Below the pieces are notes generated by a model. That model was not told the origin of the DNA, searched no databases, and worked only from the letters and a program-made list of their open reading frames with translations. The translations under genes were made by a program, and so were the position numbers. From an uncultured Candidatus Saccharibacteria bacterium (GTDB lineage Bacteria > Patescibacteriota > Minisyncoccia > Phycocordibacterales > UBA5272), in contig CAZUPO010000002.1 in NCBI GenBank assembly GCA_964621595.1, positions 12,047 through 76,046 of the forward strand: DNA of 64,000 nt, written 5' to 3'. Shown here in pieces: positions 1 through 64,000 of the stretch. Within the stretch, counting starts at the first letter, position 1. The number at the start of each line of letters is the position of its first letter.

Positions 1-441
1 TTGAACGATAACTTGCTTTGCTGTTTGTGCAGCAATACGACCAAAATCATCTTGGTTGTCGAGGGGGAAGATGATCTCTTCGCCAAGTTCAGCATTTTTC
101 TTCAACATCTTTGCGGTTGTAAGCAAAATATGTCTTTCTTCGTTGTAACGTGGAAGAAGTTCTTCTCCTTCTTGCGGCACGACTGCGGTCTCTGCACTTT
201 CTTCATCTTCTGTAACCATACGAACAGTACTTTCGTCAGCAACGATCTTTACTTGTTCAAATGTCGTTTCGCCTGTATCAAAATTAATATTACAGCGAAT
301 GATCTGTCCTCGCTTACCATATTCTTTTTGGTATGCGGCTGCGAGAGATTTTTCAACAGCATCAACTACCTTTTCATGAGAAATTTTCTTTTCTTGTTCG
401 AGTTGCTCGAGGGCAACTTTGAGAGCTTTAATATCTAACAT
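1..441 (-). CDS. nusA: Transcription termination/antitermination factor NusA, N-terminal part; gene continues past window start
   Basis: Minus-strand frame from ATG (rc of 439-441) translates MLDIKALKVALEQLEQEKKISHEKVVDAVEKSLAAAYQKEYGKRGQIIRCNINFDTGE...FGRIAAQTAKQVIVQ (NusA N-domain plus start of S1). No stop before position 1. The listed + ORF 1..438 is its antisense shadow. Confidence 0.65.
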   Translation of the reverse strand, partial: MLDIKALKVALEQLEQEKKISHEKVVDAVEKSLAAAYQKEYGKRGQIIRCNINFDTGETTFEQVKIVADESTVRMVTEDEESAETAVVPQEGEELLPRYNEERHILLTTAKMLKKNAELGEEIIFPLDNQDDFGRIAAQTAKQVIVQ

Positions 442-583
442 ACTTTTAGTTATTCGTAATGTAGTAATTCTTTGGTGAATTACGGTCAATTTTTTAATAA
501 AAATGGCCGGCCACAGGGCCGACACACAACAGAAACACACACATCCAAGACACGAAATATATTATATCATAGATTTCCACACT

Positions 584-612
584 TTGCAAGTGGCTCTCTG
601 GTCTGTTAGTAT
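584..612 (+). promoter_or_regulatory. Putative sigma70 promoter for GC-rich cassette 1 (TTGCAA-N17-TAGTAT)
   Basis: -35 TTGCAA at 584-589, 17-nt spacer, -10 TAGTAT at 607-612. A 7-bp stem hairpin CTCCGAG/CTCGGAG lies at about 637-659 between promoter and SD. Confidence 0.4.
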
Positions 613-684
613 TACTAATTGAGTAGCACCTTTAATCCTCCGAGAGATCACCTCGGAGCCCACCCCCCAAAGAAGGAGGTCGTG

Positions 685-1254
685 ATGTCGAGAAAAACGT
701 ACGAGGTGGCAATTCCCTTCTCGATCAATCACCCCTTCCAGGGTGAAATCGAGCGGTGCGTGTGGGATTTGCAACTGGTGGTGCAAAACACGCTATCGTT
801 GCAATGGTGGGAAATACCCCGCTCCCCGCATATCGCGTTCCTGCCGCCCTTTCAAGCGGAAAAGAAAGACATGAGGAAGCAGGTTCCGGTCTTTCGAAGT
901 CGCATGGCTGACTGGAAATTGCCCAAGGCGACGCTCGGTAACGTCTGGTTGTGGGCGGCAGGGGACGGAACAATGGAACTCGTTCTTGGCGTCACCATGG
1001 AGGAATCGTTCCTTCGCCACGCGCAAAGGATCTGCGCCGAGATGTGGGGGGTGGGGAAATATTTCAGCCCCCGTATCACGGTCGGGAGAGGACAAAGTAG
1101 CGGACTCTCGATCGAGGAAGTGAACGCGCGCTTGCAGGCCAATGGACTGGATGAAGTCTCGGCCAAGGTGGCCGGTGCCCGCTGTCTGGACATTCCGCTT
1201 CCGGAGGCCTGCGAGGTGTTGGAATCGGGCGGTGTGCTGGGGTTGACTTACTAA
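685..1254 (+). CDS. Hypothetical protein in GC-rich cassette 1; possibly a degenerate 2H phosphoesterase (LigT-like) fold
   Basis: SD AAGGAGGT at 670-677, 5 nt before ATG at 685. The track ORF 619..1254 begins upstream of the SD. GC-rich codons. Two motifs at LigT-like spacing, HIAFL and RITVGR (compare HxTx...HxTxxR). Confidence 0.5.
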   Translation: MSRKTYEVAIPFSINHPFQGEIERCVWDLQLVVQNTLSLQWWEIPRSPHIAFLPPFQAEKKDMRKQVPVFRSRMADWKLPKATLGNVWLWAAGDGTMELVLGVTMEESFLRHAQRICAEMWGVGKYFSPRITVGRGQSSGLSIEEVNARLQANGLDEVSAKVAGARCLDIPLPEACEVLESGGVLGLTY

Positions 1255-1332
1255 ACCCCACCCCGCGGCATTTGATTCCAAACAAATAACAACCAATCTT
1301 GGGCGGATAGGAGGACCGCACCAAGATGTAAT

Positions 1333-1360
1333 GGGCCGCGCAAGTGCGCGGCCCATTTTC
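1333..1360. terminator. Rho-independent terminator, bidirectional position
   Basis: GGGCCGCGC-AAGT-GCGCGGCCC perfect 9-bp stem followed by ATTTTC. Sits between the convergent cassette-1 CDS and the ABC ATPase gene. Confidence 0.6.
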
Positions 1361-1386
1361 AAATATAAAAATTATTGAGAGTACTA

Positions 1387-2064
1387 TTATCCAACAACCA
1401 TCCCATCAGAGAGTTTGATGATGCGGTCGGCGAGTTTGCCATACTCTTCTTCGTGAGTCACCATGACAATGGTCAATCCTTCTTCTTTGTTTAATTTTTT
1501 AAAAATATCCATAACATTCCTTGAAGAGAAAGAATCGAGGTTGGCGGTTGGTTCGTCGGCAAATAAAATTTTTGGCTTGTGTGTTACAGCACGCGCAATC
1601 GACACTCGCTGCTGTTCTCCACCAGAGAGTTCTGATGGAAGATTATTTTGTCTGTGATCAAGATTAACACTTTTAAGAACTTCAAGCGCTCGAGTCTTGG
1701 CATGTTCCATAGTAATACCCTGCATAAGAAGAGGAACCATAATATTTTCAAGGGCGGTTAACTCCGGGAGCAACGAATAATCCTGGAAAACATATCCGAG
1801 TTCTGTAAGGCGGTAGTGTGTTTTCTCTTCATTGTTAAGGCGATCCACGATACGACCACTTAATTTAATAGAACCTGAGGTTGGAGTATCTAGAAGTGAC
1901 ATTTGATACATGAGTGTAGACTTACCAGCACCTGAACGTCCCATGATTGCAACAAATTCACCCTCTTCGACAGTAAGTGATATTCCCTTCAAAACCTGTG
2001 CGACCTCTGTGCCGTCGGTAAAACTTTTTGTTAACTCATGGACTTCGATAATGTGTTTTTTCAT
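1387..2064 (-). CDS. ABC transporter ATP-binding protein (MacB/LolD-like)
   Basis: Walker A GRSGAGKST, ABC signature LSGGEQQRVSIARA, Walker B ILFADEP. Confidence 0.9.
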   Translation of the reverse strand: MKKHIIEVHELTKSFTDGTEVAQVLKGISLTVEEGEFVAIMGRSGAGKSTLMYQMSLLDTPTSGSIKLSGRIVDRLNNEEKTHYRLTELGYVFQDYSLLPELTALENIMVPLLMQGITMEHAKTRALEVLKSVNLDHRQNNLPSELSGGEQQRVSIARAVTHKPKILFADEPTANLDSFSSRNVMDIFKKLNKEEGLTIVMVTHEEEYGKLADRIIKLSDGMVVG

Positions 2065-2073
2065 ATAGATGTT

Positions 2074-3402
2074 TTAATCATTTCTACCAAGAATTGCGTT
2101 TAGGGTGTTCTTGCTTACGATGAGTCGTGCTGGTAAATACCCTGCAAGAACAGACACGCCGAGCACCAAGATAAATTTAATGGCGACCGAGAGAGGTTCC
2201 GCAACGAGCACAATACTTGCAAAAGGAGTATCGATTGGGTATCGGTCAATAAGTGGTTTTAGGAATGCAAATATAAACACAAGAGCACAGAGTGAACCTA
2301 TCACAACATAAAATAATGCTTGGCAGATATAACTAAACTCAATAGCGAATTCAGTTACACCTATACCTTTCATAATCCCGATTTGTCTACGACGGGTAAG
2401 TGCATTGATGTAAATAATAATAAAGATGGTGATAAGAGCAACCACAACAGAGACAGAACCAAGGATTGTGCCTATAATATTAAAAAATAATTTTATGTTA
2501 ACCAAAAACTCTGGCGCCCCTTCTTCGGCAGTATTTATTTTTGCATACTGAGAAAATCCATTATTTACCAGTGGCATTTTTATAATGTACGGATCAACAC
2601 CTGGTTTTACGCGAATGGCTATCTCGGAAACGTCTCCATCACTTTTTCCTAGCATCTTTTTTAATTCACTATCGAGAATGTACGCACGTGATGCCACGAA
2701 GGCGACTTTTGAATCTATAATTCCTCGTACAATGAAGTCTTGTGTAACGGAAGAACTTTCATCAAGTGTTGTTTCTAATTCTCGACCAGGATTACCGGGG
2801 GTAAACGCAGCTTTCGCACGTGAAACCGTTACGCGAACTGTGCTGCCTGGCTTTACGTCTCGAAGAAGCGACACAAGATCCGCAACGCGAGAGTACTTTT
2901 GGAGATATGCGGAGCCAAGCACAATCCCGCGCGCGTCTCCTTCTTTCAACCACTCACCCTCAACAACAGCACCTGAGAGGCGTGTTGTTGACTCTTCGGA
3001 CACAGGGTCGACACCAGCAATTTGATTACTAACCACGTTGGCGTCTTCTTCGCTTCTTTTTTCCCACCAATTTGCTTCTATTTTTGCTCCGGCAACTATT
3101 CGTTTACTGAAACTCTCTACTTCTTGAAATGATGAGAGCAGACTCGTAATATCTCCGGTTCTCTCTATATAGTTCTTTTCATTTCTGTTGTTAATGAACA
3201 AATCCCCGGTCCACTGCTCTTTGAACGCACGAGATGATCCTTCGATAATACCAACAAGGAACCCACTCGTTGCAACCAGATTAAAAAAGGTAAGCATCAT
3301 GATAAACACGATGAGTCCTGTTGTCCATTTACTGGTACGTAACACCTGGCGAATGGCTAAGAAAAAGCCGAGTCTGATTGTATTTTTAGTTCGAGAGAAC
3401 AT
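2074..3402 (-). CDS. ABC transporter permease, FtsX/MacB family
   Basis: 442 aa. N-terminal TM, large periplasmic region, C-terminal cluster of TM helices. Directly upstream of the ATPase gene. Confidence 0.8.
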   Translation of the reverse strand: MFSRTKNTIRLGFFLAIRQVLRTSKWTTGLIVFIMMLTFFNLVATSGFLVGIIEGSSRAFKEQWTGDLFINNRNEKNYIERTGDITSLLSSFQEVESFSKRIVAGAKIEANWWEKRSEEDANVVSNQIAGVDPVSEESTTRLSGAVVEGEWLKEGDARGIVLGSAYLQKYSRVADLVSLLRDVKPGSTVRVTVSRAKAAFTPGNPGRELETTLDESSSVTQDFIVRGIIDSKVAFVASRAYILDSELKKMLGKSDGDVSEIAIRVKPGVDPYIIKMPLVNNGFSQYAKINTAEEGAPEFLVNIKLFFNIIGTILGSVSVVVALITIFIIIYINALTRRRQIGIMKGIGVTEFAIEFSYICQALFYVVIGSLCALVFIFAFLKPLIDRYPIDTPFASIVLVAEPLSVAIKFILVLGVSVLAGYLPARLIVSKNTLNAILGRND

Positions 3403-3472
3403 GCAAGATATACAGAGTATACCAGCAAGAAGCCTTACAACCCCCGTTCACTCATAACCACTGTGTGGAAAA

Positions 3473-5095
3473 TTAGTTTTCCTTTTGTGCAGCGCGAGTA
3501 CCAATCTCCGGCATAAGAAGAACGTCCCCTGGTTTGAGCCCTCCTGTTATTTCAATGAGACCATCTGCGCCCCTCATACCGAGTGATACGGATTGAATAA
3601 CTTCTCGTTTATCGTCTTGGAGAATAACAGATCCGAAAGTATCGTTTGTTGTTGTAACAAAACGAGCGGGAACAGCAATGGCGGAAACTTTTGACTGGGT
3701 CACAATGTTTACGTTTGCAGTCATGCCAGACTTGATACGATCATCGTGTTCCTTGAATGTTATGGTCACTTTATACATCGGAACCGTTCCTTCTGTGGTT
3801 GCTGTTGGAGAAATACGAGTAACGGTCGCTGGGAAAACTGAACCCTTTCCGTACGCATCAAGGGTTACCTCTACTTCGCTTCCCTGTATAACTTTTACTA
3901 TATCAATCTCAGGTACTTTTGCTTCTATTTCAAAAGCGTCTGCCCCAATCATGGTAATGACAGTTTTACCAAGTGTTGCTGTTTCTCCTTCTGTAGCAGA
4001 GACATCACCAATAATACCGTCAAACGGTGCTACTATTTTTGTTTTTGAAAATGCCTGGCGCGCTTGCATAAGATTCGCCTCGTATTGTGTAACGACGGCT
4101 GCTTGGGCTTTTATTTTGTATGGATCGGTACCAGCCTTTGTGAGATCAAGGTCTCGCGCTGCTTGCGTATACGTATTTTTCGCCGTTGTGAGGGAGGTTC
4201 GTTTGGTACTAAGATCAGAGAACAATGTTGTCATTGTCGTGCGAACTGTTGAAAGGGTTGTACGATACGTATCGAGTGAACTATTTTGCACACTACACGC
4301 AGTAAGAAGAAGATTAGAGATATTACCAATAAGGGCATTAGTTTGTACTGTGGCGTTGTAACCCTCCTCAATAACCGCATCAATTGAGTCACGGGTAGAG
4401 ATGGTAGTGATTGTTGAACTTTTTTTCTGATATGAAGCAAGGATGTTTTCTATATCTGTTCTTCCTTTTTCTATAACGGATTGAAGTGACTGATCACAAG
4501 AAGTAAACGAGAGTACATAGTGATCTCCCTGACTAATAAAAAGTCCCGCCAACTTATTCTTGAGCACATCTCCGGTTGTTGCTTCAACATTACGAATCAC
4601 GTCAGGAATAACAAGATAGGTTTGATCGAGTGAATCCTTTGCGTTTTGATATGTCTGCTCTTTGATGGCAATCTCTTCTTTGCGTGGTCCTTCTTTGAGT
4701 TGATCTAGCGTGATGTTCGCATTAGCAAGCACAGCCTCCGCTGAGAGAACTGCCGCCTCTTGGTCTCCTGAAGAAAGACTTGCTAAGGTTTGATTCTGAC
4801 GAACACGATCTCCTGTTTTTACAAAGACTTTTGAGATGGTTCCGGATGTCTGAAAGGAGAGGGAGGCATCTTTGGAAGACTGTACACTTCCAGAGACTTG
4901 AACATACTGCTTAATTGGGATCATGGAAACTGTATAACTTTCTTTTTCTTTCTTGTGTGTGCCCATATAGGCGAAAAATGCTACCGCAACGACGCACGCA
5001 AGGAGCGCAGCGTATCTCCCTGATTTATGAGAAATATGGTACAGGGCGCCGTGTAAAAAACGTACGTGCTTATGAGCACTTTTCAATGAATCCAT
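3473..5095 (-). CDS. HlyD/MacA-family membrane fusion (periplasmic adaptor) protein
   Basis: N-terminal TM anchor, long coiled-coil/beta-barrel-like body. First gene of an adaptor-permease-ATPase operon. Confidence 0.7.
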   Translation of the reverse strand: MDSLKSAHKHVRFLHGALYHISHKSGRYAALLACVVAVAFFAYMGTHKKEKESYTVSMIPIKQYVQVSGSVQSSKDASLSFQTSGTISKVFVKTGDRVRQNQTLASLSSGDQEAAVLSAEAVLANANITLDQLKEGPRKEEIAIKEQTYQNAKDSLDQTYLVIPDVIRNVEATTGDVLKNKLAGLFISQGDHYVLSFTSCDQSLQSVIEKGRTDIENILASYQKKSSTITTISTRDSIDAVIEEGYNATVQTNALIGNISNLLLTACSVQNSSLDTYRTTLSTVRTTMTTLFSDLSTKRTSLTTAKNTYTQAARDLDLTKAGTDPYKIKAQAAVVTQYEANLMQARQAFSKTKIVAPFDGIIGDVSATEGETATLGKTVITMIGADAFEIEAKVPEIDIVKVIQGSEVEVTLDAYGKGSVFPATVTRISPTATTEGTVPMYKVTITFKEHDDRIKSGMTANVNIVTQSKVSAIAVPARFVTTTNDTFGSVILQDDKREVIQSVSLGMRGADGLIEITGGLKPGDVLLMPEIGTRAAQKEN

Positions 5096-5173
5096 GCATG
5101 GAAGTGTATCACGTTTGAACTCTTAGCCCCTGAGGATAGTGACGCCTGTGATATACTTCATTGAAGAAATTTT

Positions 5174-5947
5174 ATGGCAAAATTCACATCACCTCTTATA
5201 GTCGGCAACTGGAAGACAACACCAGACACACTCGCAAGTGCAGTAAAGTTCGTAAAGCAACTTGAACGAAAGTGCCTAACACTTGGTAAAAAAGTTCCAA
5301 AGAAATGTTACTTTATTGCAACACCTGATATTTTTATACCCCATCTTGCACCACTTGCTAAACATGGCTACATTGGATCACAAAATGTTTCTGGCATAAC
5401 GCTCGGTCAAGAAACTGGGTTTACAATTCCTTCTCAGTTACTTTCCGGTGGTGCGGCCTTTACAATTATTGGTCACAGTGAGGTGCGAAAACGGGGTGAA
5501 CATACTGAAGACCGAGCAAAAAAACTTTGTCTTTCTTTGCAAGCAAAACTTCCGACAATACTCTGTGTTGGTGAAAAGGTGCGGGATAAGCATGGCAACT
5601 ACCTCCAAGAGTTAGAGGAAGATCTCAAACGATCTCTTGCGTTGGTAGAGCGAAGATTTTTTGAAAATCTTATTATTGCATATGAACCAATTTGGGCCAT
5701 TGGTGGGAAGGTGCCCGCAACACAAGCAGAATGTTTTGAGGTTGTCATCGCAATACGCCGAGCACTTGCCTCTCTTTCTGGAATTGATCATGCAAAAAAA
5801 ATAAAGATTCTCTACGGAGGAACCGTGAAAAAAGACAACGCTAGATCGTTCCTTGAAGAGGGCGGGGTTGATGGTTTGCTCATTGGTAGATCCTCCCAAG
5901 AAGTCTCATCCTTTGTGGAAATTATTAGTTCTTGTTACTCTTCTTAG
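5174..5947 (+). CDS. tpiA: Triosephosphate isomerase
   Basis: IVGNWK, IIGHSEVR, AYEPIWAIGG and YGGTV motifs. Confidence 0.9.
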   Translation: MAKFTSPLIVGNWKTTPDTLASAVKFVKQLERKCLTLGKKVPKKCYFIATPDIFIPHLAPLAKHGYIGSQNVSGITLGQETGFTIPSQLLSGGAAFTIIGHSEVRKRGEHTEDRAKKLCLSLQAKLPTILCVGEKVRDKHGNYLQELEEDLKRSLALVERRFFENLIIAYEPIWAIGGKVPATQAECFEVVIAIRRALASLSGIDHAKKIKILYGGTVKKDNARSFLEEGGVDGLLIGRSSQEVSSFVEIISSCYSS

Positions 5948-5987
5948 GTACTAGTCTTACATTTTTAATACGCACCACACCAAAACT

Positions 5988-7115
5988 ATGAATACAACCT
6001 GGCGATCACATCAAGCACCTGATCCAAAAGATCTGCACGACAAAAGGGTACTGATTCGACTTGATTGGAATATGCCAGTTACAAATGGTGAGATCACAGA
6101 TTTGAGCCGTTTCGATGTAACAGTTCCTTACTTAAAAGAACTTGCGTTTGCTGGCGCGAAGATTATAATCATGACCCACTTTGGGGAAAAGGGTGAGTCG
6201 CTGAAAGTTATTGCTGATCACGCCAAAAAAGAGTTGCCTTTCATTTCTTTCACCGAATCACAACAGTTCGACGAACTAGAAAAACTTTCTCGAGATCTTC
6301 CTCGTGGCGAAGCTCTTTTGCTTGATAATGTTCGGTTATTCAAGGGAGAAACAGACAACCTTCCTTCTCTTGCACAATCGTTTGCAAACTTAGGTGATGT
6401 GTTTATCAACAATGCATTTTCTGTATCGCACAGATCTCATGCAAGTGTTGAGGGTGTCGCAAGAAAAATGGCTTCATACTTTGGTCCTACGTTTATGAGA
6501 GAACTTGAAAACCTCACCAAGGCGCTTGCTCCTGTAAAACCCGCGATCCTTGTTGTCGGTGGAGCAAAAATTTCGACAAAATTAGATCTTATCAAACAGT
6601 ATCTTGATCAGGGTGTGCAAGTGTTCGTTGGTGGAGCTATGGTACATAATATTTGGAAAGAACGTGGTCTTGAGATTGGGAAAAGTTTATACGACCCTTC
6701 ATATAAACTCGCTGAGTCTTTCGTGCGACACCCCATGCTTCTAACCCCGGTGGATGTAGTGCTCGCGGATGGTAGTACGTGTGATTTTGATAAAATTCCA
6801 ACTGATGGTGTGGTGGTTGATTGTGGTAATAAAACAGTTGCCATGCTTGAACAAATCATGAAAGATGCAAAGACTGTTATAGCAAACGGTCCGCTTGGGC
6901 TTTATGAGAAGGGTTGGCTTCATGGGAGTGAACAGATCCTTACAAACTTATCTAATTTACCCGTTGATTCTTATATAGGCGGAGGAGATACCGTATCCGT
7001 TGCTCACTCTCTTCATCTTTTAAAAAAGTTTACATTTGTCTCTCTTGGTGGGGGGGCGATGCTTGATTTTCTTGCTTCTGGTACACTTCCTGGCATAGAT
7101 GCTGTCACAAAATAA
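5988..7115 (+). CDS. pgk: Phosphoglycerate kinase
   Basis: KRVLIRLDWNMP N-terminal motif, IIMTHFG and VVGGAKISTKLDLI motifs. About 375 aa. Confidence 0.9.
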   Translation: MNTTWRSHQAPDPKDLHDKRVLIRLDWNMPVTNGEITDLSRFDVTVPYLKELAFAGAKIIIMTHFGEKGESLKVIADHAKKELPFISFTESQQFDELEKLSRDLPRGEALLLDNVRLFKGETDNLPSLAQSFANLGDVFINNAFSVSHRSHASVEGVARKMASYFGPTFMRELENLTKALAPVKPAILVVGGAKISTKLDLIKQYLDQGVQVFVGGAMVHNIWKERGLEIGKSLYDPSYKLAESFVRHPMLLTPVDVVLADGSTCDFDKIPTDGVVVDCGNKTVAMLEQIMKDAKTVIANGPLGLYEKGWLHGSEQILTNLSNLPVDSYIGGGDTVSVAHSLHLLKKFTFVSLGGGAMLDFLASGTLPGIDAVTK

Positions 7116-7680
7116 AGACTCGTCGGTTATATCTTCTGTAGGGGATGCTGTTGCCCTTAAAAACCTCATTATACAAGCCAAATCTGGTAATAAAGAGGCG
7201 TTTGGTGGCGTCTACTCCATGCTCTACAAACCGCTCTATAGATATGCCTTCTCCCGATCACGGTCAAAGGAGTTGGCAGAAGACATTTCTCAGCAAACGT
7301 TCCTTCGTTTTTACGAAGCACTTCCCGGATATAAACACGAGACGTCTCCGCTTGCCTATCTCTTCACCATTGCAAAGCGACTCCTCATCAATCATGCAGA
7401 AAAGAAAACTTTTTCTTCGATTGATGAGTATCTGATTGAAGAACTTCCTGCGCAAGACGACATTCTCGAGGAAGAGCATGTGCGGATACTCGCGGAGAAC
7501 ATAAATGATCTTTTGCCAAAACTTCAACCCGATGAAGAAGAAGTAATCAGACTCTTTTTCTACGCAGAACTTTCGTACAAAGAGATAAGTGCTGTTATGG
7601 ATCGTGAAGAAGTGTATCTCCGCAAGATAAAGGAGCGTGCACTCAAGAAATTGCGCATACTATCTCGTCATCTTCTATGA
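7099..7680 (+). CDS. ECF-type RNA polymerase sigma-70 factor
   Basis: Sigma70 region 2 (YRYAFSRSRSKELAEDISQQTFLRFYEAL) and region 4 (EEVIRLFFYAELSYKEISAVMD). Overlaps the pgk 3' end by 17 nt. Confidence 0.8.
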   Translation: MLSQNKDSSVISSVGDAVALKNLIIQAKSGNKEAFGGVYSMLYKPLYRYAFSRSRSKELAEDISQQTFLRFYEALPGYKHETSPLAYLFTIAKRLLINHAEKKTFSSIDEYLIEELPAQDDILEEEHVRILAENINDLLPKLQPDEEEVIRLFFYAELSYKEISAVMDREEVYLRKIKERALKKLRILSRHLL

Positions 7681-8012
7681 CAAAAACCCCACATCAAAAA
7701 ACAATAGAGCAAGCGCTTCACATGTATAAGGAGACCGTATCGCCCTCCGAAAAAAATCTTCAAGTACTTTTGTCTCAAATACCAGAGCAACACAATCACG
7801 AAGTGCGGCGAGCGGTACGCTCCCCTTATATATGGGTTACTATTACTCAAGTGGTTACTGTTTTTGCCATTGTGCTTGTTTTCTTGCCTTCGTATACAAC
7901 ACCTTCATATGAACGAGATCCATTTTATACAATTGATACTCAAGTAGACTCTTTTGAACAAGGGTTAGACACCGAGGACGCAATTCGCAGTTTGGAAGAT
8001 GTTGCTTTATAA
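7677..8012 (+). CDS. Putative membrane-anchored anti-sigma factor
   Basis: ATGA overlap with the sigma factor stop. Single TM helix YIWVTITQVVTVFAIVLVFL. Inferred from position only. Confidence 0.4.
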   Translation: MTKTPHQKTIEQALHMYKETVSPSEKNLQVLLSQIPEQHNHEVRRAVRSPYIWVTITQVVTVFAIVLVFLPSYTTPSYERDPFYTIDTQVDSFEQGLDTEDAIRSLEDVAL

Positions 8013-8029
8013 TACATACTACTAACCCT

Positions 8030-8566
8030 ATGAAACCACTCCTTATACCATTCGTTACTGCGGCCCTGCTTCTGCCAATATGTACCTTTGCACAAACGGC
8101 AAGCACCACTCCGGTGGTCACTAAGAACCAGTCTTTTGTGGATTGTTCTGAGAAAGCAATAGACGCTCGGGACGAATCAATAAAAACTGCGCGGAATCTC
8201 TATAACAAAGAAATGGAGAAAGCGATGATCATAAGAAAAGATTCAGAGAAAAAAATTCTTCTCATTGAAAATGACGCGGATAAGAAGGTTGCACTTAGGA
8301 AAGCGGTCGAGGAATATAAACGCACAGTCACAGAAAACCAGGGCAATCTCAAGGAATCACGCGAGTTAATTTGGGCTGCTTTTGATAAAACAATAGAGCA
8401 ATGCCGTACCCAAAGAAAAAATGCTCAGAAATCAGAGGTTTCTATAAAAAAACAGGTGGAGCAAAAAAGTATTTCTCAAGAGGGGCGGGCAGAGGAGAAG
8501 GAAAGCAGGGGGGCTTCATTAATTAATTCGATTAAACAAACATTCGGAGCAACTCGTGGACATTGA
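8030..8566 (+). CDS. Secreted hypothetical protein, K/E-rich, two Cys
   Basis: Signal peptide MKPLLIPFVTAALLLPICTFAQT. Helical K/E-rich body. Confidence 0.5.
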   Translation: MKPLLIPFVTAALLLPICTFAQTASTTPVVTKNQSFVDCSEKAIDARDESIKTARNLYNKEMEKAMIIRKDSEKKILLIENDADKKVALRKAVEEYKRTVTENQGNLKESRELIWAAFDKTIEQCRTQRKNAQKSEVSIKKQVEQKSISQEGRAEEKESRGASLINSIKQTFGATRGH

Positions 8567-8598
8567 TACGCTTGGCCACATGATATACTTTTTCTACT

Positions 8599-9000
8599 AT
8601 GAATAAAGTTAATCTTGTTGTGGCTGTTGTAATTTCTTCCTTATTTATTACACATGCCGCCACCTACAATAAAGAACTCTACACACAATGTGAGCGTGTC
8701 GCGCACGAGAAAAAAAATTCTCTCTTAGCAAAAGGGCTGAAAGACTACACTAAACGAAGCGAGGAGATTCGTCGCAAGGCGGCCACGAAGTTTACCTCTA
8801 TCAGTTGGTACGTAGACACCTCATATCGCCTGAATTCAAAACAGATTCTCGACGCCAGAAAGAAAGAATATGACGAACTAGACGCAACAATGAAGGAGTT
8901 GCGAAAAGGGGTTAACGAAACGTACAAAGCAGAAGAGGCGCTGTGTGAACTAAACTTTTTACAAAAGGATACAACGACAAAAACTTCTTCCCCGAAATAG
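8599..9000 (+). CDS. Secreted hypothetical protein, likely paralog of 8030..8566
   Basis: Signal peptide. Same two-Cys K/E-rich architecture as the upstream gene. Confidence 0.5.
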   Translation: MNKVNLVVAVVISSLFITHAATYNKELYTQCERVAHEKKNSLLAKGLKDYTKRSEEIRRKAATKFTSISWYVDTSYRLNSKQILDARKKEYDELDATMKELRKGVNETYKAEEALCELNFLQKDTTTKTSSPK

Positions 9001-9005
9001 AACTC

Positions 9006-9824
9006 TTAAGATTTTTTTACTAGTTCTTTCTTTTCAATCATTTCTCGTATTCTCTTGTTGGCATCAACCTTTACACCATGGTCTTTTATAAATGAATACA
9101 TCGCGAGTATCATTTTTTGAATATCACTGTGTCGTATTTCTATGACGAGCTGATCGTCGAGTGCCAAAAGATACAGCGAATCCTTAAAAGCAAATATTTG
9201 CCCTGAGTGGTTAAAATATTTCTTATCAGCATACACGGTGGAACTTGTTCTTCCTTCATAGTCCCTTGCCCACTCATCGCCGAGTGCATTAAAATGATCT
9301 TCTAACCACCCCATAGGAACGATAAGTTCTGTTATAAGAGAATTCTTTTTAATTATTCTGTTTGTTTCGTTAATTTCTTCTTGGGTAAATGTTGCAAGCC
9401 AACTCTCAAGAGGTGTCACGTCGGTGAGCGCAAGGAATCGTTCTTGCTTGTGGGCCATAAACATCGTAAAAAATATTTTTCTTACTGCCTCTTTTCCTCG
9501 ATGTACTACAATTGTGCTGTCTTCTACTCCAACAACCTCTTCACGCCCATCACTTAACTGTAAAAGTGACTTTTTTAATTCATAAAGTGTTTCTGCTAAT
9601 TCTTTACTGTTTGTAAAATGCCAAGACTTTTTTCCTTCAAGGATTCGTGAGTCCGCAATTCCTCTCTTTTTAAGTTTTTGTAAAATAACATACACGGCTG
9701 GTCTTGTAACCTTTGTATGTCTAGCAATGGAAAGGGGTGTAATGTGCCCCTTTTGTAGCGCCTCAAGTACTTTTTGTTCTTTGTTAGATAAACCTAGTAT
9801 GTGTAACTTTTTTTGTATTTCCAT
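9006..9824 (-). CDS. Putative HTH transcriptional regulator (TrmB/MarR-like N-terminus)
   Basis: N-terminal winged-helix-like segment LSNKEQKVLEALQKGHITPLSIARHTKVTRPAVYVILQKLKKRGI. Confidence 0.5.
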   Translation of the reverse strand: MEIQKKLHILGLSNKEQKVLEALQKGHITPLSIARHTKVTRPAVYVILQKLKKRGIADSRILEGKKSWHFTNSKELAETLYELKKSLLQLSDGREEVVGVEDSTIVVHRGKEAVRKIFFTMFMAHKQERFLALTDVTPLESWLATFTQEEINETNRIIKKNSLITELIVPMGWLEDHFNALGDEWARDYEGRTSSTVYADKKYFNHSGQIFAFKDSLYLLALDDQLVIEIRHSDIQKMILAMYSFIKDHGVKVDANKRIREMIEKKELVKKS

Positions 9825-10038
9825 GTCTAGAGTATACCTACTTTTACTAATTTTGTAAAGTTTTTATGACATATTATACAACTACTATGTCCTTTAAATA
9901 TAATGATATTTAGCATAATTTACTAAATTACAACTTTATTTTTTACTGTCAATATATTTTCTGGCATACTGCTTTCAGACAAGAAAAGTTCCTTGAATCT
10001 AATGGGTCGCGACCTTATAGCGAGAAAGGAGGTGACTT

Positions 10039-10167
10039 ATGATGAGCGCCGAGGTTGTGGGCTTCTCGGGTGCCAGTTGCGACAAGCAGCGACCGACACG
10101 TACCGAGAAGGTCTCCGCCCTCAAGGCGCCGTCGAAGGGTGCAACATCCCCTTCCAAAGGCACCTAA
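10039..10167 (+). CDS. Small ORF encoding 42-aa peptide MMSAEVVGFSGASCDKQRPTRTEKVSALKAPSKGATSPSKGT; candidate precursor or leader peptide
   Basis: Strong SD AAAGGAGGTGA at 10026-10036, ATG at 10039, TAA at 10165-10167. GC-rich. Different frame from the listed 9993..10274 ORF, which has no SD. Confidence 0.35.
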   Translation: MMSAEVVGFSGASCDKQRPTRTEKVSALKAPSKGATSPSKGT

Positions 10168-10201
10168 GGGTGAAGCCTTCCCTGCAAAGGCAGGCAGAGT
10201 T

Positions 10202-10302
10202 GGGGGGAAACTCTGTTAATAAAACCCCCAAGCAGTCAATCAACAACTTAGTGACATTACGGTTGTTGATTTAGCCCGGTGAGCGTACTTCACCGGTTTT
10301 CT
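10202..10302 (+). promoter_or_regulatory. Three consecutive hairpins between the peptide ORF and the radical SAM gene; the last resembles an intrinsic terminator or attenuator
   Basis: GGGGGG...CCCCC at 10203-10229. AATCAACAAC/GTTGTTGATT at 10238-10271. CCGGTGA-GCGTACT-TCACCGG plus TTTTCT at 10276-10302. Confidence 0.45.
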
Positions 10303-10373
10303 ATCGGGGATGTAATTGAATATTGCATCTCAGTAGAGAACCTTGAAATCAAAACTACATAGGGAGAAATTCC

Positions 10374-11288
10374 ATGATCGCCATGACTGCTGTGCTACCT
10401 GCGGTTGGTGGTTGCAATCTCAAGTGCGCGGGATGTTTTATTAATCAGCGCAAAGAGACCAATACCATCGACATGCGTACTGAGGACTACTTGAGATTTT
10501 TCAAGGAAACCCTCGCGATGCCGGAAGTCAACTCGTTTTCCATCCAGGGGCACGAGGCGCTTCTTCCCAGTGTGTACGAACTCACCAAGGAGTTGCTACA
10601 CATGAGCTGGGATGCCGGGCTGGTGACGTTGCTCGTCACCAATGGCGTGTACCTCAAAGAGGTCGCGCATGAGATTGTGCAAATCACTGACAGCATCATC
10701 GTGTCGGTAGATAGCCACAATCCGGCCCTGCATGACCTCTCGAGAGGAGAGCAGGGTGCCTGGCAAAAAACCATTGGCGGCATACAAGCCGTTCGTGATT
10801 GCTTTGAGGACGGAGTGGTTGGCGATGAGGTGTTCTCAAAATACATCTCTGTTGCATCCATTCTTTACCCGGGCAAGGTTGATCGCCTCCTTGGAATGCC
10901 GGAGCTTCTCAAGAAGCTTGGTGTTACCAACTGGGTGATAAGCCCGCTTATTTCCTTGAAAAGGGGAGGATACCACGACTCTGATTACATCCGCGTGAGG
11001 GAAAACCTCCTTCAACTTACCGAAATGGGTAAGACGCACGGTGTCAGGGTTGCTCTTTCCGACGAGTTTCGGAAACTAGAGCATGTGGAAGACCTTTTCA
11101 AGGCCTTGAGCGTCGATACGCTGGACAAAAATGCGACAATCGTAAGGTTGTCTCCTGATGCTTCAGTACGCGTCGGAAGAGAGATTCTTCAAGAAGAATC
11201 TTTTCGCAAATGGGACAGGAGAGAAGATCCTGTTGAGTTCCTCAAGGGGGCTCTTGCCGAATACAAGATTCGGTACTCCAATGTCTAG
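10374..11288 (+). CDS. Radical SAM enzyme (CxxxCxxC), no obvious SPASM domain
   Basis: GGCNLKCAGCF motif at residues about 12-21. SD AGGGAGA 7 nt upstream. GC-rich codon usage. Confidence 0.8.
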   Translation: MIAMTAVLPAVGGCNLKCAGCFINQRKETNTIDMRTEDYLRFFKETLAMPEVNSFSIQGHEALLPSVYELTKELLHMSWDAGLVTLLVTNGVYLKEVAHEIVQITDSIIVSVDSHNPALHDLSRGEQGAWQKTIGGIQAVRDCFEDGVVGDEVFSKYISVASILYPGKVDRLLGMPELLKKLGVTNWVISPLISLKRGGYHDSDYIRVRENLLQLTEMGKTHGVRVALSDEFRKLEHVEDLFKALSVDTLDKNATIVRLSPDASVRVGREILQEESFRKWDRREDPVEFLKGALAEYKIRYSNV

Positions 11289-11576
11289 AATGGGCATCGA
11301 CCGCAGACCTTGGTCTGACTGCGGTATATAAATTAACAAGGACATCTGGTGGCGGTGAAATAAACGACACACAGGTACGTGAAGAGGTATAAAAGACTAA
11401 AGCCCTTCACAAAGCTCCATTGGTAGACGCGCTTAGACTACCCGCTGTGAACCGAGCGTGATCGTGGTTATGGGGAATTGAGTGTCTACACCTCTTCCCC
11501 ATCTTTATAAAGTTTCTAAAGTAATTTAGGAATTTTTAGAGATATGTTCTTTAAAACCAACCTAAGGGAGATACAC

Positions 11577-11954
11577 ATGAGCACCATGATCAATGTCCTC
11601 GTTGTTGACGATGAAGCATACATGATGGAAGTGGTGGCCTGGATGGCCAAAAAGTCTGGGGTCAATATGAGCCGGGCTAGCACCAGGGTGGAGATGGAAA
11701 AATTCCTGGGAGAATCGTCCTTCGACGCCATCCTCATGGATGGCAACCTCTCCGGATGGGGTACGACGCATGAACCCAATTTCCCCGGAGCATGGGTGGT
11801 GCATGAGCTTCGTGGTCGTGGTATCACAACGAAGATCTTCATGTTTTCGTCCGATGAGGAGCGTCTTGCGGAAGGAATCGCGCTGGGTGCAAATGGGGTC
11901 TTCAGCAAAAGGAAGAGTGACTGGAAGGAACTCGTCCAACTCGTGAAGAGTTAG
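11577..11954 (+). CDS. Stand-alone response-regulator receiver (CheY-like REC) domain protein
   Basis: INVLVVDDE acidic pocket, ILMDGNL phospho-acceptor Asp, FMFSSDEE and FSKRK motifs. SD AAGGGAGA before ATG 11577. No output domain. Confidence 0.7.
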   Translation: MSTMINVLVVDDEAYMMEVVAWMAKKSGVNMSRASTRVEMEKFLGESSFDAILMDGNLSGWGTTHEPNFPGAWVVHELRGRGITTKIFMFSSDEERLAEGIALGANGVFSKRKSDWKELVQLVKS

Positions 11955-11961
11955 GCACGAA

Positions 11962-11989
11962 GGGGCAACGAAAGTTGCTCCTTTTTTAT
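11962..11989. terminator. Hairpin terminator between the convergent REC gene and xth
   Basis: GGGGCAAC-GAAA-GTTGCTCC then TTTTTTATTT. Confidence 0.55.
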
Positions 11990-12757
11990 TTATACTGTCA
12001 CCTCAAGTGACACGGGGCAATGATCACTACCGTACACATCGTTCAGAATTTCTGCTTTCATAACTTTTTGTTTACTCTTCTTATTCACAAAAAAGTAATC
12101 TATTCTCCATCCGATATTTCTCTCACGTGCGCGAGTCTTTTGATCCCACCAAGAATATTTCACCACCTCGGTGTGCAACTCTCTAAAAATATCAACGAAG
12201 CCCTCCTGAATCACACGATCAATCCATGACCTCTCTACTGGTAGAAAGCCAATACTGTTTTCGTTTTCTTTTGGTCGCGCAATATCAATTTCCTGGTGAG
12301 CAACGTTTAGGTCTCCACAGAAAATAACCGTCTCGTATTTTTTCTGAAGGGCGCTGACATGCTTAAGAAATTTATCGTAGTATCGTAGTTTAAATTGGAA
12401 ATGCTCTTCGTCTCGACCCCCGTTTGGCATGTAACACGTTACAAATGCAAATGTTTTGAAATGCACGGTAATCGCACGGCCCTCAATATCAAATGAATTG
12501 TCTCCAAGACCATACTGCACTTTTTCTGGTTTTATTTTTGTATATACCGCCGTCCCTGAATAACCCTTTCGTTCCTTGGCACTATCAAAGTATGAGTAGT
12601 ACCCTGGTGGATTTTTTATTTCCTCCGAAAGTTGATCTGGTGTTGATTTTGTTTCTTGAATACCTATGATGTCGGCGCCCATAGAAAATAACTCCTGGAG
12701 TCCTCCCTTTTTATGCATTGCCCGTATTCCATTTACATTCCAAGAAATACATTTCAT
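11990..12757 (-). CDS. xth: Exodeoxyribonuclease III (AP endonuclease, Xth family)
   Basis: MKCISWNVNGIRA...GADIIGIQETK. Start chosen at the MKCISWNVNG Met; the track ORF extends 40 codons further upstream. Confidence 0.85.
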   Translation of the reverse strand: MKCISWNVNGIRAMHKKGGLQELFSMGADIIGIQETKSTPDQLSEEIKNPPGYYSYFDSAKERKGYSGTAVYTKIKPEKVQYGLGDNSFDIEGRAITVHFKTFAFVTCYMPNGGRDEEHFQFKLRYYDKFLKHVSALQKKYETVIFCGDLNVAHQEIDIARPKENENSIGFLPVERSWIDRVIQEGFVDIFRELHTEVVKYSWWDQKTRARERNIGWRIDYFFVNKKSKQKVMKAEILNDVYGSDHCPVSLEVTV

Positions 12758-12819
12758 GTGCTGTTGAATGATATTTAAAGAATACTCTTTTTGATTCAAA
12801 AAACAAAACCGTACTGTCT

Positions 12820-13512
12820 CTACACACCAAAACGTCGATTTCGTTTTGCATATTCCGCAAGGGCTTCGCGAAAACACTCCTTCGTAAAATCCGGGAAATT
12901 CCTTTCATCAAAGATCCATTCTGCGTAGGCACCCTGCAGGGGCATGAATCCCGATGTTCTTTTTTCTCCACTTGTTCGAATGATAAGATCTGGGTCTGGG
13001 ATATTGAGGCGTCGTGTGTCCAGGTATGAAAATATTTCTGAGTCGCCACGAGCAAGCATTTCTTGTGTTGCTCTTTCTACCTCATCATGGCCACCATAGT
13101 CTACGGCCATACATATACAAAAATCAGAAAAATCTTTTGTATCTTCTTCGATTGCTTCTATTGCTTTTTGAATACGAGGAGAGAGGCGATCTTTTCTTCC
13201 GAGATGCACTACTTTTGTTTTTTCTTGTAGTGCTTCCTTATGTAATTCTTCTAGGCCGTGCGCAATAAGTAGTGAGAGTTGGTTTACTTCATCCTTTGAT
13301 CTTGACCAGTTTTCTGTAGAGAACGCCCATAGGGTTAAGTACAAGACTCCTTCATCTCTTGCACTTCGTATAAGTTCTTTTATACGAGCATATCCTTCCA
13401 TGTGCCCCGCGGCAGCCGGAAGACCGCGTTCTTTTGCCCAGCGACGGTTACCGTCGGGGATAATCGCAACGTGTTGCGGAACGTGTTGCGGGGGAGTGGC
13501 GTCAGAATCCAT
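12820..13512 (-). CDS. uppS: Undecaprenyl diphosphate synthase
   Basis: HVAIIPDGNRRWA and YLTLWAFSTENWSR motifs. Confidence 0.9.
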   Translation of the reverse strand: MDSDATPPQHVPQHVAIIPDGNRRWAKERGLPAAAGHMEGYARIKELIRSARDEGVLYLTLWAFSTENWSRSKDEVNQLSLLIAHGLEELHKEALQEKTKVVHLGRKDRLSPRIQKAIEAIEEDTKDFSDFCICMAVDYGGHDEVERATQEMLARGDSEIFSYLDTRRLNIPDPDLIIRTSGEKRTSGFMPLQGAYAEWIFDERNFPDFTKECFREALAEYAKRNRRFGV

Positions 13513-13540
13513 AAAGTTTATAAACTATATCATATATTAT

Positions 13541-13570
13541 TATAAAAAAAGAAACTGAGAGGGGTCCTCT
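13541..13570 (-). terminator. Terminator for the small GC-rich ORF (minus strand)
   Basis: On the minus strand GAGAGG-ACC-CCTCTC followed by a 9-T run (A-run 13544-13553 on +). Confidence 0.45.
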
Positions 13571-13590
13571 CGGTCGTGCAACCGGTGCAC

Positions 13591-13836
13591 TCATTCACCC
13601 GCACCGGGGCGCCCGCACCTGCGATGAAAGCAGGGCTCTTCCTCCGGAGTCCCACACTCTTTCACGGTGCAGGACTTGCTTGGAGGAAAGAACGTGTCGC
13701 TGAGCGGGGGTTTCCAGCCATCGTTGAACGGAAGCGTCACCAGCCCCGCAGCGACCATCTGGCGCCCGGCAGAGCTGGCGACCGGATGACTCACGCTTGC
13801 CTCGTCAGCGGTCGGTGTATTGGCGTCTCGAGCCAT
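13591..13836 (-). CDS. Small GC-rich hypothetical protein (81 aa) with C-terminal four-Cys cluster
   Basis: SD AAAGGAGGA then ATG (rc of 13834-13836). MARDANTPTADEAS...CTVKECGTPEEEPCFHRRCGRPGAGE. Promoter-like TTGACT-N16-TACACT upstream on minus at about 13851-13885. Confidence 0.45.
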   Translation of the reverse strand: MARDANTPTADEASVSHPVASSAGRQMVAAGLVTLPFNDGWKPPLSDTFFPPSKSCTVKECGTPEEEPCFHRRCGRPGAGE

Positions 13837-13890
13837 ACCATCCTCCTTTTCGGTTAAAGTGCTTTCAGTGTACAATAATTTTATAAAAAG

Positions 13891-14847
13891 TCAACCATGA
13901 TCCTTCTTTCTTTTGGTGTGGAACTTCTCAAACTGATCCCTCAGGAATTTGTTGGTAACGTTGGTATAGATCTGTGTCGTTGCAATCGACGCATGACCAA
14001 GCATCATTTGTACCGTACGTAAATCCGCTCCATTATAAAGAAGATCAGTTGCGAATGAGTGACGTATGACGTGTGGTGTGCACTTCTTGGCAATGCCTGC
14101 ACGCTCGGCATACTTGTTCACTGTGCGCTCTACACTGCGCGGGGTAAGGCGAATAGATTCTTCTTTTTCGATACGTGCCGCGGCCCGAGGCGAGTGATCA
14201 ACAAACATTGCTTCATCTATATCTACCCTCTCTCGAAGATATGCTTTCACTGCATCATGAGCATGAGAAGACACAAAAACCACGCGAATTTTTCCACCCT
14301 TTCCACGTACGGAAATTTCTCCATTTCCAAGATCAATATCTCTATCGAGTGAACAGAGTTCGGACACGCGAAGCCCAGTTGAAAAGAGAAGTTCAAGCAT
14401 GGCGCGGTCACGCAAACCAGCGAGGGTCTTTGCATCCGGCGCCGAAAGAAGAAGAGAGAGTTCTTTTTCACTAATTAAATCAAGTTCTCTCCCGACTGTC
14501 TTTGCTAGTTCAATTCGCTCTGGATCATACCCCTTGATACCTTTGCGGCGCACATATTTGAGAAATGCTCGAAGAGCTATGAGGTGATAGTTCTGTGTTT
14601 TTTTATCGAGCGTTTCTTGTGCTTGCCCTTTTTTCTGTTTGCGTGCTGGGTGACGATTTAAATAAATTCGATACTCTCGCATGAGTGCTTCTGTAATTTC
14701 AGAAGGGGAGGAAACTTTGTGAACCTTTTCAGCGAATTCTAAAAAGCGAGAAATGTAGTGATCGTAGTTGCGCACAGTGAGTGCTGATCGACCTTTTTCG
14801 ATTTCGATGTATTGTAAAAAATCTTGTTTGAGAGAAAACAAATCCAT
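13891..14847 (-). CDS. Tyrosine site-specific recombinase XerC/XerD family
   Basis: C-terminal catalytic region HVIRHSFATDLLYNGADLRTVQMMLGHASIATTQIYTNV (R..HxxR..Y). Start taken at MDLFSLKQ. Confidence 0.85.
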   Translation of the reverse strand: MDLFSLKQDFLQYIEIEKGRSALTVRNYDHYISRFLEFAEKVHKVSSPSEITEALMREYRIYLNRHPARKQKKGQAQETLDKKTQNYHLIALRAFLKYVRRKGIKGYDPERIELAKTVGRELDLISEKELSLLLSAPDAKTLAGLRDRAMLELLFSTGLRVSELCSLDRDIDLGNGEISVRGKGGKIRVVFVSSHAHDAVKAYLRERVDIDEAMFVDHSPRAAARIEKEESIRLTPRSVERTVNKYAERAGIAKKCTPHVIRHSFATDLLYNGADLRTVQMMLGHASIATTQIYTNVTNKFLRDQFEKFHTKRKKDHG

Positions 14848-14902
14848 TCTCACAAGTATACTCCAGTGTCGCACAATATTACCCAGACTTGTTCACCTGG
14901 TC

Positions 14903-14945
14903 ACCAAAATAAAAAGAACGCCCTCCTCGCGGGGGCGCGAAAGAG
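14903..14945 (-). terminator. GC-rich hairpin terminator downstream of the 14975..15595 gene
   Basis: CGCCCTCC-TCGCG-GGGG-CGCGA-AAGAGGGCG compound hairpin, then a T-run on the minus strand. Confidence 0.4.
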
Positions 14946-14974
14946 GGCGGGTTGGGGGTCGGTCGGAAGGATGA

Positions 14975-15595
14975 CTACCGGCTGGAGAAGGGGAAGGCGA
15001 TGACCTTGATCGCCAACTCCTCGGCAATCGTCTCGCCGTCGCGATTTGCCACAGACGTCATCCACCGTTCGACATGCAGGAGGTTGTTCTCTCGGTGCAC
15101 CGAGACCGTCGTCTCGACATTACCGTTTAGACGCATCGCGATGGTCTCGAATCCGATGAGACCCTTCATGATGTTACCGTCGTCGTCGATGAGGACGATG
15201 CGGCACGTCTTCAGGTACCGCGGCAACATGCGCACGACCACGTCACCGGTGGTGCAACTGCCGGGGTTCTTGAGGGCGGTGATCGGTCGAGGCAACCTGC
15301 GCTCCTCGATCAGATCGCTACCTCGATAGACCGTAATCGAACGCGATCCGCCTCGCATGAGGTGCGTGCTGCGCTCTTCCTTGCCGGTCTCGAGCGACCG
15401 CTCCGAGATGATGAACCCCTCGGATGCGGCGGTCACGACCGCCATGGTGTCGTAGGACACCGGCAGGCGAACCACCTGGCCAGAGGTGCGCTCGACGCGA
15501 TAACCTGTGACCTGGTAGAGGTACTTCCCTTCGTCACCCTGGGCAAACGCGCCGAAGGAAACGAAGGAAAGGACAAACAAGATGAGGGTGTGCAT
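14975..15595 (-). CDS. Secreted hypothetical protein (206 aa), GC-rich cassette 4
   Basis: Signal peptide MHTLILFVLSFVSFGAFAQG. SD AAGGAGG 6 nt before ATG. GC-rich codons. Confidence 0.55.
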   Translation of the reverse strand: MHTLILFVLSFVSFGAFAQGDEGKYLYQVTGYRVERTSGQVVRLPVSYDTMAVVTAASEGFIISERSLETGKEERSTHLMRGGSRSITVYRGSDLIEERRLPRPITALKNPGSCTTGDVVVRMLPRYLKTCRIVLIDDDGNIMKGLIGFETIAMRLNGNVETTVSVHRENNLLHVERWMTSVANRDGETIAEELAIKVIAFPFSSR

Positions 15596-15649
15596 GCGGC
15601 CTCCTTGAGGCTTAGCGGGTTTAGGGATTGGGGGAACTGAAGGATTTTT

Positions 15650-15678
15650 ATACTACAATGTTTTTTGTAATGAGTCAA
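15650..15678 (-). promoter_or_regulatory. Putative sigma70 promoter (TTGACT-N17-TAGTAT) for the 14975..15595 gene
   Basis: On minus: -35 rc of 15673-15678, -10 rc of 15650-15655, 17-nt spacer. Divergent from the rpsO promoter. Confidence 0.45.
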
Positions 15679-15743
15679 ATTTCGCAATTGCCTATATTTC
15701 TTAAATCCCAGAAAATGCTTGTTTTTCTTTATGTTCCTGGGGG

Positions 15744-15772
15744 TTGCATTTTTAAAAAAAGTGTGCTACTAT
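15744..15772 (+). promoter_or_regulatory. Putative sigma70 promoter of rpsO (TTGCAT-N17-TACTAT)
   Basis: -35 at 15744-15749, -10 at 15767-15772. Confidence 0.45.
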
Positions 15773-15795
15773 ATAGGGATAGACATTTAAATACT

Positions 15796-16059
15796 ATGCT
15801 AACAGCGCGAAAAAAGACTAAGGCTATTAAAGACGCACAAATTCATGTGAAGGACACAGGGTCTCCTGAGGTTCAAATTTCACTTTTGAGTAAGAAAATT
15901 ACAGAACTTACAAACCATCTTAAGGTTCATAAGAAGGATAACCACTCACGTCGTGGACTTATCCATATGGTTGCTTCACGTAGAACACACCTCAAGTACC
16001 TAGAAACAACAAACAAGAAGCGTTATTCTACTATCGTGAGTAAACTCGGTCTTAAGTAA
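15796..16059 (+). CDS. rpsO: 30S ribosomal protein S15
   Basis: [69 protein letters not shown]. The track ORF starts 56 codons upstream, inside the promoter region. Confidence 0.9.
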
Positions 16060-16177
16060 GATCTTCACTATCCTTTTTCTTCTATCGCGCCCCGTGGTAT
16101 ACAGTGTCTTGGGATCTATTTTTTAATACGTAATCAGTTTTTGGAACATATAACCAAAAACATATCTATATACAATT

Positions 16178-16804
16178 ATGTCAGTTATAAAACACGGCGA
16201 CCAGCGTGTCGCAGTATTTATCGATACACAAAACCTGTATCACAGTGCAAAAAATCTCTACAATTGCAAAGTAAACTTTGGTGCCATTATGGAGACGGCC
16301 GTAGGGAAACGAAAACTAATCCGCTCCATCGCGTATGTTATTACCACAGAAGCTGGAGATGAGACAAACTTCTTCGAGGCTCTCACAAAAATTGGAATTG
16401 AGACCAAAACGAAAGACCTGCAAGTTTTCTACGGTGGAGCAAAGAAGGCCGATTGGGATGTTGGGTTGGCGGTTGATGCAATTCGACTCGCCCCAAAGGT
16501 TGATACCATTGTCCTTGCAACGGGGGATGGGGACTTTGTTCCTCTTGTGAATTTCCTTAAGGAGCACTTTGGTGTACAAGTTGAGGTCGTTTCTTTTGGA
16601 AGATCATCGGCGACAAAACTTCGTGAGGCGTGTGAGGATTTTGTCGATATGTGTGAGCAGCCAGAAAAATATCTTATTGGATATCGCATCCGACGCACAC
16701 CACGAAAATATAAACCCACTGATCGCCGTAAGGTTGCTGAAAAAACCGATGCCACTGTCCAAAGTTTTTCAGATGAAGATCTGGGCATATTTGGTGGTGA
16801 GTAA
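16178..16804 (+). CDS. NYN-domain (LabA-like) protein
   Basis: VAVFIDTQNLYHSAKNL...LATGDGDF, typical NYN/LabA fold motifs. Confidence 0.7.
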   Translation: MSVIKHGDQRVAVFIDTQNLYHSAKNLYNCKVNFGAIMETAVGKRKLIRSIAYVITTEAGDETNFFEALTKIGIETKTKDLQVFYGGAKKADWDVGLAVDAIRLAPKVDTIVLATGDGDFVPLVNFLKEHFGVQVEVVSFGRSSATKLREACEDFVDMCEQPEKYLIGYRIRRTPRKYKPTDRRKVAEKTDATVQSFSDEDLGIFGGE

Positions 16805-16911
16805 TAATTCGTTTTTATGTTTTGAAAAACGAACCTCGTTACGATGGTAACGGGGTTTGTTTTTCACAGGTGAACTAAAAATCATCCGCAAAAATCTGGT
16901 ACACTTCTACT

Positions 16912-17670
16912 ATGGCTGTACCCATTGAAACATTTGAACACAATATTGCGGAAGAGATACGCAACAAGGAGGCATCACTAACGGATATTGCATCCGCTAC
17001 CGATGAAACAAAAAAAGTAGACGCCGCGCAGCAACAAGAAGAAAAGCACACCTCTCATCTTTTTATGATCGCAAGTGTACTTATTCTGTGTGCTGTTATT
17101 GGGATTGTTTCTCTTGGGTACCTTTACGCGGTTGGGAAATTTGATCCATTCAAACCAACAGAGCAGGAACTTGCTGCAGAAAAAGAAAAGCAGTTGCGAC
17201 CAACGACTTCGCTTTCCTCTATATCCCCGACACTTAATACTGCTCTTGGTCGATATGTTGCTCGAGTAGAAAAATCAAACAAAGGCGTCGTACTCTACCT
17301 AAATGCATATCCTCCAGTCTTCACCTATATGCTTAAGAATGAGTCCTCATATGCCGACGAACTCTCGGCAGCAATTGGTGTTGCACGAGAAACAAAGGGT
17401 GTTAAACGGGACACTGTTACCGTTGCTACAAGTAGTACGGTGGTAGATGGAACAACCACACTTGTAACATCTGTCTCAACGTCAACAGAGGTGTACTTTG
17501 CTCCTCCTTTTGCTTTTAATGATATTACTGTAAGTAATCAAAACATGCGCATAGCAACCTCTGGTTCAAGCACCGTTGTCTACGCATTCTTGGGAGACAG
17601 GGCACTTCTTATTTCCACATCAACCCAAGGCATTCTCTCTCTTCGCAGTAGCACACTCAATGCAAAATAA
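16912..17670 (+). CDS. Hypothetical membrane-anchored S/T-rich protein
   Basis: Single TM LFMIASVLILCAVIGIVSLGYLY. No recognisable domain. Confidence 0.45.
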   Translation: MAVPIETFEHNIAEEIRNKEASLTDIASATDETKKVDAAQQQEEKHTSHLFMIASVLILCAVIGIVSLGYLYAVGKFDPFKPTEQELAAEKEKQLRPTTSLSSISPTLNTALGRYVARVEKSNKGVVLYLNAYPPVFTYMLKNESSYADELSAAIGVARETKGVKRDTVTVATSSTVVDGTTTLVTSVSTSTEVYFAPPFAFNDITVSNQNMRIATSGSSTVVYAFLGDRALLISTSTQGILSLRSSTLNAK

Positions 17671-19224
17671 ATGAGCGTTGGAACATTATCAACAGCACAT
17701 ATTGTTGGTTTAGAGGGACAAAAGGTCGACGTAGAGGTTGATGTTTCTAATGGACTCTTCCACGTTTCCATTGTTGGGTTGCCGGACAAAGCAATCGATG
17801 AGAGTCGAGACAGAATTCTCTCTGCGCTAAAAAATAGTGGACTTAAAAATCCAAAAACAGAAAATCATCGAGTAACTGTTTCTTTGTCGCCTGGACATAA
17901 CAAGAAGGAGGGGTCACATTTTGACACACCGATACTCCTTGCATACCTTGTCGCATCCAAGCAACTACACATTCCAAAAGATGTTGGGTGGTTTTTTGGC
18001 GAACTTTCTCTTACAGGTGAACTTATCCCTCTTCAAGGAACACTATCCCTTGTAGAGTGCGCGAAGAGACATGGTGCTACCGCTGTCTATGTGCCATATG
18101 CCAACAGAGAAGAGGCGGCGCTTGTCGGGGATCTTGTTGTGTACGGATGTAAGACAATAGAAGAGATTGTTTTACATCTTGGGGGGGAAACTTTTGGTAA
18201 AGGCCTTATTTCCTCAATTACCCCAACACCAAAAACTCTCATCACATACAAAGAACCGGGATCACTCATAGATTTTAAAGATATAAAAGGTCAAGCAACA
18301 GCAAAGCGTGCGCTTGAAATTGCGGCAGCTGGGGGACACAACATCGCACTCTACGGACCGCCAGGAACTGGGAAGACACTTCTTGCCAAAGCCTTCACGG
18401 GGATACTTCCACCACTTACACAAGAAGAGATACTCGAAGTAACTCGTATTCACTCTCTAGCAACAACCTCTCGTGATCTTGTGACACATCCGCCACTTCG
18501 TGCCCCACATCATACCGCTTCATATGTATCGCTTGTGGGTGGTGGAGCAAGTCCACGACCAGGGGAGATAACTCTTGCACACCGCGGGGTACTCTTTTTA
18601 GATGAGTTTCCGGAGTTTGATACAAAGGTCATCGAGTCCCTACGTGAACCACTAGAGGAGGGGAGTATCACAGTCTCTCGGGCCAAAGGAACGTTTTCTT
18701 TTCCGGCGTCGTGCACACTCTTAGCCGCAATGAACCCGTGTCCATGCGGCTACACCGGGAGTAAAGTAAAAAGGTGTGTCTGTAAACCATCAGATATCGC
18801 TCGTTACGTGAGAAAGTTGTCTGGCCCAATTGTGGATCGTATTGATATGTGGGTTCCTGTTCAACATGTAGATTATGCAACGCTTACCTTGCGTGAGGGA
18901 GCAGAACACAGTGAAATAGTTCGGGAGAGAGTTCGTCGGGCAAGAGAGTTTGCTCAAAAACGGTTTACGCAACACTCGATGTCTAGTACAAAAAATAAAG
19001 ACATTAAATCCAAAGATATTCAAACCCTTGTTCCATTAGAGAAATCTGTTGCGGCGTCTCTCGAGAGATTAAGCAAGAGTGCTTCTCTTTCACCACGCTC
19101 GTACCATCGAGTGCTGCGACTTGCAAGAACTATCGCTGACTTACGAGAAAGCGCTACTGTGGAAGAGCAGGACATCCTTGAGGCTTTCCAATACAGACCA
19201 AAACTTTATCAAGAATTACTTTAG
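17671..19224 (+). CDS. comM: Mg-chelatase-like AAA+ ATPase YifB/ComM family
   Basis: IKGQATAKRALEIAAAGGHNIALYGPPGTGKTLLAKA. C-terminal ChlI-like region. Confidence 0.85.
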   Translation: MSVGTLSTAHIVGLEGQKVDVEVDVSNGLFHVSIVGLPDKAIDESRDRILSALKNSGLKNPKTENHRVTVSLSPGHNKKEGSHFDTPILLAYLVASKQLHIPKDVGWFFGELSLTGELIPLQGTLSLVECAKRHGATAVYVPYANREEAALVGDLVVYGCKTIEEIVLHLGGETFGKGLISSITPTPKTLITYKEPGSLIDFKDIKGQATAKRALEIAAAGGHNIALYGPPGTGKTLLAKAFTGILPPLTQEEILEVTRIHSLATTSRDLVTHPPLRAPHHTASYVSLVGGGASPRPGEITLAHRGVLFLDEFPEFDTKVIESLREPLEEGSITVSRAKGTFSFPASCTLLAAMNPCPCGYTGSKVKRCVCKPSDIARYVRKLSGPIVDRIDMWVPVQHVDYATLTLREGAEHSEIVRERVRRAREFAQKRFTQHSMSSTKNKDIKSKDIQTLVPLEKSVAASLERLSKSASLSPRSYHRVLRLARTIADLRESATVEEQDILEAFQYRPKLYQELL

Positions 19225-20363
19225 AACGGGTTCTTTGCTCCGCGAACTTCGAAGTGAAGATGGGGGCCGGTTGATCGTCCTGTGTTACCAACCTCACCAA
19301 TAACATCGCCCTGTCCAACTTGCTGACCAGCAGAAACATATACCGCGCGTAGGTGAGCATAGACTGTTTGAACGTTGCCCTCATGAGCGATAATAATCAT
19401 GTTTCCATATCCACCGTTATATCCACTGCTTTTTGCAACGATAACAATACCGGATGCCGAGGCAAGGACTGGGGTACCAGGTGTTGCGCCTAGATCAATT
19501 CCATTGTGCCCGTGGAGACCTTGTGTTTTGCGAGCATTTACAACAGGACGTACGAAGAATCCAGAGGGCGCACTATATGCATAACTATTAAGTATCTTTG
19601 AGTGAACCTTGGAGGAGGTCTTTGGTTTTGGTTGTGCAACTGTAATTTCTCCGTCTGGTACTATCAAAATATCTCCCTGAGAAAGTTTTCCATCGACGGA
19701 GACACCGTTATATTTTGCGATATCATCAGCATCTGCTTTATATTTTTTAGCGATACCACTTACAGTCTCACCCTTTCTAACGGTATGCTTGATGCCAGTG
19801 ATAGGCAAAATAACAAGAGAGTCTCCTGGAGTGAGGGTCTGTGACTTTAGATCGTTCGCCCATATGATTGTGTTTTTAGAAACATTAAAAAGTTTGGCAA
19901 CAGTTGCAAGTGTGTCTCCCTTCTTCACCTCATACACACTAATCTCGTCCGTCTGAGGAAAGTCGACATCTTCTGTAGAGAGGCGAAGTGGCCCTGATGT
20001 TACTGTGAGAGCATCACTGTCTGTTGCATCTTGATCAATATCATCCTCGGCATCATCATCGATGACGGTTGCCTTTGGGAGGGCAATTGTCTGAGATGTT
20101 GGGGTAACCTCTTCAGCGCTTGCAACGTCTCCAAGAAAAATTGTTTTCACTTTTGTGGTGAATGACGACAAGACGCCAGCGTGCGCTCGCGAGGGTGCAG
20201 AAAAACACACAAAGGAGACAATGAGGATGCTATAGAGCGTTCGGTAGGAACGTTTGTGAGAAGATACTACGATATTGTTCGAAGTAATTAAGGGGGTGGA
20301 GCGAAACGAATCGCAAGATTTGGGTAGTTTTGTTACCAAAACAAGTGCTACCCCTACGGGCAT
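19221..20363 (-). CDS. M23 family metallopeptidase with two LysM domains
   Basis: Two LysM repeats (YEVKKGDTLATVAKLFNVS, HTVRKGETVSGIAKKYKAD). C-terminal M23 motifs HNGIDLGA and HLHFEV. Confidence 0.85.
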   Translation of the reverse strand: MPVGVALVLVTKLPKSCDSFRSTPLITSNNIVVSSHKRSYRTLYSILIVSFVCFSAPSRAHAGVLSSFTTKVKTIFLGDVASAEEVTPTSQTIALPKATVIDDDAEDDIDQDATDSDALTVTSGPLRLSTEDVDFPQTDEISVYEVKKGDTLATVAKLFNVSKNTIIWANDLKSQTLTPGDSLVILPITGIKHTVRKGETVSGIAKKYKADADDIAKYNGVSVDGKLSQGDILIVPDGEITVAQPKPKTSSKVHSKILNSYAYSAPSGFFVRPVVNARKTQGLHGHNGIDLGATPGTPVLASASGIVIVAKSSGYNGGYGNMIIIAHEGNVQTVYAHLRAVYVSAGQQVGQGDVIGEVGNTGRSTGPHLHFEVRGAKNPF

Positions 20364-20475
20364 GATTATATCATGGGGGGGATATTGACTTCAAAGGAGA
20401 AATGTCGTTTTAGATGTGGAGAAGTCACTTAAAATCATTGTACTGTAAGGTATACTGCTATCAACACACTTTCTT

Positions 20476-21594
20476 ATGCGACGACAATTTACTGAAGAAA
20501 AACAAACGGCGGAACAAAACCTCGACACAAGGATTGGAACCTTTAGACCTTCTCATCAAAAACCCAAGAAACCTATTCCATTTTCTATTAAACAAATAGA
20601 GGGGAACGGCGTTGGCGCAGAAGTAAAAAAAATTTCCCACGAAGACCTATTCTCCGTCCATAAAAACAGGTTCGAGAAGGCCTTTATAGATTCTCTTGTT
20701 AAGAAAGGGTTTGCCCCAGAACAAATTATGCGTGTGTTAGAAATTTTTCAAGACCATGAAGAAGACCGTCTCCTGGTGGCGAAAGAGAAAAATCCTGTTA
20801 TGTTTGCAGAATTTGAATACAGACGACTTGGTATTTCTGTTCCGGCCGCACCAATTCTTCGAACTAAACATACCACGAAGCGCATCACTCTCCCGTCCAT
20901 CATCAACCTTATACCAGAAGACGTTATAAAGGAGGTGCGTGAAAAAATTACCCTCAATGACATCCGAACAGGGCGATACAAGAAATCTGTCTCGAAAAAA
21001 ACGCTTCATGAAGATACCCTGCGGCAAGAAATTGACTCTCCGGCTGTTCAACAAGAGAATGCTCGCGAATCCGGGACTGTCTCTCGATTAAAAGAAATCG
21101 AGCCGCTATACGCACGACTAGAAGAACTCTACGGTGATTCAATACTTAAATATGCTGGACCAATTTCTACCTCCGTACAAGAGCCGCGAAAAGTCTCTCC
21201 TGTGCACGAAGAAAAGAAACGTTCTCAATCAAACTGGAGAACAGCCCTACAACACAGTACGGATGAGCACACCACAGATCTCTTGAAGGCACTTGAGACG
21301 ACTGGAAATGAAGATACGTTCTTTGCAAACTTTGCTTCTTTGTATGTGGCAAATAATCCCTCCGCACTAGAAAATGTAAAAGGCTGGAAAGCATACGACG
21401 TTCTCTATCTCGAAACATTTTCTCCACTGGACACTCACGAGAAGCGTCTAGAGGTGAGCAAGATGATTTCCGCAATGGAAACTATTGCGAAGTTGATAAA
21501 CCCATCATTTTCTATTACCAAAGATATGCGCGTCAGGGAGTTATATGACGCACTTCGTGGGCTTATTATAGAAGCAGATAGATTGCTCGCATAA
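20476..21594 (+). CDS. Hypothetical protein
   Basis: Long ORF. No recognisable motif. Confidence 0.45.
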   Translation: MRRQFTEEKQTAEQNLDTRIGTFRPSHQKPKKPIPFSIKQIEGNGVGAEVKKISHEDLFSVHKNRFEKAFIDSLVKKGFAPEQIMRVLEIFQDHEEDRLLVAKEKNPVMFAEFEYRRLGISVPAAPILRTKHTTKRITLPSIINLIPEDVIKEVREKITLNDIRTGRYKKSVSKKTLHEDTLRQEIDSPAVQQENARESGTVSRLKEIEPLYARLEELYGDSILKYAGPISTSVQEPRKVSPVHEEKKRSQSNWRTALQHSTDEHTTDLLKALETTGNEDTFFANFASLYVANNPSALENVKGWKAYDVLYLETFSPLDTHEKRLEVSKMISAMETIAKLINPSFSITKDMRVRELYDALRGLIIEADRLLA

Positions 21595-21599
21595 ATTCC

Positions 21600-21887
21600 A
21601 TGAATTTTTCGATTCTTTTTCAACAACTACCTCAAGATTTTAACTTATCAGTACTAAACGAGGAGGATCGACCTGAGGTTCTTTTGGAGATTGTAAAAAC
21701 TATTCAGAAACAATTTCTTTCTGACATATACGACATTGTGGGGAAAGAAAAGTTTGATGCGCTCGTAGCATCAAGTGCCATGGGGGAGGAATTTTACGCA
21801 ACGACACTTAAACACCTGGTGCCAAGTTATGAAGAAGTATTTGTGCTTTCTAGGATGAAAATAGTCGACGCTTTTCACAAAAAATAA
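21600..21887 (+). CDS. Small hypothetical protein
   Basis: ORF only. Tightly spaced after the previous gene. Confidence 0.35.
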   Translation: MNFSILFQQLPQDFNLSVLNEEDRPEVLLEIVKTIQKQFLSDIYDIVGKEKFDALVASSAMGEEFYATTLKHLVPSYEEVFVLSRMKIVDAFHKK

Positions 21888-21918
21888 TCTCTGCTCTGTG
21901 TGATACAATAAGAGTCCT

Positions 21919-23856
21919 GTGACAACACACATTACTCTCAACAAGGCACAACTTGAAGCCGTCACACACTCGGAAGGCCCACTTCTTATTATCGCTGGTG
22001 CTGGTGCTGGAAAAACAAAAACAATAACTGAGCGCATTGTTCGCATTGTAAAAGAGGGGGCAGACCCTCGATCCATTCTCGCGGTAACATTTACCAACAA
22101 GGCTGCCAAAGAAATGCGTGAGCGTATTGTGTCACGACTCATTGAAGAGGGGTGTATCGAGAGAGATAATCCGTATCATCACACCCCTATTATCAAAACC
22201 TTCCACTCTCTTGGCCTTATGATACTGCGTCGAGACGGGCATCTGCTTGGTCTTCCTAAAACGATGACGATCGTGGACTCCGCTGATTCTCTCTCTATCA
22301 TTAAACGCTCGCTGGAGTCTCTTGGTATAGATCCCAAAACACACGATCCGACAAAAATTCGAGTCATTATAAGTAGAGAAAAAGGTAACTTCACCACGCT
22401 CACTGACTATCAAAAAAAAGTTGCGACCACTCAGATGGATGTGGTTGCTCGTGTCTGGAAACTGTACGAGGAAAATCTCCGAAGAGAGGGGTCGGTTGAC
22501 TTCGATGACTTGGTTGTTCTTGCAGTAAAACTTTTAGAAGAACATTCTAGTGTTCGGGAACACTATGTGCGTACTTTTACATACGTTCACGTGGATGAAT
22601 ACCAGGACACCAACGAGGCACAGTACGTATTTGTTAAGTTACTTGTAAACCCAGCAACAAATAATATTTGTGTGGTGGGGGACGGCGACCAGACAATTTA
22701 CACCTGGCGCGGTGCAAATATTAATAACATTCTCAATTTTGAAAAAGATTTCGAAAATGCTCGCGTTGTTCTTCTCGAGGAAAACTATCGCTCTACAGAA
22801 TCAATACTCCGCCTGGCAAATGCTGTTATTACGAAAAACACCGTGCGTAAAGACAAGCGACTTTTTACCTCACATCAAGGGGGTGACCCAATCACTGTAC
22901 TGCCTTCCTGGGATGAGACGTCAGAAGCGGAAAATATTGCCGTGCGTTGCAAAGAACTGATCGCTGGGGGAACAGACCCTCAATCTATTGCTGTTTTGTA
23001 TCGGGCAAACTTTCAGTCTCGTGTTTTGGAAGAATCTTTTATACAGCAATCTGTGCCCTATGTACTTTTGGGAACAAAGTTTTTTGAGCGAAGGGAGGTT
23101 AAGGATGTTCTTAGTTATTTGCGCGCTGCGAGGAACCGCACATCCCTTACAGATCTGCGTCGGGTACTAGAAACACCTAAGCGTGGTATCGGCAAGGTAA
23201 CAATTGCAAAACTTTTTGCAGGAGAGGAACTCTCTGCTGCCGCTCAACAAAAAATTGCCGGTGTTTTTTCTTTCCTGGATACACTGCAACAACTTTTAGA
23301 AACAGAGTCACTGTCGTTCGTGTTGCAAAAAATAATTGTGGACTCCGGTATAGAGAAGGAACTTCTCGAGGGTAGTAGTGAAGATCGAGAGAGACTAGAA
23401 AACGCTCGCGAACTTGTGTCGCTCACCGTGCGTTATGATGGCACCCCAGGGAAAGACATTGTTGATACATTTCTTGAAGAGGTGTCTCTGCAGAGTGATC
23501 AGGATGATAACGACGAGGCTCGGGGTGGGGTGCGCCTCATGACGGTGCATGCAAGTAAGGGCTTGGAATTTGATGTTGTTTTCATTGCTGGACTTGAACA
23601 AGATCTTTTCCCACACAAAAACATAGGCGGAAGAAAACAAACAAAGGAGGAAGAGGAGGAGGAGCGCAGACTTTTCTATGTGGCTGTAACCCGCGCACGA
23701 AAAAAATTATATGTATCCTACGCAGAACTTCGAACGATTTTTGGACAAAAGCAAATAAATGCACCAAGCGAATTTCTTGAAGATATTCCTTCTGATATTA
23801 ATGATGAGGCGGAACTCTACTACAAGCAAGGTGGAGGTACTGTCGTCTACATTTAG
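21919..23856 (+). CDS. pcrA: ATP-dependent DNA helicase PcrA/UvrD family
   Basis: AGAGAGKTKTIT (motif I), TFTNKAAKEM, VDEYQDTN (motif II), and VTRARKKLYVSYA near the C-terminus. Confidence 0.9.
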   Translation: MTTHITLNKAQLEAVTHSEGPLLIIAGAGAGKTKTITERIVRIVKEGADPRSILAVTFTNKAAKEMRERIVSRLIEEGCIERDNPYHHTPIIKTFHSLGLMILRRDGHLLGLPKTMTIVDSADSLSIIKRSLESLGIDPKTHDPTKIRVIISREKGNFTTLTDYQKKVATTQMDVVARVWKLYEENLRREGSVDFDDLVVLAVKLLEEHSSVREHYVRTFTYVHVDEYQDTNEAQYVFVKLLVNPATNNICVVGDGDQTIYTWRGANINNILNFEKDFENARVVLLEENYRSTESILRLANAVITKNTVRKDKRLFTSHQGGDPITVLPSWDETSEAENIAVRCKELIAGGTDPQSIAVLYRANFQSRVLEESFIQQSVPYVLLGTKFFERREVKDVLSYLRAARNRTSLTDLRRVLETPKRGIGKVTIAKLFAGEELSAAAQQKIAGVFSFLDTLQQLLETESLSFVLQKIIVDSGIEKELLEGSSEDRERLENARELVSLTVRYDGTPGKDIVDTFLEEVSLQSDQDDNDEARGGVRLMTVHASKGLEFDVVFIAGLEQDLFPHKNIGGRKQTKEEEEEERRLFYVAVTRARKKLYVSYAELRTIFGQKQINAPSEFLEDIPSDINDEAELYYKQGGGTVVYI

Positions 23857-23888
23857 AATTCCTTCATAATCATGGTAGATTTGGTGAT

Positions 23889-24698
23889 ATGAAAGCCAAG
23901 AAGCAATTTGGGCAGAATTTTTTAACTTCCGTTCCGGCACGAATAAAAATTGTTCAGGCGGGCAATATAACCCCAGGTGAATGGGTAGTAGAGGTGGGGC
24001 CAGGAACCGGATTCCTGACGGAAGAATTACTGCGCGCTGGCGCACGTGTTCTTGCTCTAGAAAAAGATAGGGATCTTCTGCCTCTTCTTCGTGAAAAGTT
24101 TTCGCACGCAATTGAAAATGGACACCTTGTTCTACAAGAACAGGACGTCTTGTCATTTATGCCAGAAGATATGCCTGTGCTCGGAGAGGGGTACAAAGTT
24201 ATCGCCAACATTCCATATTACATAACCGGGGCCATCTTTAGACACTTCCTTGCGCGCCCCCACAAACCAACCACCATGGTTGTTCTTATCCAAAAAGAAG
24301 TCGCTGAGAGGATTGTGGCTCGGGATGGTAAAGAGTCTATTCTATCCTTGTCAGTATCAGTATATGGAAAACCTCGCATTGTTACGCGGGTAGATAAGGG
24401 GAGTTTTAACCCTCGCCCAAATGTCGATAGTGCCGTACTCGCCATAGACTCTATTTCTCAGATTTTTTTTAAAAACCCATACGAAGAGGAGATGTTTTTC
24501 AAGATGGTGCACGCTGGGTTTCTTCATAAAAGAAAACTTTTGGTTTCCAACCTACAACACATATTTCCTTCACTTCCTATGCGCAAACTTTTTGAAGAGT
24601 CTTCTGTAGATGTCTCTATTCGGGCGGAAAAACTTTTGTGTGATGATTGGATTCGTTTAGTACGAACCATACTCTTGGCAACCAAAACTGGACACTAG
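23889..24698 (+). CDS. rsmA: 16S rRNA (adenine1518/1519-N6)-dimethyltransferase
   Basis: KKQFGQNFL N-terminal motif and VVEVGPGTGFLT SAM-binding motif. Confidence 0.9.
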   Translation: MKAKKQFGQNFLTSVPARIKIVQAGNITPGEWVVEVGPGTGFLTEELLRAGARVLALEKDRDLLPLLREKFSHAIENGHLVLQEQDVLSFMPEDMPVLGEGYKVIANIPYYITGAIFRHFLARPHKPTTMVVLIQKEVAERIVARDGKESILSLSVSVYGKPRIVTRVDKGSFNPRPNVDSAVLAIDSISQIFFKNPYEEEMFFKMVHAGFLHKRKLLVSNLQHIFPSLPMRKLFEESSVDVSIRAEKLLCDDWIRLVRTILLATKTGH

Positions 24699-24755
24699 TG
24701 GTTATCCTCAGGTTTGTACCTCTCGCTTGGGTGCTAGTGGGCTATACTTTGTACT

Positions 24756-25691
24756 ATGGACAAAGAAAGCACCTTACAGTCAAGAACCCTGGGCGCACTT
24801 GGGTTGTTTATTCTCTTACTTATTCTCTCAGCAGCAATTCCTTCATCGTGGTTTACAAAAAAAACACCCTCTAAACACAGCCCCATAAACCTACGGGCCA
24901 TTATCGAGGCGAGTAAATCGGCGCATGATACAAACCATGACGGGGCTGTTACTTGGCAAGAACTCATAGAACAAAGTTTTGATGATGCAACGTCAAGCAT
25001 TGCACAGTTAAAGAAAGACTTTCCGCCCGATCCAAAAGTTCTCGAGGAATTAAATGACCCCAACAACCTCACGAGTTCTCTCACAAAAAAACTCTTTGTT
25101 GCGAGCAGTTTGATGGAGGGGAATGAGTCTACAGACGAAGCAGCAAAAAATCGTTTACTGTCTCGAATGATACAAGAAGAGGCAACCAAAATTGCCCAGA
25201 CAAAATATGCTGTTGAAGACATTACTCTAACCAAAGGAGATAGTAAAGGTGATCTAAAAACATATGGTAATGCCGTCGCCCCAATTATAAAAAACCTTAT
25301 AAACACTACAATTATTACTAATGATTTAGCGGCAATTAACTCCTTCACCCAAACCAGAAATCCTTCCGATCTTGCTGAAATAAAGAAGAACAATGATCGT
25401 GTTGGTCCTCTTATAACCAAACTTCTTGCAACACCGGTGCCCCCATCTCTTGCCCTGCAACACTTAGTTATCATAAACCGCCTCGCTTCTTACAAAGACA
25501 TTCTGAATGCCTTGGCCGGAGCAGGCAGCGACCCCCTACGCGCCAGCCTTGTGATGGGAAATTATACAGATGCTGTAGTGTCTGTTGGGACCGTTCCGGC
25601 TCAACTAAAAAACTTGTTTGATTCCAAAAATGTCGTTTTCTCCTCAAATGAACCTGGATATATATTTACAAGTGGGTATACTTATAAATAA
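24756..25691 (+). CDS. Hypothetical membrane-anchored/secreted protein; first gene of the T4SS-like cluster
   Basis: N-terminal TM LGALGLFILLLILSAAI. No domain match recognisable. Confidence 0.45.
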   Translation: MDKESTLQSRTLGALGLFILLLILSAAIPSSWFTKKTPSKHSPINLRAIIEASKSAHDTNHDGAVTWQELIEQSFDDATSSIAQLKKDFPPDPKVLEELNDPNNLTSSLTKKLFVASSLMEGNESTDEAAKNRLLSRMIQEEATKIAQTKYAVEDITLTKGDSKGDLKTYGNAVAPIIKNLINTTIITNDLAAINSFTQTRNPSDLAEIKKNNDRVGPLITKLLATPVPPSLALQHLVIINRLASYKDILNALAGAGSDPLRASLVMGNYTDAVVSVGTVPAQLKNLFDSKNVVFSSNEPGYIFTSGYTYK

Positions 25692-25697
25692 TCTTGT

Positions 25698-27605
25698 ATG
25701 AAAAAACATTTTGTTCTTATACTCATGCTCGTTGCTGTTGTGTGTGCGCCTACACGCAGCTATGCTCTGGTGGTAGAGTGTCCGCTTTGTTCTAAATATG
25801 CAAAGCAGGTGGAGGAGTGGTTCACAGAAAAAGCATCTCTTGTAAAAGAAACTATTAGTTCAAATCAGAACACGATCACCGCGACACAACAAACCCTCGC
25901 CACAGTAAACTCAAACGTTATTCGACCGATGAACGATGCCATGAACCTCGTGGCACTTGCTAACACTCTTACTAAAAATGCCAACCTTGTAACACAGCAA
26001 GGTCTTCTAAAACAAGACCCTGAGCAGTATTTAAAAACCGTCGGTACTCAGGTCGTTATGGCTAACCTTGCAAACATCCAATCAAGCGGAGGTATATACG
26101 GGAGTGATGTTTACAAATCTGTTGTCGCGAGAACGCGAGAGACCAGTAATCCGATGACAAACCTAAACCGACTTACTCAATCAAGCATTCCCAGCCAAAT
26201 ACAAGATGAGGTATGTGATACTGGAGAACTAGAAGAATATGCAAAAGAAGAGGCAACGGATGAAGATGGAAATATAAATGACGAGGACTACGAATACTAC
26301 AAAGAACTATACTACGATAGTTTTTGCACCGGGGAGCCGAGCCAAGATAAAGAACTAGCACAGCGATTAACTGCTGTGGATGGTGCCAGGGGTGGAAATG
26401 ATCTTAACCGAATACTTTCCAAAACAGATTGTGATAACACCTACTGTCGAACGGAGCGTGCGTCTAACGAAATAGAAAAAATTAAATCTCAAAAAATCGC
26501 AACTGCCCAGAAGGAACTCGATTACGGGCAGGGTATAGCGGGTCCCAAAATATGTACTCAACGAAGTGAGCCGGACACTAATGGAGAAACATACTGCTTA
26601 AAGGAGGTTAGTATCACGCGAGCGTCCGATTTAAGTGCTGCTTTCCAGAAAAACACTACTGCGGAGATTGACAGACTGATTGCCACCTACGGAACTGGTG
26701 GTACACCGAGTTTTCTAAGCGGTGTATTTGATTTGGCAAAGGGAGTATTTGGTATCGCGGCTACAGGGTACGGCATATATCAAAATGGTAGCGCTTCACT
26801 CAATAAACTCGAGGGTGCGGCGGACAACCTTGGCAACAACCTGGACTCGTTCGCTGGTGGAAGTGATGCAAAGATTGGATCCTCTGGTGTTCAGGTTGCA
26901 AGCAATGGAAGTCTCTCTGGGCTTCTTTCTTCTGGAACATCCGGGCGGACTGCTTCCTACCAAAAAGACCTAACTGCCGGGAGTAAGGCACAGACATCTA
27001 TGTACAGTTCTGTCGTTGATCAGATGCGAACACATTTGGACAGTTTGACCCAACTTGAGAGTTTAGATAATGATTACTTGAGTAAAATATCGAGCAACCA
27101 AAGTTCACTTGAAAGTATGAAAGCATGTTACGAGGCGCTCACACGTGACTACGGTGCGTCACGAATTATTTATCTAGAGGGAGGAGGTACCACAACCGTT
27201 CCAGGACTCTTTCCTTCGAACGACCCGCGCCTAACTTCTGCGCTTGACTACTATAACCGCCAAACAAATAAAAACAATTCTTTGCAGAATACGGTGAATG
27301 CAGAAATTTCCACTACGATACCCCAAGCTAGAGCATTCATACAACAAACCAAGGACGCGGTGGCAAACTCCCTCTCTTCGGAAGAAATCTACGATCTCTT
27401 TAACTCATACCAGACCGCGATTTCAAGCAAACAATTACCGGTCCTAACAGCAAGCTCTCAGCGAGAAGCCGAAGTAATGGGCTACGATAGCGATACACAG
27501 ATGGCGCGTGAGGAGGGTGGTATAATCTTCGAATTCCAAAAAACTTGCTCTACGACTCGCGATGACATCATACGTCAAATGTCACAAAGCCAAACTTCAT
27601 TCTAG
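25698..27605 (+). CDS. Large secreted hypothetical protein (635 aa)
   Basis: Signal peptide MKKHFVLILMLVAVVCAPTRSYA. Ser/Thr/Asn-rich. Confidence 0.5.
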   Translation: MKKHFVLILMLVAVVCAPTRSYALVVECPLCSKYAKQVEEWFTEKASLVKETISSNQNTITATQQTLATVNSNVIRPMNDAMNLVALANTLTKNANLVTQQGLLKQDPEQYLKTVGTQVVMANLANIQSSGGIYGSDVYKSVVARTRETSNPMTNLNRLTQSSIPSQIQDEVCDTGELEEYAKEEATDEDGNINDEDYEYYKELYYDSFCTGEPSQDKELAQRLTAVDGARGGNDLNRILSKTDCDNTYCRTERASNEIEKIKSQKIATAQKELDYGQGIAGPKICTQRSEPDTNGETYCLKEVSITRASDLSAAFQKNTTAEIDRLIATYGTGGTPSFLSGVFDLAKGVFGIAATGYGIYQNGSASLNKLEGAADNLGNNLDSFAGGSDAKIGSSGVQVASNGSLSGLLSSGTSGRTASYQKDLTAGSKAQTSMYSSVVDQMRTHLDSLTQLESLDNDYLSKISSNQSSLESMKACYEALTRDYGASRIIYLEGGGTTTVPGLFPSNDPRLTSALDYYNRQTNKNNSLQNTVNAEISTTIPQARAFIQQTKDAVANSLSSEEIYDLFNSYQTAISSKQLPVLTASSQREAEVMGYDSDTQMAREEGGIIFEFQKTCSTTRDDIIRQMSQSQTSF

Positions 27606-27658
27606 ATTCTAGTGGATTTTAAACAGTCTTTTGTTTCCTTTGTGGTACACTACGTGAT

Positions 27659-30157
27659 ATGAGAAGGGTTTTGATTCCTCTTTTTTCTCTTGCTATTATA
27701 TGGTCGCTTTTTATTCCTGCCACGGTTCATGGAGCAGTTACTGACGCAGAAATAAAAGCTCTGCGAGATGAGGCGAGAACATACTCAAGCTATAACGGCT
27801 TTGACAATGGTGGGGTGTTTTTGATTAATTATCAAGAGATTGTAGCAAGCACTGCTGCGCGACTAAAAAATGACCCGGACGTCAACAAAGAACAATTAAA
27901 AAAATATATACTCGAGGGAATTCCTGGCGCAACCGACCCAAACCAACAAGGTTTTATTCCCTATTTGCAAAAAAAACTATCCGACTGTTCGGACAGGGGA
28001 TACCTTTCTGCTGCCCTAAATACAGTTTTTGGAAATTCAACAGCACAGTGTATCAAACTTACCGAGGCCGCAATCGCAAATGCAGAAATACAGTTGAAGG
28101 GGGCGACTGTTCGAGATGAAAAAAATGGTGGGGTCATTACTCAGGCAGAAGCCTCGACGCAAATTCAAAATGCGGGAGCGGAAGGAAGTCGGAAGGTTGC
28201 GGCGGCTATAGCGCGATTTGAAAACGCAAAATGTCAAAGTCTCTGGGATGCAACTTTTATTGATTGTATCGATGTTGCGGTGGCGTGGATTATTAAACAC
28301 TACTTCCTACAAATCGCTGGGTTCGTACTCTGGCTCAGTGCGAACATGATGAATTACGCCATAAAGATAGCCATCCTCCAGTTTTCTCAATGGGCGCCAG
28401 CGGCGTTCTACGGTGTGTGGGTGGTGGTGCGTCAAGTTATATCGCTGTTTGTTGTGTTTGCGGGGTTGTGGCTTGGAATGATGTACATTCTGGACAGAAA
28501 ACAGGAGTTTGAGCGTTTCGTGCCATATCTCATCCTCTTTGCGCTATTTGTTAACTTTTCATACCCATTTGCCAGAACACTGATAGACGTCTCTAATGTT
28601 ATTTCTTTGAATATCTACACGAGTGTATTCGGTGCCGAGGCTCTGTCTAACGACGTAATGTCATCGAAGTCCCCCGGGTCCATCATTACCAACCGCCTCG
28701 GACTCGTAAATATTGTAGACCTGGCAACCGGTACAAAAGCAGCAGACAGTGGATTTCTTAACAGTCTCGACAGTGTTCCAGGCGCGCTTACTGCTGTTGT
28801 TTTCATTCTCTATTCCGCATACGTGTTTTTTATGGCTACGGCTATCCTCGTTACACGAACTGCTGTGCTTGTCTTTGTTATCATAGGGTCTCCACTTCTC
28901 TTTGTTGATAGTGTTGTGCCGGCACTAGGAGAACAAGCTAAAAAACTCAGAGGAATTTTTGTCGACCAACTCACTGTGGGACCAGTCTTTACTATTCTCT
29001 TGGCCATAACACTCAAGTTTTTGGATTCCTTGCGGCAAAGTGGTCCACTTAGTTCTATATCTACCGGGATAAACGCTGCATCAAACGCCACCGCGGGAAG
29101 GCAAGATACGGTACAAATATTCTTTGGACTTCTTCTTATGATTGTTGCCCTGCATCTCATGCTGAAAATAACGAAAAGTGTTGCTGGAAAGGCTGGTGCG
29201 ATGGCGACAGATTTTATGGGGAAGGTTGGGGGCATGGCAAGCGGCGTAGCAGTTGGTGCAGCAACTGGTGGAGTTGGGTTACTTGGTCGTGCAACTGTTG
29301 GTAGTCTTGCGGCGAAGGCGCGTGACAGCAAGTGGATGACAAACAACCAAGATTCTTTTCTTGGTAGGCGTGCGTACAATTTAAGTAATTCATTAGCGTC
29401 GAGTTCATTTGATGCTCGTAACTCATCCGTCGCCAAGGCTGGATTCAATAAACTTGGGCTTTCTAGAGGGATGGGCTCGGGGCAGAAGGGTGGTTATGAT
29501 GCTGATGTAACAAATAAAATGAATGACCGTCGTGCGCGGTTAGGTAGAATTCAAGTAACAAATGACGACGGAACTATAAATAAAGAAGGTGCTGCAGCAA
29601 AGCAGCGTTTCTATGAAAAAAATAAGGATCTTGGGGGCGGTAAGTTTGGTAAGGAAATGGTTGACAAGGATTGGGATGAGGCTATTGCTGCAAATAAAAA
29701 AATTGATGCTTATGTTTCAAAAACTGGAGAAAAAAAGGAGGCCTACTTTAACGCTCAAACTGACCCAATACTCAAGGAGCAGATGAAGGCTGTCCAGGTA
29801 AGCAAAGACCAGCTTGCGGCAAATCAGGCTCTTGCTCAATCTAATCAAGCGCTCGCGACAGAGATGCGGGAGACTCGCAATGCAAAATCAGGGGTTGGGG
29901 TTGCTGCGGCCGGGGCGGCAACTGCTACGGCGGCAACTCCTATACAGGTAAATGTTACTGATGGTAAAACAACAGGGCTATCTCTAGAAACTCCAACGGA
30001 GGCATCCTACAGAGTAAGAGGACTATCCCTTGAAACTGACAAAGAGGCTTCTGCTCGAGTGGCACTTGATAAAACAAAAAGTGGCACCGAAAACCGAGTG
30101 GATCATAACCTTGTAGATCATCAGAAGCATGTGGAGGAAGAGTTGTTTGCTTCTTAA
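27659..30157 (+). CDS. Polytopic membrane protein, VirB6/TrbL-like candidate (832 aa)
   Basis: Signal peptide, about 8 hydrophobic helices in residues about 200-520, Gly/Ala-rich low-complexity C-terminal region. Position just upstream of VirB3/VirB4-like genes. Confidence 0.45.
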   Translation: MRRVLIPLFSLAIIWSLFIPATVHGAVTDAEIKALRDEARTYSSYNGFDNGGVFLINYQEIVASTAARLKNDPDVNKEQLKKYILEGIPGATDPNQQGFIPYLQKKLSDCSDRGYLSAALNTVFGNSTAQCIKLTEAAIANAEIQLKGATVRDEKNGGVITQAEASTQIQNAGAEGSRKVAAAIARFENAKCQSLWDATFIDCIDVAVAWIIKHYFLQIAGFVLWLSANMMNYAIKIAILQFSQWAPAAFYGVWVVVRQVISLFVVFAGLWLGMMYILDRKQEFERFVPYLILFALFVNFSYPFARTLIDVSNVISLNIYTSVFGAEALSNDVMSSKSPGSIITNRLGLVNIVDLATGTKAADSGFLNSLDSVPGALTAVVFILYSAYVFFMATAILVTRTAVLVFVIIGSPLLFVDSVVPALGEQAKKLRGIFVDQLTVGPVFTILLAITLKFLDSLRQSGPLSSISTGINAASNATAGRQDTVQIFFGLLLMIVALHLMLKITKSVAGKAGAMATDFMGKVGGMASGVAVGAATGGVGLLGRATVGSLAAKARDSKWMTNNQDSFLGRRAYNLSNSLASSSFDARNSSVAKAGFNKLGLSRGMGSGQKGGYDADVTNKMNDRRARLGRIQVTNDDGTINKEGAAAKQRFYEKNKDLGGGKFGKEMVDKDWDEAIAANKKIDAYVSKTGEKKEAYFNAQTDPILKEQMKAVQVSKDQLAANQALAQSNQALATEMRETRNAKSGVGVAAAGAATATAATPIQVNVTDGKTTGLSLETPTEASYRVRGLSLETDKEASARVALDKTKSGTENRVDHNLVDHQKHVEEELFAS

Positions 30158-30169
30158 GAACTATCATCT

Positions 30170-30919
30170 ATGAACCCTTCCTACATAATCTCTGATAAAA
30201 ATAAACTAAAGGAACTCTTCGAACAGTCCCACACTGATATTAAGGCCCTTATCAAAGGAGGTGAGGCAAAGCGTATTGTTGCAACACTCTCGGAAAAATA
30301 CAAAATTCCTGCCGCAAAAACAATTCCTCTCTCCAATATCATTGTCTATGTACTTATCGGTGCACTCGAGCCAGAAAACACCGTGCAAGCAATTATAGAT
30401 CTTGTTGAAGTAGATGAAAAAACTGCTAACCTGATTGCGACTGACCTAGATAAAGATATTTTTCAACGCGCGCGACAAATCATGCTTGGCAACACAGATG
30501 ATGTTGTAAAACTTGAGTTCAAGGGGGAAAAGACCCCTGATGAGTTGCGCAAGGAAATTATGGATACCACAAAACAAAAGAGTGGTATAACCACACCTCA
30601 GTCCTCCAGTGCTCAAACAAAGCCTTCAGTAACGCCAAGTGGGTCTCGTTCGGCCCTCATGGAACAACTGCAAATACTTGGGAATATTCCAAACGACCGA
30701 GAAATAGAGGACCGCCTTAAGACTATTCAAAAGCAAATAGCGGAGATAAAAAAGAAAGAAGATGATGACAAAACCCTTCACTCTCCAGTTGCTTTAAAAA
30801 GTTTTATGTTTGGAGAAAAGGGCAAGGAGCTCGTTGCTCCTAAAGCGCGAACCGCCACCTACAGCGTTGCTCCAACTCAATATAACGTCGACCCGTACCG
30901 AGAGGTAACCGAAGAGTAG
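30170..30919 (+). CDS. Hypothetical protein in the T4SS-like cluster
   Basis: ORF only. One hydrophobic segment. Confidence 0.4.
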   Translation: MNPSYIISDKNKLKELFEQSHTDIKALIKGGEAKRIVATLSEKYKIPAAKTIPLSNIIVYVLIGALEPENTVQAIIDLVEVDEKTANLIATDLDKDIFQRARQIMLGNTDDVVKLEFKGEKTPDELRKEIMDTTKQKSGITTPQSSSAQTKPSVTPSGSRSALMEQLQILGNIPNDREIEDRLKTIQKQIAEIKKKEDDDKTLHSPVALKSFMFGEKGKELVAPKARTATYSVAPTQYNVDPYREVTEE

Positions 30920-30982
30920 TCCGGTGCACGGTCTTTACACTGGAGTATATATTTCTCTGGTTCTCTTGATATACTACTACGT

Positions 30983-31420
30983 ATGCAATTCCGAGTGCCA
31001 CAATTTATAGATATAGAAGACAAGGTGATTGGACCTCTTACTTTCAAGCAGTTTGGATATATCATCGGGGCAGGGGGTCTTTCTTTTCTCATATGGACAT
31101 TTATCCCCATAAAAGCCATTGCTATCATTCTTATAGTTCCGGTTGCCGCCCTTTTCCTTGCTCTTGCGTTTGTGCGTTTTAATAACCGTCCTTTTGCCGA
31201 TCTTTTAGAAAGTGCTTTTGCATACTACACGGGACCAAAAATATTCACCTGGAAACAGCCCATCCCAAAAACAACCGGGAATGAAGCAAAAATAGATCAG
31301 ATTGTAGCAGACACAACAAAAGAGGTTATTATTTCCAAAACGAACAAAGATCGTCTGCACGATCTCGCACTTGGGCTGGATGTTCTTGATACTAACCCAC
31401 AGAAAGATAGGCCTCTATAG
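30983..31420 (+). CDS. Small two-TM membrane protein, VirB3-like candidate
   Basis: Two hydrophobic helices (GAGGLSFLIWTFIPI, IAIILIVPVAALFLALAFV). Immediately upstream of the VirB4-like ATPase, as virB3 typically is. Confidence 0.4.
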   Translation: MQFRVPQFIDIEDKVIGPLTFKQFGYIIGAGGLSFLIWTFIPIKAIAIILIVPVAALFLALAFVRFNNRPFADLLESAFAYYTGPKIFTWKQPIPKTTGNEAKIDQIVADTTKEVIISKTNKDRLHDLALGLDVLDTNPQKDRPL

Positions 31421-31447
31421 AAATTTCTACGGTATACTCATAAATAT

Positions 31448-32086
31448 ATGGCAAAAGGAAAGGCAACACAAGAAATTGTCCCTATTGATCGTATTCGTGA
31501 CGGCATCATTCTTCTTGATGGAGGTGAGTTTCGTGCGGTTGTTATTACCAACTCACTCAATCTTTCTCTCAAAAGCGAAGATGAACAATCTGCAATACTG
31601 ATGCAATTTCAGTCGTTTCTTAACTCACTCGATTTTCCTGTTCAATTTTTTATAGAATCGAGGCGCCTTAACATTAAGCCTTATATAGATATGCTTCAAG
31701 CAAGGAGCAAGGAGGTGAAGGAGGATCTTCTAAAAATACAGATACACGAATACATAGGATTCATTACGAAGTTTACTGAAGAAACAAACATCATGACCAA
31801 ACACTTCTTCATCGTAGTGCCATACTACCATCCCGGTGAAGATGCGGTGACTGCTTCTTCTCTTTTATCAATCGGTGCGACAGACTTCACATCAAAGAAG
31901 TCTCAGGCTGCCTTTGATGCGGCGCGTATCCAAATAGAGCAGCGTATCTCGACCGTGCTCCAGGGGTTGGCGCGCTTTGGAATACGTGGGCAAAAACTTG
32001 GCACAGAAGAAGTGGTAGAATTATTCTACAAGCTCTTTAATCCTAGCGAGCAGAATCGTGATGCACCTAAGGTGGAAGAAAAATAA
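31448..32086 (+). CDS. N-terminal region of a VirB4/TraE-like conjugal ATPase encoded as a separate ORF
   Basis: 212 aa. Stops 2 nt before the ATPase ORF, in a different frame. Confidence 0.45.
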   Translation: MAKGKATQEIVPIDRIRDGIILLDGGEFRAVVITNSLNLSLKSEDEQSAILMQFQSFLNSLDFPVQFFIESRRLNIKPYIDMLQARSKEVKEDLLKIQIHEYIGFITKFTEETNIMTKHFFIVVPYYHPGEDAVTASSLLSIGATDFTSKKSQAAFDAARIQIEQRISTVLQGLARFGIRGQKLGTEEVVELFYKLFNPSEQNRDAPKVEEK

Positions 32087-32088
32087 GT

Positions 32089-33906
32089 ATGGGAATATTC
32101 GATTTTTTAAATTCAAAAAAGAAAACAAGTCCGGTGTCTGCCGTTCTTCCAGAACAGGTATATAAGATCGCGGAGATGCAGTTGAAGGATGTTATTGCGC
32201 CGAGTGCTCTTGGTGTGACTCCAAAAGATATTAATCTTGGCGAGGTAATGCTTCGATCGTTCTTTGTTATATCATACCCGCGCTTCCTCAACGATAATTG
32301 GTTGAGTCCGATTATCAACCTCGACAAGGTGTTCGACGTAGCAATCCATATATCACCCCTTAGCACAGGGGAGGTGATGAAAACATTCCAGCGAAAAGTT
32401 GCTGAAGTGGAGAGTCAGATTATGACAAGAGAAGAGAAGGGGCTTGTCCGCGACCCGACACTTGATGTTGCATACCAAGATCTAGAAGACTTGCGAGATG
32501 GCCTTACTCAAGCCCAAGAAAAGATGTTTGAGGTGTCGCTCTATATTTCTATTTATGGTCACAACGAGGACGAGATTGTCAAAGCAGAAAATGAAATAAA
32601 AAATATTCTTGAGAGTAGACTTATCTACGTAAAGCCAGCCCTTTTCCAACAGGATACAGGGTTTCTCTCTACCATCCCACTCGCTCGAGATCTTTTGAAT
32701 ATCAAGAACAAACTAAATACATCACCTCTTTCTTCCTTCTTCCCATTTGTTTCTTTTGATCTCTCCTCTGATAAGGGTATTTTGTATGGACTTAACCGCC
32801 ACAATGGAAGTCTCATTCTTTTTGATCGTTTTTCACTTGAAAACTACAACTCTATAGTATTTGCAAAATCTGGTTCTGGAAAAAGTTATCTCACAAAACT
32901 AGAAATTCTTCGAACCCTCATGTTTGATACCGAAGTTATTATTATCGACCCAGAACGTGAGTATGAATTTTTGGCAGAGTCTGTCGGCGGAAGATACTTT
33001 GATATCGCCCTAACCAGTGATCACCATATCAATCCATTTGATTTGCCTCATCCGGCTGTTGATGAATCTCCTTCTGAGGTGTTACGTTCCAACATCGTTA
33101 ACCTGGTTGGACTCTTCCGTGTTATGTTGGGAGGGCTCACACCAGAAGAAGACGCCATTATCGATCAAGCCATCACAGAAACATATGCTTTGAAAGACAT
33201 TACCGGTGATGCTGATTTTACAAAACTTGAACCACCTCTTCTCTCGGACTTCGAGATGGTGCTCGCTGGAATTGAAGGGTCTGAAGATTTAATTCAACGT
33301 CTTTCAAAATATACAAAAGGGACTTGGTCTGGATTTATTAACAAGCCATCAAACGTAGATATTAATAAAAAGCTGGTCTGTTTCTCTATCCGCGATATGG
33401 AGGATGAGTTGAAACCTGTTGCGATGTACATCGTGACTCACTTCATATGGAATGCTGTTCGCAAAGATTTGCGCAAGCGATTGCTTATCGTAGATGAGGC
33501 GTGGATTATGATGAAAAACGATGACACGGCCTCGTTCCTCTTTGGTCTGGCAAAGCGGGGGCGTAAATATTATCTTGGACTCGCAACCATCACCCAAGAT
33601 GTTGGTGACTTCTTAAAATCACCCTATGGTTTACCCATCATTGCAAACTCTTCTATACAGGTACTTCTCAAACAATCTCCCTCTTCTATCGATATAGTAC
33701 AAAAAACATTTAATTTGACCGATGAAGAAAAGTATCTTCTCCTTGAATCTGGCGTAGGGGAGGGAATCTTTTTTGCAGGTCTTAAACATGTGGCCCTCAA
33801 GGTTGTTGCTTCATATACTGAAGATCAGATTATCACGAGTGACCCATCACAACTTATAAAAATAAAGCAAATGAAAGATGAACTAGGTCAAGCAAAGCAA
33901 CTATGA
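32089..33906 (+). CDS. VirB4/TrbE/TraE-family type IV secretion ATPase (C-terminal ATPase module)
   Basis: Walker A FAKSGSGKSYLTK. Walker B/DEAW-like LLIVDEAWIM. 605 aa. Confidence 0.8.
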   Translation: MGIFDFLNSKKKTSPVSAVLPEQVYKIAEMQLKDVIAPSALGVTPKDINLGEVMLRSFFVISYPRFLNDNWLSPIINLDKVFDVAIHISPLSTGEVMKTFQRKVAEVESQIMTREEKGLVRDPTLDVAYQDLEDLRDGLTQAQEKMFEVSLYISIYGHNEDEIVKAENEIKNILESRLIYVKPALFQQDTGFLSTIPLARDLLNIKNKLNTSPLSSFFPFVSFDLSSDKGILYGLNRHNGSLILFDRFSLENYNSIVFAKSGSGKSYLTKLEILRTLMFDTEVIIIDPEREYEFLAESVGGRYFDIALTSDHHINPFDLPHPAVDESPSEVLRSNIVNLVGLFRVMLGGLTPEEDAIIDQAITETYALKDITGDADFTKLEPPLLSDFEMVLAGIEGSEDLIQRLSKYTKGTWSGFINKPSNVDINKKLVCFSIRDMEDELKPVAMYIVTHFIWNAVRKDLRKRLLIVDEAWIMMKNDDTASFLFGLAKRGRKYYLGLATITQDVGDFLKSPYGLPIIANSSIQVLLKQSPSSIDIVQKTFNLTDEEKYLLLESGVGEGIFFAGLKHVALKVVASYTEDQIITSDPSQLIKIKQMKDELGQAKQL

Positions 33907-34871
33907 AGCACATACTACTCTTGGCTTGTGTTTGGATTATGTTGGGGTGGGGAGTCTCCACCTTCGCGGCATATGATGGATTTATCGTAATTGATCCACC
34001 GAACCCAGAGCCAAATTCTTCAGTAACCCTAACCCTTCGAAGTTACTCCCTTGATGTTGATAATGCAATGGTTACATGGGTCTCTGGTGGGAAAGAACTT
34101 CTGAAAGGGTACGGAGAGAAGAAAATAACCGTTCGCACCCGGGGAGCGGGAGAAAACATCGTTGTTTCGGCCAAGGCTGAAACTGATGCGGGGGATTTTT
34201 TTATAACAAGTGTTACACTTGTCCCACAGTCGGTTGCAATCGTCTACGAAACACCAGAGAGTTACGTCCCTACATTTTATGAAGGAAGGTCGCTCCCTGG
34301 AGAGGGGTCAATTGTGAAATTTGTCGCAATGGGAAATATTTCCGAGAACGGCAGGGTTGTTCCTCCTTCCAGTCTTTCATACTCTTGGTTTGTAAACGGT
34401 GAGTTGCGCGAGCAGTCTTCTGGAAGAGGGAGGCAGTCTGCTCTTATCCCGCTAGATATTTTGAGTGACTCAACAGAAATAAAAGTCGTTGCGCGATCGT
34501 CCTCGGGCGTAACGGCTGAGAAAAAAATTGAAGTGTTTCCTCATCAAGTTCTCCCTCTTTTTTACACATATAGTGATATTTTTGGAACCGATTTTACAAA
34601 ATTGGTTTCGAGGCGTTTTGAGGCAACAAAACCATTCACCCTTGCGTTTGAACCTTTTTATTTTTCAAAAAATGGTATGTACGAGGACACGGCTGCTGTT
34701 GTGTGGACACTGGATGGACTTCCTGTTACTCCATATCGAGCAAAGAAACTATTATTTGAACCAAAGAAAAATAGTTACGGCTCAAAAACGTTAAAGATTT
34801 CGCTTCAGCAAGAGAAGCGCTACCTACAGGATACCGAAACTTCTTTGAATCTTATTTTTGATACCCGCTAA
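33903..34871 (+). CDS. Secreted hypothetical protein
   Basis: Signal peptide MKHILLLACVWIMLGWGVSTFA. ATGA overlap with the preceding gene. Confidence 0.5.
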   Translation: MKHILLLACVWIMLGWGVSTFAAYDGFIVIDPPNPEPNSSVTLTLRSYSLDVDNAMVTWVSGGKELLKGYGEKKITVRTRGAGENIVVSAKAETDAGDFFITSVTLVPQSVAIVYETPESYVPTFYEGRSLPGEGSIVKFVAMGNISENGRVVPPSSLSYSWFVNGELREQSSGRGRQSALIPLDILSDSTEIKVVARSSSGVTAEKKIEVFPHQVLPLFYTYSDIFGTDFTKLVSRRFEATKPFTLAFEPFYFSKNGMYEDTAAVVWTLDGLPVTPYRAKKLLFEPKKNSYGSKTLKISLQQEKRYLQDTETSLNLIFDTR

Positions 34872-34876
34872 ATACC

Positions 34877-35707
34877 ATGAATCAGCCATCATATACGGAA
34901 CTTGAACCTAATTTTGCTGGACCGGTAACTACACTCAAGCCCCAGTTCTTTGGATCCTCTGTAACCTTTTTCGCCTCCTCCTCTTTTCTCTACACACTGC
35001 TATTCTCAGCGATTGTAGTATCTGCTGGAGGAATGATTATTTATGGAGCGATACTTAGGTTGGTTCCTTCTGCAAGTAGTGAGGCGAAGTCTAGGGAGAT
35101 TTTTTGGAGGGTTCTTAAGGGTGTGGTTGGAACATTTTCGTTTGCTCTTATATTTCTTACGTTTAATAGGGATTTACTCCGGGGGGATATTGATTTCGGA
35201 ATACTGCGAGCGGGGGTCGGGTCGGGAGGAATAACTACCTCACAAGATAATCCTGATAGACCTGTAGCACCCCCATCTCCAGGATCCAGAACGACCGCAC
35301 CACCGGAAGAGTGGTGGAAAGCTATTAATGAATCTCCGGAGGTTCGAAAGCGTTTGGGGGCCCGTGGAATAACATTCAACAATAATACCTGTAGAAACCC
35401 CGCGGAGACCGCTTGTACAACCGTGGGGGGCTTACCAGAAGACACCCTTGCCATGCTTGAACAATTAAAAGACTACTGCCCCGGCGAACTTATGGTAACA
35501 GGGGGAACGGAAGCGGGGCACAGTGCACATGGGCCCGGCAAAAGAGCTGTGGACCTATCTCGAAAAAGTGCTGCCTTTAATGCTTGTGTTGAAGGATTTG
35601 AGCCGACAAGAAATCCTGGCTTTTGTCACGCCGCATATAAAAAATTCGGCTATACTTTTTGTAATGAGGTGAGTTCTCAGCCCCATTGGCACGTGGATAT
35701 ACGTTAA
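34877..35707 (+). CDS. Membrane-anchored peptidoglycan peptidase: shared TM/pilin-like N-module fused to peptidase M15 (VanY-like) domain
   Basis: N-terminal hydrophobic module FFASSSFLYTLLFSAIVVSAGGMIIYGAIL. C-terminal SAHGPGKRAVDLS (SxHxxGxAxD) and EVSSQPHWHVD (ExxH) motifs of zinc D-Ala-D-Ala carboxypeptidase-like hydrolases. Confidence 0.6.
   Translation: MNQPSYTELEPNFAGPVTTLKPQFFGSSVTFFASSSFLYTLLFSAIVVSAGGMIIYGAILRLVPSASSEAKSREIFWRVLKGVVGTFSFALIFLTFNRDLLRGDIDFGILRAGVGSGGITTSQDNPDRPVAPPSPGSRTTAPPEEWWKAINESPEVRKRLGARGITFNNNTCRNPAETACTTVGGLPEDTLAMLEQLKDYCPGELMVTGGTEAGHSAHGPGKRAVDLSRKSAAFNACVEGFEPTRNPGFCHAAYKKFGYTFCNEVSSQPHWHVDIR
34966..35196. repeat. 231-bp segment identical to 37167..37397 (direct repeat copy A)
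   Basis: Base-for-base identical stretch by inspection from TTTTTCGCCTCCTCC to GGGGGGATATTGATTT. Encodes the shared N-terminal module of the two hydrolases. Confidence 0.85.
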
Positions 35708-35742
35708 GACCTTACGCGTCTTACTTGCTATACTTTAGGAAC

Positions 35743-37077
35743 ATGAGTAGACGAATGCTTTTCTTTGTTGTTGGTGTTGCGATTTTTACACTCGGCGTGC
35801 TTGTTTGGTTTTTTACACAAACAACAACGTCTTCTTCGGGATCAATCATCAATAAAACAAATCCTCTTTCTCTGCGCGATTTTCCTAAGCGTTTTCAATT
35901 CATAGGCAATCCAGACACAGAGGAAGAGCAGGGTACCTCAACAACCGAGATAACACTTGCCACTCCCCAGATACTCACCAAAATTTGGGACAAACCCTCA
36001 TCTGGTCAGGCGTTTGTTGTGAAAGAGTATTTAAGAGAAGTTTCTTCAACATCAACCATTATAAAAGCAAGCACCTCAACGAAAGCAACCACAACTGAAC
36101 AAGTGGTTGTAAAGAAGACGCTGCGAGCGACCTCAACCATTCTTATGTTTGTTGATAGAGAAACCGGACATATTTATGGTTTTAGTTTTGATACAAATAA
36201 AGTATTTCAGATAAGTAACTCGACGTTCCCGGGCATTCATGATGCATATATAATTTTTGATGGCACAACGGTTGTGATGAGATATGAAGACGAGGAAAAG
36301 CGAGCAATTGTTGGTATTATGGCGACAATACCCTCCGTCGCCCAAGGTCAAGATCCTCGACCTTTAGAAAACATAACATACCTACCCTCACAGGTTATCT
36401 CTGTTGCCTCGAGTCCGGATAAAACACTTCTATCCTACGTGGTAGATAGCGGCACAGATGTTGCAGTATATACCATGTCAAAAACAGGGACTCAACTCAT
36501 TACCAAAACACCATTTAAGGAATGGTCTCTCGTGTACGGTGGCAACACACTGCATGCATACACAAAGCCATCAGCTTATGTTGAGGGATATATGGCAAAG
36601 TTGCCCACCTTTGAAATGGTTACGCCGGGAAGAACGGGTCTTATTAGTCTCCCTTCAAACTCTTCTTCCATGATTACCAGCATGTGGTCAAATAAAGGGC
36701 TTTTAACATACATAACTTCTTTGGGGAAAGATACGGTATTACCCATCAAAACACTTGCGTCAAAATGTGCTTGGGGAACGCAACAATTTATACTCTGCGC
36801 GGTTCCACGCTCACTACCGCGAGGTAGTGAGGGGCTGCCGGATGATTGGTATCAGGGTCGCGTGTCATTTGATGACACATTTATTCTCGTTGATTCCAAT
36901 ACGGGAGAAACCTCTCCTCTTTTCTCTTTTGATGGAATGAATGGTCTCCCATTTGATGTGACTAATATTATTCTTTCGGAAGATAGTTCTCTTGTTTCTT
37001 TTATACGAAAACAGGACGGTTCTTTATGGTTATTAAATACAAACCTCCTTTCTGGCGCAGGTGAAACAAACCCGTAA
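35743..37077 (+). CDS. Secreted/membrane-anchored hypothetical protein between the two hydrolase genes
   Basis: Start taken at MSRRMLFFVVGVAIFTLGVLVWFF (TM/signal anchor). The track ORF begins 19 codons earlier, overlapping the previous gene. Confidence 0.45.
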   Translation: MSRRMLFFVVGVAIFTLGVLVWFFTQTTTSSSGSIINKTNPLSLRDFPKRFQFIGNPDTEEEQGTSTTEITLATPQILTKIWDKPSSGQAFVVKEYLREVSSTSTIIKASTSTKATTTEQVVVKKTLRATSTILMFVDRETGHIYGFSFDTNKVFQISNSTFPGIHDAYIIFDGTTVVMRYEDEEKRAIVGIMATIPSVAQGQDPRPLENITYLPSQVISVASSPDKTLLSYVVDSGTDVAVYTMSKTGTQLITKTPFKEWSLVYGGNTLHAYTKPSAYVEGYMAKLPTFEMVTPGRTGLISLPSNSSSMITSMWSNKGLLTYITSLGKDTVLPIKTLASKCAWGTQQFILCAVPRSLPRGSEGLPDDWYQGRVSFDDTFILVDSNTGETSPLFSFDGMNGLPFDVTNIILSEDSSLVSFIRKQDGSLWLLNTNLLSGAGETNP

Positions 37078-37080
37078 CTT

Positions 37081-38067
37081 ATGAACAACGCCGATTATCG
37101 CGCTCTTGAGCCTGGGGTTGTGGCTAATATAACAAGTTTAAAATATCCTGTTGGTGGGGTTAGTTCTTTTTTCGCCTCCTCCTCTTTTCTCTACACACTG
37201 CTATTCTCAGCGATTGTAGTATCTGCTGGAGGAATGATTATTTATGGAGCGATACTTAGGTTGGTTCCTTCTGCAAGTAGTGAGGCGAAGTCTAGGGAGA
37301 TTTTTTGGAGGGTTCTTAAGGGTGTGGTTGGAACATTTTCGTTTGCTCTTATATTTCTTACGTTTAATAGGGATTTACTCCGGGGGGATATTGATTTTAG
37401 TGTTCTTGGTGTTGGTGCTAAGAATATGATATCGAGTATAAGTGGCGCCCCTTCATCTTCAAATAGTACTTCCGCGTCATGTCCTTCAGCAGACTCATTA
37501 AAGCAAACCCTCTCTGGCGGGGGGGATGTCTGCGCTGGGGCGCGATGCTCTGCACTAAGTGGGTGTAGATTCAGAGACTATCTGTCTATAATAAAAAGTG
37601 AATCTGAAAAACAGGGGGTGGATTACAAACTGGCGATAGTAATCATGTGTAAAGAATCCACAGGAAAAAGAGACGCTACTAATGACAACAGGGACGGAAC
37701 ATATGATTGTGGTCTCATGCAGATAAATCAAAGGGGGCCTTGCACGCCAGATTCATTCATACCTGAAAAAAATATTGCTGAGGGTGTTCGTCTTATAAAA
37801 GAAAAAACTGGTCCTTCAACCTCAAGAAATTATCCTGGCGCACCACAACTTGGAAATCTTTTTGCGGCATACAACTGTTGTGCGAGGGGGGCAGCTCCAT
37901 ACGAAGCAAGTGTGGACTGTACAACTGGAAGCGGCTGGCCTTCGACACTTCCTAAATGGGCGTGTCCAATAAATCCGGGGTCCGGACCTTCAAACATGTG
38001 TACAGTACGAAGTTACGCCTGTGATTTAAACGCTTGCTATAAAGACAGTTCCTTAGAGGGGCTTTAA
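37081..38067 (+). CDS. Membrane-anchored lytic transglycosylase (VirB1-like SLT domain) with the shared TM/pilin-like N-module
   Basis: The same N-module as 34877..35707. C-terminal SLT catalytic motif KESTGKRDATNDNRDGTYDCGLMQIN (ES...GLMQ). Confidence 0.65.
   Translation: MNNADYRALEPGVVANITSLKYPVGGVSSFFASSSFLYTLLFSAIVVSAGGMIIYGAILRLVPSASSEAKSREIFWRVLKGVVGTFSFALIFLTFNRDLLRGDIDFSVLGVGAKNMISSISGAPSSSNSTSASCPSADSLKQTLSGGGDVCAGARCSALSGCRFRDYLSIIKSESEKQGVDYKLAIVIMCKESTGKRDATNDNRDGTYDCGLMQINQRGPCTPDSFIPEKNIAEGVRLIKEKTGPSTSRNYPGAPQLGNLFAAYNCCARGAAPYEASVDCTTGSGWPSTLPKWACPINPGSGPSNMCTVRSYACDLNACYKDSSLEGL
37167..37397. repeat. 231-bp direct repeat copy B (identical to 34966..35196)
   Basis: See copy A. 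Confidence 0.85.
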
Positions 38068-38772
38068 GTGTGCGAGTTTGTTTTTCATATATATATCTTG
38101 TCCATAGCCGATGGTGTTACTAACAACAAAGTAGAGGGCAATGGCTGAAGGGAAAAATGCGGACATAACTGTAGTAATAACCGGAAGAACGTAGAGAATT
38201 TGGATTCTCATTGATTTCATGAGTTGGTCCTGAAACGTTTCCTCGTGTGAGGCTTTCTTGGTAACCATGCTAGTGGTTTGCCTTCGGGCAAGCATAAATG
38301 AGGAGATTCCGGCGAGCACAGCCAAAATAATACTTTTTTGTGTCATATCAAAAAAACCAAACGCTAGTGTGTGTAGGGACTCTGGAAAAGATAGGAAGGT
38401 ATAGAGAGAGGTTGGGTCATTGTGCATCCCTTTGAAAAAAACTTGGTACAGCGCAATAATCACAGGAATTTGAAGTAGTGGACCAAGAATCCCTGCGAAT
38501 GGGTTGAGTTTTTCTTTTTTATAGAGATCCATCATTTTTTGAGATGCCTCTCTTGGATCCTTTTTCTGTAATTCTCGTATTTTTGCCATCTCTGGCTCTA
38601 ATCTCTTCATAAGATATTGGGTGCGAAGGGCAGAAATGTTAAGTGGGAGAAGAATAAACTTTACAACAAGGGTTACTATGATGATGGCAATCCCAATGTC
38701 GTGTAGAGGGGTATTAGAAAGAACAAAAACAAGGAGATTGTAAATTGGTTCGTAAAAAATAGTGTGGAACAT
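38053..38772 (-). CDS. yidC: Membrane protein insertase YidC (short form)
   Basis: Oxa1/YidC-like multi-TM protein. Conserved position downstream of rnpA. Confidence 0.8.
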   Translation of the reverse strand: MFHTIFYEPIYNLLVFVLSNTPLHDIGIAIIIVTLVVKFILLPLNISALRTQYLMKRLEPEMAKIRELQKKDPREASQKMMDLYKKEKLNPFAGILGPLLQIPVIIALYQVFFKGMHNDPTSLYTFLSFPESLHTLAFGFFDMTQKSIILAVLAGISSFMLARRQTTSMVTKKASHEETFQDQLMKSMRIQILYVLPVITTVMSAFFPSAIALYFVVSNTIGYGQDIYMKNKLAHLKPL

Positions 38773-38789
38773 GGAATTATATTTTTACT

Positions 38790-39095
38790 TTATGTAAGTT
38801 GATGTAACATTTCTTCTTTAACCTCTTTAAAATCTTTATGAAGAATGGTTTTTTTGGGGTAGATAATAAAAAATCCTGTTATTTTTGGTGTAACTCCTTC
38901 GAGTATAGAGTATACCCTTCTTTTTGCTTTATTACGAAGGACGGCTATTTTTATTTGTTTTTTTGATATAACACACGCAAATTTAGTATCTTTGTTAAAG
39001 GAGTGTGCTATATCAAACAACGACCCTCTAATAATTATTTTGGGTTTTATTCCTTTAAAATCTATTGTCGAGAGACGCTTCTTTTTTGGAAGCAT
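38790..39095 (-). CDS. rnpA: Ribonuclease P protein component
   Basis: Basic 101-aa protein (KKRLSTIDFKGIK...ISKKQIKIAVLRNKAKRRV). rpmH-rnpA-yidC synteny. Confidence 0.8.
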   Translation of the reverse strand: MLPKKKRLSTIDFKGIKPKIIIRGSLFDIAHSFNKDTKFACVISKKQIKIAVLRNKAKRRVYSILEGVTPKITGFFIIYPKKTILHKDFKEVKEEMLHQLT

Positions 39096-39104
39096 GAGTG
39101 ATAT

Positions 39105-39239
39105 TTAGACGGAAAGTTTCTTGCGACCAGCACTTCTTCTGCGAGAAATAACCTTTTTTCCTCCCTTACTCTTCATACGAACACGAAAGCCGTGTGTTGT
39201 GGCTCTCTTTTTTCTTTTAGGTTTATATGTTACAGACAT
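39105..39239 (-). CDS. rpmH: 50S ribosomal protein L34
   Basis: Minus-strand translation [44 protein letters not shown] (44 aa). Not in the ORF track because it is under 60 aa. The + ORF 39121..39393 is antisense to it. Confidence 0.85.
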
Positions 39240-39344
39240 GGGTATATTTTACACGATTTTGGGTGATAAATCAATATCTTTAAAACGGTGTACTGTGTGG
39301 GTCAAGTTGTGGCAATTTTTAGCACGTGTATACTACATACCATC

Positions 39345-40682
39345 ATGGACTACGGCCAACTCTGGAACAGCGCACTTTCTCAGATCGAACTAGAGCTTTC
39401 TCGTGTTAATTTTAACACCTGGTTTAAAAATACTCGTATTGTTGATTATAAGGATGGGGAGGTGACTATTGGGGTCCCTAATGAGTTCGTAAAGGATTGG
39501 CTTAATCAAAAATATCATAAATTTATTTTAAGAATACTTCGTACAATACACGAGGGTGTTCGCTCTGTTGTTTTTTCTGTTGTAAAACCAGAAAATTTAC
39601 AGAAGAAGTCTCAGCATATTGCCATCACCGGCCAAACACTTCCTCTACAAGATTTATACATTAATAAAGATGATGGATTAAATCCTCGATATACCTTTGA
39701 GAACTTTATTGTTGGTTCTTTTAATGAGGTTGCGTACGCATGTTCGCAGGCTGTTCTAAATGGTCTTGGTATTGTTTATAACCCTTTGTTTGTTTATGGA
39801 AAAACAGGGCTTGGAAAAACTCACCTTATGCAAGCAATTGGAAATACAGTGAAAAAGAAGCATCCTGATCGAAAGGTTTTTTATACTTCGCTTGAAAAGT
39901 TTTACATGGATTATGTAAATGCGACGAACCTAAATAAAATAAATAGTTTTAAGGAAAAATACCGTAAGTACGATGTTTTTATAATGGATGATATTCAGTT
40001 TATTAATGGTAAGGAAAGAACACAGGATGAACTTTTCCATTTATTTAATTCTCTTTATGAGATGAATAAGCAGATTGTTTTTTCTTCCGATGTTCATCCA
40101 AATCTTATTGTTGGGTTGGAGGACCGTTTACGCTCTCGCTTTAATCAGGGAATGATTGTTGATGTAAATATCCCATCCGTTGAGTCTCGACTTGCAATCC
40201 TTCAATCAAAGGCGAAGGATTTTCGAGAAAAAATACCCCTTGAGGTTCTTCAGTTTGTTGCGGATACTGTCCAGGGGAATATCCGTGAGTTGGAGGGTGT
40301 TATGAATTCAATTGTGAGTCATATTCAAATAAAACAGCAAGTTCTTACTCTTCCTGATATAAAAAATCTACTAAAGAATAGTGTTCGTGTGAAGAAAAGT
40401 ATTTCTATTCCTGAGATTGTTAAGATAATAGCGGATTATTATCACATCCCTGATGTATATATTTACAACAAAACACGCCGCAAAGATGTTGTAAAACCAC
40501 GCCAGATTGTTATGTATATCCTTCGCGAGGATTTTGATATTTCATATCCGATGATTGGGGACCGCTTAGGGGGACGAGATCACACAACAGTTATTCACTC
40601 GTATGAAAAAATTAAGAATATTTTAAAAACAAATCAACAACTAACTCGTGAGATCGAAGAAATTCGTGGAATGCTTGCTTAG
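39345..40682 (+). CDS. dnaA: Chromosomal replication initiator protein DnaA
   Basis: Start taken at MDYGQLWNSAL. AAA+ Walker A GKTGLGKTHLMQAIG. C-terminal DNA-binding domain. Confidence 0.9.
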   Translation: MDYGQLWNSALSQIELELSRVNFNTWFKNTRIVDYKDGEVTIGVPNEFVKDWLNQKYHKFILRILRTIHEGVRSVVFSVVKPENLQKKSQHIAITGQTLPLQDLYINKDDGLNPRYTFENFIVGSFNEVAYACSQAVLNGLGIVYNPLFVYGKTGLGKTHLMQAIGNTVKKKHPDRKVFYTSLEKFYMDYVNATNLNKINSFKEKYRKYDVFIMDDIQFINGKERTQDELFHLFNSLYEMNKQIVFSSDVHPNLIVGLEDRLRSRFNQGMIVDVNIPSVESRLAILQSKAKDFREKIPLEVLQFVADTVQGNIRELEGVMNSIVSHIQIKQQVLTLPDIKNLLKNSVRVKKSISIPEIVKIIADYYHIPDVYIYNKTRRKDVVKPRQIVMYILREDFDISYPMIGDRLGGRDHTTVIHSYEKIKNILKTNQQLTREIEEIRGMLA

Positions 40683-40906
40683 TGTGGATTACTTCTGTGT
40701 ATAATCTGGGGAATACGTTGGTGTAGTTTGTTTACTGTTTATATAGAGGTCTCTTTTTAAAACACTTATTAACAAACTCTCTTTGTTTTTTATATAAACA
40801 ACCATGTTAGTTTTTCTTTATTTATATTCAAAAATAAGGTTTTTTATACTTTTCCACCGATTCCACAGACCTATACTTAGTATTATATTTTATATATACT
40901 AAAGAC
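40683..40906. promoter_or_regulatory. Candidate replication origin (oriC) between dnaA and dnaN
   Basis: AT-rich 224-bp intergenic region with a DnaA-box-like TGTGGATTA at about 40683-40691, a partial box TTCCACAGA at about 40860-40868, and AT-rich unwinding-element-like stretches. Conserved dnaA-dnaN context. Confidence 0.4.
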
Positions 40907-41998
40907 ATGAAATTCGAATGTAAATCTGATGTGTTTATAAAAGCAGTTGCGCAAGTTTCTCGAGCACGTAGTAAACAACAATCCCAAAATTATTTACAAG
41001 ATATTAATATAAGTCTTGAGAATCACCTTCTTACTCTCCGAGCCACTAATTTAGAGTTGTTTTGTGAAAAAAGTATTCCAGTAAAGGGGATTGTTAATGG
41101 GCACTGTTTATTACAAGGGGAGACATTACTTAGAATTATCTCAACCCTTCAGAATATAAATTCATCTCTTGTATGTGCTGTGGAGGATGGTGTCTTTACT
41201 ATTACAACAGAACAGGGTGTTATAGAAATAAAAATTACTCCGCAGGAAGATTTTCCTACACTACCCCCACAAGGAGAGATACTCGGAGTTATTTCAAAAG
41301 AGAACCTCACAACCCTACTAAAAGAAGTTTCTTTTTGTGCTGCAACAACAGAAATAAAACCAGAAATATCCTCCGTATATCTATACACAAAAAATGACCT
41401 TATTTATAGTGTTTCTACGGACTCCTACCGCCTGGCGGAGAAAACGCTATCCAATGAAAAGGGGATAGAATTCTCAGTGCTTATACCACAAAAACACATA
41501 GGAGATATTCTTCAGATTATACAAGAGGAAAAAGAAGAACTAACTCTTTCCCTCTACGAGAGTATTTTTTCTATTAGTTCACCAAACCTTACCCTCTCCA
41601 TTCACACAATTACAGGACAGTTCCCAGATTATAAACAACTATTCCCGAAAGAATTTACAACAACAGTTACCCTCACAAAAGAAGAATTACAAAAAGCACT
41701 AACCCTCACCACATATTTTAACGAAACATATTCGCAGGTGGAGTGTGTATTTGCAAACGATAAATGTACCCTGCACAGCAGAAGTGAAGCAGTTGGACAA
41801 GTCACACACAGTATTAAAACTTCACACGTAGGTGAACCGATAGAAGTAAAATATAATAACAGATATTTCCTCGAGGTACTCCCGTACCTAAAAGGTGAAA
41901 CAATCACATGTATGTTTACCACCCCACAGAGACCTGTTTTTCTACAAAGCAAACAAGATGCGAGTTTTACCTACCTACTCATGCCCCTTACTAGGTAG
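40907..41998 (+). CDS. dnaN: DNA polymerase III beta subunit (sliding clamp)
   Basis: 363 aa. MKFECKSDVFIKAVAQVSRA N-terminus typical of DnaN. Position after dnaA. Confidence 0.9.
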   Translation: MKFECKSDVFIKAVAQVSRARSKQQSQNYLQDINISLENHLLTLRATNLELFCEKSIPVKGIVNGHCLLQGETLLRIISTLQNINSSLVCAVEDGVFTITTEQGVIEIKITPQEDFPTLPPQGEILGVISKENLTTLLKEVSFCAATTEIKPEISSVYLYTKNDLIYSVSTDSYRLAEKTLSNEKGIEFSVLIPQKHIGDILQIIQEEKEELTLSLYESIFSISSPNLTLSIHTITGQFPDYKQLFPKEFTTTVTLTKEELQKALTLTTYFNETYSQVECVFANDKCTLHSRSEAVGQVTHSIKTSHVGEPIEVKYNNRYFLEVLPYLKGETITCMFTTPQRPVFLQSKQDASFTYLLMPLTR

Positions 41999-42007
41999 GG
42001 TTGTTGT

Positions 42008-42241
42008 ATGGATGAGAAACTCTTCAGTAAATATAAAAAAGCGATCGAAGAACAAAAGAATACTAAGACAGAAATACTGGTGTATATAGAAACAACCACA
42101 GGAGTTGTTTTGGGAGAAGATGAAATTATCATCACAAAAAATACCATAAAGATCACAACTTCATCAGCCAAGCGAAGCAAACTCCTTCAAAAAAACATAT
42201 ACAAACATCTTAAAGATAAAAATATTTCAGTAACACTATAA
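42008..42241 (+). CDS. Small hypothetical protein downstream of dnaN
   Basis: 77-aa ORF. Positionally comparable to small DUF proteins that follow dnaN in other bacteria. Confidence 0.35.
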   Translation: MDEKLFSKYKKAIEEQKNTKTEILVYIETTTGVVLGEDEIIITKNTIKITTSSAKRSKLLQKNIYKHLKDKNISVTL

Positions 42242-42247
42242 ACGCAC

Positions 42248-44401
42248 TTATTGAACTATAGTCGGAGGAATCTCAGTTGTAGTTGGGGCACCACACACAG
42301 AGTCGTTCTTTTGAATCCATCGCGCAATACCTGTTTCCCAGAGATCATATTGAGGGTCACTGCTTGGATTTTCTGGATAAGGGCCATTGGGATCTTGCTT
42401 TATGACAGATCGAAGAATTGTGTGAACTCCATCACTATCGCAGTAACTTCCTTTCAAAATTGGTTTTGTGGATAGGTTTGGAAGAGGTTCTGGAAAATAT
42501 TCTATAGAAGATGTTCCTATGGCTTCCACCATCGCTTTGTGCCAGATAGGGGCAAGCACAAACCCAGCAACCTTTTTATCGATCGGGGTATTATCATTGT
42601 TTCCGCCCCACATACCAACAACCACAGAAGGGGTATACCCAACTACCCAAACATCACGATAATCGTTTGTGGTGCCTGTTTTTACCGCAACAGGACGATT
42701 TTCGAAGTAGAGAGCAGAGTGTGATCCGTACGAAGGTACGCGAGCCCCTTCGTCGGACAGAACACTCGATATAAGTGATGTAACCGACTCAGGCAGCACT
42801 GGGGCCTCATCCGAAGAATATTTTTCTAAAAGATTTCCATCAACATCCCTCACCTCAAGAATCCCAACAGGCTTGTTATAAATGCCGTTGTTTGCAAAAA
42901 CCCCATAAGCATTGGTGAGTTCAAGAAGAGTTATTTCTCCACCACCAAGAACAAGAGACAGCCCATACCTATTTGGATCAGAAATAGTTGATAAACCCAT
43001 TTGTTGGGCAAGGTGAATTGCATTATCGAGCCCGGTTAGGTAAAGAGTTTTTACGGCGGGTATATTTAGCGACTGTGCGAGGGCGTTTCGTATTGTAATA
43101 GGGCCACGAAATTTATTGTCGTAATTTTCCGGCATATAACAGGCCTCTTTTTTGATCCCAGGCTTTGGATTACCATCCGCATCACAGAGCGCACTAAATT
43201 GTGTAGGAACGTCGAACAACACAGTTTCTGGTGTATATCCGAGATTAAATGCTGCCGCGTACACAATAGGTTTGAACGAAGATCCTGGTTGTCGCGCAGC
43301 TGTTGCGATGTTGAACTGGCCAGGAATTTCGGTGTCGAAAAAGTCACGGGAGCCAACAAGTGAAAGTATTTGTCCGGTTTTTGGATCAATCGCTACAAGT
43401 GCCGCGTTTTTTGCATTAAACTTCTTTGCATTTTCAAGTGCACCTTCTTTAACAATATCTTCTAGTTTCTGCTGAAGAGGATAGTCTATTGTGGAGACAA
43501 CTTTTAGTCCACCATTTTGAACAACATCTCTCCCATACTTCTCCTCTAGTTGCTCTCGAAGATACATGACAAAATGAAGAGCCTTCCCACTATTGGATTC
43601 ATTTTTTTCAAAAGCAACAACCTCTTTTTGAGAAGTTTCGCGCTCGGCTTTTGTTATGTAACCCAATTCATACATTTTATCTAGGACGAGATTTTTTCTC
43701 GCCTCAAGAGCATCACGATGTTTCCCGTACGGAGAATAGTATGTTGGAGATTGAGGGAGGGCTGCCAAGTACGCCGCTTCTGTTAAGGTGACCTCCTTCG
43801 CATGTTTCCCGAAGTACGCAAGTGATGCCTCCTCCACCCCATAAATAGTCCCACCGTACGGGCTTTCGTTTAAGTAAATTTGAAGTATTGAGTCTTTAGG
43901 CAACTGGTTGTCTAGTTTTAAAGAAAGAATAATCTCCTTTAGTTTTCGTGTAACAGTTTTTTCTCGCGACAGGAGGGCATTTTTTACAACTTGTTGAGTT
44001 ATTGTCGATCCACCCTGAGAAAATCCGCCAGAGGTAAGGTTGGCAACTGCCGCGCGTATAAATGACGTCGGACGGAACCCATTATGTTCGTAAAAGTGTG
44101 CGTCCTCGATCGATATTGTGGCCTGTTGAATGTATGGACTTATTTCAAAAAGAGGCACCTCGGTTCTCTTTATGTTGTCGTGAATGTTGTAGAGCACCAC
44201 CTTCCCAGTCCTATCATATATCTTTGTTGAGTTTGCAACAAAACGATTTTCGAAGTTGTTAAAATCTGGCAACTGAACTGTTGAAAGCCATGCGATAAAG
44301 AGGCCTGATGCCACCAAAACAGATGACAAACCAAGAAAAAATACTTCACGCAGAATCTTGCGCTTAATACGCGATTGTCTGACAGAATACGGAGAATGCA
44401 T
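42248..44401 (-). CDS. Class A penicillin-binding protein (PBP1A: transglycosylase + transpeptidase)
   Basis: N-terminal TM. GT51 motifs (EDAHFYEHNGF, GGSTITQQVVKN). Transpeptidase SxxK (SSFKP). 717 aa. Confidence 0.9.
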   Translation of the reverse strand: MHSPYSVRQSRIKRKILREVFFLGLSSVLVASGLFIAWLSTVQLPDFNNFENRFVANSTKIYDRTGKVVLYNIHDNIKRTEVPLFEISPYIQQATISIEDAHFYEHNGFRPTSFIRAAVANLTSGGFSQGGSTITQQVVKNALLSREKTVTRKLKEIILSLKLDNQLPKDSILQIYLNESPYGGTIYGVEEASLAYFGKHAKEVTLTEAAYLAALPQSPTYYSPYGKHRDALEARKNLVLDKMYELGYITKAERETSQKEVVAFEKNESNSGKALHFVMYLREQLEEKYGRDVVQNGGLKVVSTIDYPLQQKLEDIVKEGALENAKKFNAKNAALVAIDPKTGQILSLVGSRDFFDTEIPGQFNIATAARQPGSSFKPIVYAAAFNLGYTPETVLFDVPTQFSALCDADGNPKPGIKKEACYMPENYDNKFRGPITIRNALAQSLNIPAVKTLYLTGLDNAIHLAQQMGLSTISDPNRYGLSLVLGGGEITLLELTNAYGVFANNGIYNKPVGILEVRDVDGNLLEKYSSDEAPVLPESVTSLISSVLSDEGARVPSYGSHSALYFENRPVAVKTGTTNDYRDVWVVGYTPSVVVGMWGGNNDNTPIDKKVAGFVLAPIWHKAMVEAIGTSSIEYFPEPLPNLSTKPILKGSYCDSDGVHTILRSVIKQDPNGPYPENPSSDPQYDLWETGIARWIQKNDSVCGAPTTTEIPPTIVQ

Positions 44402-44437
44402 ATCAACTATAGTACCACAACCTTACCTTAGATCTCT

Positions 44438-45679
44438 GTGTATGGTAGGATTATATGTATGGAAAAAATAATCACCGACGAGACAAAAATAGACGAACTT
44501 CTTACACGTGGGGTTGAAGACGTTATTGTAAAAGAAGATCTTAAGAAAGAACTTCTTTCTGGTCGCCAATTACGTATCAAACTCGGCATCGACCCAACGG
44601 GTGCCAAGATCCATATTGGTCGTGCCATCCCACTTCGCAAACTCCGCGAGTTTCAAAAACTAGGACACCAGGTTGTTCTCATTGTTGGTGACTTTACCGC
44701 ACAGGTTGGAGATGCTTCTGACAAGACAGAAAAGAGACCAATGCTTTCCCGTGCGCAGATTGACGAAAACTTAAAAGACTACAAAAGCCAAATATCAAAA
44801 ATACTAGACATCTCAAAAACCGAGTTTGTTTATAACAACGACTGGTTGTCTAAATTAACGTTCGGAGACCTGACCTCTCTCGCAGAGTGTTTTACTGTGC
44901 AACAAATGCTCGCTCGCCGAAATTTCAAAGATCGATACGACGCAGGAGTTGAGATATCTCTTCGTGAATTTTTATATCCAATTATGCAGGGATATGATTC
45001 CGTCGCCGTTAAAGCTGATGTTGAACTCGGTGGTTTCGATCAACTATTTAATCTAAAGGCGGGCCGTGTTATTCAGGAACATTTTGGTATGACAAAACAA
45101 AACATCATCACCTTCTCTATGCTCGAGGGAACCGATGGAAGAAAAATGTCTACAAGTTGGGGGAACATTATCTCAATTGTTGATGATAAAGATACTATGT
45201 TTGGGAAAGTGATGTCTCTCCACGATGATCTCATTATTAAATACTTCACCCTCTGTACAGATGTTTCACTCGAAGAGATACAAAAGATTGAAATAGCCCT
45301 TACTAAAGGAGAGAATCCAAAAGAACTCAAATTACGCCTGGCTAGTGAAATCGTGACCCTCTACCACAACGAAAAAGATGCCTCCCTTGCTAAGACAAAT
45401 TGGATCGAAACATTTTCGAAAGGGGGTCTTCCGGAAAACATACCAGAATGTGCAGGAACAAAAGACGAATTAATTGTTGATTTACTTATTGCAAAAGAGA
45501 TTGTTGCATCAAAAACAGAGTGGAGACGCCTTATCGAAGAGGGTGCTGTAACAGATGCCGACAATAATCCGATAACTGACCCTAAAGAAACTGTGCGAAA
45601 TGTTACTCTCCGTATTGGGAAAAAAAGGTTTGCAAAAATTATTATTACAGAAACAAAAGAGGGTACACAAAACAAGTAG
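44438..45679 (+). CDS. tyrS: Tyrosine--tRNA ligase
   Basis: HIGH-type motif (GAKIHIGR), KMSTS motif, C-terminal S4-like region. Confidence 0.9.
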   Translation: MYGRIICMEKIITDETKIDELLTRGVEDVIVKEDLKKELLSGRQLRIKLGIDPTGAKIHIGRAIPLRKLREFQKLGHQVVLIVGDFTAQVGDASDKTEKRPMLSRAQIDENLKDYKSQISKILDISKTEFVYNNDWLSKLTFGDLTSLAECFTVQQMLARRNFKDRYDAGVEISLREFLYPIMQGYDSVAVKADVELGGFDQLFNLKAGRVIQEHFGMTKQNIITFSMLEGTDGRKMSTSWGNIISIVDDKDTMFGKVMSLHDDLIIKYFTLCTDVSLEEIQKIEIALTKGENPKELKLRLASEIVTLYHNEKDASLAKTNWIETFSKGGLPENIPECAGTKDELIVDLLIAKEIVASKTEWRRLIEEGAVTDADNNPITDPKETVRNVTLRIGKKRFAKIIITETKEGTQNK

Positions 45680-45955
45680 TCCCTCAAAGGGTAAGTATTC
45701 TACCAGTACCCTTCGTCGTTTGCTTGAAAGGCAATATCTATTTCGTCCGCCGCCTCGTCCTCTTCACCAAAGAAAGTAACCACCTCCTCTTCCTCTACAA
45801 ACACCGCCTCATCAAACACCGCCTCGAGCGCATCTGGGTTTATTTCTACAGAACTTTTTGACTCCTCTTCTACTAGCATAATTGAATTATTGTAAGCAAA
45901 GATAACACTTTATCAAAAACCTTGCAAGAGGTGTGTAACTAAAAAAGAAAGAACA

Positions 45956-46462
45956 TTACAATAATTCAGAAATAATGGCCGTTTTGCGGTGTGCGCTGTG
46001 GGTAAGAGCAACTGCGAGCGCATCTAGTTCGTCATCGAGTGTTTTCTTTGGAAATGATGTTTTAAGGAGTTTTGGAACCATAAGAGCAACATCGTCTTTC
46101 GTCGCTTTCCCATATCCTGTCACCGCTACTTTTACTTGTGGAGGAGAGTATTCAAACACCCTCAAATTATTATGTGCTGCTAAAAAAAGACAAACACCAC
46201 GCACCTCTGCAACCCCAATTGCTGTTTTTTGGTTGGTGGTGAAGAAAAGATTTTCCATCGCCACCTCGTTTGGCCTGTAGCGCTCCAAGAGGACGGAGAG
46301 TTCATCCCCTAAATGAAGAAGACGCTTTTCGAAAGAATCCTTTCGATTTGTAACAAGACATGTAGAGAAGACCAAGGTCTCTTTCGAACCATCTTTATCT
46401 ATACACCCAACACCAAGTCGATCAAATCCGGGATCTATTCCTAGAATACGTACAGAGGCCAT
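45956..46462 (-). CDS. ruvC: Holliday junction resolvase RuvC
   Basis: MASVRILGIDPGFDRLGVGCID N-terminal catalytic motif. 168 aa. Confidence 0.85.
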   Translation of the reverse strand: MASVRILGIDPGFDRLGVGCIDKDGSKETLVFSTCLVTNRKDSFEKRLLHLGDELSVLLERYRPNEVAMENLFFTTNQKTAIGVAEVRGVCLFLAAHNNLRVFEYSPPQVKVAVTGYGKATKDDVALMVPKLLKTSFPKKTLDDELDALAVALTHSAHRKTAIISELL

Positions 46463-46463
46463 T

Positions 46464-47447
46464 TTATTTTTTGAAATTAGTCATCGCACGCTCGGTTGCT
46501 TTTCGTCCGCGAGCAGTACGTTCAATCATGCCTATTTGTAATAGGTAGGGTTCGATCACATCTGAAATAGTGTCTTCCTCCTCTCCGGTTGCCGCCGAGA
46601 GAGTATTAACACCAACGGGCCCGCCGTTAAATGTATTAACGAGAGATTCGAGAATGAGTCTCTCCGGGGTTCCGATACCAAACTCATCTATTTCTAGAAG
46701 TGAGAGAGTAGCATTCACAACCTCCTTGTCTATTTCTGCCTTGTGTACTTGTGCGTAGTCGCGGGTGCGTTTCAAGTAGTAGTTGGCGATGCGTGGGGTG
46801 AAGCGCGATCTGCGCGCGATCTCCTCTGCTGCGTCATGGGGAATAGTTGTACCCAAAATTTTTGCACTATTTGAAACAATTGTCGCAATCTCTGCCTCCG
46901 AATAGTATTGTAAACGATATACACCGCCGGAAAAACGTGATCTAAGCGGAGAAGAAAGAAGAGATACGCGCGTTGTCGCACCGATTAGGGTAAATGGAGG
47001 AAGGTCGAGTTGTATTGTTCTTGCAGAGGGTCCCTTACCAATCACGATGTCTAACTTCCCAGACTCCATCGCAGGGTATAAGACCTCCTCGATCATTTTG
47101 TTTAAGCGGTGTATCTCATCAACAAAGAGAATATCACCCGGACTTAAGTTGGTGAGGATTGCCGCAAGGTCACCAACCTTCATGATTGCTGGTCCACTCG
47201 ATAGTTTTAAATTGGCGCCGAGTTCTTTTGCAATCAGGTGTGCGAGTGTTGTCTTCCCAAGTCCTGGTGGCCCATACAAAAGAATATGTTCCGGAGGTGT
47301 TTTGCGCTCCCTCGCCGCAGTTAAGAGGATGTGTAGGTTCTTTTTTATGACTTCTTGGCCGATATAATCTGCAAACGTATCGGGTCTCAGGGTGCTGTCG
47401 AGGTGACGACTCTCCTCGAGTTCAATTGTTTGCTTGTCGACGTTCAT
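46464..47447 (-). CDS. ruvB: Holliday junction branch migration ATPase RuvB
   Basis: GPPGLGKTTLAHLIAKELG Walker A. AAA+ plus winged-helix C-terminus. Confidence 0.9.
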   Translation of the reverse strand: MNVDKQTIELEESRHLDSTLRPDTFADYIGQEVIKKNLHILLTAARERKTPPEHILLYGPPGLGKTTLAHLIAKELGANLKLSSGPAIMKVGDLAAILTNLSPGDILFVDEIHRLNKMIEEVLYPAMESGKLDIVIGKGPSARTIQLDLPPFTLIGATTRVSLLSSPLRSRFSGGVYRLQYYSEAEIATIVSNSAKILGTTIPHDAAEEIARRSRFTPRIANYYLKRTRDYAQVHKAEIDKEVVNATLSLLEIDEFGIGTPERLILESLVNTFNGGPVGVNTLSAATGEEEDTISDVIEPYLLQIGMIERTARGRKATERAMTNFKK

Positions 47448-47720
47448 AAATAGGGGGAGGAGGGGATATTTGACAAAAAATTATAGTATGATATAATGGT
47501 CCACATACACAGAGGTTTGTGAAGTTGCTAGCAGTATCTGTACGGTTCGTTTGACAAAACCTATACATCTCTAAACAATCGGGAGTTTCTCTCATCTTCC
47601 ATGACGAAGGACGGTCTGGTCGCACTTTGTTTGCGTACTGTGCCTATCCTTACGAAGGATTATTCTTCACCAAGGGGTTGCTTAGAGATGTATGGGTTTT
47701 TGTTTTGTCTAAAAACGTAT

Positions 47721-49424
47721 TTAGTAATCACCGTAAAGATCAACAACGCGCCCAACTTCCTCGAAGGAGGTTATTCCTTCCAGTGTTTTTAGTATAGCAT
47801 CTTCACGGAGTGTAGGGATTCCCTGATTTTTTGATGCAATCATGATCTCTCTCTCACTTGGATTGGTTATGAGAACCTTTTCTACTTCAGCAGTGATAAC
47901 AACCCCTTCAAATATTCCAATACGCCCCTTGTATCCAGTACCATCACAATGCAAACATCCAACAGGGCGGTAGAGTTTATATCCAACATCGGGTTTGTGT
48001 CCAAGCATAGAGTCCTCCTTTCCATCAGTTTTCATAACCCCAAGTATAGTGGTGATGACGCGAGTCTCCTTTTCGTTAGATAGATATTCTTCCTTACATT
48101 CAGGACAGAGTTTTCGCACAAGACGCTGTGCCAGCGAGAGGGAGAGCGCCCCCGCGATCACTTTTGGATTTACTCCGAGGTCAATCAGTCGTGGGATGGT
48201 ACCAGCAGCGTTGTTGGTGTGCAGGGTAGAGAACACCAGGTGGCCAGTAAGGGCTGCATTGATCGCAACCTTGGCGGTATCTTCGTCACGGATTTCTCCC
48301 ACCATGATTATGTCCGGATCTTGGCGGAGTGCCGCACGAAGACCAGAGAGAAAGGTATAACCTTTTTTAGGATCAACTTGTGTTTGAGTGATTCCCTCAA
48401 GGTGGTATTCAACAGGATCTTCGATAGTAATAATTTTTGTTTCTGTGGTGTAGGTGGTGCGGAGGAATGCGTAGAGGGTTGTCGTTTTTCCTGACCCTGT
48501 TGGACCAGTTGTGAGAATAACACCATTTGGTTTTGCAAGAGATCTCTCCACGATCTCACGCAACTTCTCCGGAAATGCTATTTGGTGTAAATCAGAAACA
48601 GTGTTTCGTGGATCAAGAAGCCGCATCACAAAACTCTCCCCGTAATTTCCTGGGACAACAGACACGCGCACATCCACCTCCACCTCCCCCAGGTTCACAC
48701 TGAAGCGCCCATCTTGAGCGTTTGCGGTTGTTGAGAGTTTAAGACCAGAGAGAAGTTTGATACGACTCTCGATACTTTTTAGGGACTCAAAATCAAAGAA
48801 AGAAATATCCTCAAGAATTCCATTAAGACGGTAGCGCAAACGCACCCTCTCTTCTTCGGGCTCGATGTGGATGTCGCTTGCACCGAACTTCAGTGCCCCA
48901 GCAACCATAAGTTCCATGATGCGACTTGTTTTGTAGAGAACGTTAGAGGTGGTTAACTTTTCAAATACATCGCGCAACTCCTCGACTGTATCAAAACTCG
49001 CCATGAGTTTCGTCATCTTCTCTGGGGTTAGTTCGAGCATGCCGCTCTCTACATTGGAAAAGCGTTGTAGATCAGCGTATCTATCGTACACGTGACGAAG
49101 GGACGCGTGTGAACACATGAAAAGAAGTATTTGATAATTTTTTTCTTCAAGCGGACGAAGGACCTCCTCCATTGCAGGGTTATCTGGTGAAAGAGAGGCG
49201 ACGTACAACTTCTTCCCAACGAGTTTGAAAGGGGCGATGTTTGCACGCTCAGCATCTTCTTTTGAAATGACAAGGAGAGCGTCTGGTTCAGGCGCAAGAC
49301 CACGCAGGTCAGCATACGGAAGCCCATACTTATCGGAAAGTATCTTTACCAACTCCTCCTCCTCATCTTTGTGGAGGTCTTGGATTGCGAGATTTTGTTT
49401 TTCATCATTAAAAACAACAGACAT
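47721..49424 (-). CDS. Type IV pilus/type II secretion assembly ATPase (PilB/GspE family)
   Basis: N-terminal GSPII_E_N-like domain. Walker A TGPTGSGKTTTLYA. Tetracysteine motif CPECK...CLHCDGTGYKGR. Confidence 0.85.
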   Translation of the reverse strand: MSVVFNDEKQNLAIQDLHKDEEEELVKILSDKYGLPYADLRGLAPEPDALLVISKEDAERANIAPFKLVGKKLYVASLSPDNPAMEEVLRPLEEKNYQILLFMCSHASLRHVYDRYADLQRFSNVESGMLELTPEKMTKLMASFDTVEELRDVFEKLTTSNVLYKTSRIMELMVAGALKFGASDIHIEPEEERVRLRYRLNGILEDISFFDFESLKSIESRIKLLSGLKLSTTANAQDGRFSVNLGEVEVDVRVSVVPGNYGESFVMRLLDPRNTVSDLHQIAFPEKLREIVERSLAKPNGVILTTGPTGSGKTTTLYAFLRTTYTTETKIITIEDPVEYHLEGITQTQVDPKKGYTFLSGLRAALRQDPDIIMVGEIRDEDTAKVAINAALTGHLVFSTLHTNNAAGTIPRLIDLGVNPKVIAGALSLSLAQRLVRKLCPECKEEYLSNEKETRVITTILGVMKTDGKEDSMLGHKPDVGYKLYRPVGCLHCDGTGYKGRIGIFEGVVITAEVEKVLITNPSEREIMIASKNQGIPTLREDAILKTLEGITSFEEVGRVVDLYGDY

Positions 49425-49577
49425 GCCAACAGTATAACAAAGGAGTTTAAGGGATTTTCATTATTTTTTGCGCATCTGGGGAAAGGTTGTGAGGAGAGTA
49501 TTTTTCTGGGGAGGTGGGGGGATGTGTTTTTGTAGAAAAAGAGTGTAAAAAAGAAGGGAAAAATAAGGGGCTAGGGC

Positions 49578-49605
49578 TTGACAAATCTGTATTTTTATGT
49601 ATACT
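49578..49605 (+). promoter_or_regulatory. Near-consensus sigma70 promoter (TTGACA-N16-TATACT)
   Basis: -35 TTGACA at 49578-49583, -10 TATACT at 49600-49605. Confidence 0.5.
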
Positions 49606-49709
49606 TATAGATAAGTTCGTAGGGGTGGCTCTAGGGCCAACTCTCACGAAATTCCATTGTAAATCAAGTAGTTCTAACGCTGCGGGAGACCGCGGAGAAG
49701 GAGAGAATC

Positions 49710-50351
49710 ATGCAACGCCTTATCATCGCGGCGATCCTCGTCGCGAGCGCCCTCCTCGGAGGGTGCGCAGGGATGCCCGGGTTTGGAGATACGGGTGCAG
49801 TTGGGGGTGAGGTCATTACCCTGCGCTGCGCAGATCCCGACCCCGGCTATCGCGGACTACCCAACGGAAGTTGGGTGAAGGGCCCCTGCTACAACTGGCA
49901 GGTCGCAGAGCCCGGCCACACCGGGGGATATACCCGCCAGATCAGAACGGGCTCCAGCAACGCATGCCGTACGGCGATGGAAGTCGCAGGGATCGGTGTT
50001 GGGGTTGGTGTTGGTGCCCTGTCCACCACGCAGAAGAACAGGCTGGCTGGCATGCTCATTGGTGGAGCCGTCGGGTACGGGGGTGGTTACCTCATCGGTA
50101 ACACCTTCTGCAGCAAGAACACCGTCGAGGGTATCCTCGCCGGTGGTGGTACTCGGCCCTCCGTCAAGTACTACGACGGGGCGCCGACGGTCAAAGGGGG
50201 TGTGACCTGCGCCCTCCGCCACAACGACCGGCTGGTCGCCGACTTCTTCGACAAGAAGAAGAACCCGGAGGGTATCGAGATTCCCTCTCAGGGCGCAGGC
50301 GAGCAGTGCCGGGCCGCCATCGAGCGAGTCCGGAAGCAGGCGGGGATCTAA
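49710..50351 (+). CDS. Lipoprotein with glycine-zipper motif (SlyB/17-kDa-antigen-like), GC-rich cassette 5
   Basis: Lipobox LLGGC after the signal peptide. GIGVGVGVGALS...GMLIGGAVGYGGGYLIGN glycine zipper. SD AAGGAGAG 6 nt before ATG. Confidence 0.6.
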   Translation: MQRLIIAAILVASALLGGCAGMPGFGDTGAVGGEVITLRCADPDPGYRGLPNGSWVKGPCYNWQVAEPGHTGGYTRQIRTGSSNACRTAMEVAGIGVGVGVGALSTTQKNRLAGMLIGGAVGYGGGYLIGNTFCSKNTVEGILAGGGTRPSVKYYDGAPTVKGGVTCALRHNDRLVADFFDKKKNPEGIEIPSQGAGEQCRAAIERVRKQAGI

Positions 50352-50374
50352 TTCCCGCCGCGAGCAACAACTTC

Positions 50375-50410
50375 GAGGCTGGGCCCTGTGCCCAGCCTCT
50401 TTCATTTTTA
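50375..50410 (+). terminator. Rho-independent terminator
   Basis: GAGGCTGGGC-CCTGT-GCCCAGCCTC perfect 10-bp stem followed by TTTCATTTTTAT. Confidence 0.7.
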
Positions 50411-50477
50411 TATAAAAGCATTGCAAAATAAGGATTTTTTAGTACCCAATCCCAAAAGAGTAAAGTATAAATAGGGG

Positions 50478-50506
50478 TTGACAAATAGAACTGAACCTGA
50501 TATAAT
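50478..50506 (+). promoter_or_regulatory. Perfect-consensus sigma70 promoter (TTGACA-N17-TATAAT)
   Basis: -35 at 50478-50483, -10 at 50501-50506. The 118-nt leader has two GACTTAAGTT direct repeats (50515-50524 and 50541-50550) and a CCGCGGA-TAT-TCCGCGG hairpin at 50589-50605, abutting the SD. Confidence 0.55.
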
Positions 50507-50624
50507 ATACCCATAGACTTAAGTTAGTGGAAGATAGTTCCGGACTTAAGTTGTCTCGTTCCCCATCAACCTCATCAACAAAACCCAAACCGCGGATATT
50601 CCGCGGAGAAAGAAGGAGATCACC

Positions 50625-51314
50625 ATGTTTGGATACTTGCGCGCGCTGCAAGGCGCGCACAACACGCAGTGGCAAGGTCAGGCGCGCGGCCGTTTCGGCC
50701 GTCGCGCGGGGGCGATCACCTTCTGGGCGATCGTCATCCTCATCCTCCTGCTGTCCCTCTGGGGCAGCTGGAAACTCTCGTCCGCGGCCAACAACCAGGA
50801 CGAGCTGGTAGCGAACCTGCGCCAGCAGGTCACTACCCTGACCGGCGCGGACACCCGCGCCACCGTCTGCCAGACGGAGCTTGACAAGAGCAATACCGAA
50901 CTGAAGCAGGTGAAGTCCTTCTTCCCCGAGGGGGTCAACCTCGAGGGGGTCAAGAAGGCCTGCGCGGTTCTCACCCCGGCAGGTCCGACCAGGACCTCGG
51001 TCCCGACCGGTAGCGGCCGTGCGGCTCCCACCGCTCCGACCAACGCCGCGTGTACCACCTGCGCCTCCCCGGCGCAGACCATCCGCGTGGTGTTGGAGCA
51101 ACAACCCGCGCCGGCGCCCGCCACCCCGGTGGCGCAGCGCGAGGAGCCGAAGGCGCCGGTCGTCGAGATGAAGCCGTGCACGTACTACGTGAACGGCGTC
51201 TCGAAGGCAACCACCAGGTTACCCGAAGGTTCGTCCTTCGAATCGGAGTGCCGCCGCTGGACCGACGGCCTCGCGGCCGCCGGCAAAAAGAAATTCTCCA
51301 ACCAGGTGGACTAA
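50625..51314 (+). CDS. Membrane-anchored coiled-coil / Pro-Ala-rich hypothetical protein, GC-rich cassette 6
   Basis: Basic N-terminus, TM AITFWAIVILILLLSLWGSW, coiled-coil, Pro/Ala/Thr-rich linker, Cys-containing C-terminus. SD AAGGAGA. Confidence 0.55.
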   Translation: MFGYLRALQGAHNTQWQGQARGRFGRRAGAITFWAIVILILLLSLWGSWKLSSAANNQDELVANLRQQVTTLTGADTRATVCQTELDKSNTELKQVKSFFPEGVNLEGVKKACAVLTPAGPTRTSVPTGSGRAAPTAPTNAACTTCASPAQTIRVVLEQQPAPAPATPVAQREEPKAPVVEMKPCTYYVNGVSKATTRLPEGSSFESECRRWTDGLAAAGKKKFSNQVD

Positions 51315-51346
51315 GGATCCACCTAGGGGGTCACAAACCCCCACTC

Positions 51347-51385
51347 AAGCCGCCAGCGCACCCCGCCGGCGGCTTCTCTTTTTGC
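51347..51385 (+). terminator. Rho-independent terminator (preceded by a second small hairpin GGGGGT...ACCCCC at 51326-51342)
   Basis: AAGCCGCC-(14-nt loop)-GGCGGCTT followed by CTCTTTTT. Confidence 0.55.
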
Positions 51386-51388
51386 CTA

Positions 51389-51417
51389 TTGACATTTCTA
51401 AATAAAGATAGTATAAT
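51389..51417 (+). promoter_or_regulatory. Perfect-consensus sigma70 promoter (TTGACA-N17-TATAAT) for the surface-repeat protein gene
   Basis: -35 at 51389-51394, -10 at 51412-51417. AT-rich leader with no SD, unlike the two upstream cassettes. Confidence 0.55.
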
Positions 51418-51467
51418 ATAAGAACTAAAGTAAATTTAACACCCATAAGTTGAATTAATTTAAACAC

Positions 51468-53477
51468 ATGAAAAACAAAATTATTAAAGCAAACATCGTA
51501 ACCGCAGTCCTTTTCACGGGCATTTTTATGCTTGCTGTTGGAACCGCGTCTGCGCAGTCTGATGGTTTTGGATATAACTACGTAGATGTACCAAGTGGTT
51601 ATAACTATGTAGATACTTCTGACTACGGAACAACGAATGTAAATTCAGGAACAGGCTACAACTATGTAGACACTACTACTGCCCCTTCGACATCGTTTGG
51701 CTACAACTATGTAGATTCTTCATCCCCATCAACAACTTTTGGTTATAACTATGTAGATAGTACAGATAATTCTGGTTATGGAACGACAAATGTCTATACA
51801 AACACACCAACGGTTGGATACACAGGATCATCGTTCCTCAGCGGCTTCGGAGGACTTAGTGGATTTGGATACACTCCTTCCTACTACTCTTCTGGTATTG
51901 GATACACAACATATGGGTATACCAACTACGGATCTAATCCAACAACACAGTGTCCTTCAGGAACCAATTATGTAAATGGTGTATGTCAGCCAAATACACA
52001 GTGTCCTTCTGGTACCAACTATGTAAACGGCGTGTGTGTTCCGACAACACAATGTCCAGCAGGAACAACCTACAGCAATGGATCATGTGTTGTTAACTCA
52101 GTAAGTTGTCCATCAGGAACAACCCTTGTGAACGGAGCGTGTGTTGTAAATACAACCACATGTCCAGCGGGCACAACTCTTGTAAATGGTGTATGTACTA
52201 CAAACATCACTACTTGTCCCGCAGGAACAACTCTCATAAACGGTGTATGTACAACTAATATAATTACTCCTACGTATGTATGTCCAAATGGAACGACAGT
52301 AAACTACTCATACCAGTGTCCTACGACAACATACACATATCAAACATGTTGGGACGGAACAACTATTCCACTTAACTCAGTATGTCCTAATCAGTACAAA
52401 CTTTGTCCAAACGGAACAAGTATCCCTGTTAACCAAACATGTTACTACGGAACAACATACACATACGCTGTTCCTCAAACTATTATCAAGTTCAACAATG
52501 TTGTAACATCTCCTGCAACACAGGTGACAAACAACTCAGGTCGTTGTAACGGTATCGGACTTATCGCAAACGGCGCTGCGTCAACTGGATGGTTCGAATA
52601 CGGAGAAACATCATCTCTTGGTCGCGAAACAGCGCATGCGTCCATCGGCAACAACCACACTGCACCATTCTCTAACCTTCTTACAAACCTCAAGCCAAAT
52701 ACTCGCTACTACTGTCGCGCTGTAATGCAGAATCAGTATGGAGTTGTAAAAGGGGAGATCGTTGGATTCACTACAAAGGGAACAAAAGTTACATACGTAA
52801 CCCCAGTTGTAAAAACAGTTGTTAAAAAGGTTGAAAAGAAGCCAGAAGTAACTTGTACAGACGGCACAACTTCATGGGTAAAGAACGGATCTGCAACGGT
52901 AACCTCTACTGTACAAGGAGATAAGTTGGTAGCACTCACCGTTGATAACACATTCTCTCGTTACGCAGCAGGATCACCAATAACATACAAGATCTCATAC
53001 AAGAATCTATCAGATTCTACTCTCACAGGAGTTCTTGTCTCAGTGGTTCTTCCAGCAGAAATCGAAATTACAAGCGCAAGTGCTGGTACCTACGATGTAA
53101 TGACTCGTACCCTTACAGCGAATGTCGATATTCTCGGAGCACGCAGTGAAGGAACAATCACCATCGAAGGCGTTGTATCAAAAGATGCATCTATCGGTAA
53201 GAGTGTCGTTACAACTGGATACATTGTTTACACCGTACCAAGTACAAAACTTCAAGACGAAGTTACTGCGTATACTGTCGGATCAATCTCCCCAAGTGAT
53301 GCAACTCTCAAGTCAGATACAGGTGCAAAGAAGGTGTACGATCTAGGCGGAAGTGAACGTAGTTTCCTACCAAACACTCTCGTGGAATGGTTAGCACTCA
53401 TCGCAATTGTCTTCATCGTATTCATCCTTGCACGAAGCATTTATCTCTCTTACCAGGGAGATAAAGAAGGACACTAG
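51468..53477 (+). CDS. Large cell-surface repeat protein with C-terminal TM anchor
   Basis: Signal peptide. Six GYNYVD-containing repeats. About eight Cys-bracketed repeats (QCPSGTNYVNGVC / TCPAGTTLVNGVC). C-terminal hydrophobic anchor LALIAIVFIVFILARS. Confidence 0.6.
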   Translation: MKNKIIKANIVTAVLFTGIFMLAVGTASAQSDGFGYNYVDVPSGYNYVDTSDYGTTNVNSGTGYNYVDTTTAPSTSFGYNYVDSSSPSTTFGYNYVDSTDNSGYGTTNVYTNTPTVGYTGSSFLSGFGGLSGFGYTPSYYSSGIGYTTYGYTNYGSNPTTQCPSGTNYVNGVCQPNTQCPSGTNYVNGVCVPTTQCPAGTTYSNGSCVVNSVSCPSGTTLVNGACVVNTTTCPAGTTLVNGVCTTNITTCPAGTTLINGVCTTNIITPTYVCPNGTTVNYSYQCPTTTYTYQTCWDGTTIPLNSVCPNQYKLCPNGTSIPVNQTCYYGTTYTYAVPQTIIKFNNVVTSPATQVTNNSGRCNGIGLIANGAASTGWFEYGETSSLGRETAHASIGNNHTAPFSNLLTNLKPNTRYYCRAVMQNQYGVVKGEIVGFTTKGTKVTYVTPVVKTVVKKVEKKPEVTCTDGTTSWVKNGSATVTSTVQGDKLVALTVDNTFSRYAAGSPITYKISYKNLSDSTLTGVLVSVVLPAEIEITSASAGTYDVMTRTLTANVDILGARSEGTITIEGVVSKDASIGKSVVTTGYIVYTVPSTKLQDEVTAYTVGSISPSDATLKSDTGAKKVYDLGGSERSFLPNTLVEWLALIAIVFIVFILARSIYLSYQGDKEGH

Positions 53478-53521
53478 GAGAAACAATAAATGCCTTATGT
53501 GAGCCAGTGTCAATAAGAAAA

Positions 53522-53550
53522 ACGAGCCCCGCAATAAGGGCTCGTTTTTC
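53522..53550 (+). terminator. Rho-independent terminator after the surface protein gene
   Basis: ACGAGCCC-CGCAATAA-GGGCTCGT followed by TTTTTC. Overlapped by the GTG-initiated track ORF 53507, which is therefore probably over-extended. Confidence 0.6.
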
Positions 53551-53569
53551 TATGGTATTATTGGATGAT

Positions 53570-54028
53570 ATGAGAGAGGTTTTTGTTGTTACAGAGGGGG
53601 ATATCAAAGAACTTGCCGAGAAGGTTTTTTCGATTGTTCGCGCTGATTCGACACCGAGTGCCAAGGTGCTTTTTCTCGAGGGAGAACTCGGCTCAGGAAA
53701 AACAACATTCACAAAAGAATTTGCGGAATTACTCGGCATACCGAAAGAAGATGTTATGAGTCCAACATTTATTCTCAAAAAAGAGTATCCTGCACACTCC
53801 CCACACTTTCGAAAACTCATCCACGTAGATGCGTATCGATTTGCAACCCCAGAAGAAGGCAAGGTTCTTAGGTTAGAAGAGGATGCGCAGAATCCAAACA
53901 CCGTCCTAGCGATCGAGTGGCCAGCGCGCCTGCGGGGCATACGTCCGCAGATGCGCATTATGTTCGAGACGGTTGATGATACAACGCGAGAGGTAACGCT
54001 TATATATGGAGAGGACGCACATGACTAA
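53570..54028 (+). CDS. tsaE: tRNA threonylcarbamoyladenosine biosynthesis protein TsaE (YjeE)
   Basis: P-loop FLEGELGSGKTTFTK at the position expected for TsaE. Start placed at MREVFVV, after the terminator. Alternative ATG at 53552. Confidence 0.7.
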   Translation: MREVFVVTEGDIKELAEKVFSIVRADSTPSAKVLFLEGELGSGKTTFTKEFAELLGIPKEDVMSPTFILKKEYPAHSPHFRKLIHVDAYRFATPEEGKVLRLEEDAQNPNTVLAIEWPARLRGIRPQMRIMFETVDDTTREVTLIYGEDAHD

Positions 54029-56372
54029 GAAGTTTACAAACACCGTTGTTTTGCTCGACGCTCACGCGATACTCCACCGCGGATTCCATGCGATGCAGGG
54101 TTTTGCAACTCGTGATGGGAGACCAACAGGGGCGCTCTACGGATTTCTCACGATGGTTCTTAGAATCTACGAAGATATAAAGCCCAACTACATTGCAGCG
54201 TGTTTTGATTTGCCTAAGCCAACATTTCGTCACACAAGCTATGACGGTTACAAAGCTGGACGACAAAAAGCAGACGACGCTCTCATTGAACAGATCCAAG
54301 AATCGTACAAACTTTGTGAAGCGCTCTCTATACCCGTGTATACAGCGGAAGGATTCGAGGCGGATGATCTCCTTGGTACTCTTGCGGAGCAACTAAAGAA
54401 AGATCCAAACACGCGAGTAATAATTGCAAGTGGGGATATGGACACATTTCAACTCATTGATGGTACAAAAGTACTCGTCTATACAATGCGCAAAGGAAAC
54501 GAGACGGCGCTATATTCTCGCAAAGAGGTGATTGAACGTTTTTCTTTTCCACCAGAACACATACCGGATTACAAGGCTTTCGCGGGCGATAGTTCTGACA
54601 ATATTATTGGGATTGCGGGTATTGGTGACAAGACGGCGACGGAACTTATCAAACATTATGGAACAGTTGAAAGTGTTTATAAGGTTCTAAAAAAAGACCG
54701 AAACAAACTTCTTCAGGATGGATTCAAGGAGCGGGTTGTTGGGCTACTCGAGCAAGGGGAGGACGACGCCCTCTTTTCTAAAACACTTGCAACCATTCGA
54801 CGAGATGCACCGGTCACCTACGCACACCAAGACAAAGAGTGGTTGCGTAGTATTGATCTAGAAACATACAAAGCAATGTGTGAGAAATACGAATTTCGTT
54901 CTCTTCGTTCACGACTAGAACAGTTGCGCGGGGAGGGGATACAACTTCCAGAAGATAAAGAAGAAGAGGCGGTAGAGGTATCTCAAGAGGACCTAGAAGA
55001 GTTGAGGGTTATGGTGAACCTTCTTCACAGTGAGATGACAAATGCGCCACTTGATGAGATACAGCGGGTTACGGGTAAAAAAGATGTCGCAGGGATGAAA
55101 GAATTTCTAACGAAGAGTCTCGAAGATGAAGGGTTATATGATCTTTTTATAACCATGGAAAAACCTCTCATGGCATGTGTGCGCGAGATGGAGGTAAACG
55201 GGATCACCGTTGATGTTGATCTTCTGAAAGAGATGAGCAAACTTCTCCACAAAGAAGTAAAAACGCTCGAGAAAAAGATTCACACTCTCGCTGGGGAAGA
55301 ATTTAACATCGCTTCCCCAAAACAACTCGGAGAAGTGTTGTATGAAAAACTGGCCCTTGGGACAAAGATAAAAAAGACAAAGACGGGTCAGAAGAGCACA
55401 GGTGTGCACGAACTTGAGAAGATTGTGGGAGAACATGAAATAGTCCCGCTTATTATTGAGTACCGAGAACTAACAAAACTACTCTCTACATACATAGACA
55501 CCCTACCAACATACGTGAAAGAGGATGGGCGGATTCATGCACATTTTGTGCAGACGGGGGCAGCAACCGGGCGCTTTAGTTGTGAGGATCCTAATTTGCA
55601 AAACCTACCAATAAAAAGTGAGTTGGGACAAAAGGTAAGAGGGGCATTTGTTGCACCAAAAGGAAAAGCACTTCTCTCGTGTGACTACGGGCAAATAGAC
55701 TTGCGTTCTGCCGCCATTCTTTCACAAGATGAAAATCTGCTCGATATTTTTAAGAAGGGAATAGATGTTCACACAGGAACAGCAGCGAGAGTCTTTGGTG
55801 TAAAAGAAGACAAGGTAACACCAGAGATGCGTCGCAAAGCAAAGACTATTAACTTCGGGATCCTCTATGGCATGGGAGTGACCTCACTGAAAGAAGGTAT
55901 GGGGGTGGAGAGAAAGGAGGCGCAGGAGTTCTACGATCAATACAAATTTACATTTTCGAAACTCATGAATTATCTCGAAGAAGTGAAGGCATATGCATGG
56001 AAGCACGGGTACACCACAACCCTCTTTGGGCGCAGACGAGAGATACCACTTCTCAAGAGCCCTCTGCCATACTTGCGAGCACAGGGAGAGCGCATCGCCA
56101 TTAACGCTCCGATTCAAGGAACAACAGCGGACATTATCAAACTCGCCCTACTTGATGCGAAAGAATACATCACAGAAAAAAATTTAGAAGATGATGTAAA
56201 AATTTTGCTTCAAATTCACGATGAACTTATTTTTGAAATTGTAGAATCAAAAAAGGACACAATCGGAAAAGAGCTTGTAACCGTGCTGGAGAACGTTTTA
56301 CACAAACGAGGTATCGACAGTGTCCCGCTCCTTGTATCGTGTTCAGTTGGTAAGAACCTTCAAAAACTTTAA
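54006..56372 (+). CDS. polA: DNA polymerase I
   Basis: N-terminal 5'-3' exonuclease (VVLLDAHAILHRGFHA). C-terminal pol motifs (RRKAKTINFGILYG, QIHDELIFE). Confidence 0.9.
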   Translation: MERTHMTKKFTNTVVLLDAHAILHRGFHAMQGFATRDGRPTGALYGFLTMVLRIYEDIKPNYIAACFDLPKPTFRHTSYDGYKAGRQKADDALIEQIQESYKLCEALSIPVYTAEGFEADDLLGTLAEQLKKDPNTRVIIASGDMDTFQLIDGTKVLVYTMRKGNETALYSRKEVIERFSFPPEHIPDYKAFAGDSSDNIIGIAGIGDKTATELIKHYGTVESVYKVLKKDRNKLLQDGFKERVVGLLEQGEDDALFSKTLATIRRDAPVTYAHQDKEWLRSIDLETYKAMCEKYEFRSLRSRLEQLRGEGIQLPEDKEEEAVEVSQEDLEELRVMVNLLHSEMTNAPLDEIQRVTGKKDVAGMKEFLTKSLEDEGLYDLFITMEKPLMACVREMEVNGITVDVDLLKEMSKLLHKEVKTLEKKIHTLAGEEFNIASPKQLGEVLYEKLALGTKIKKTKTGQKSTGVHELEKIVGEHEIVPLIIEYRELTKLLSTYIDTLPTYVKEDGRIHAHFVQTGAATGRFSCEDPNLQNLPIKSELGQKVRGAFVAPKGKALLSCDYGQIDLRSAAILSQDENLLDIFKKGIDVHTGTAARVFGVKEDKVTPEMRRKAKTINFGILYGMGVTSLKEGMGVERKEAQEFYDQYKFTFSKLMNYLEEVKAYAWKHGYTTTLFGRRREIPLLKSPLPYLRAQGERIAINAPIQGTTADIIKLALLDAKEYITEKNLEDDVKILLQIHDELIFEIVESKKDTIGKELVTVLENVLHKRGIDSVPLLVSCSVGKNLQKL

Positions 56373-56382
56373 GTCACACCCT

Positions 56383-57012
56383 ATGTTGTACGTACTTGTT
56401 GGCACAGATCAAACAAAACGAAAAGAAGCATACGAAAAACTCGCACATCTTGGTCGGGTTACCAACCATATTTACAGCGAGCATGTTTCGCTTGTGGAGC
56501 CGCTCATCGACGCAACAAGCCTCTTCGGGGATCGCATTGTGGTTCTTATGATACAAACCCTTGAGAACGCTGCACAAAGAGAAATTGTTACAGAACTTCT
56601 ACCCAAATTACAAAAGTCCTCAAACATTTTCATTATCGACGAGCCGCTTGCTGATGCTAATCGGGTGAAGTCTCTTCAAAAGCACGCACAAGAACTCTAT
56701 GATGCGCGCCCGCCGAAACGCAAGGATGTTGATCTGTTCACAATTTGTTCACTACTTGAAAGGAGAGACAAGAAAGAGGTATGGCTGGAGTGGCGAAAAA
56801 TTTCTCCGCTTGAAACAGGGGAGGCACTACAGGGTATTCTTTGGTGGAAATGGAAAACAGTGTGGGAGAACACACTTCTCGGGCGCCCTAGTAAATATAC
56901 AAAAGAAGAATGTGAATTTTTTGGAGGAAAACTGTTACGTGCCCCAATACGGGCTCATCGTGGTGAAGGGGACCTAAAACTTATTTTGGAAGAAATCATT
57001 TTGTCTATATAA
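56383..57012 (+). CDS. Hypothetical protein, weakly DNA polymerase III delta (HolA)-like
   Basis: Start taken at MLYVLVGTDQ, just after the polA stop. N-terminal clamp-loader-like segment. Weak evidence. Confidence 0.3.
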   Translation: MLYVLVGTDQTKRKEAYEKLAHLGRVTNHIYSEHVSLVEPLIDATSLFGDRIVVLMIQTLENAAQREIVTELLPKLQKSSNIFIIDEPLADANRVKSLQKHAQELYDARPPKRKDVDLFTICSLLERRDKKEVWLEWRKISPLETGEALQGILWWKWKTVWENTLLGRPSKYTKEECEFFGGKLLRAPIRAHRGEGDLKLILEEIILSI

Positions 57013-57019
57013 TACAACC

Positions 57020-57616
57020 ATGAAACAACAAGTACTAGTTATTCACGGCGGAACCGCATTCGCTTCCTATGAGCAGTATCTAGACTATCTTACAAAGAAG
57101 GAGATAACCCTCGAGAGACTTCTTTCTAAGGGGTGGAAAGAAATGCTACAAGAGAAACTGGGTAGCGACTATCAGGTCTTTACTCCAACCATGCCCAACG
57201 GTAGTAATGTTCATTACATAGAGTGGAAGATAATGTTCGAAAAAATATTACCCCTCCTCGATGACAGCCTTATCCTCATAGGACACTCCCTCGGAGGAAT
57301 ATTTTTAATGAAATATCTTTCAGAAAACACAACTACAAAAACCATCACGAAACTTATTGTAGTTGCGCCACCATTTGATAACGCTTCCGGTGAAGACTTG
57401 CAAGAATTTGCTTTGAACAAAGAAGTACTTCGTACTTTGCATACAAGGGTAGGGAAAATCGTACTGTATCAGAGCAAGGATGATGTTGTTGTCCCGCCAG
57501 AGAATGCAGAGCACTACAAAGACTTCATTGAAGGGCTAGAATTAAAGATGTTTGAAGATAGGGGGCATTTCACCACAGAAAACTTTCCAGAAATTGTGGA
57601 AGAGGTGAAGGGGTAG
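57020..57616 (+). CDS. Alpha/beta-hydrolase family serine hydrolase (YdeN/RBBP9-like)
   Basis: VLVIHGG...GHSLGG nucleophile elbow. C-terminal His-containing segment. Confidence 0.6.
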   Translation: MKQQVLVIHGGTAFASYEQYLDYLTKKEITLERLLSKGWKEMLQEKLGSDYQVFTPTMPNGSNVHYIEWKIMFEKILPLLDDSLILIGHSLGGIFLMKYLSENTTTKTITKLIVVAPPFDNASGEDLQEFALNKEVLRTLHTRVGKIVLYQSKDDVVVPPENAEHYKDFIEGLELKMFEDRGHFTTENFPEIVEEVKG

Positions 57617-57631
57617 GAAACACTTTACATA

Positions 57632-58300
57632 TTATCTTTTTTCAACTACTTCAACCCGAGAAGGATTACGAAGGATACGAATAAATTTATACTTAAAACG
57701 ACCAGTGAGGTGTTTTATTACTTGTTTTGCAACCCAAGAGGGATCGAGCATTGTAGACGCCCCTCGTGGACTTTTTTCCCAAAACCTAGTATTCATTCCA
57801 GCTGGCCCAGCAACAAGAACCTTCCCAAGGCGATCATCTAGTGATAAAGAGTTAGATAACATACCCAGCCCTGCTTTTACAGCAGTGTATACAGGTTCAA
57901 GTAGACGAGGGGTCCACTGAGATGTTGATGTAACGGCAATGAAGTTATCAAGAGACCTTTGTTTAGTGAGAATTTTTTTAATAAGTAGTATTGGAGCAAG
58001 AAGTCCAACATGAATCATTGCATCCACATCATCTCTACGCAGATCAGTCAGCGTTCCTTCTTGATAAAATCCCGCAGCGTAAACAAGGATATCTATATGG
58101 GGGAGTTTTGTGACGAGGGAGGAAATATCTTTTTCTACCGTTTTCTTATCAAGATTAATTTTAAAAAATATACAAACTTTACTGCGCGGATCACGTCTTC
58201 CAGTAATAAAAACACGATGTGTTTTTGCTAAAAGTAAAGCAATCTCAAGACCGAGTCCAGAACTTCCGCCAACAATAAGAGCAACTTGTTCCTTCTTCAT
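57632..58300 (-). CDS. Short-chain dehydrogenase/reductase (SDR) family oxidoreductase
   Basis: Start taken at MKKEQVALIVGGSSGLGLEIA (TGxxxGxG-type Rossmann motif). YxxxK-like YTAVKAG. Confidence 0.8.
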   Translation of the reverse strand: MKKEQVALIVGGSSGLGLEIALLLAKTHRVFITGRRDPRSKVCIFFKINLDKKTVEKDISSLVTKLPHIDILVYAAGFYQEGTLTDLRRDDVDAMIHVGLLAPILLIKKILTKQRSLDNFIAVTSTSQWTPRLLEPVYTAVKAGLGMLSNSLSLDDRLGKVLVAGPAGMNTRFWEKSPRGASTMLDPSWVAKQVIKHLTGRFKYKFIRILRNPSRVEVVEKR

Positions 58301-58433
58301 TTTTTTATTGTAACAGAAACTACTAATTCTCCAAAAAATACAGTGTTTTACTGTTGTGTGTAATGAAAACACTCATTAAACTAGCATTCTAAATCAAATT
58401 GAAGAGATTTCTCTTTAGTTTTTGTTTTACCGT

Positions 58434-58454
58434 TGTGCCCCCAGCAGGAATCGG
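58434..58454. repeat. 21-bp direct repeat identical to the 3' end of tRNA-Lys (59175..59195); candidate att-site remnant
   Basis: TTGTGCCCCCAGCAGGAATCG is identical at both sites. The flanking sequence does not fold into a tRNA. Confidence 0.6.
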
Positions 58455-58575
58455 TCACAAATCTGCCTCGTCGCTGACTTCTCGAAGCAGATTCGCGACC
58501 CCGTTCGAGTATGAAGCCCTCAGTTCAATTAATATAAAAAGAAAGAGCGCTGATTAAGCGCTCCACCAACTCGAG

Positions 58576-58965
58576 TCATGGGACTGAGTTGACAATTTTT
58601 TCTGGGACACTGAAGAATAAGATTACCCATCTAAGTGGGTTAATGTCTTCCAGGTATTCTCGATGTACCCAGTCGTTGTACGTATATGTCTCAGGCATTG
58701 GCCTACGTCGCACCAGATCTGTGTGCACCGGAGCAACCATACCATTTTCACGGCGTCCTTTGAACGTTCGTATGTTGCGCATTCTGAGCCAATTCTTGTA
58801 CCTTCTGCGCCTATAGGATTTTGTGGTGAATACGTAGTACAATTTTAATCCAAATGGCTCAAGAATGAAGTAAACCAAAGGGGAAGTTACAAGTCCGAGT
58901 GTCCCGGCAAAAAAATAGACGATGAAAAACACCACAAGATTAAACCTGTTCATGCTTTGCTCCAA
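58576..58965 (-). CDS. Hypothetical small membrane protein with Arg-rich tail, inside the repeat-bounded segment
   Basis: 129-aa ORF. Two hydrophobic helices, then an RRRRYKNWLRMRN basic region. Confidence 0.3.
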   Translation of the reverse strand: MEQSMNRFNLVVFFIVYFFAGTLGLVTSPLVYFILEPFGLKLYYVFTTKSYRRRRYKNWLRMRNIRTFKGRRENGMVAPVHTDLVRRRPMPETYTYNDWVHREYLEDINPLRWVILFFSVPEKIVNSVP

Positions 58966-59177
58966 TCAAAAAACAAGTTAATATATATTAACACTATTAA
59001 AACATCTTGTCAACTATCTGTGGGGTGAATTCAACCCTCAAGTATAACAATATTTCCTCTTAGAATTGTTCCAACTTCATACCAAACCCTCAGAGCCGAA
59101 GACTTGTATTCGATTACTGACAAAAGCCAAGCAGTTAGTTTTTTCTGTTTGCACATAATTTGTTGCACAAATTTTTG

Positions 59178-59250
59178 TGCCCCCAGCAGGAATCGAACCT
59201 GCGACCGTTTGCTTAAAAGGCAACTGCTCTACCGACTGAGCTATAGGGGC
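59178..59250 (-). tRNA. tRNA-Lys (anticodon UUU)
   Basis: rc gives GCCCCTATAGCTCAGTCGGTAGAGCAGTTGCCTTTTAAGCAAACGGTCGCAGGTTCGATTCCTGCTGGGGGCA. 7-bp acceptor, D-arm GCTC/GAGC, anticodon loop CUUUUAA, T-arm GCAGG-TTCGATT-CCTGC. Confidence 0.85.
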
Positions 59251-59546
59251 ATTCATTAGTGTTTTGAAAAGATGCTATACAAAATTTTTTGCATACTGCT
59301 TTTCTCAATAATGTTTCACTATCCTATCACAAAAGACAATATTTTTCTAGTAATGGAAGGGCTATTGTGAGAGGGTGCTCGTCCCAAAAGTTTTGAGAGT
59401 TCCGTCTGCGTTTAGTCCAACATACGGCCGACTAGCATCATCACGAAGTGGTCCACCAGTTATATACCAAAGAATCCACACTGCCCAAAATATAAGAAAG
59501 ATTTTAAAGAGGGTCCACATATGTAGAAGTATAGCAAAAAAGTTTA

Positions 59547-60467
59547 CTATTTTTGACAGGTAGTACAAAAATGTGCGCTGCGACCACCGACTGTTTTCTT
59601 ATGAATTATTCCAGAACAATCTTTTTTGGTACAAGGTTGTTTTGTTCTAAGATAAACGTTGTGGTTGTGGTGGAATGCTCCGCGCTCCCCAGATACGTTT
59701 CGGTAGTCACTTGTACTATCTCCACCAAAATCAATTCCCTTCGAGAGAACTTTTTTCATGGCAGCATATAAAAGAGGCCACTCTGAATCACGAACTTTTT
59801 TGGGTATTCGTGTAGGTAAAATGTGGGCAAGGTGAAGCATTTCATCTGAGTAAATATTTCCAATCCCGGCAATTATTTTTTGATCCATGAGAACAGTTTT
59901 TATCGCGCGCGCCGGGGAGAGGAGTACACGTTCTCGAAATTTCTCGAGCGTGAAGTTTTTTTCCAACGGCTCTGGACCCAAATGTGAAAATCGCCCAGTT
60001 TCTAGAGAAGACGTTCTTTCTACTACAATGGTGCCAAACTTGCGTGAGTCACAAAATACCAGGTGGTTGTTATTTGAAAGTGTAAACACAACATGAATGT
60101 GTCGATTGTATGGATCAGAAAGAGCGGAATTTTTTTGCTTGGGAATCCACGCCCACTCTTTCCCGTTGTAGTGTTCATTATGTACGTAACTACCGTACAT
60201 AAGGTGACCGGTCATTTTCATGTGTATGATCACCGTGCAACCATTTTCTAAATCGATAAGGATATGTTTTGCGCGACGACGAACACGAAGAATTTTTGTT
60301 CCGAGAGCGTACTTTTTAAAATATGAAAAATATCCTCGATCCTTGATGGTGTTCTTTGCGAGTTTGGAGGTGCTCCACATGTCGGACCACACATCCACAA
60401 ACCTTTTTCCAGGTAGGATTTTTTGTAGTCCAGTGACTGTTGTATGAACTTCTGGTAATTCTGGCAT
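59547..60467 (-). CDS. fpg: Formamidopyrimidine-DNA glycosylase (Fpg/Nei family)
   Basis: N-terminal MPELPEV catalytic motif (start chosen there). C-terminal zinc finger CTKKDCSG...CTTCQK. Confidence 0.85.
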   Translation of the reverse strand: MPELPEVHTTVTGLQKILPGKRFVDVWSDMWSTSKLAKNTIKDRGYFSYFKKYALGTKILRVRRRAKHILIDLENGCTVIIHMKMTGHLMYGSYVHNEHYNGKEWAWIPKQKNSALSDPYNRHIHVVFTLSNNNHLVFCDSRKFGTIVVERTSSLETGRFSHLGPEPLEKNFTLEKFRERVLLSPARAIKTVLMDQKIIAGIGNIYSDEMLHLAHILPTRIPKKVRDSEWPLLYAAMKKVLSKGIDFGGDSTSDYRNVSGERGAFHHNHNVYLRTKQPCTKKDCSGIIHKKTVGGRSAHFCTTCQK

Positions 60468-60590
60468 AGGTATCTTGTAGAGTATAGAAAAAGATAGAAA
60501 TTCGCAATGGTTACATTTATCACACTTTCTGGTAGTATGGTACCTGAATCCCAGTATTTTAGGGAAAAACCAGTCAACCGAGGAGATACC

Positions 60591-61268
60591 ATGAAACACG
60601 TCGGAGGCGGCGAGCGGCGCCGCAACAGAAAGATCACGGCGCAGATCCGCCGCGCGATCAAGAACGGCTTCACGTACTACGCAAGGACGGTGTGCGGGCG
60701 CCCGCGAAGAATCCCGAGCGAAGTAACCGCACCTGCGAATCCTGCACCGGTGGCAAAGGTCGCGGAGGAAGACAATTCCTACCTCCAGATCAAGCTTGCG
60801 GATATCCGGGTGGGCGCCGAGCTCTACAGTTGGGAACTGCTTCGGATGTCTGCGGCAGGGATCAACACGCTCGGGGATCTCTATGCGGTCGGCTTCTCTG
60901 GTTTCCTCGCAACACCGAATCTCGAGAAGGGGACCATTCTGAAGATCGGCGGGTGGTTGCGGGTAAACCGGTACCCGATGATTCCCGAGATGGGAAATGG
61001 GTTACGGTTGGAATTCACGAAGTTCAGCGTCACGCCGGTGACCAGTCTTCCCCTTCGGCAGATGACGATGAATTCCTTCGAGCGGGCTAGCATCAGGACA
61101 CTCGGGGAGGTCTATCGTCTGGGCTTCTCGGGGCTGAAGCACGTCCTCGGTCGCCATGGATTTGGTGCCAAGAGGAAGGAAGACATCATCCAGGCGCTCC
61201 AGAACATCGGGGCTCCGCCGCTCAACGAGATGGGCCACAACGAAGACTGGGCTCCGAAAGGAGGATAG
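60591..61268 (+). CDS. GC-rich protein with two tandem RNA polymerase alpha C-terminal-domain (alphaCTD)-like helix-hairpin-helix modules
   Basis: SD GAGGAGA before ATG 60591. Repeats AAGINTLGDLYAVGFSGFLATPNLEKGTILKIGGWL and RASIRTLGEVYRLGFSGLKHVLGRHGFGAKRKEDIIQALQNIG resemble alphaCTD (ANCLKAEAIHYIGDL...[20 protein letters not shown]). Basic N-terminus. Confidence 0.55.
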   Translation: MKHVGGGERRRNRKITAQIRRAIKNGFTYYARTVCGRPRRIPSEVTAPANPAPVAKVAEEDNSYLQIKLADIRVGAELYSWELLRMSAAGINTLGDLYAVGFSGFLATPNLEKGTILKIGGWLRVNRYPMIPEMGNGLRLEFTKFSVTPVTSLPLRQMTMNSFERASIRTLGEVYRLGFSGLKHVLGRHGFGAKRKEDIIQALQNIGAPPLNEMGHNEDWAPKGG

Positions 61269-61281
61269 AAGGAGACCAGGA

Positions 61282-61309
61282 AAGGGGTCGCGCGTAAGCG
61301 CGACCCCTT
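61282..61309. terminator. Perfect 12-bp stem hairpin between convergent genes
   Basis: AAGGGGTCGCGC-GTAA-GCGCGACCCCTT. Weak T-tract. Confidence 0.5.
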
Positions 61310-61314
61310 AACAT

Positions 61315-62583
61315 TTATACACCCGCGCGCAGTTTTTCTAATTCTTCTCGTACGACCTGAGCATCATCCCAAGGAATTTTCTTTCCCTGTTCTACCATTA
61401 TGTACGGATCAGTACCTTTACCAGTTATAAGTATTGTGTCCCCGGCATGCGCTCGTCTAAGAGCGTGAGCAATTGCCTCTCGACGATCGAGAATGATGGT
61501 TGGATTATGTCGGGTTACACCAGCGGCCACCTCACGGATTATTTTCTCAGGATCCTCATCGTACGGATCTTCGTTGGTTATAATTATTTCATCGCAATAT
61601 TCATCCGCAATACTTCCAAGTACGGGTCGTTTCCAGGAGTCACGCCCACCGCCTGTGGATCCAAGCACACCAATCTTTCGTGATGAGGGAAATGTTTCAT
61701 ACAACTTACGCAAACTGTCGTCAGTATGAGCGTAATCAACAATAACGGTAAAATTTTGCCCCACCTCGACCCTCTCCACACGACCTCGGATAAGCGAGAG
61801 GGATTCGATACCAGCCTTTGACTGTTCTACAGAAATTCCAAACGCTTCAGCGAGCTTGATCGCGGCAAGTGCATTTAGTATGTTGAACTTTCCTGGTAGA
61901 GGAATAGTAATCTGTACACCGCGGTATTCGATCATGCTACTAGTTTGTGTTTCAAACACGATACGTACATCCTTAAGAGAGTACCCAATATTTTTTTCTA
62001 TAGCGTAGATAAGAAATGAATGACCGTGTTTGTTGTCTACATTTGCGACTGCCACACGTAAAGGCTTTTGGCTTTTTGCGAGTTGCTTCGCAAGTTTGAG
62101 TTTGGCGTTTTTATAATTTTCAAAAGACCCATGACTTTCTATGTGTTCTGGAGAAAGGTTGGTGAAAACAAGAGCGTCCATGTCGATCCCTACATGTCGA
62201 GAAAAGCGCGCCCCCTCAGAGGTCATCTCAATAATTGCTACATGACAGCCAGCATCGAGCGCTTCCCGTAAGAATTTTTGAGTAAAAAACCTCCCAGGCA
62301 TTGTCATCTTGTATTTATTTGGTTGAGTACGTTCTCCAACTTTGAAACGAATGGTTGAAAGAATTGCCGTCCTGTATCCAGCCGCCTCAAATACCGCGTT
62401 TACAAACTCAACTGTCGAGGATTTTCCTTTTGTTCCGGTAACACCCACTACCAGTATTTTTCGAGAAGGTTTTCTGTAGAGAAGGGTTCCTGTGCAAGCG
62501 AGTATGTAGTGATAGAGAGGTTGGAGAGCCTTGTACACCTTCCTCGGAACTATTTTTTCTACGCTTCGCAAAAGTGTTTCCAT
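61315..62583 (-). CDS. Mur ligase family protein (MurE-like; lacks typical N-terminal domain)
   Basis: GVTGTKGKSST P-loop, NLSPEHIESHG, DYAHTDDSL and ITGKGTDPY motifs. Confidence 0.75.
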   Translation of the reverse strand: METLLRSVEKIVPRKVYKALQPLYHYILACTGTLLYRKPSRKILVVGVTGTKGKSSTVEFVNAVFEAAGYRTAILSTIRFKVGERTQPNKYKMTMPGRFFTQKFLREALDAGCHVAIIEMTSEGARFSRHVGIDMDALVFTNLSPEHIESHGSFENYKNAKLKLAKQLAKSQKPLRVAVANVDNKHGHSFLIYAIEKNIGYSLKDVRIVFETQTSSMIEYRGVQITIPLPGKFNILNALAAIKLAEAFGISVEQSKAGIESLSLIRGRVERVEVGQNFTVIVDYAHTDDSLRKLYETFPSSRKIGVLGSTGGGRDSWKRPVLGSIADEYCDEIIITNEDPYDEDPEKIIREVAAGVTRHNPTIILDRREAIAHALRRAHAGDTILITGKGTDPYIMVEQGKKIPWDDAQVVREELEKLRAGV

Positions 62584-62589
62584 ACGTGT

Positions 62590-63150
62590 TTATTGTAAAA
62601 GAGAAAGAGCCTCCTTTAAAAGAACGTTAGTTGTCTTTTTTTCAGTAGATAATTTTTGAAGGGTTGTGTGTATTTCTTTCGGAGAGTAGCCAAGTGCTTC
62701 GAGTGCAAGACGGACCTCGAAGGTGTTGTCGTCTTCTTCCTTTCCGAGAAGGTGATTTAATTTCCCCTTGAGTTCAATAATAATTTTTTCCGCAGTTTTC
62801 TTTCCGATGCCCGGGGTATGTGAAAGCGAGTCCGCGTCAGCATGTTCTACTGCCTGAGCAATCGATGACGGAGAATGCACGGAGAGCATGGCAAGAGCAG
62901 ACTTGGGGCCGATACCGGATACGCTTGTTAATTTTTCGAACAAGAAAAGTTCAAGCTCGTCCCTGAATCCAAAGAGAGTGATCTGATCTTCTCGTACATG
63001 TGTATGAATATATAGTTGTATAGGAGAGCCCTCTGTGGAGGAGAGTGTCACAGGCAGGGGGCACAAGACACGATAGCCAACACCCTGCACCGAAACAATG
63101 AGAGAATTATCTTTAATGGTGAGTACTGTTCCAGTAAGGTGACCGATCAT
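62590..63150 (-). CDS. ruvA: Holliday junction DNA helicase RuvA
   Basis: Start taken at MIGHLTGTVLTIKDNSLIVSVQGVGYRV (RuvA domain I). HhH domain GIGPKSALAML. Encoded apart from ruvB/ruvC. Confidence 0.85.
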   Translation of the reverse strand: MIGHLTGTVLTIKDNSLIVSVQGVGYRVLCPLPVTLSSTEGSPIQLYIHTHVREDQITLFGFRDELELFLFEKLTSVSGIGPKSALAMLSVHSPSSIAQAVEHADADSLSHTPGIGKKTAEKIIIELKGKLNHLLGKEEDDNTFEVRLALEALGYSPKEIHTTLQKLSTEKKTTNVLLKEALSLLQ

Positions 63151-63366
63151 AGAGAGTTGGGCGATCTGTAGCATTACTAGTGTTGTCGTTTTGAAACACG
63201 AGTAAAGAGATACAAATTCACCTATGGTTATAAAGTATATCACGGGCACTCACCCGCTTGCCCGAGCGCATTTTTTATGTTACTATAGAAGTATATTTAC
63301 ATTAGATTCTGTCTGGTCTAGGCAGGGTCAATCACTGAATTATCAATAATACTCAATCGAATTTTT

Positions 63367-63636
63367 ATGGCTATTACAAGAAATGCAAAACGAGCAATAC
63401 GAGTTAGTGATCGAAAACGAGTTACTAATGACAAACTTCGTCGAACCATGCGCGAAGCGGTGAAGATTGTTCGCAAAGATGTTGCCGGTAAGGACAAGAA
63501 GGCTATCAAGACCGACCTCTCGCTTGCGTTTAAGGCACTCGATAAGGCTGTAAAGCACGGAACTATCAAGAAAGGACAAGCAAATCGTAAGAAATCACGT
63601 CTAGCAAAAGCAGTTGCAAAGATGGAAACAAAGTAA
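63367..63636 (+). CDS. rpsT: 30S ribosomal protein S20
   Basis: MAITRNAKRAIRVSDRKRVTNDKLRRTMREAVK... typical S20. 89 aa. Confidence 0.9.
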   Translation: MAITRNAKRAIRVSDRKRVTNDKLRRTMREAVKIVRKDVAGKDKKAIKTDLSLAFKALDKAVKHGTIKKGQANRKKSRLAKAVAKMETK

Positions 63637-63637
63637 C

Positions 63638-63667
63638 AAAAGCCCCCAAGAGGGGCTTTTGTTTTAA
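63638..63667 (+). terminator. Rho-independent terminator of rpsT
   Basis: AAAAGCCCC-CAAGA-GGGGCTTTT followed by GTTTT. Confidence 0.7.
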
Positions 63668-63744
63668 TTGCACCCTTGATAACCTTGGCTACAAAACTAG
63701 ACTGTTTTACTGGAGGTAGTTTTGCAACCATTTAGGTTTTTAAA

Positions 63745-63840
63745 AATGGAACCGCCTCTCGCATTGCTATGCTCGAGACCCGCACTCGCTCTTCGCGAGT
63801 TGCGGCCCTTGGTTCGATTCCTTCCTCAATCAGTCCAGTA
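63745..63840 (+). other. Possible small structured RNA or tRNA-derived fragment carrying a T-loop-like GGTTCGATTCC motif
   Basis: Long bulged hairpin CCGCACTCGC...GCGAGTTGCGG at 63781-63807. GGTTCGATTCC at 63811-63821 without pairing T-stem or acceptor. Followed by the strong terminator at 63846. Confidence 0.2.
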
Positions 63841-63845
63841 AAAAT

Positions 63846-63886
63846 AAAGTAGTCCTCCGAATTTTGGAGGACTACTTTATTTTTAT
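63846..63886. terminator. Bidirectional rho-independent terminator
   Basis: AAAGTAGTCCTCC-GAATTTT-GGAGGACTACTTT, 13-bp stem, flanked by T-runs on both strands. Ends the minus-strand tRNA-Arg transcript and any + strand RNA upstream. Confidence 0.7.
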
Positions 63887-63887
63887 G

Positions 63888-63959
63888 TGCTCTCGGCAGG
63901 AATCGAACCTACATCGCAAGTACCGCAAACTCGCATTCTATCCATTGAACTACGAGAGC
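63888..63959 (-). tRNA. tRNA-Arg (anticodon GCG as read from the fold)
   Basis: rc gives GCTCTCGTAGTTCAATGGATAGAATGCGAGTTTGCGGTACTTGCGATGTAGGTTCGATTCCTGCCGAGAGCA. 7-bp acceptor GCTCTCG/CGAGAGC, anticodon stem CGAGT/ACTTG, loop UUGCGGU, T-loop TTCGATT. Confidence 0.7.
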
Positions 63960-64000
63960 ATTTTGTTTTTGTTATAAAAACAGTATTTAGAATACTACAA

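Follow-up and report, generated by a model that had tools for sequence, protein, structure and literature searches.

We analysed a 64-kb stretch of DNA (the window) from a Parcubacteria/Kaiserbacteria-like bacterium of the Patescibacteria (CPR), in which ruvB, a candidate ncRNA, pilB (reverse strand), the three genes g1, g2 and g3, tsaE and polA follow one another in this order (Table 1). The g1 product has a signal peptide and the lipobox LLGGC (sequence MQRLIIAAILVASALLGGC), in agreement with the lipobox pattern [LVI][ASTVI][GAS]C, and matches an entericidin-type signal-peptide model of NCBIfam weakly. Its similarity to Pfam Gly-zipper_Omp stays below the gathering threshold (20.6 bits, cut-off 25, E = 4e-4); a g1 paralogue in the related locus L139 has a recorded Gly-zipper_YMGG match. 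The g2 protein combines one transmembrane helix with a coiled-coil-like segment, a Pro/Ala linker and a Cys-containing C-terminus, and the g3 protein, encoded at a host-like GC of 0.42, carries Tyr- and Cys-rich repeats (GYNYVD and CPxGTxxxNGxC), DUF11 and, near its C-terminus, an LPNTL motif that precedes a transmembrane helix. A preliminary description of these products as a lipoprotein, a membrane coiled-coil protein and a 669-aa repeat protein holds, with the reservation that the Gly-zipper match is weak and under the Pfam cut-off. The families of g1 and g2 have one C-terminal domain in common (hhalign probability 95.6%, E = 1.3e-8). Together they are small and restricted to Patescibacteria (11 of 1.84 billion representatives); in a set of 5.8 billion proteins, both proteins are near-orphans.

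Table 1. Genes, promoters, leaders, terminators and the candidate ncRNA at the locus (positions in the window).
Feature	Coordinates	Strand	Description
Fourth exact promoter	47470..47497	+	TTGACA-N16-TATAAT, TG extension; drives candidate ncRNA
Candidate structured ncRNA	47504..47706	+	convergent with pilB 3' end; fold z = -3.4
pilB	47721..49424	-	T2SSE/MshEN ATPase; divergent from g1
P1	49578..49605	+	-35 TTGACA 49578-49583, 16-nt spacer, -10 TATACT 49600-49605; 11/12
Leader 1	49612..49709	+	~98 nt from predicted start site
Leader 1, 5' stem-loop	49616-49650	+	
Leader 1, GC hairpin	49680-49695	+	CUGCGG-GAGA-CCGCGG
Leader 1, polypurine tract and SD	49694-49705	+	
g1	49710..50351	+	213-aa lipoprotein; Gly-zipper-like middle, conserved 2-Cys C-terminal domain
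T1	50375..50409	+	hairpin 50375-50399, 10-bp GC stem, then T-run; -22 kcal/mol, z = -3.8
P2	50478..50506	+	TTGACA 50478-50483, N17, TATAAT 50501-50506; 12/12; TG 5' of -10
Leader 2	50513..50624	+	~112 nt
Leader 2, 5' stem-loop	50516-50552	+	
Leader 2, CATCAAC repeats	50564-50586	+	CA-rich
Leader 2, GC hairpin	50590-50606	+	CCGCGGA/TCCGCGG
Leader 2, polypurine tract and SD	50605-50619	+	
g2	50625..51314	+	229-aa bitopic membrane protein
T2	51326..51387	+	two hairpins; second 51347-51375, -31 kcal/mol, z = -3.3
P3	51389..51417	+	TTGACA 51389-51394, N17, TATAAT 51412-51417; 12/12
Leader 3	51424..51467	+	~44 nt, AT-rich, without SD
g3	51468..53477	+	669-aa surface protein; signal peptide
T3	53516..53551	+	-24 kcal/mol, z = -4.6, then T-run

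Each of the three genes is a predicted transcription unit of its own, with a promoter that equals the consensus or differs from it by one base, and with an intrinsic terminator. The hexamers of P1–P3 are spaced 16, 17 and 17 bp apart, within the 16–18 bp of sigma-70 promoters; the preliminary description had located all three correctly, one as a near-consensus site and two as exact ones. Exact TTGACA-N16-18-TATAAT sites occur three times in the window, compared with 0.03 expected from shuffles, and none of 100 shuffles reached three. Scanning of both strands of the 64 kb for sites of at least 11/12 returned only P1, P2, P3 and the promoter at 47470, all four on the + strand and inside 4 kb. 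With their added consensus -35, P1–P3 would be the strongest promoters of the region; here and below we infer start sites, promoter strength and mRNA half-life from sequence alone. T1–T3 each comprise a GC-rich stem-loop and a U-run after the stop codon region, as is typical of intrinsic (Rho-independent) terminators, and fold well throughout (z = -3.3 to -4.6), as expected from the earlier statement that each gene has its own terminator. The U-run of T2 adjoins the -35 of P3. The terminators would insulate the g1, g2 and g3 units from each other.

Six related species have syntenic loci (L139, L140, L141, L144, L145 and L148), with identities to the window of 66–74% for PilB, 22–29% for g1, 17–22% for g2 and 41% for g3. 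The promoters of the g1 and g2 orthologues score 11–12/12 and 9–12/12, respectively, in these six species, and g3 promoters score 12/12 in every related species having g3 (exact sites before the g3 orthologue in L139, L144, L145 and also the more distant L014). Together with the ncRNA promoter, the g1–g3 promoters are the only sites of at least 11/12 in the six related loci. In the more distant L010, L012 and L014, a gene at the same position, for a lipoprotein or for a surface protein rich in Tyr, is preceded by a promoter of 11–12/12. Across species the promoter hexamers are thus kept, and spacers, leaders and proteins have diverged. Because they are retained before the same genes at protein identities of only 17–41%, the promoters are selected and natural, the product of neither chance nor design. 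The predicted layout is natural wiring, probably for high expression, and the earlier suggestion of very strong, insulated expression would fit it, as each gene forms a unit of promoter, leader and terminator whose hexamers are kept in relatives. Two adjacent g1 paralogues in L139 have nearly identical promoters, which together with the homologous C-terminal domain of g1 and g2 makes a tandem duplication of whole cassettes plausible.

The predicted architecture of the g1 and g2 leaders is common across species and consists of a 5'-proximal stem-loop, an A/C-rich single-stranded stretch and the SD. With the start placed 7 nt after the -10 box, a 5'-proximal stem-loop was present in all 15 g1/g2 leaders, whose sequences are unrelated; the first 45 nt of these leaders had a mean fold z of -2.46, with three weak cases (A_g1b, D_g2 and E_g1; -0.8 to -1.2). 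This stem-loop would protect the mRNAs against 5'-end-dependent decay, and the unstructured A/C-rich stretch followed by a strong SD (AAGGAG) would allow efficient initiation at g1 and g2. The three genes do not follow one common recipe, since g3 has the best promoter yet no SD and no strong 5' structure. Rfam searches for known cis-regulatory RNAs (riboswitches, r-protein leaders, thermometers) gave no gathering-score match in the window, only chance matches over T1 with E = 0.08–0.4 (47440-51480). We consider it probable, at roughly 80%, that the three units form a conserved natural module through which this bacterium expresses three cell-envelope proteins at a high level.

The leaders of g1 and g2 also share sequence. 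CCGCGGAGAA lies directly 5' of the SD in both, as first described, and this 10-mer has exactly two copies in the 64 kb (49690 and 50601; 0.06 expected). It is no element by itself, being the 3' arm of a 6–7-bp GC hairpin that leads into the polypurine tract GGAG-AA-GGAG with the SD. The GC hairpin reported for leader 2 was recovered, as were two copies of GACTTAAGTT (50516-50525 and 50543-50552), but the latter had been taken for direct repeats; ACTTAAGT is palindromic, which had been missed, and the copies are therefore the arms of the 5'-proximal stem-loop. The equivalent hairpin in leader 1 had likewise been overlooked. For the two GC hairpins, the folding energies are -10.6 and -12.9 kcal/mol, with z-scores of -3.3 and -3.7.

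CCGCGG-N4/5-CCGCGG could be a genuine shared site that co-regulates g1 and g2, either as the DNA operator (roadblock) of a dimeric regulator or as an RNA hairpin through which a bound protein or sRNA regulates how accessible the SD is, although we regard this as unlikely. Such a site would be in keeping with two neighbouring leaders that carry the same 10-mer, equally placed with respect to the SD, with a perfect or near-perfect palindrome that exists in the DNA too and suits an operator, and with the inclusion of part of the upstream GGAG in the stem. It would also agree with the allele of a second strain (L008), which keeps the hairpin and AGAA and, through a U.G to C-G change in the stem, makes the hairpin perfect despite changes at six nearby leader positions. 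However, hairpin and AGAA are absent from all 12 orthologous leaders of the six related species, no further copy exists in the window, and all 50 matches of a metagenome scan that combined promoter and motif were unrelated chance matches. Neither leader has an Rfam family, and as the canonical downstream SD is predicted to remain single-stranded, it is not occluded by the hairpin. Searched for elsewhere, CCGCGGAGAA was present in strain L008 and in none of the six relatives; because it is limited to one species, it is not a conserved regulatory element, and the shared translational or regulatory element that had been proposed is not borne out as a conserved motif. The GC hairpin is a species-specific addition and, since all six sister species lack it, dispensable for the module. 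Most likely it would act as a second structural barrier or keep the SD unpaired, like the second hairpin of ompA, and it may be without any function. Duplication, or gene conversion from one of the paralogous cassettes (g1 and g2) to the other, probably accounts for the two motif copies.

Leaderless mRNA appears to be common in the window, because 20 of the 60 gene starts have only a -10 box 4–10 nt 5' of the ATG, without SD, compared with 5% of all ATGs (P ~1e-11). pilB is apparently leaderless as well, with a TATACT that ends 6 nt 5' of its ATG. A 6-mer SD match (AAGGAG) occurs only before four GC-rich genes of the window, including g1 and g2. At a genome GC of 0.44, g1 has a GC of 0.64 and a GC3 of 0.755 and g2 a GC of 0.67 and a GC3 of 0.868, against an expected GC3 of 0.38, calculated for their amino-acid content under the codon usage of the host. 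The extreme GC3 of both genes falls outside the high-expression model of promoters and leaders.

This composition (GC 0.64–0.67, GC3 0.75–0.87, twice the expected GC3) would suit a recent foreign island, in which g1 and g2 came from a high-GC, SD-using donor and brought promoters, SD and hairpin motif along, as would the restriction of the 6-mer SD matches to GC-rich genes and the near-orphan status of both proteins. We nevertheless judge this origin improbable. Orthologues occupy the identical syntenic position in six related and three distant species and have a higher GC than pilB in every relative, so the GC-rich composition is old and maintained at the locus and no recent import. Donor homologues were not found in well-sampled high-GC lineages, phage records or viral contigs, nor was an integrase, tRNA or repeat boundary noticed beside the locus. 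Of the marks of a recent horizontally transferred island, atypical composition is present, but absence from the relatives' locus is ruled out by synteny. An artefact or, as had been raised earlier, design (chimeric assembly, synthetic construct or a chance clustering of promoter-like hexamers in AT-rich spacers) has a negligible probability: exact consensus promoters are uncommon and chimeric joins might be suspected from the abrupt changes in GC, but the junctions recur at 99.9–100% identity in seven contigs of independent JGI, ENA and Logan metagenome assemblies, shuffles yield 0.03 exact sites, and the architecture is conserved and syntenic across species.

The conserved high-expression module has counterparts among known systems. 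Stand-alone genes of this kind include E. coli lpp and S-layer genes (Lactobacillus slpA), which are monocistronic, have strong promoters and stable mRNAs and encode very abundant proteins. g1–g3 resemble them as units of promoter, leader, gene and terminator and g1 and g2 also in a predicted structured 5' UTR with a paired 5' end, but the proteins are not homologous and the abundance of the g1–g3 products is presumed. Judged by analogy, the g1 and g2 leaders resemble those of ompA, aprE and S-layer genes, whose stable mRNAs encode abundant envelope proteins. Stem-loops at the 5' end and ribosome binding stabilise the ompA and aprE mRNAs according to studies listed in PMC3997798 (Emory 1992, Arnold 1998, Hambraeus 2002). 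As predicted for g1 and g2, the E. coli ompA 5' UTR is a leader of ~100–130 nt with a 5'-terminal stem-loop, a single-stranded segment and a hairpin before a strong SD, in the mRNA of an abundant envelope protein (abundance being presumed here). In contrast to ompA, there is no sequence or Rfam relationship, the second hairpin is found in one species only, stabilisation is putative, and the likely nuclease would be RNase J, which is retained in CPR, rather than RNase E (PMC12641178). In B. subtilis, an RNase J organism, the 5' stem-loop of aprE or a polypurine STAB-SD, with ribosome binding, protects against 5'-to-3' decay (Hambraeus 2002, Hue 1995, as listed in PMC3997798), and the window leaders carry GGAG-AA-GGAG polypurine tracts. 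The sequences are unrelated, however, the function here is putative, and the surrounding genome is apparently largely leaderless. The 20 of 60 starts with a nearby -10 box recall leaderless-type transcriptomes (Mycobacterium, Deinococcus; the GeneMarkS-2 'leaderless' class), as far as these are covered in PMC6028130 and PMC3898074; the difference is a small, GC-rich, apparently SD-led gene class beside an apparently leaderless majority.

The centre of g1 (49777-50087) is hypervariable between two strains, whose alleles differ by all substitution types and indels over ~310–420 bp. It is unlikely to be the target of a diversity-generating retroelement, as the differences extend beyond adenines and the segment has no further copy in the 64 kb. 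A tentative idea, which we entertain without favouring it, is a 'variable envelope cassette' system across this Patescibacteria lineage, in which recombination within and between species exchanges the exposed middle of the g1 lipoprotein and perhaps that of g2. The homology arms would be the invariant promoter with leader and signal peptide on one flank and the conserved 2-Cys C-terminal domain with the terminator on the other, and swapping would serve evasion of host or phage in an episymbiont. If so, the persistence of GC-rich, SD-led g1 and g2 in genomes that are otherwise richer in AT and have many leaderless genes would reflect either alleles circulating in a shared pool or a recombination hotspot with GC-biased gene conversion, and the neighbouring ncRNA would represent a new, abundant RNA of Patescibacteria that may be functionally linked to the locus.

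This ncRNA candidate matches no Rfam family. Its promoter (TTGACA-N16-TATAAT) is kept in L141, L145 and L148, and its conserved core (47557-47704) is closed by a helix of 23 bp, after which comes a U-run. Seven pairs covary among 4 species, and covariance-model matches adjoin pilB in 8 more distant Patescibacteria genomes.

Four sites in the window match at least 11 of the 12 bases of the consensus -35 and -10 hexamers when both strands are scanned: promoters P1 to P3, which precede the consecutive genes g1 (lipoprotein), g2 (bitopic membrane protein) and g3 (repeat-rich surface protein), and an exact consensus site at 47470. All four lie on the forward strand between 47470 and 51417, and they were the best four of 21 matches in a consensus scan of positions 46000–57000. 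The 64 kb contain three exact copies of TTGACA-N16-18-TATAAT, where dinucleotide shuffles lead one to expect 0.03. The terminator hairpins downstream of the genes (T1 to T3) fold well (z -3.3 to -4.6). The preliminary description of 49560–53560 was borne out in that its promoters lie at the stated positions and its motif copies and terminators are present, and the predicted signals divide g1, g2 and g3 into three transcription units, insulated from one another and each under a maximal promoter. One low-coverage ENA contig (L002) lacks 48 bp including T1 (window 50364–50411), through either a polymorphic deletion or a fault of assembly.

Predicted features of the g1–g3 locus and related elements in the window
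Feature	Position	Strand	Description
ncRNA	47470–47706	+	structured, ~150–200 nt, no ORF downstream of its promoter
P1	49578–49605	+	TTGACA-N16-TATACT
Leader 1 5' stem-loop	49616–49650		from predicted start site
Leader 1 GC hairpin	49680–49695		CUGCGG-GAGA-CCGCGG; -10.6 kcal/mol, z = -3.3
g1	49710–50351		213 aa; lipobox LLGGC; Gly-zipper match below threshold
T1	50375–50399		hairpin and T-run 3' of g1
P2	50478–50506	+	exact TTGACA-N17-TATAAT
Leader 2 5' stem-loop	50516–50552		lower stem formed by two GACTTAAGTT copies
Leader 2 GC hairpin	50590–50606		CCGCGGA-UAU-UCCGCGG; -12.9 kcal/mol, z = -3.7
g2	50625–51314		229 aa; one transmembrane helix, coiled-coil-like stretch, Pro/Ala linker
T2	51347–51375		hairpin and T-run 3' of g2
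P3	51389–51417	+	exact TTGACA-N17-TATAAT
g3	51468–53477		669 aa; signal peptide, GYNYVD and CPxGTxxxNGxC repeats, DUF11 (E = 7e-8)
T3	53516–53551		hairpin and T-run 3' of g3
GC-rich island 1	685–1254	+	single gene, 189-aa protein
GC-rich island 2	14975–15595	-	single gene, secreted 206-aa protein
GC-rich island 3	60591–61268	+	single gene, 225-aa protein, RpoA-CTD-like helix-hairpin-helix repeats
Boxed leaderless-type starts (examples)	3473–5095, 9006–9824, 47721–49424	-	
Boxed leaderless-type starts (examples)	16912–17670, 27659–30157	+	

The locus is flanked by tyrS, ruvC, ruvB, pilB, tsaE and polA, which mark it as cellular DNA. Among 185,579 species genomes the best PilB relatives, at only ~50% identity, are Patescibacteria MAGs (Kaiserbacteria, Parcubacteria, Moraniibacteriota and bins labelled 'Saccharibacteria'). 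Seven contigs of independent origin (JGI, ENA and Logan assemblies) reproduce the region at 99.9–100% identity, every GC step included, which excludes a chimeric assembly as well as a synthetic construct. The organism is present in SRR23702483, SRR23702504, ERZ4216102, ERZ27283041 and the JGI datasets 3300045395 and 3300045398. The earlier suggestion of design is rejected because the locus recurs in these assemblies and its architecture is kept across species.

In a word-indexed protein search g1 and g2 were near-orphans, with matches from the same species only. The g1 family was reached only by a full HMMER profile search of 1.84 billion representatives, which recovered 11 proteins with its ~55-residue C-terminal two-cysteine domain. 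The AlphaFold2 model of g1 is confident only in the C-terminal 60 residues (pLDDT ~90), and a Foldseek search of the predicted structure against the PDB gave no match (E = 3). The C-terminal domains of g1 and g2 are homologous (hhalign 95.6%, E = 1.3e-8), a relationship visible at profile level only; BLASTP of the GC-rich window proteins against one another detected no paralogy. Together with two g1 paralogues that lie side by side behind nearly identical promoters in the related species L139, this homology points to cassette duplication as a mode of evolution at the locus. A metagenome scan with the g1 protein alignment matched 600 stretches, none of which was confirmed, the patterns being too degenerate. 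A phage origin of g1 and g2 was dropped, since viral contigs and phage records contained no matches. At the C-terminus of g3 an LPNTL motif precedes a transmembrane helix. C-termini of g3 orthologues carry a conserved LPN(T/S)L or LPATG, then a hydrophobic helix and basic residues as a tail (window 53360–53477, L145, L014:6846–8228); this is a sortase-like sorting signal, which suggests that the repeat protein is anchored covalently or in the membrane.

The contigs of the 11 g1-family proteins represent the same locus in other species. Promoters were compared in the six syntenic loci with DNA (L139, L140, L141, L144, L145, L148); the contig of protein P0004 was represented by its gene list. 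L145 has the complete order tyrS, ruvC, ruvB, pilB (reverse), g1, g2, g3, tsaE, polA. Identity to the window proteins is 66–74% for PilB, 41% for g3, 22–29% for g1 and 17–22% for g2. The g1 promoter reads TTGACA-N16-TATA(C/A)T (11–12/12 consensus bases, leader 58–100 nt, with SD), that of g2 TTGAC(A/T)-N16/17 (9–12/12, leader 53–91 nt, with SD), and that of g3, wherever present, TTGACA-N18-TATAAT (12/12, leader 18–23 nt, no SD). These promoters and that of the ncRNA are the only sites of at least 11/12 in the six loci, and L145 has four exact 12/12 sites. In three more distant genomes (L010, L012, L014) the interval from pilB to tsaE/polA likewise has a gene for a lipoprotein or for a Tyr-rich LPATG-anchored protein, preceded by an 11–12/12 promoter. 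The hexamers are invariant while spacers, leaders and proteins diverge, a signature of selection that marks the predicted sites as very probably real strong promoters, and the comparative evidence supports well the strong, insulated expression that the preliminary description had proposed.

P1 to P3 stand out from the local norm because they combine a consensus -35 with a leader between promoter and ATG (~98, 112 and 44 nt for g1, g2 and g3, counted from predicted starts near 49612, 50513 and 51424). At 20 of the 60 window gene starts no SD is present and the ATG is preceded, at 4–10 nt, by a TA(T/C)A(C/A)T box, in many cases with a TGn extension; such a box is found at 5% of all window ATGs (P ~1e-11), and these leaderless-type promoters lack a good -35. 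The boxed starts include pilB (TATACT, 6 nt, ATG), whose start is of leaderless type in all six related loci. On this count about one-third of the window genes look leaderless, a sign that such mRNAs may be common in the organism. The 6-mer SD AAGGAG was found only before four GC-rich genes, namely g1, g2 and islands 1 and 2, and the fifth, island 3, has GAGGAG (by eye). We know of almost no experimental knowledge of transcription and translation signals in the mostly uncultured Patescibacteria (CPR). The locus offers a cross-species-validated, sequence-level picture of a maximal promoter in this lineage, with the full E. coli-type -35/-10 consensus. The apparent default, by contrast, is a leaderless gene whose promoter consists of a -10 box only.

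Within the window, the 10-mer CCGCGGAGAA has exactly two copies (49690 and 50601, against 0.06 expected), one in each of leaders 1 and 2. Both leaders end in a GC hairpin 4–9 nt before a polypurine tract and the SD, and both begin with a stem-loop; in leader 2 the two GACTTAAGTT copies, previously read as direct repeats, pair as a stem because ACTTAAGT is a palindrome. A 5'-proximal stem-loop is present, given the predicted start sites, in 15 of 15 g1/g2 leaders across species (first 45 nt, mean z = -2.46), although their sequences are unrelated. The GGAA...UUCC at the apex of leader 2 can be recognised in two L139 leaders as well, and a UCAUCAAC(A) stretch was found in the leaders W_g2, A_g1b and B_g1. 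Among the leaders compared, the CCGCGG hairpin is limited to the window species, so CCGCGGAGAA represents the 3' arm of this hairpin fused to GGAG-AA-GGAG and not a conserved element. The proposed shared motif is therefore real in both leaders but species-specific, and is most readily understood as a hairpin with a polypurine tract after it. In the second strain of the window species (L008) the hairpin is kept, and a U.G pair in it has become C-G. The final 40 nt of this leader differ at six further positions, one of the differences being a G-to-A change in the SD. A metagenome scan for TTGACA-N16/17-TATAMT-N72-102-CCGCGGAGAA returned 50 matches; blastn linked none of them to the window, and no match had an SD-ATG context. 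These were dismissed as chance, and the scanned collection does not include the window organism. Leaders and ncRNA had no credible match in Rfam at gathering or lax thresholds. Read on the reverse strand, the leader 2 GC hairpin precedes TTTGGGTTTTG and has a terminator-like score; antisense transcripts coming in from g2 could be stopped there.

We propose that the 5' stem-loop and ribosome loading at the strong SD would stabilise g1 and g2 mRNA against 5'-end-dependent decay. The mRNAs of ompA (Emory 1992; Arnold 1998) and of aprE (Hambraeus 2002), as listed in PMC3997798, are established cases of such stabilisation, and RNase J is retained in CPR (PMC12641178). The species-specific GC hairpin near the SD may plausibly act like ompA hp2; just as well, exchange between the g1 and g2 cassettes could have left it behind as a neutral by-product. 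By analogy, the system is of a known kind, with strong sigma-70-type promoters and stabilising 5' UTRs on genes for abundant envelope proteins. The setting is new: many apparently leaderless genes, a locus conserved across a Patescibacteria clade, lipoprotein genes that are GC-rich and evolve fast, and a new ncRNA next to them. The g1–g3 products are probably very abundant envelope proteins, encoded beside a type IV pilus ATPase, and are candidates for host-contact or surface-layer components. Their promoters, leaders and terminators offer future CPR genetics a ready set of strong, insulated expression parts, and the GC-rich, SD-led, fast-evolving genes and the ncRNA are concrete leads.

The G+C content of g1 and g2 is 0.64 and 0.67 and their GC3 0.755 and 0.868, against a GC3 of 0.38 predicted for their amino acids under host codon usage; G3 and C3 are both raised. 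Orthologues of both genes have a higher GC content than pilB in all the species, L010, L012 and L014 among them, which argues against recent import as the source of this composition. Codon adaptation to high expression is an unlikely cause, because the gene with the strongest promoter, g3, falls short of the host mean with its GC3 of 0.32. The L008 strain co-occurs with that of the window and differs by one SNP in 2740 bp upstream, and the g1 centre (49777–50087 versus L008:2875–3179) is not alignable by blastn. Identity recovers gradually and as a mosaic toward the 3' end, and the g1 proteins are 57–61% identical. The allelic changes are of all types, indels included, and the window contains no template copy of the variable segment; this speaks against a diversity-generating retroelement (DGR) and points to allelic replacement by recombination at a surface protein. 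Islands 1 to 3 have GC3 values of 0.71–0.81, each with its own leader, strong SD and terminator, and their proteins are mutually unrelated by BLASTP.

The 200 nt downstream of the 47470 promoter, with a predicted start near 47504, fold strongly (z = -3.4) into a 23-bp closing helix and multibranch core, followed by a U-run, an architecture loosely like that of 6S RNA. Promoter and RNA are conserved in L141:2893–3039, L145:2757–2902 and L148:220–366, with seven covarying pairs among these and the window. A covariance model recovered the ncRNA in eight more distant Patescibacteria genomes (L009, L010, L011, L012, L014, L015, L019, L020; E 1e-13 to 1e-4), and it is always convergent with the pilB 3' end.

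Elsewhere in the window, 10039–11954 (+) contains a 42-aa ORF (GC 0.61, strong SD), a radical SAM enzyme (10374–11288) and a stand-alone receiver domain (11577–11954), all moderately GC-enriched, and may be a small RiPP-like cluster. A 230-nt direct repeat (34967–35196 and 37168–37397, 100% identical) lies inside two different ORFs 2.2 kb apart.

Follow-up and report, generated by a model that had tools for sequence, protein, structure and literature searches.

A duplicated tRNA-Lys 3' end as the probable terminal repeat of a tRNA-flanking module that holds a one-gene cassette

The window, by which we mean the whole 64-kb stretch of DNA that was analyzed, holds an intact tRNA-Lys gene whose 3' end occurs a second time downstream on the same strand. 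An exact-match search recovered TTGTGCCCCCAGCAGGAATCG exactly twice in the window, at 58433-58453 and 59175-59195, with a copy-to-copy spacing of 742 nt. No further copies were found in the window with up to 3 mismatches allowed, and 100 dinucleotide-preserving shuffles yielded 0 matches. Based on the ARAGORN and Rfam tRNA coordinates, copy 2 consists of the last 19 nt of the tRNA and 2 nt of trailer. An earlier note on this DNA had described a 21-bp duplication of the tRNA 3' end plus 3 nt; the repeat is indeed exact and does hold the tRNA end, with its start at 58433 rather than 58434 (a 1-nt offset) and an extension of 2 nt rather than 3. Its start at T-loop C56 agrees with the view in that note that this is a 3'-end duplication of the kind produced by insertion into tRNA genes.

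59177..59250, minus strand: intact tRNA-Lys(UUU) (ARAGORN; Rfam RF00005, 73.2 bits at 59178-59250)
59175..59195, minus strand: direct-repeat copy 2, spanning tRNA-Lys from T-loop C56 through its 3' end and 2 nt beyond, reading CGATTCCTGCTGGGGGCACAA on the minus strand
58433..58453, minus strand: direct-repeat copy 1, the tRNA-Lys 3' end in a displaced second copy, at the terminus of the module described below

Copy 1 was also considered as a second tRNA, a tmRNA, or part of an intron-containing tRNA, the last raised in the earlier note. These identities were rejected, as the tRNA-Lys is contiguous and complete, and ARAGORN and Rfam detected no second tRNA, tmRNA, or intron at the repeat locus. 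The tRNA introns known from Patescibacteria are group I introns at anticodon-loop position 35/36 (PMC13011429).

The sequences adjoining the two copies belong to a ~160-nt non-coding module, a discrete unit located directly 3' of many Patescibacteria tRNA genes. In the window, one such module is present in two halves, and a second lies behind a tRNA-Arg gene.

59106..59176, minus strand: module 5' half, whose hairpin and arm align with those of complete modules at 12 other loci; it comprises a short palindrome remnant GCACAAAAATTTGTGC, a degenerate inverted acceptor copy, hairpin hp1 aaaactaaCTGCttggctttt, and an arm cagtaatcgaatac complementary to the T-loop/T-stem (11/13 versus the expected gcaggaatcgaat)
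58454..58502, minus strand: module core, GGGGTCGCGAA + variable hairpin + TTTGTGAC, with an 18-bp stem (module-profile nhmmer, E=3.8e-15)
63760..63885, minus strand: second module, partly decayed and of another core class, behind tRNA-Arg(GCG) at 63887-63959 (inverted repeats I2 and I14); it comprises a terminator palindrome, an inverted T-arm copy GGAAGGAATCGAACC, a hairpin, and …AGAGGCGGTTCC

The core at tRNA-Lys folds at -36.2 kcal/mol (z=-2.9), and across 58502-58433 this class-1 core is directly followed by the copy of the adjacent tRNA from C56, which is where the direct copy stands in every complete module. Hp1 and the arm (59106-59176) are separated from the core by 603 nt, and alignment with complete modules places a cassette between the module bases 'tcgaat' and 'cgggg'. 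The spacing of the 21-nt repeat is stretched to 742 nt because this 570-nt promoter-ORF-terminator cassette lies inside the module and separates its halves; without the cassette, the unit measures 172 nt (~33 extra nt), versus 139-167 nt for the T-loop-to-copy spacing of normal modules. At the second module, alignment showed that the direct copy CGATTCCTGCCGAG is kept in orthologous tRNA-Arg flanks. Rfam 15 covariance models, searched against the window and five module loci, matched only tRNAs and left the module unmatched.

The cassette and its junctions read as follows.

59094..59105, minus strand: junction linker aagtcttcggct, between the module bulge (…TCGAATAC) and the cassette
59056..59093, minus strand: cassette boundary motif CTGAGGGTTTGGTATGAAGTTGGAACAATTCTAAGAGG, an attP-derived P' arm that translates as LRVWYEVGTILRG…; CTGAGGG at 59087-59093 is its presumed crossover core
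58985..59013, minus strand: cassette promoter TTGACA-17-TAATAT with a TG extension (promoter scan)
58576..58953, minus strand: cassette gene ORF125, 125 aa (ORF list; 129 aa from an upstream TTG)
58544..58564, minus strand: intrinsic terminator GGAGCGCTTAATCAGCGCTCT followed by a T-run (terminator scan), conserved after the homologues in L007 and L008
58517..58523, minus strand: second CTGAGGG, which closes the cassette and forms a 7-nt direct repeat with the copy at 59087-59093 (570 nt apart)
58503..58516, minus strand: cttcatactcgaac, which joined to CTGAGGG corresponds to a tRNA-Gln-like 3' end in antisense, GTTCGAGTATGAAGCCCTCAG

The ORF125 product has a hydrophobic helix at its N terminus and a segment rich in Arg, and it gave no hit in Pfam, PHROGs, PADLOC, or NCBIfam. 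Only two homologues, both divergent (72% and 66% identity) and in unrelated contexts, were identified among 5.8 billion proteins. DNA identity to the homologue loci was 78-80% across window positions 58525-59013, the homologues in both L007 and L008 are preceded by conserved equivalents of the promoter hexamers, and the homologues are flanked by the boundary motif, not by tRNA-Lys repeats. The presumed linker aagtcttcggct resembles the AGTCGGAG… insert of variant modules at L181, L190, and L193. Pairing of the two CTGAGGG copies rests on their position and identity, since a chance 7-mer shared by two junction windows has p ~0.09; the 7-nt repeat is weak alone, and this weighs against the explanation developed below. 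CTGAGGG plus cttcatactcgaac is presumed to be a pseudo-attB half-site by analogy with true recombinase/tRNA junctions of the form CTGGGG|TACAAGGACTCGAACC; CTGAGGG|CTTCATACTCGAAC and CTGGGG|TACAAGGACTCGAACC are alike at 14/22 positions, and the window sequence lies outside any real tRNA.

The boundary motif connects the cassette to an extensive family of large serine recombinases. A 26-36-nt version was found at 38 Patescibacteria loci, versus ~1 expected, with unrelated flanks. Its consensus encodes L-G/R-L/V-W-D/Y-E-V-G-T with a codon-like pattern of variation, window positions 59093-59056 translate as LRVWYEVGTIL (motif-profile match, E=1.9e-8), and the C-terminal tails of recombinases (…LLGVWYEVGTFL, …VWDDIRT…, …LLGYWYDIRTIL) match the motif translation. 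The motif occurs at array junctions and at the distal ends of recombinase elements. It is thus the coding tail (L-R-V-W-Y-E-V-G-T) plus the P' arm of attP from Patescibacteria large serine recombinases, which integrate at tRNA 3' ends (Gln, Trp) and are paired with a rolling-circle Rep. Such elements build islands and cassette arrays between a tRNA and an older module. At L187, L202, L203, and L204, a gene with Resolvase, Recombinase, and Zn-ribbon domains sits at the tRNA-proximal edge, and L187, the only long interval, holds a serine-recombinase element with its own junction elsewhere. Within the 64-kb window, tblastn with the family recombinase detected no serine recombinase. Other identities for the motif were considered and rejected. 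It is not a plain copy of the local tRNA-Gln 3' end, which it only resembles, and its conservation exceeds that of the tRNA. An integron attC, a Xer/dif-like site, a CRISPR repeat, a sigma-54 promoter, and a REP element were each rejected because dyad symmetry, spacing, or copy number was wrong, and finally on the coding-tail evidence. The 15-mer GAAGTTGGAACAATT gave only single chance hits against viral contigs, and neither the module core pattern nor the boundary motif had a match in the viral collection.

Across Patescibacteria, a core-pattern search of metagenomes returned 20 loci, of which ~17 were genuine, and the module was observed behind at least 10 tRNA species (Met, Val, Arg, Asp, Leu, Glu, Gln, Trp, Lys, and Cys). 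Its parts follow a fixed order: the tRNA; a palindrome/terminator whose start lies within the acceptor 3' strand; a small hairpin; an arm that complements the T-loop/T-stem of its own tRNA; the conserved bulge TCGAATACGG; a long hairpin (GGTCGCGAA…/…TTTGTGACC), the upper part of which covaries; and a direct tRNA copy that runs from C56 past the 3' end. The direct repeats are 10-33 nt long; at L178, with up to 33 nt, exact identity continues into trailer sequence specific to the locus. Downstream of 18/56 tRNAs there was a direct copy (≥10 nt), and downstream of 18/56 an inverted copy; upstream of the same 56 tRNAs, there were no direct or inverted 3'-end copies. In an alignment of 26 instances, 94.7% of cells were paired versus 81% in shuffles (the observed value was reached in 0/500), and pairing fell to 33-49% when stem partners were slid. 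Double-sided changes numbered 70, compared with 18.8 expected, six covarying inner-stem pairs are not tRNA derived, and two G·U pairs are invariant. Partial copies in tandem or nested arrangement were present at L157, L195, and L196. The earlier note had raised the prospect of the repeat recurring within a conserved RNA structure in related genomes, and in part this is the case, as the repeat belongs to a conserved, covarying structure. Formation of the module as a local template-switch product (a direct-inverted-direct triplication) was rejected because the small hairpin and core are common to unrelated loci.

Genes neighboring the motif arrays and modules are housekeeping genes. The only recombinases found to recur beside the arrays or modules are serine recombinases, at a minority of loci. 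Topic and exact-sequence searches of the searchable literature returned no description of the module or motif. The module is widespread, covarying, non-coding, outside Rfam, and without a description found in the searchable literature.

Comparison with relatives showed how the site varies. The tRNA-Lys gene follows Fpg at the same syntenic position in L198-L201, and the genes between tRNA-Lys and PolA differ among all relatives examined. The empty site that the earlier note proposed to look for was found in L199, where the flank begins directly after tRNA-Lys; the same flank in L198 and L200 stands behind an insert of ~150 nt with a partial tRNA-end copy. In L201, there is only a terminator downstream of tRNA-Lys, and three other species carry three different module types at the orthologous site. 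Since the site in relatives is empty or of another type, gain and loss of the module follow the pattern of an insertion with duplication of the tRNA 3' end. At the tRNA-Arg ortholog, the module is kept in three species, with a hairpin that has diverged and is still complementary. No empty or cassette-free site was observed within the same species; the cassette is present in every fetched contig that spans the interval. The neighboring SDR gene, which the earlier note took to be native along with fpg, is doubtfully so because it is absent from that position in all relatives examined.

We consider it most probable (roughly 0.6) that the 21-nt repeat forms the direct-repeat terminus of a non-coding tRNA-flank module occurring across the lineage, inside which a small mobile gene cassette has been inserted. 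The module itself would most likely be a miniature, non-autonomous insertion, with gene conversion keeping its arms identical to the adjacent tRNA. The term miniature mobile element derives from presence/absence and multiplicity, because a cis-linked recombinase was found for no module among the neighboring ORFs scanned or clustered. The cassette may have arrived in the form of a small circle, or within a recombinase element that later underwent trimming, through recombination in trans by a serine recombinase of this family at the tRNA-like pseudo-attB (CTGAGGG|CTTCATACTCGAAC) inside the module, which would explain why the cassette is inverted relative to tRNA-Lys. The predicted junctions are …aagtcttcggctCTGAGGGcttcatactcgaac… for the empty module and …tattaattgaaCTGAGGGTTTGGTATGAAGTTGGAAC… for the circular cassette. 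Several observations count against this explanation. The arms match each tRNA including its trailer, and a simple cut-and-paste element cannot transfer such arms between tRNAs. The invariant G·U pairs and the retention at tRNA-Arg in three species suit a functional RNA at least equally well. The right cassette junction is tRNA-Gln-like, not tRNA-Lys-like. Cassettes also lack the recombinase-coding left half of attP and may for this reason be trimmed remnants rather than recombinase substrates. The failure to find a cis-linked recombinase at modules, or a cassette-free strain of the species among the fetched contigs, counts in the same direction.

More tentatively, the module could represent a new class of structured, protein-less element that acts as a recombinase-free 'landing pad', or else a new family of tRNA-like RNA genes. 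As a landing pad, the hairpin/bulge core would gain inverted and direct copies of whichever tRNA 3' end it adjoins, and the extra tRNA-like docking sites would collect serine-recombinase elements and single-gene cassettes, giving integron-like arrays in the ultra-small genomes of Patescibacteria.

Among the alternatives, we rate as rather unlikely that the module is a structured RNA or cis-element of the tRNA transcription unit, maintained by the host, with the cassette insertion a separate accident. The copy would then be required by the structure, either as a tRNA-like processing/termination signal or as an antisense/mimic pair on the tRNA 3' end. The strong covariation and invariant G·U pairs of a hairpin that is not tRNA derived are consistent with this, as are the retention of the diverged but paired hairpin at orthologous tRNA-Arg genes, the presence of the module at ~1/3 to 1/2 of the tRNAs examined, and a predicted fold in which a side hairpin accompanies an acceptor-like stem and an extended T-arm-like stem. 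However, the empty tRNA-Lys sites of L199 and L201, the three module types at that site in three other species, and the tandem and nested partial copies argue otherwise, no Rfam family corresponds to it, and the exact identity into the L178 trailer points to copying at the DNA level. Transcription of the module from the tRNA promoter is also doubtful because a terminator intervenes.

Somewhat less probable still is that the module is the collapsed remnant of a tyrosine-integrase element (attL + P' arm, P arm + attR), an 'attP-only' unit mobilizable in cis, whose hairpin and bulge would be arm sites for an integrase or accessory proteins. The constant T55|C56 junction fits this origin, as this sublocation is established as typical of one class of tRNA-targeting tyrosine integrases (Islander). 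The ~160-nt unit also falls within the size range of attP, and direct repeats of 10-33 nt agree with it. Yet no tyrosine integrase recurs near modules among the 92 + ~400 ORFs scanned or clustered, a full-length version was not found (the L187 interval being the serine-recombinase element), and one core for at least 10 tRNA targets would be unusual for arm sites of differing specificities. Compensatory changes, moreover, favor structure over sequence-specific protein sites.

The proposal of the earlier note, a single element integrated in tRNA-Lys with the 21-nt copies as attL/attR and the 720 bp with ORF125 left after deletion of the integrase and the rest, seems improbable to us. A direct repeat of the tRNA 3' end that starts in the T-loop is its classic signature, the site is a variable hotspot, and ORF125 is a mobile gene. 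The note was also right that an integrase is lacking: a search for the integrase fragments it suggested found no Pfam or PHROGs hit for any ORF in 58454-59174, and the serine-recombinase tblastn was empty over the whole window. But the same repeat and core recur as a cargo-free ~160-nt unit behind many tRNAs, both module halves are recognizable on either side of ORF125, and the boundaries of the ORF segment come from another recombination system, with its crossover at the acceptor end and not the T-loop. The repeats are therefore better seen as the termini of a cargo-less module than as att sites of an ORF-bearing element, and the ORF lies in a distinct cassette of 570 nt that has junctions of its own (CTGAGGG and the attP remnant), not in the remnant of a repeat-flanked island. 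Of the degraded island or attB-like hotspot that had been suggested, the variable site stands, and the repeats as the att pair of one island do not.

Chance similarity or an assembly artifact has a negligible probability: Logan contigs do break inside the tRNA, which is to be expected when a conserved tRNA is assembled from a mixed community, but shuffles produced no match and the two-copy arrangement recurs in 10/11 fetched JGI and Logan contigs with the ORF and repeat pattern, 10 independently assembled contigs with an identical arrangement.

Patescibacteria (CPR) have tiny genomes with few recognized mobile elements, and the exchange of accessory genes among them is poorly understood. The locus links three pieces, namely elements with a large serine recombinase and rolling-circle Rep, arrays of one-gene cassettes, and a module that duplicates tRNA ends. 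Should the module prove to be a mobile or docking element, the concentration of variability at tRNA flanks in these genomes would have an explanation, and GGGGTCGCGAA…TTTGTGAC+CGA and CTGRGGYTNTGGGAYGAAGTTGGAAC would serve as simple markers with which to locate islands in fragmented MAGs. Should it prove to be an RNA, it would constitute a new tRNA-linked RNA family.

Several known systems share parts of this arrangement. Islander-type tRNA islands and integrative elements, with the Williams-type T-loop sublocation, likewise have an intact tRNA with a downstream 3'-end copy from the T-loop, an empty site in relatives, and newer insertions between the tRNA and older material. In contrast to these, the window and module have no integrase in cis, the basic unit is ~160 nt and gene-free, and the module adds an inverted tRNA-end copy and a covarying hairpin common to at least 10 tRNA targets.

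In Prochlorococcus, tycheposons form tRNA-seeded islands in which older elements are pushed outward by successive integrations, partial tRNAs and fragmented recombinases are scattered, large serine recombinases are in the minority, and cargo is adaptive or defensive (bioRxiv 10.1101/2020.12.28.424599). The Patescibacteria elements share the tRNA seeding, outward push, scattered remnants, serine recombinases, and adaptive/defensive cargo. They differ in phylum, in the pairing of the recombinase with a rolling-circle Rep (PF23343), in having attP inside the recombinase ORF, and in that many of their junctions delimit single promoter-gene-terminator cassettes; for the additional tRNA-flank module, no counterpart in tycheposons has been described.

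Like integrons, these loci contain runs of cassettes, mostly with one gene each, that are set apart by the conserved remnant of a recombination site and have no recombinase among them, and the paired arms and variable central hairpin of the module superficially resemble a folded attC. Unlike integrons, there is no IntI, attI, or Pc here, the boundary motif is a non-palindromic coding remnant of a serine recombinase, and the cassettes carry their own promoters and terminators and can lie in either orientation. No tyrosine recombinase recurs in the array loci, and by inspection the motif has neither dyad symmetry nor a GTTRRRY/RYYYAAC pair.

Archaeal integrases of the SSV type, with attP inside their own ORF, offer another parallel, as integration alters the recombinase gene because the crossover lies within coding sequence (PMC7253208). 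The present system differs in using a large serine recombinase, in which integration replaces no more than the last ~10-20 codons by antisense-tRNA codons and leaves the ORF open and unsplit.

Finally, CIMEs and MITE-like elements are short att- or repeat-flanked DNA segments without a recombinase that are presumed to be mobilized in trans. The module is similarly short, repeat-flanked, recombinase-free, and presumably mobilized in trans, whereas its arms are specific to the target and not to the element.

The 21-nt sequence TTGTGCCCCCAGCAGGAATCG occurred exactly twice in the window by exact-match search, at 58433-58453 and 59175-59195, with no third copy in the window at ≤3 mismatches and 0 in 100 shuffles. 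Read on the strand of tRNA-Lys(UUU) (59177-59250, minus strand; ARAGORN, and Rfam at 73.2 bits), the repeat is CGATTCCTGCTGGGGGCACAA, running from T-loop C56 to the tRNA 3' end plus 2 nt, with its displaced copy 742 nt downstream of the tRNA. Of 11 contigs fetched from several assemblies and carrying the ORF and repeat pattern, 10 had the same two-copy arrangement. The earlier note had recognized this duplication correctly, placing the second copy exactly and the first one nucleotide off. Its reading as a remnant att site or hotspot of a decayed element holds in spirit but not in anatomy: what the repeat marks is a conserved ~160-nt module, and the intervening gene belongs to a nested serine-recombinase-type cassette.

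Over the first repeat copy, ARAGORN and Rfam gave neither a tmRNA nor a second tRNA, an intron, or a match to any other Rfam family. The tRNA introns known from Patescibacteria belong to group I, lie at anticodon-loop position 35/36 (PMC13011429), and are unrelated. The tRNA-Lys gene was also the break point of independent short-read assemblies (about window 59205-59217; Logan contigs L013-L016, L019, and L002), probably a graph branch at tRNA sequence common to community members; such breaks could mask strain variants of the sequence after the tRNA.

Features of the tRNA-Lys locus and of tRNA-Arg(GCG) in the window.
59250-59177, minus: tRNA-Lys
59176-59106, minus: module 5' half (palindrome remnant, small hairpin, arm cagtaatcgaatac)
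59105-59094, minus: linker
59093-59087, minus: CTGAGGG, then the P' motif
59093-59056, minus: window copy of the boundary motif, CTGAGGGTTTGGTATGAAGTTGGAAC…
59013-58985, minus: cassette promoter TTGACA-17-TAATAT (promoter scan)
58576-58953, minus: ORF125, 125 aa (ORF list)
58564-58544, minus: cassette intrinsic terminator (terminator scan)
58523-58517, minus: second CTGAGGG
58516-58503, minus: cttcatactcgaac
58502-58454, minus: module core, 18-bp hairpin, z = -2.9
58453-58433, minus: tRNA 3' copy
63760-63959, minus: tRNA-Arg(GCG) with a decayed second-class module

The module is the surprising part of this locus. About 50 nt beside the first repeat copy (ACGGGGTCGCGAATCTGC…GCAGATTTGTGAC) were found again in L007 and at several tRNA-Gln loci, and the core pattern recovered 20 metagenome loci, of which ~17 were genuine. 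In tRNA orientation, all share one layout: the tRNA; a long palindrome/terminator, often a perfect one, starting within the acceptor 3' strand; a small hairpin; an arm reverse-complementary to the T-loop and T-stem 3' strand of the adjacent tRNA; a bulge (TCGAATACGG); a long hairpin; and a direct tRNA copy from C56 onward (10-33 nt, at times with a locus-specific trailer). Modules followed tRNAs for Met, Val, Arg, Asp, Leu, Glu, Gln, Trp, Lys, and Cys, sometimes behind several tRNAs of one genome or in tandem, with a T-loop-to-copy spacing of 139-167 nt. For 56 tRNAs from the fetched Patescibacteria loci, the 260 nt downstream contained a direct 3'-end copy (≥10 nt) in 18 cases and an inverted one in 18; upstream, neither kind was found for any of the 56.

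With 26 instances aligned, the consensus structure was 94.7% paired, compared with 81% in shuffles (0/500 reached the observed value) and 33-49% when partners were slid. Double-sided changes numbered 70 (18.8 expected); six pairs covaried in the inner stem, a part that does not derive from the tRNA, and two G·U pairs were invariant. No Rfam family matched the module, and no description of it was found in the literature by exact string or topic.

Four orthologous loci (L198-L201), found through Fpg homologues at ~75% identity, shared the gene order rpsT-RuvA-Mur ligase-x-Fpg-small ORF-tRNA-Lys-variable genes-PolA. In L199, tRNA-Lys ran directly into aaacgtgctagcacgag; L198 and L200 carried this flank displaced by ~150 nt and preceded by a partial direct copy of the tRNA end. 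Their inserts resembled modules, the core being of another class in L198 and a class-1 variant in L200. Only a terminator followed tRNA-Lys in L201. The site is thus empty or occupied by three module types in five related species, whereas at the orthologous tRNA-Arg(GCG) a class-2 module persisted in the window (decayed), L198, and L201, its hairpin diverged in sequence with complementarity kept. Modules are thus gained or lost, yet sometimes retained. No recurring recombinase was found near modules, whose neighbours were housekeeping genes.

We favour, at a probability of about 0.4, a miniature non-autonomous insertion as the nature of the module. That it is a functional RNA appears unlikely. 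A tyrosine-integrase attP remnant is more doubtful still.

Behind the window's tRNA-Arg(GCG) come a terminator palindrome of 23 bp, a T-arm copy in inverted orientation (GGAAGGAATCGAACC), a hairpin, and …AGAGGCGGTTCC; the direct copy CGATTCCTGCCGAG is still present in L198 and L201. In L199, rpsT-RuvA-Mur ligase is duplicated in inverted orientation (1135-3316); class-1 module matches fall in the middle of the duplication (2109-2342), no tRNA-Arg was called, and the arrangement is either an artefact of assembly or a genuine palindromic rearrangement at a module. The SDR and alpha/beta-hydrolase genes beside the repeat (57020-58300) were conserved at that position in none of L198-L201, which instead had GrpB, S9 peptidase, GNAT, DUF5680, or unknowns; the whole interval from tRNA-Lys to PolA is a variable island, not native backbone. 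Between Mur ligase and Fpg, a 253-aa ORF (60507-61268, plus strand; 57-62% GC against a ~42% background; weak RNA_pol_A_CTD match) looks like a recent acquisition; each relative has another gene in this slot (23S_rRNA_IVP or unknowns). A 669-aa secreted or anchored protein (51468-53477, plus strand) has GYNYVD and CP(A/S)GTTxxNGxC repeats and a C-terminal transmembrane helix; a JGI contig annotation lists a CLIPPER-domain protein at the equivalent position.

ORF125, lying between the repeat copies, had no match in Pfam, PHROG, PADLOC, or NCBIfam and only two relatives among 5.8 billion proteins, both divergent (72% and 66% identity) and in unrelated contexts with tRNA-free surroundings. DNA identity to them (78-80%) was confined to the promoter-terminator span (58525-59013); the gene is therefore a self-contained mobile cassette. 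In locus L008 the ORF125 homologue sits inside an array in which a ~35-nt motif separates every promoter-gene-terminator unit. L007 has an ORF125 homologue and a module together again, in another order than the window: its class-1 core (1130-1215), with arms for a different tRNA (TCGATTCTCCTAGGATGGT), lies beside an IS66-family transposase fragment, 650 bp from the homologue.

A degenerate 26-mer of this motif (20 specified bases) matched 38 loci in a species-representative genome collection, all Patescibacteria MAGs, against ~1 expected by chance, and 0 viral contigs; flanks differed between loci without relatedness. Profile search revealed arrays of 2-8 same-strand copies, 0.2-1.2 kb apart, with tRNA-Gln at one end in ~20 of the 38 loci, on the opposite strand and with its 3' end toward the array. 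Array genes were mixed accessory genes (SpoU, NUDIX, GNAT, hydrolases, small membrane proteins), and no recombinase was found between them in the array loci.

In L187, a 6-kb element adjoining tRNA-Gln carries genes for a rolling-circle Rep (PF23343) and for a large serine recombinase (Resolvase, Recombinase, and Zn-ribbon; 13276-14790). At E ≤ 1e-30 the family of this recombinase comprises 1,620 members, and the cargo-Rep-recombinase order recurs in L202 (recombinases at 5433-6956 and 10001-11515) and in L203 and L204 (10001-11515/11464). Rep was always paired with the recombinase, and cargo was often defence-like (AIPR, Mrr, AbiEii, HNH/SRA). In L202, L203, and L204 the last ~20 recombinase codons are antisense to a tRNA (Gln twice, Trp once), so most family members end …LGYKDSNLDTQDQ… or …DSNQD…SYH, "DSN" being T-loop antisense. 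In a subset the ending is …LLGVWYEVGTFL, …VWDDIRT…, or similar; within the L202 tandem pair, the inner recombinase, abutting the next element and not a tRNA, ends …LLGYWYDIRTIL. The C-terminal ~10-20 residues switch from a native "…LWDEVGT…" tail to antisense-tRNA "…DSN…SYH" tails when the element integrates at tRNA-Gln or tRNA-Trp.

Translation of the motif gives exactly the non-tRNA tail (LRVWYEVGTIL in the window). Twenty-eight of 28 copies, not pre-selected by the scan pattern, were stop-free and read L-(G/R/K)-(L/V/M)-W-(D/Y)-(E/D)-V-(G/R)-T-(F/Y/I)-L, with mismatch lowest at codon position 2 (0.05, versus 0.18 at position 1 and 0.15 at position 3). This tail identity and codon-like variation show that the motif is the P' arm of attP, with the recombinase ORF spanning attP. 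The crossover lies in or beside GCTGGGG, antisense of the tRNA-Gln acceptor end, and island motif copies are attR-type scars at distal element ends (L202, L177, L187).

The window's module 5' half aligned with complete modules, and the cassette sits exactly between bulge "tcgaat" and "cgggg", inverted with respect to tRNA-Lys relative to the tRNA-Gln arrays. Deleting in silico the 570 nt between the CTGAGGG copies left a near-normal 172-nt unit. The 7-mer repeat alone has p of about 0.09; the right junction, CTGAGGG|CTTCATACTCGAAC, resembles the true recombinase/tRNA junction CTGGGG|TACAAGGACTCGAACC. No recombinase was found in the window, and the cassette may have integrated in trans at a tRNA-like pseudo-attB within the module.

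No counterpart of the tRNA-flank module was found among known systems. In outcome the cassette arrays are integron-like, but they lack every feature that defines an integron. Like SSV-type integrases (PMC7253208), the enzyme has attP inside its ORF, but it is a serine recombinase with the tail alone swapped. Tycheposons, tRNA-targeted integrative elements with the same island-building logic, are the closest match: with each successive integration older elements are displaced outward, partial tRNAs and fragmented integrases stay behind, and a minority use large serine recombinases (bioRxiv 10.1101/2020.12.28.424599). The recombinase elements and islands belong to an already known kind, of which these members are new.

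Follow-up and report, generated by a model that had tools for sequence, protein, structure and literature searches.

The window, by which we mean the whole 64,000-nt stretch of DNA analyzed and to whose positions all coordinates without another label refer, contains a small GC-rich gene in the slot between fpg and a Mur ligase family gene. The features of this locus are:

59547-60467, minus strand: fpg, encoding formamidopyrimidine-DNA glycosylase, the divergent neighbor and one boundary of the slot
60511-60538, plus strand: promoter-like element TTACAT-N16-TAGTAT (hexamers at 60511-16 and 60533-38), read directly from the sequence
60580-60585, plus strand: ribosome binding site (RBS) GAGGAG, 5 nt before the ATG, read from the sequence
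60591-61268, plus strand: coding sequence (CDS) of a free-standing protein with two alpha-CTD-like modules (225 aa, pI 10.2), placed from frame and codon-position GC
61282-61293/61298-61309, strand unassigned: 12-bp perfect GC-rich hairpin with a GUAA loop (−27.2 kcal/mol, z −6.3)
61315-62583, minus strand: Mur ligase family gene, the convergent neighbor and other boundary of the slot

The reading frame accounts for the 226-aa, GC-rich product described in the first-pass annotation, which corresponds to 225 aa plus the stop codon. The gene is divergent from fpg, as that annotation also stated. The two are separated by 123 nt, and the GC content of the gene is ~0.60 over 60591-61312, compared to ~0.42 in the flanks and ~42-44% for the genome. 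Analysis of codon positions revealed the classic coding pattern, with GC3 (0.75) exceeding GC1 (0.58) and GC2 (0.46), in this frame only. The length of the frame is only modestly unusual, a stop-free run at least as long occurring in 54 of 5000 shuffles, so that its coding status is carried by the codon-position pattern and by homologues. These homologues form, together with the window protein (P0001), a family of five clusters, P0001 to P0005. The two closest members, P0004 and P0005, showed a dN/dS of 0.22, and the family thus appears, from sequence comparison, to be under purifying selection. Two other ENA assemblies (L001 and L002) carry the same CDS and both of its junctions at 99.3-99.9% identity, and the 225-codon frame is unbroken in all three assemblies. 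Because both junctions recur in this way, an assembly chimera was rejected as the source of the GC island. Given the codon-position GC, the RBS, the terminator, the dN/dS and the presence of the same locus in two other assemblies, we take the gene to be real.

The ENA gene calls place the start at an upstream ATG at 60507, giving a protein of 253 aa (P0001). We favor the start at 60591, because the putative promoter and the GC-rich block both begin downstream of 60507, and because the N-termini of the homologues align with 60591. The promoter-like element reported in the first-pass annotation is present at 60511-60538, but its −35 matches the consensus at only two of six positions, which is why a consensus promoter scan called no promoter there. 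A TG at 60530-31, giving TGgTAGTAT, makes an extended −10 plausible, and the homologues in L007 and L083 are preceded by a similar element, TGGTAGTGT. At the other end of the gene, the perfect 12-bp hairpin was confirmed, although it lacks a good U-tract. Situated between the convergent CDS and Mur ligase gene, with weak U-tracts, it is likely a bidirectional terminator. Apart from this generic terminator, Rfam contains no element matching the locus. A match to BjrC68, a Bradyrhizobiaceae sRNA, at 61238-61316 (plus strand) reached 26.2 bits, where the gathering score is 39; we rejected it as a pointer to a GC-rich donor, since it is sub-threshold and carried by the generic GNRA terminator hairpin.

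The two ENA contigs with this locus break at matching positions. L002 corresponds exactly to 60337-62152; L001 has the same 62152 end, together with a scaffold gap of Ns at 60337. No repeat was found at 60337 or 62152, and these ends could reflect strain variation forming a bubble around the slot, or the use of shared read sets. An apparent 16-nt insertion in L001 was rejected as a frameshift, as it is a scaffold N-gap.

Domain architecture and fold of the protein

The encoded protein consists of a basic arm, a linker and two modules in tandem, all on the plus strand:

60591-60725: Arg-rich N-terminal arm, aa 1-45, net charge +11
60726-60776: Pro/Ala-rich acidic linker, aa 46-62
60777-60995: module 1, aa 63-135, a diverged alpha-CTD-like copy (…AGINTLGDLY…ATPNLEKG…PMIPEMG)
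61011-61235: module 2, aa 141-215, alpha-CTD-like (HhH)2 (…SIRTLGEVY…HGFGAKRKEDIIQALQNIG…PPLNEMG)
60854-60901 and 61085-61132: in-frame DNA direct repeat, 71% identity, spacing 231 nt

The basic character of the N-terminus, to which the first-pass annotation gave no weight, proved to be a family trait, as the Arg-rich N-terminal motif is common to all five clusters and the arm is the most conserved part of the family apart from the module. The window arm carries ERRRNRKITAQIRR, the family motif being ERRRxRKxTAQ, and the pI of the relatives (9.8-10.5) brackets that of the window protein. The arm has no relative in the PDB or Pfam, the PDB search having returned chance antibody matches only. 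It does contain an AT-hook-like GRPRR core at aa 36-40 (60696-60710). The Pfam AT-hook profile (PF02178) is defined by an R-G-R-P core with basic flanks; the window protein reads C-G-R-P-R-R at aa 35-40 and gave no AT_hook match, P0002 has RGRPPK and matched at E 0.049 (13.9 bits, cut-off 17.4), and P0003 and P0004 lack GRP.

The two modules, each of ~75 aa and each ending in P-x-x-x-EMG, are 33% identical to one another, a duplication also visible in the in-frame DNA repeat. Comparison with a profile of four true alpha-CTDs using hhalign gave probabilities of 89.8% over 36 columns of module 1 and 91.3% over 59 columns of module 2, in agreement with the tandem alphaCTD-like modules first proposed. 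The alpha N-terminal dimerization domain is absent, as had also been stated, with no matches of the window protein to the RNA_pol_L or RNA_pol_A_bac models. With the window protein alone, the signal for the alpha-CTD was weak. Pfam PF03118 (RNA_pol_A_CTD) matched module 2 only, with 22.9 bits (E 6.8e-5), below the gathering threshold of 23.8; on the homologues the same model gave 40.7 bits for P0002, which passes, 17.6 bits for P0004 and no match for P0003. The NCBIfam rpoA models matched the module 2 stretch weakly, and the RpoA equivalog TIGR02027 reached 14.5 bits, in the CTD region only, compared to a cut-off of 227.8. The sole PDB sequence match of the window protein was an RpoA CTD (E 0.06-0.13), and module 1 by itself likewise matched only the CTD of an RpoA, at a non-significant E of 0.82. 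The strongest numbers thus depend on the family alignment: in the PDB, a profile of the family module matched over 50 different alpha-CTD sequences of RpoA, with a best E of 9e-11, and other HhH proteins (ComEA, Ski2 HhH and Dmc1) appeared at E ≥ 0.03 only.

Structure prediction pointed in the same direction. An AlphaFold2 model of aa 136-225, built without templates from a six-row alignment of the window and family sequences that contained no RpoA sequences, had a pLDDT of 77, and a Foldseek search with the module 2 model placed alpha-CTDs at all of ranks 1-23. The generic HhH fold outside the alpha-CTD type that might have emerged from this comparison was not seen for module 2. A full-length model from the single sequence was uninformative (pLDDT 37). 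On these predictions, module 2 has the alpha-CTD fold, a compact helical domain with two HhH motifs; module 1 is probably alpha-CTD-like, as judged from its similarity to module 2 and to the alpha-CTD. The evidence thus supports a fold that is specifically that of the alpha-CTD rather than of another HhH type.

The residues by which the alpha-CTD of Escherichia coli contacts UP elements (R265), sigma and CAP are not retained. The two HhH motifs of the alpha-CTD contact the minor groove of A/T-rich UP elements, R265 being essential for this binding. We take the E. coli determinants to be the 265 set (R265, N268, C269, G296, K298 and S299) together with 261 and 287. Reading these positions from the HMM and hhalign alignments, with E. 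coli as reference although the proper comparator is the host RpoA, gave the following:

R265: M in module 2, Y/W in module 1
N268: N (kept) in module 2, L/E in module 1
C269: S in module 2, a gap in module 1
G296: G (kept) in module 2, E in module 1
K298: K (kept) in module 2, G in module 1
S299: R in module 2, T in module 1

Family-wide, R265 is retained in P0002 only. Module 1 keeps TPNL. In module 2 the sigma contact positions are changed (D259 to S, E261 to P), and the 287 region, which contacts CAP, has a 3-residue insertion between helices (GFSGLKH), so that neither the 261 nor the 287 determinant is conserved relative to E. coli. With R265 and these determinants lost, canonical UP-element recognition and protein contacts of the E. 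coli type cannot be inferred. Generic backbone binding through the HhH motifs is plausible.

A protein family in the mur-fpg slot

Searches with the window protein alone found only itself, both in a word-indexed search of 5.8 billion proteins and in a full HMMER scan of 1.84 billion representatives, and no copy was present in the GTDB species genomes. In contrast, a search with the family profile recovered the four other clusters among the 5.8 billion proteins. The best matches of the neighboring Mur ligase are MAGs labeled 'Nomurabacteria' (Patescibacteria/Paceibacteria; 74% identity), and comparison with these relatives revealed conserved ruvA-mur-fpg synteny with a mur-fpg gap ranging from 45 bp to 1.7 kb. 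In L003, L007 and L012, the gap encodes proteins of 129-138 aa on the strand opposite mur, in each of which the Arg-rich motif at the N-terminus and a Pro-rich linker precede a single alpha-CTD-like module. P0003 is identical to the L003 protein and P0004 to the L007 protein, and P0002 is the L012 protein from its second Met. On the contig of P0005, the gene is divergent from fpg and has a Mur ligase fragment downstream. These single-module homologues in the same slot were not part of the first-pass annotation.

Annotation of some family members may need adjustment. P0005 was called at 121 aa (L083, 1347-1739), and its start is probably nine codons upstream (MPSVRQRRM…), which fits the MPSVRERRK start of P0004 and a GGGAG RBS. 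In L009, a 67-aa ORF at 2490-2700 on the minus strand of the locus (MPTPKRNRHIQRQRKKAQQKRRE…), with the family Arg-rich N-terminus, about half a module and its own terminator, looks like a truncated family member in the mur-fpg slot.

The gene is not universal in the clade. Five close relatives (L005, L006, L008, L011 and L017) have no room for it, with mur-fpg gaps of 45-160 bp, and other relatives have unrelated small genes in the slot. Many other Paceibacteria relatives have an amidase-like gene there. The comparisons show a family restricted to one chromosomal slot in one clade, so far in close relatives only. The nearest relative of the window protein is P0003, with 31% identity over the region that spans the N-terminus and module 1. 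Both window modules can be aligned with the one module of P0003, indicating that the tandem duplication is specific to the window's lineage. Sequence comparison also indicates that the family evolves much faster than the neighboring genes: P0004 and P0005 are 77% identical compared to 91.5% for fpg, the window protein and P0003 ~31% compared to 66%, and in more distant genomes the family protein is 20-31% identical compared to 66-75% for fpg.

Base composition sets the gene apart from most of the window. Its GC3 lies 7.9 SD above that of the window's 54 ordinary ORFs (0.372 ± 0.048, maximum 0.484), and among the 61 non-overlapping ORFs that reach 100 aa or more, 7 show a GC3 of 0.60-0.87. These GC3-rich ORFs form gene-sized islands with sharp boundaries:

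685-1254
10374-11288
11544-11954
14975-15595, minus strand
49710-50351
50625-51314
60591-61268, the gene described here

The six others comprise three secreted or membrane orphans, a radical-SAM protein, a receiver domain and a 189-aa ORF without a Pfam match; four of the six have no Pfam family above threshold, and three of these four have a signal peptide, a lipoprotein signal or a TM segment. The same-slot homologues have a GC3 of 0.38 to 0.62 in genomes of ~41-42% GC. The mur-fpg slot of distant Paceibacteria also holds GC3-rich orphans (L063 7279-8259, L074 7240-8393 and L040 7276-8738), of 148 aa (GC3.77), 247 aa (GC3.83) and 121 aa (GC3.74). Vertical inheritance should have removed such a bias, yet no donor is detectable. 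Candidate explanations are recent allele replacement, with unsampled GC-richer relatives as the source, and a recombination hot spot subject to GC-biased gene conversion. Such islands in a CPR genome that is otherwise poor in GC3 constitute a population-genetic or horizontal transfer signal of separate interest.

Several other features were observed. In the slot protein of L074, a signal peptide is combined with a PEP-CTERM-like C-terminus (…PSPGAIGLCGIGSLIAIRRRRQG), a finding one would not expect in a CPR bacterium. The GC-rich orphans at 49710-51314 are flanked on one side by an ORF of the size of a PilB-like type IV pilus ATPase (47721-49424, minus strand) and on the other by a 669-aa secreted protein (51468-53477, plus strand) with GYNYVD and CP(A/S)GTT(L/Y)VNG repeats. 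Elsewhere in the window, a GC-rich segment (13541-13880; 0.58-0.65) lies immediately 3′ of an XerC/D-type tyrosine recombinase (13891-14874, minus strand); it contains ORFs of 93-94 aa only, on both strands, gave no Rfam match at E ≤ 1, and may represent either a structured RNA of unknown type or the decayed form of a GC-rich gene.

Searches for a mobile or defense context were negative. With the window protein, tblastn found no match in 50,697 phage genomes, and with P0002 no significant one; a tblastn search of 72,556 plasmids gave a single insignificant match. PHROGs contained no match, and none of the PADLOC families matched the window protein, any of P0002-P0005 or two further slot occupants at E ≤ 0.1. 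No direct, inverted or target-site repeats pointing to insertion flank the gene. An integron cassette or transposon insertion was rejected, as there are no flanking repeats and the recombinase does not adjoin the locus. Judged from its sequence surroundings, the gene shows no sign of a phage, plasmid, ICE or defense context and lies in a conserved chromosomal slot between housekeeping genes.

Possible functions and comparison with known systems

We propose that this accessory gene of a Paceibacteria (Patescibacteria/CPR) bacterium, putatively expressed, encodes a small basic, predicted nucleic-acid-binding protein in which a flexible linker rich in Pro joins an Arg-rich arm with an AT-hook-like core to tandem (HhH)2 domains of the alpha-CTD type. 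The arm and the HhH hairpins would bind DNA, probably AT-rich, via the minor groove and the backbone, and the protein would act as an architectural or transcription-modulating factor. Nucleic-acid binding is known for AT-hooks and Arg-rich arms as well as for the alpha-CTD. With its two modules the window protein could bind bivalently, spanning two adjacent sites, its relatives carrying one module and its own lineage having presumably duplicated the module in tandem. We give this reading about an even chance of being correct; what we observed are the domain identity, the duplication, the family with its synteny, the coding status and the purifying selection in relatives, and any DNA binding, target or contact with RNA polymerase is inferred. 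The alignments also hold points against it, since R265 is not conserved and module 1 lacks G296 and K298 as well, and the foreign-looking codon usage (GC3 0.75) could mark a recent arrival outside host regulation.

The first-pass annotation had suggested that a soluble alpha-CTD mimic might bind UP elements or compete for activator contacts, in the manner of anti-activators encoded by phages or ICEs. In its fuller form, this would be an RNA polymerase decoy, with free alpha-CTD copies titrating activators, sigma region 4, NusA-like partners or UP elements, and rapid evolution might then reflect an arms race with phage. The specific alpha-CTD fold, the pace of evolution relative to fpg (77% against 91.5% for P0004 and P0005; ~31% against 66% for the window protein and P0003), the presence or absence of the gene in a variable slot and the occurrence of free-standing alpha-CTD-named proteins in phages are all consistent with such a role. 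Nevertheless, nothing beyond the fold favors UP-element binding or activator competition: R265 is M or Y/W, and 261 and 287 are not kept relative to E. coli, with the caveat that host RpoA is the proper comparator. The likeness to phage or ICE anti-activators lost ground as well, there being no mobile-element, phage, plasmid or defense signature (PHROGs and PADLOC were negative) and the slot being one between housekeeping genes. In addition, a conserved Arg-rich arm would be superfluous for a pure decoy, and few classical class I activators are known from CPR genomes. The data neither exclude nor support the decoy idea, which we consider unlikely. An arm that instead bound an RNA hairpin, with the modules docking on the transcription or translation machinery, would make the protein antitermination-like or ribosome-associated. 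The N-terminal arginine-rich motif resembles, we presume, the lambda N/Rev class, but this likeness is one of low complexity, the locus has no Rfam element other than the generic terminator and no RNA target was identified, leaving an RNA-binding role with a rather small chance.

The composition of the gene raises the possibility that it is a recently acquired or decaying foreign ORF without a host role, of which only the domain is still recognizable. Its GC3, with sharp island boundaries, its orphan status among 5.8 billion proteins and its frequent absence from relatives would all fit. Against this, the frame is intact in three assemblies, the putative promoter and RBS are of the AT-rich host type, the same-slot homologues are under purifying selection (dN/dS 0.22), the tandem duplication was kept in frame and no donor is detectable; we regard a foreign remnant as distinctly improbable. 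The protein might also be a trans-acting replacement for the alpha-CTD of a host RpoA whose own CTD is missing or degenerate. rpoA is absent from the 64-kb window, and all that favors this idea is the alpha-CTD-type fold. The gene is wholly missing from L005, L006, L008, L011 and L017, which argues against an essential split-off alpha-CTD, as this would not be dispensable, and the protein lacks R265 and any dimerization or RNAP-docking element, making replacement very improbable indeed. A more speculative variant, to which we attach little credence, is that the protein is the detachable alpha-CTD of a CPR clade, acting in trans as a competitor or substitute at AT-rich upstream DNA or at partners, with the arm as tether and the GC3 bias arising from repeated allele replacement at a recombination hot spot. 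If so, the replacement could occur, for example, under phage or host-interaction pressure, and the protein would represent a new class of transcription modulator made from a piece of the polymerase.

Returning to the proposed DNA-binding factor, its present status is that of a fold assignment on a lineage-specific hypothetical protein and not of a demonstrated mechanism. To our knowledge, transcription regulation in Patescibacteria is almost unknown, and the locus adds a defined family in this group with an added Arg-rich arm and, in the window's lineage, a tandem duplication. On bacterial RNA polymerase, UP elements and class I activators dock mainly at the alpha-CTD. If the protein does bind DNA or RNAP partners, a polymerase module would have been re-used as a trans-acting factor.

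Comparison with known systems places the protein closest in fold to the alpha-CTD of RpoA (PF03118; approximately residues 249-329 in E. coli), from which it differs in having no alpha N-terminal dimerization/assembly domain, in its two tandem copies and Arg-rich N-terminal arm, and in the loss of R265, the unconserved 261 and 287 determinants, the 3-residue insertion and a score below the Pfam cut-off. Other (HhH)2 or SAM-like domains, such as the N-terminal domain of RAD51C/XRCC3, RuvA domain II, ComEA and Pol X, share the common HhH superfold and non-specific binding to the DNA backbone. Phages encode small, stand-alone proteins, 105-240 aa in length, that are annotated as 'RNA polymerase alpha subunit C-terminal domain-containing', as in these examples:

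A0A6J5M7I6, uncultured Caudovirales phage, 135 aa
A0A2P1JY10, Rhodococcus phage Finch, 240 aa
A0A5Q2WLP1, Mycobacterium phage Mithril, 149 aa

A Foldseek search of viral structures with the module 2 model matched such proteins with probabilities up to 1.0 (TMq 0.49-0.65), and an alpha-CTD without a polymerase is thus already an annotated kind of protein. We know of none of these free-standing phage proteins that has been characterized, and a literature search on free-standing alpha-CTD proteins found nothing relevant. The phage proteins have no sequence similarity to the window family detectable by tblastn in the 50,697 phage genomes and, unlike the phage genes, the window gene is chromosomal and occupies a housekeeping slot of a CPR bacterium. 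A further parallel is NusA of the transcription machinery, whose AR1-AR2 we take to be tandem acidic (HhH)2 repeats derived from an internal duplication; like the window protein, it has two tandem (HhH)2 domains that arose by duplication within the gene.
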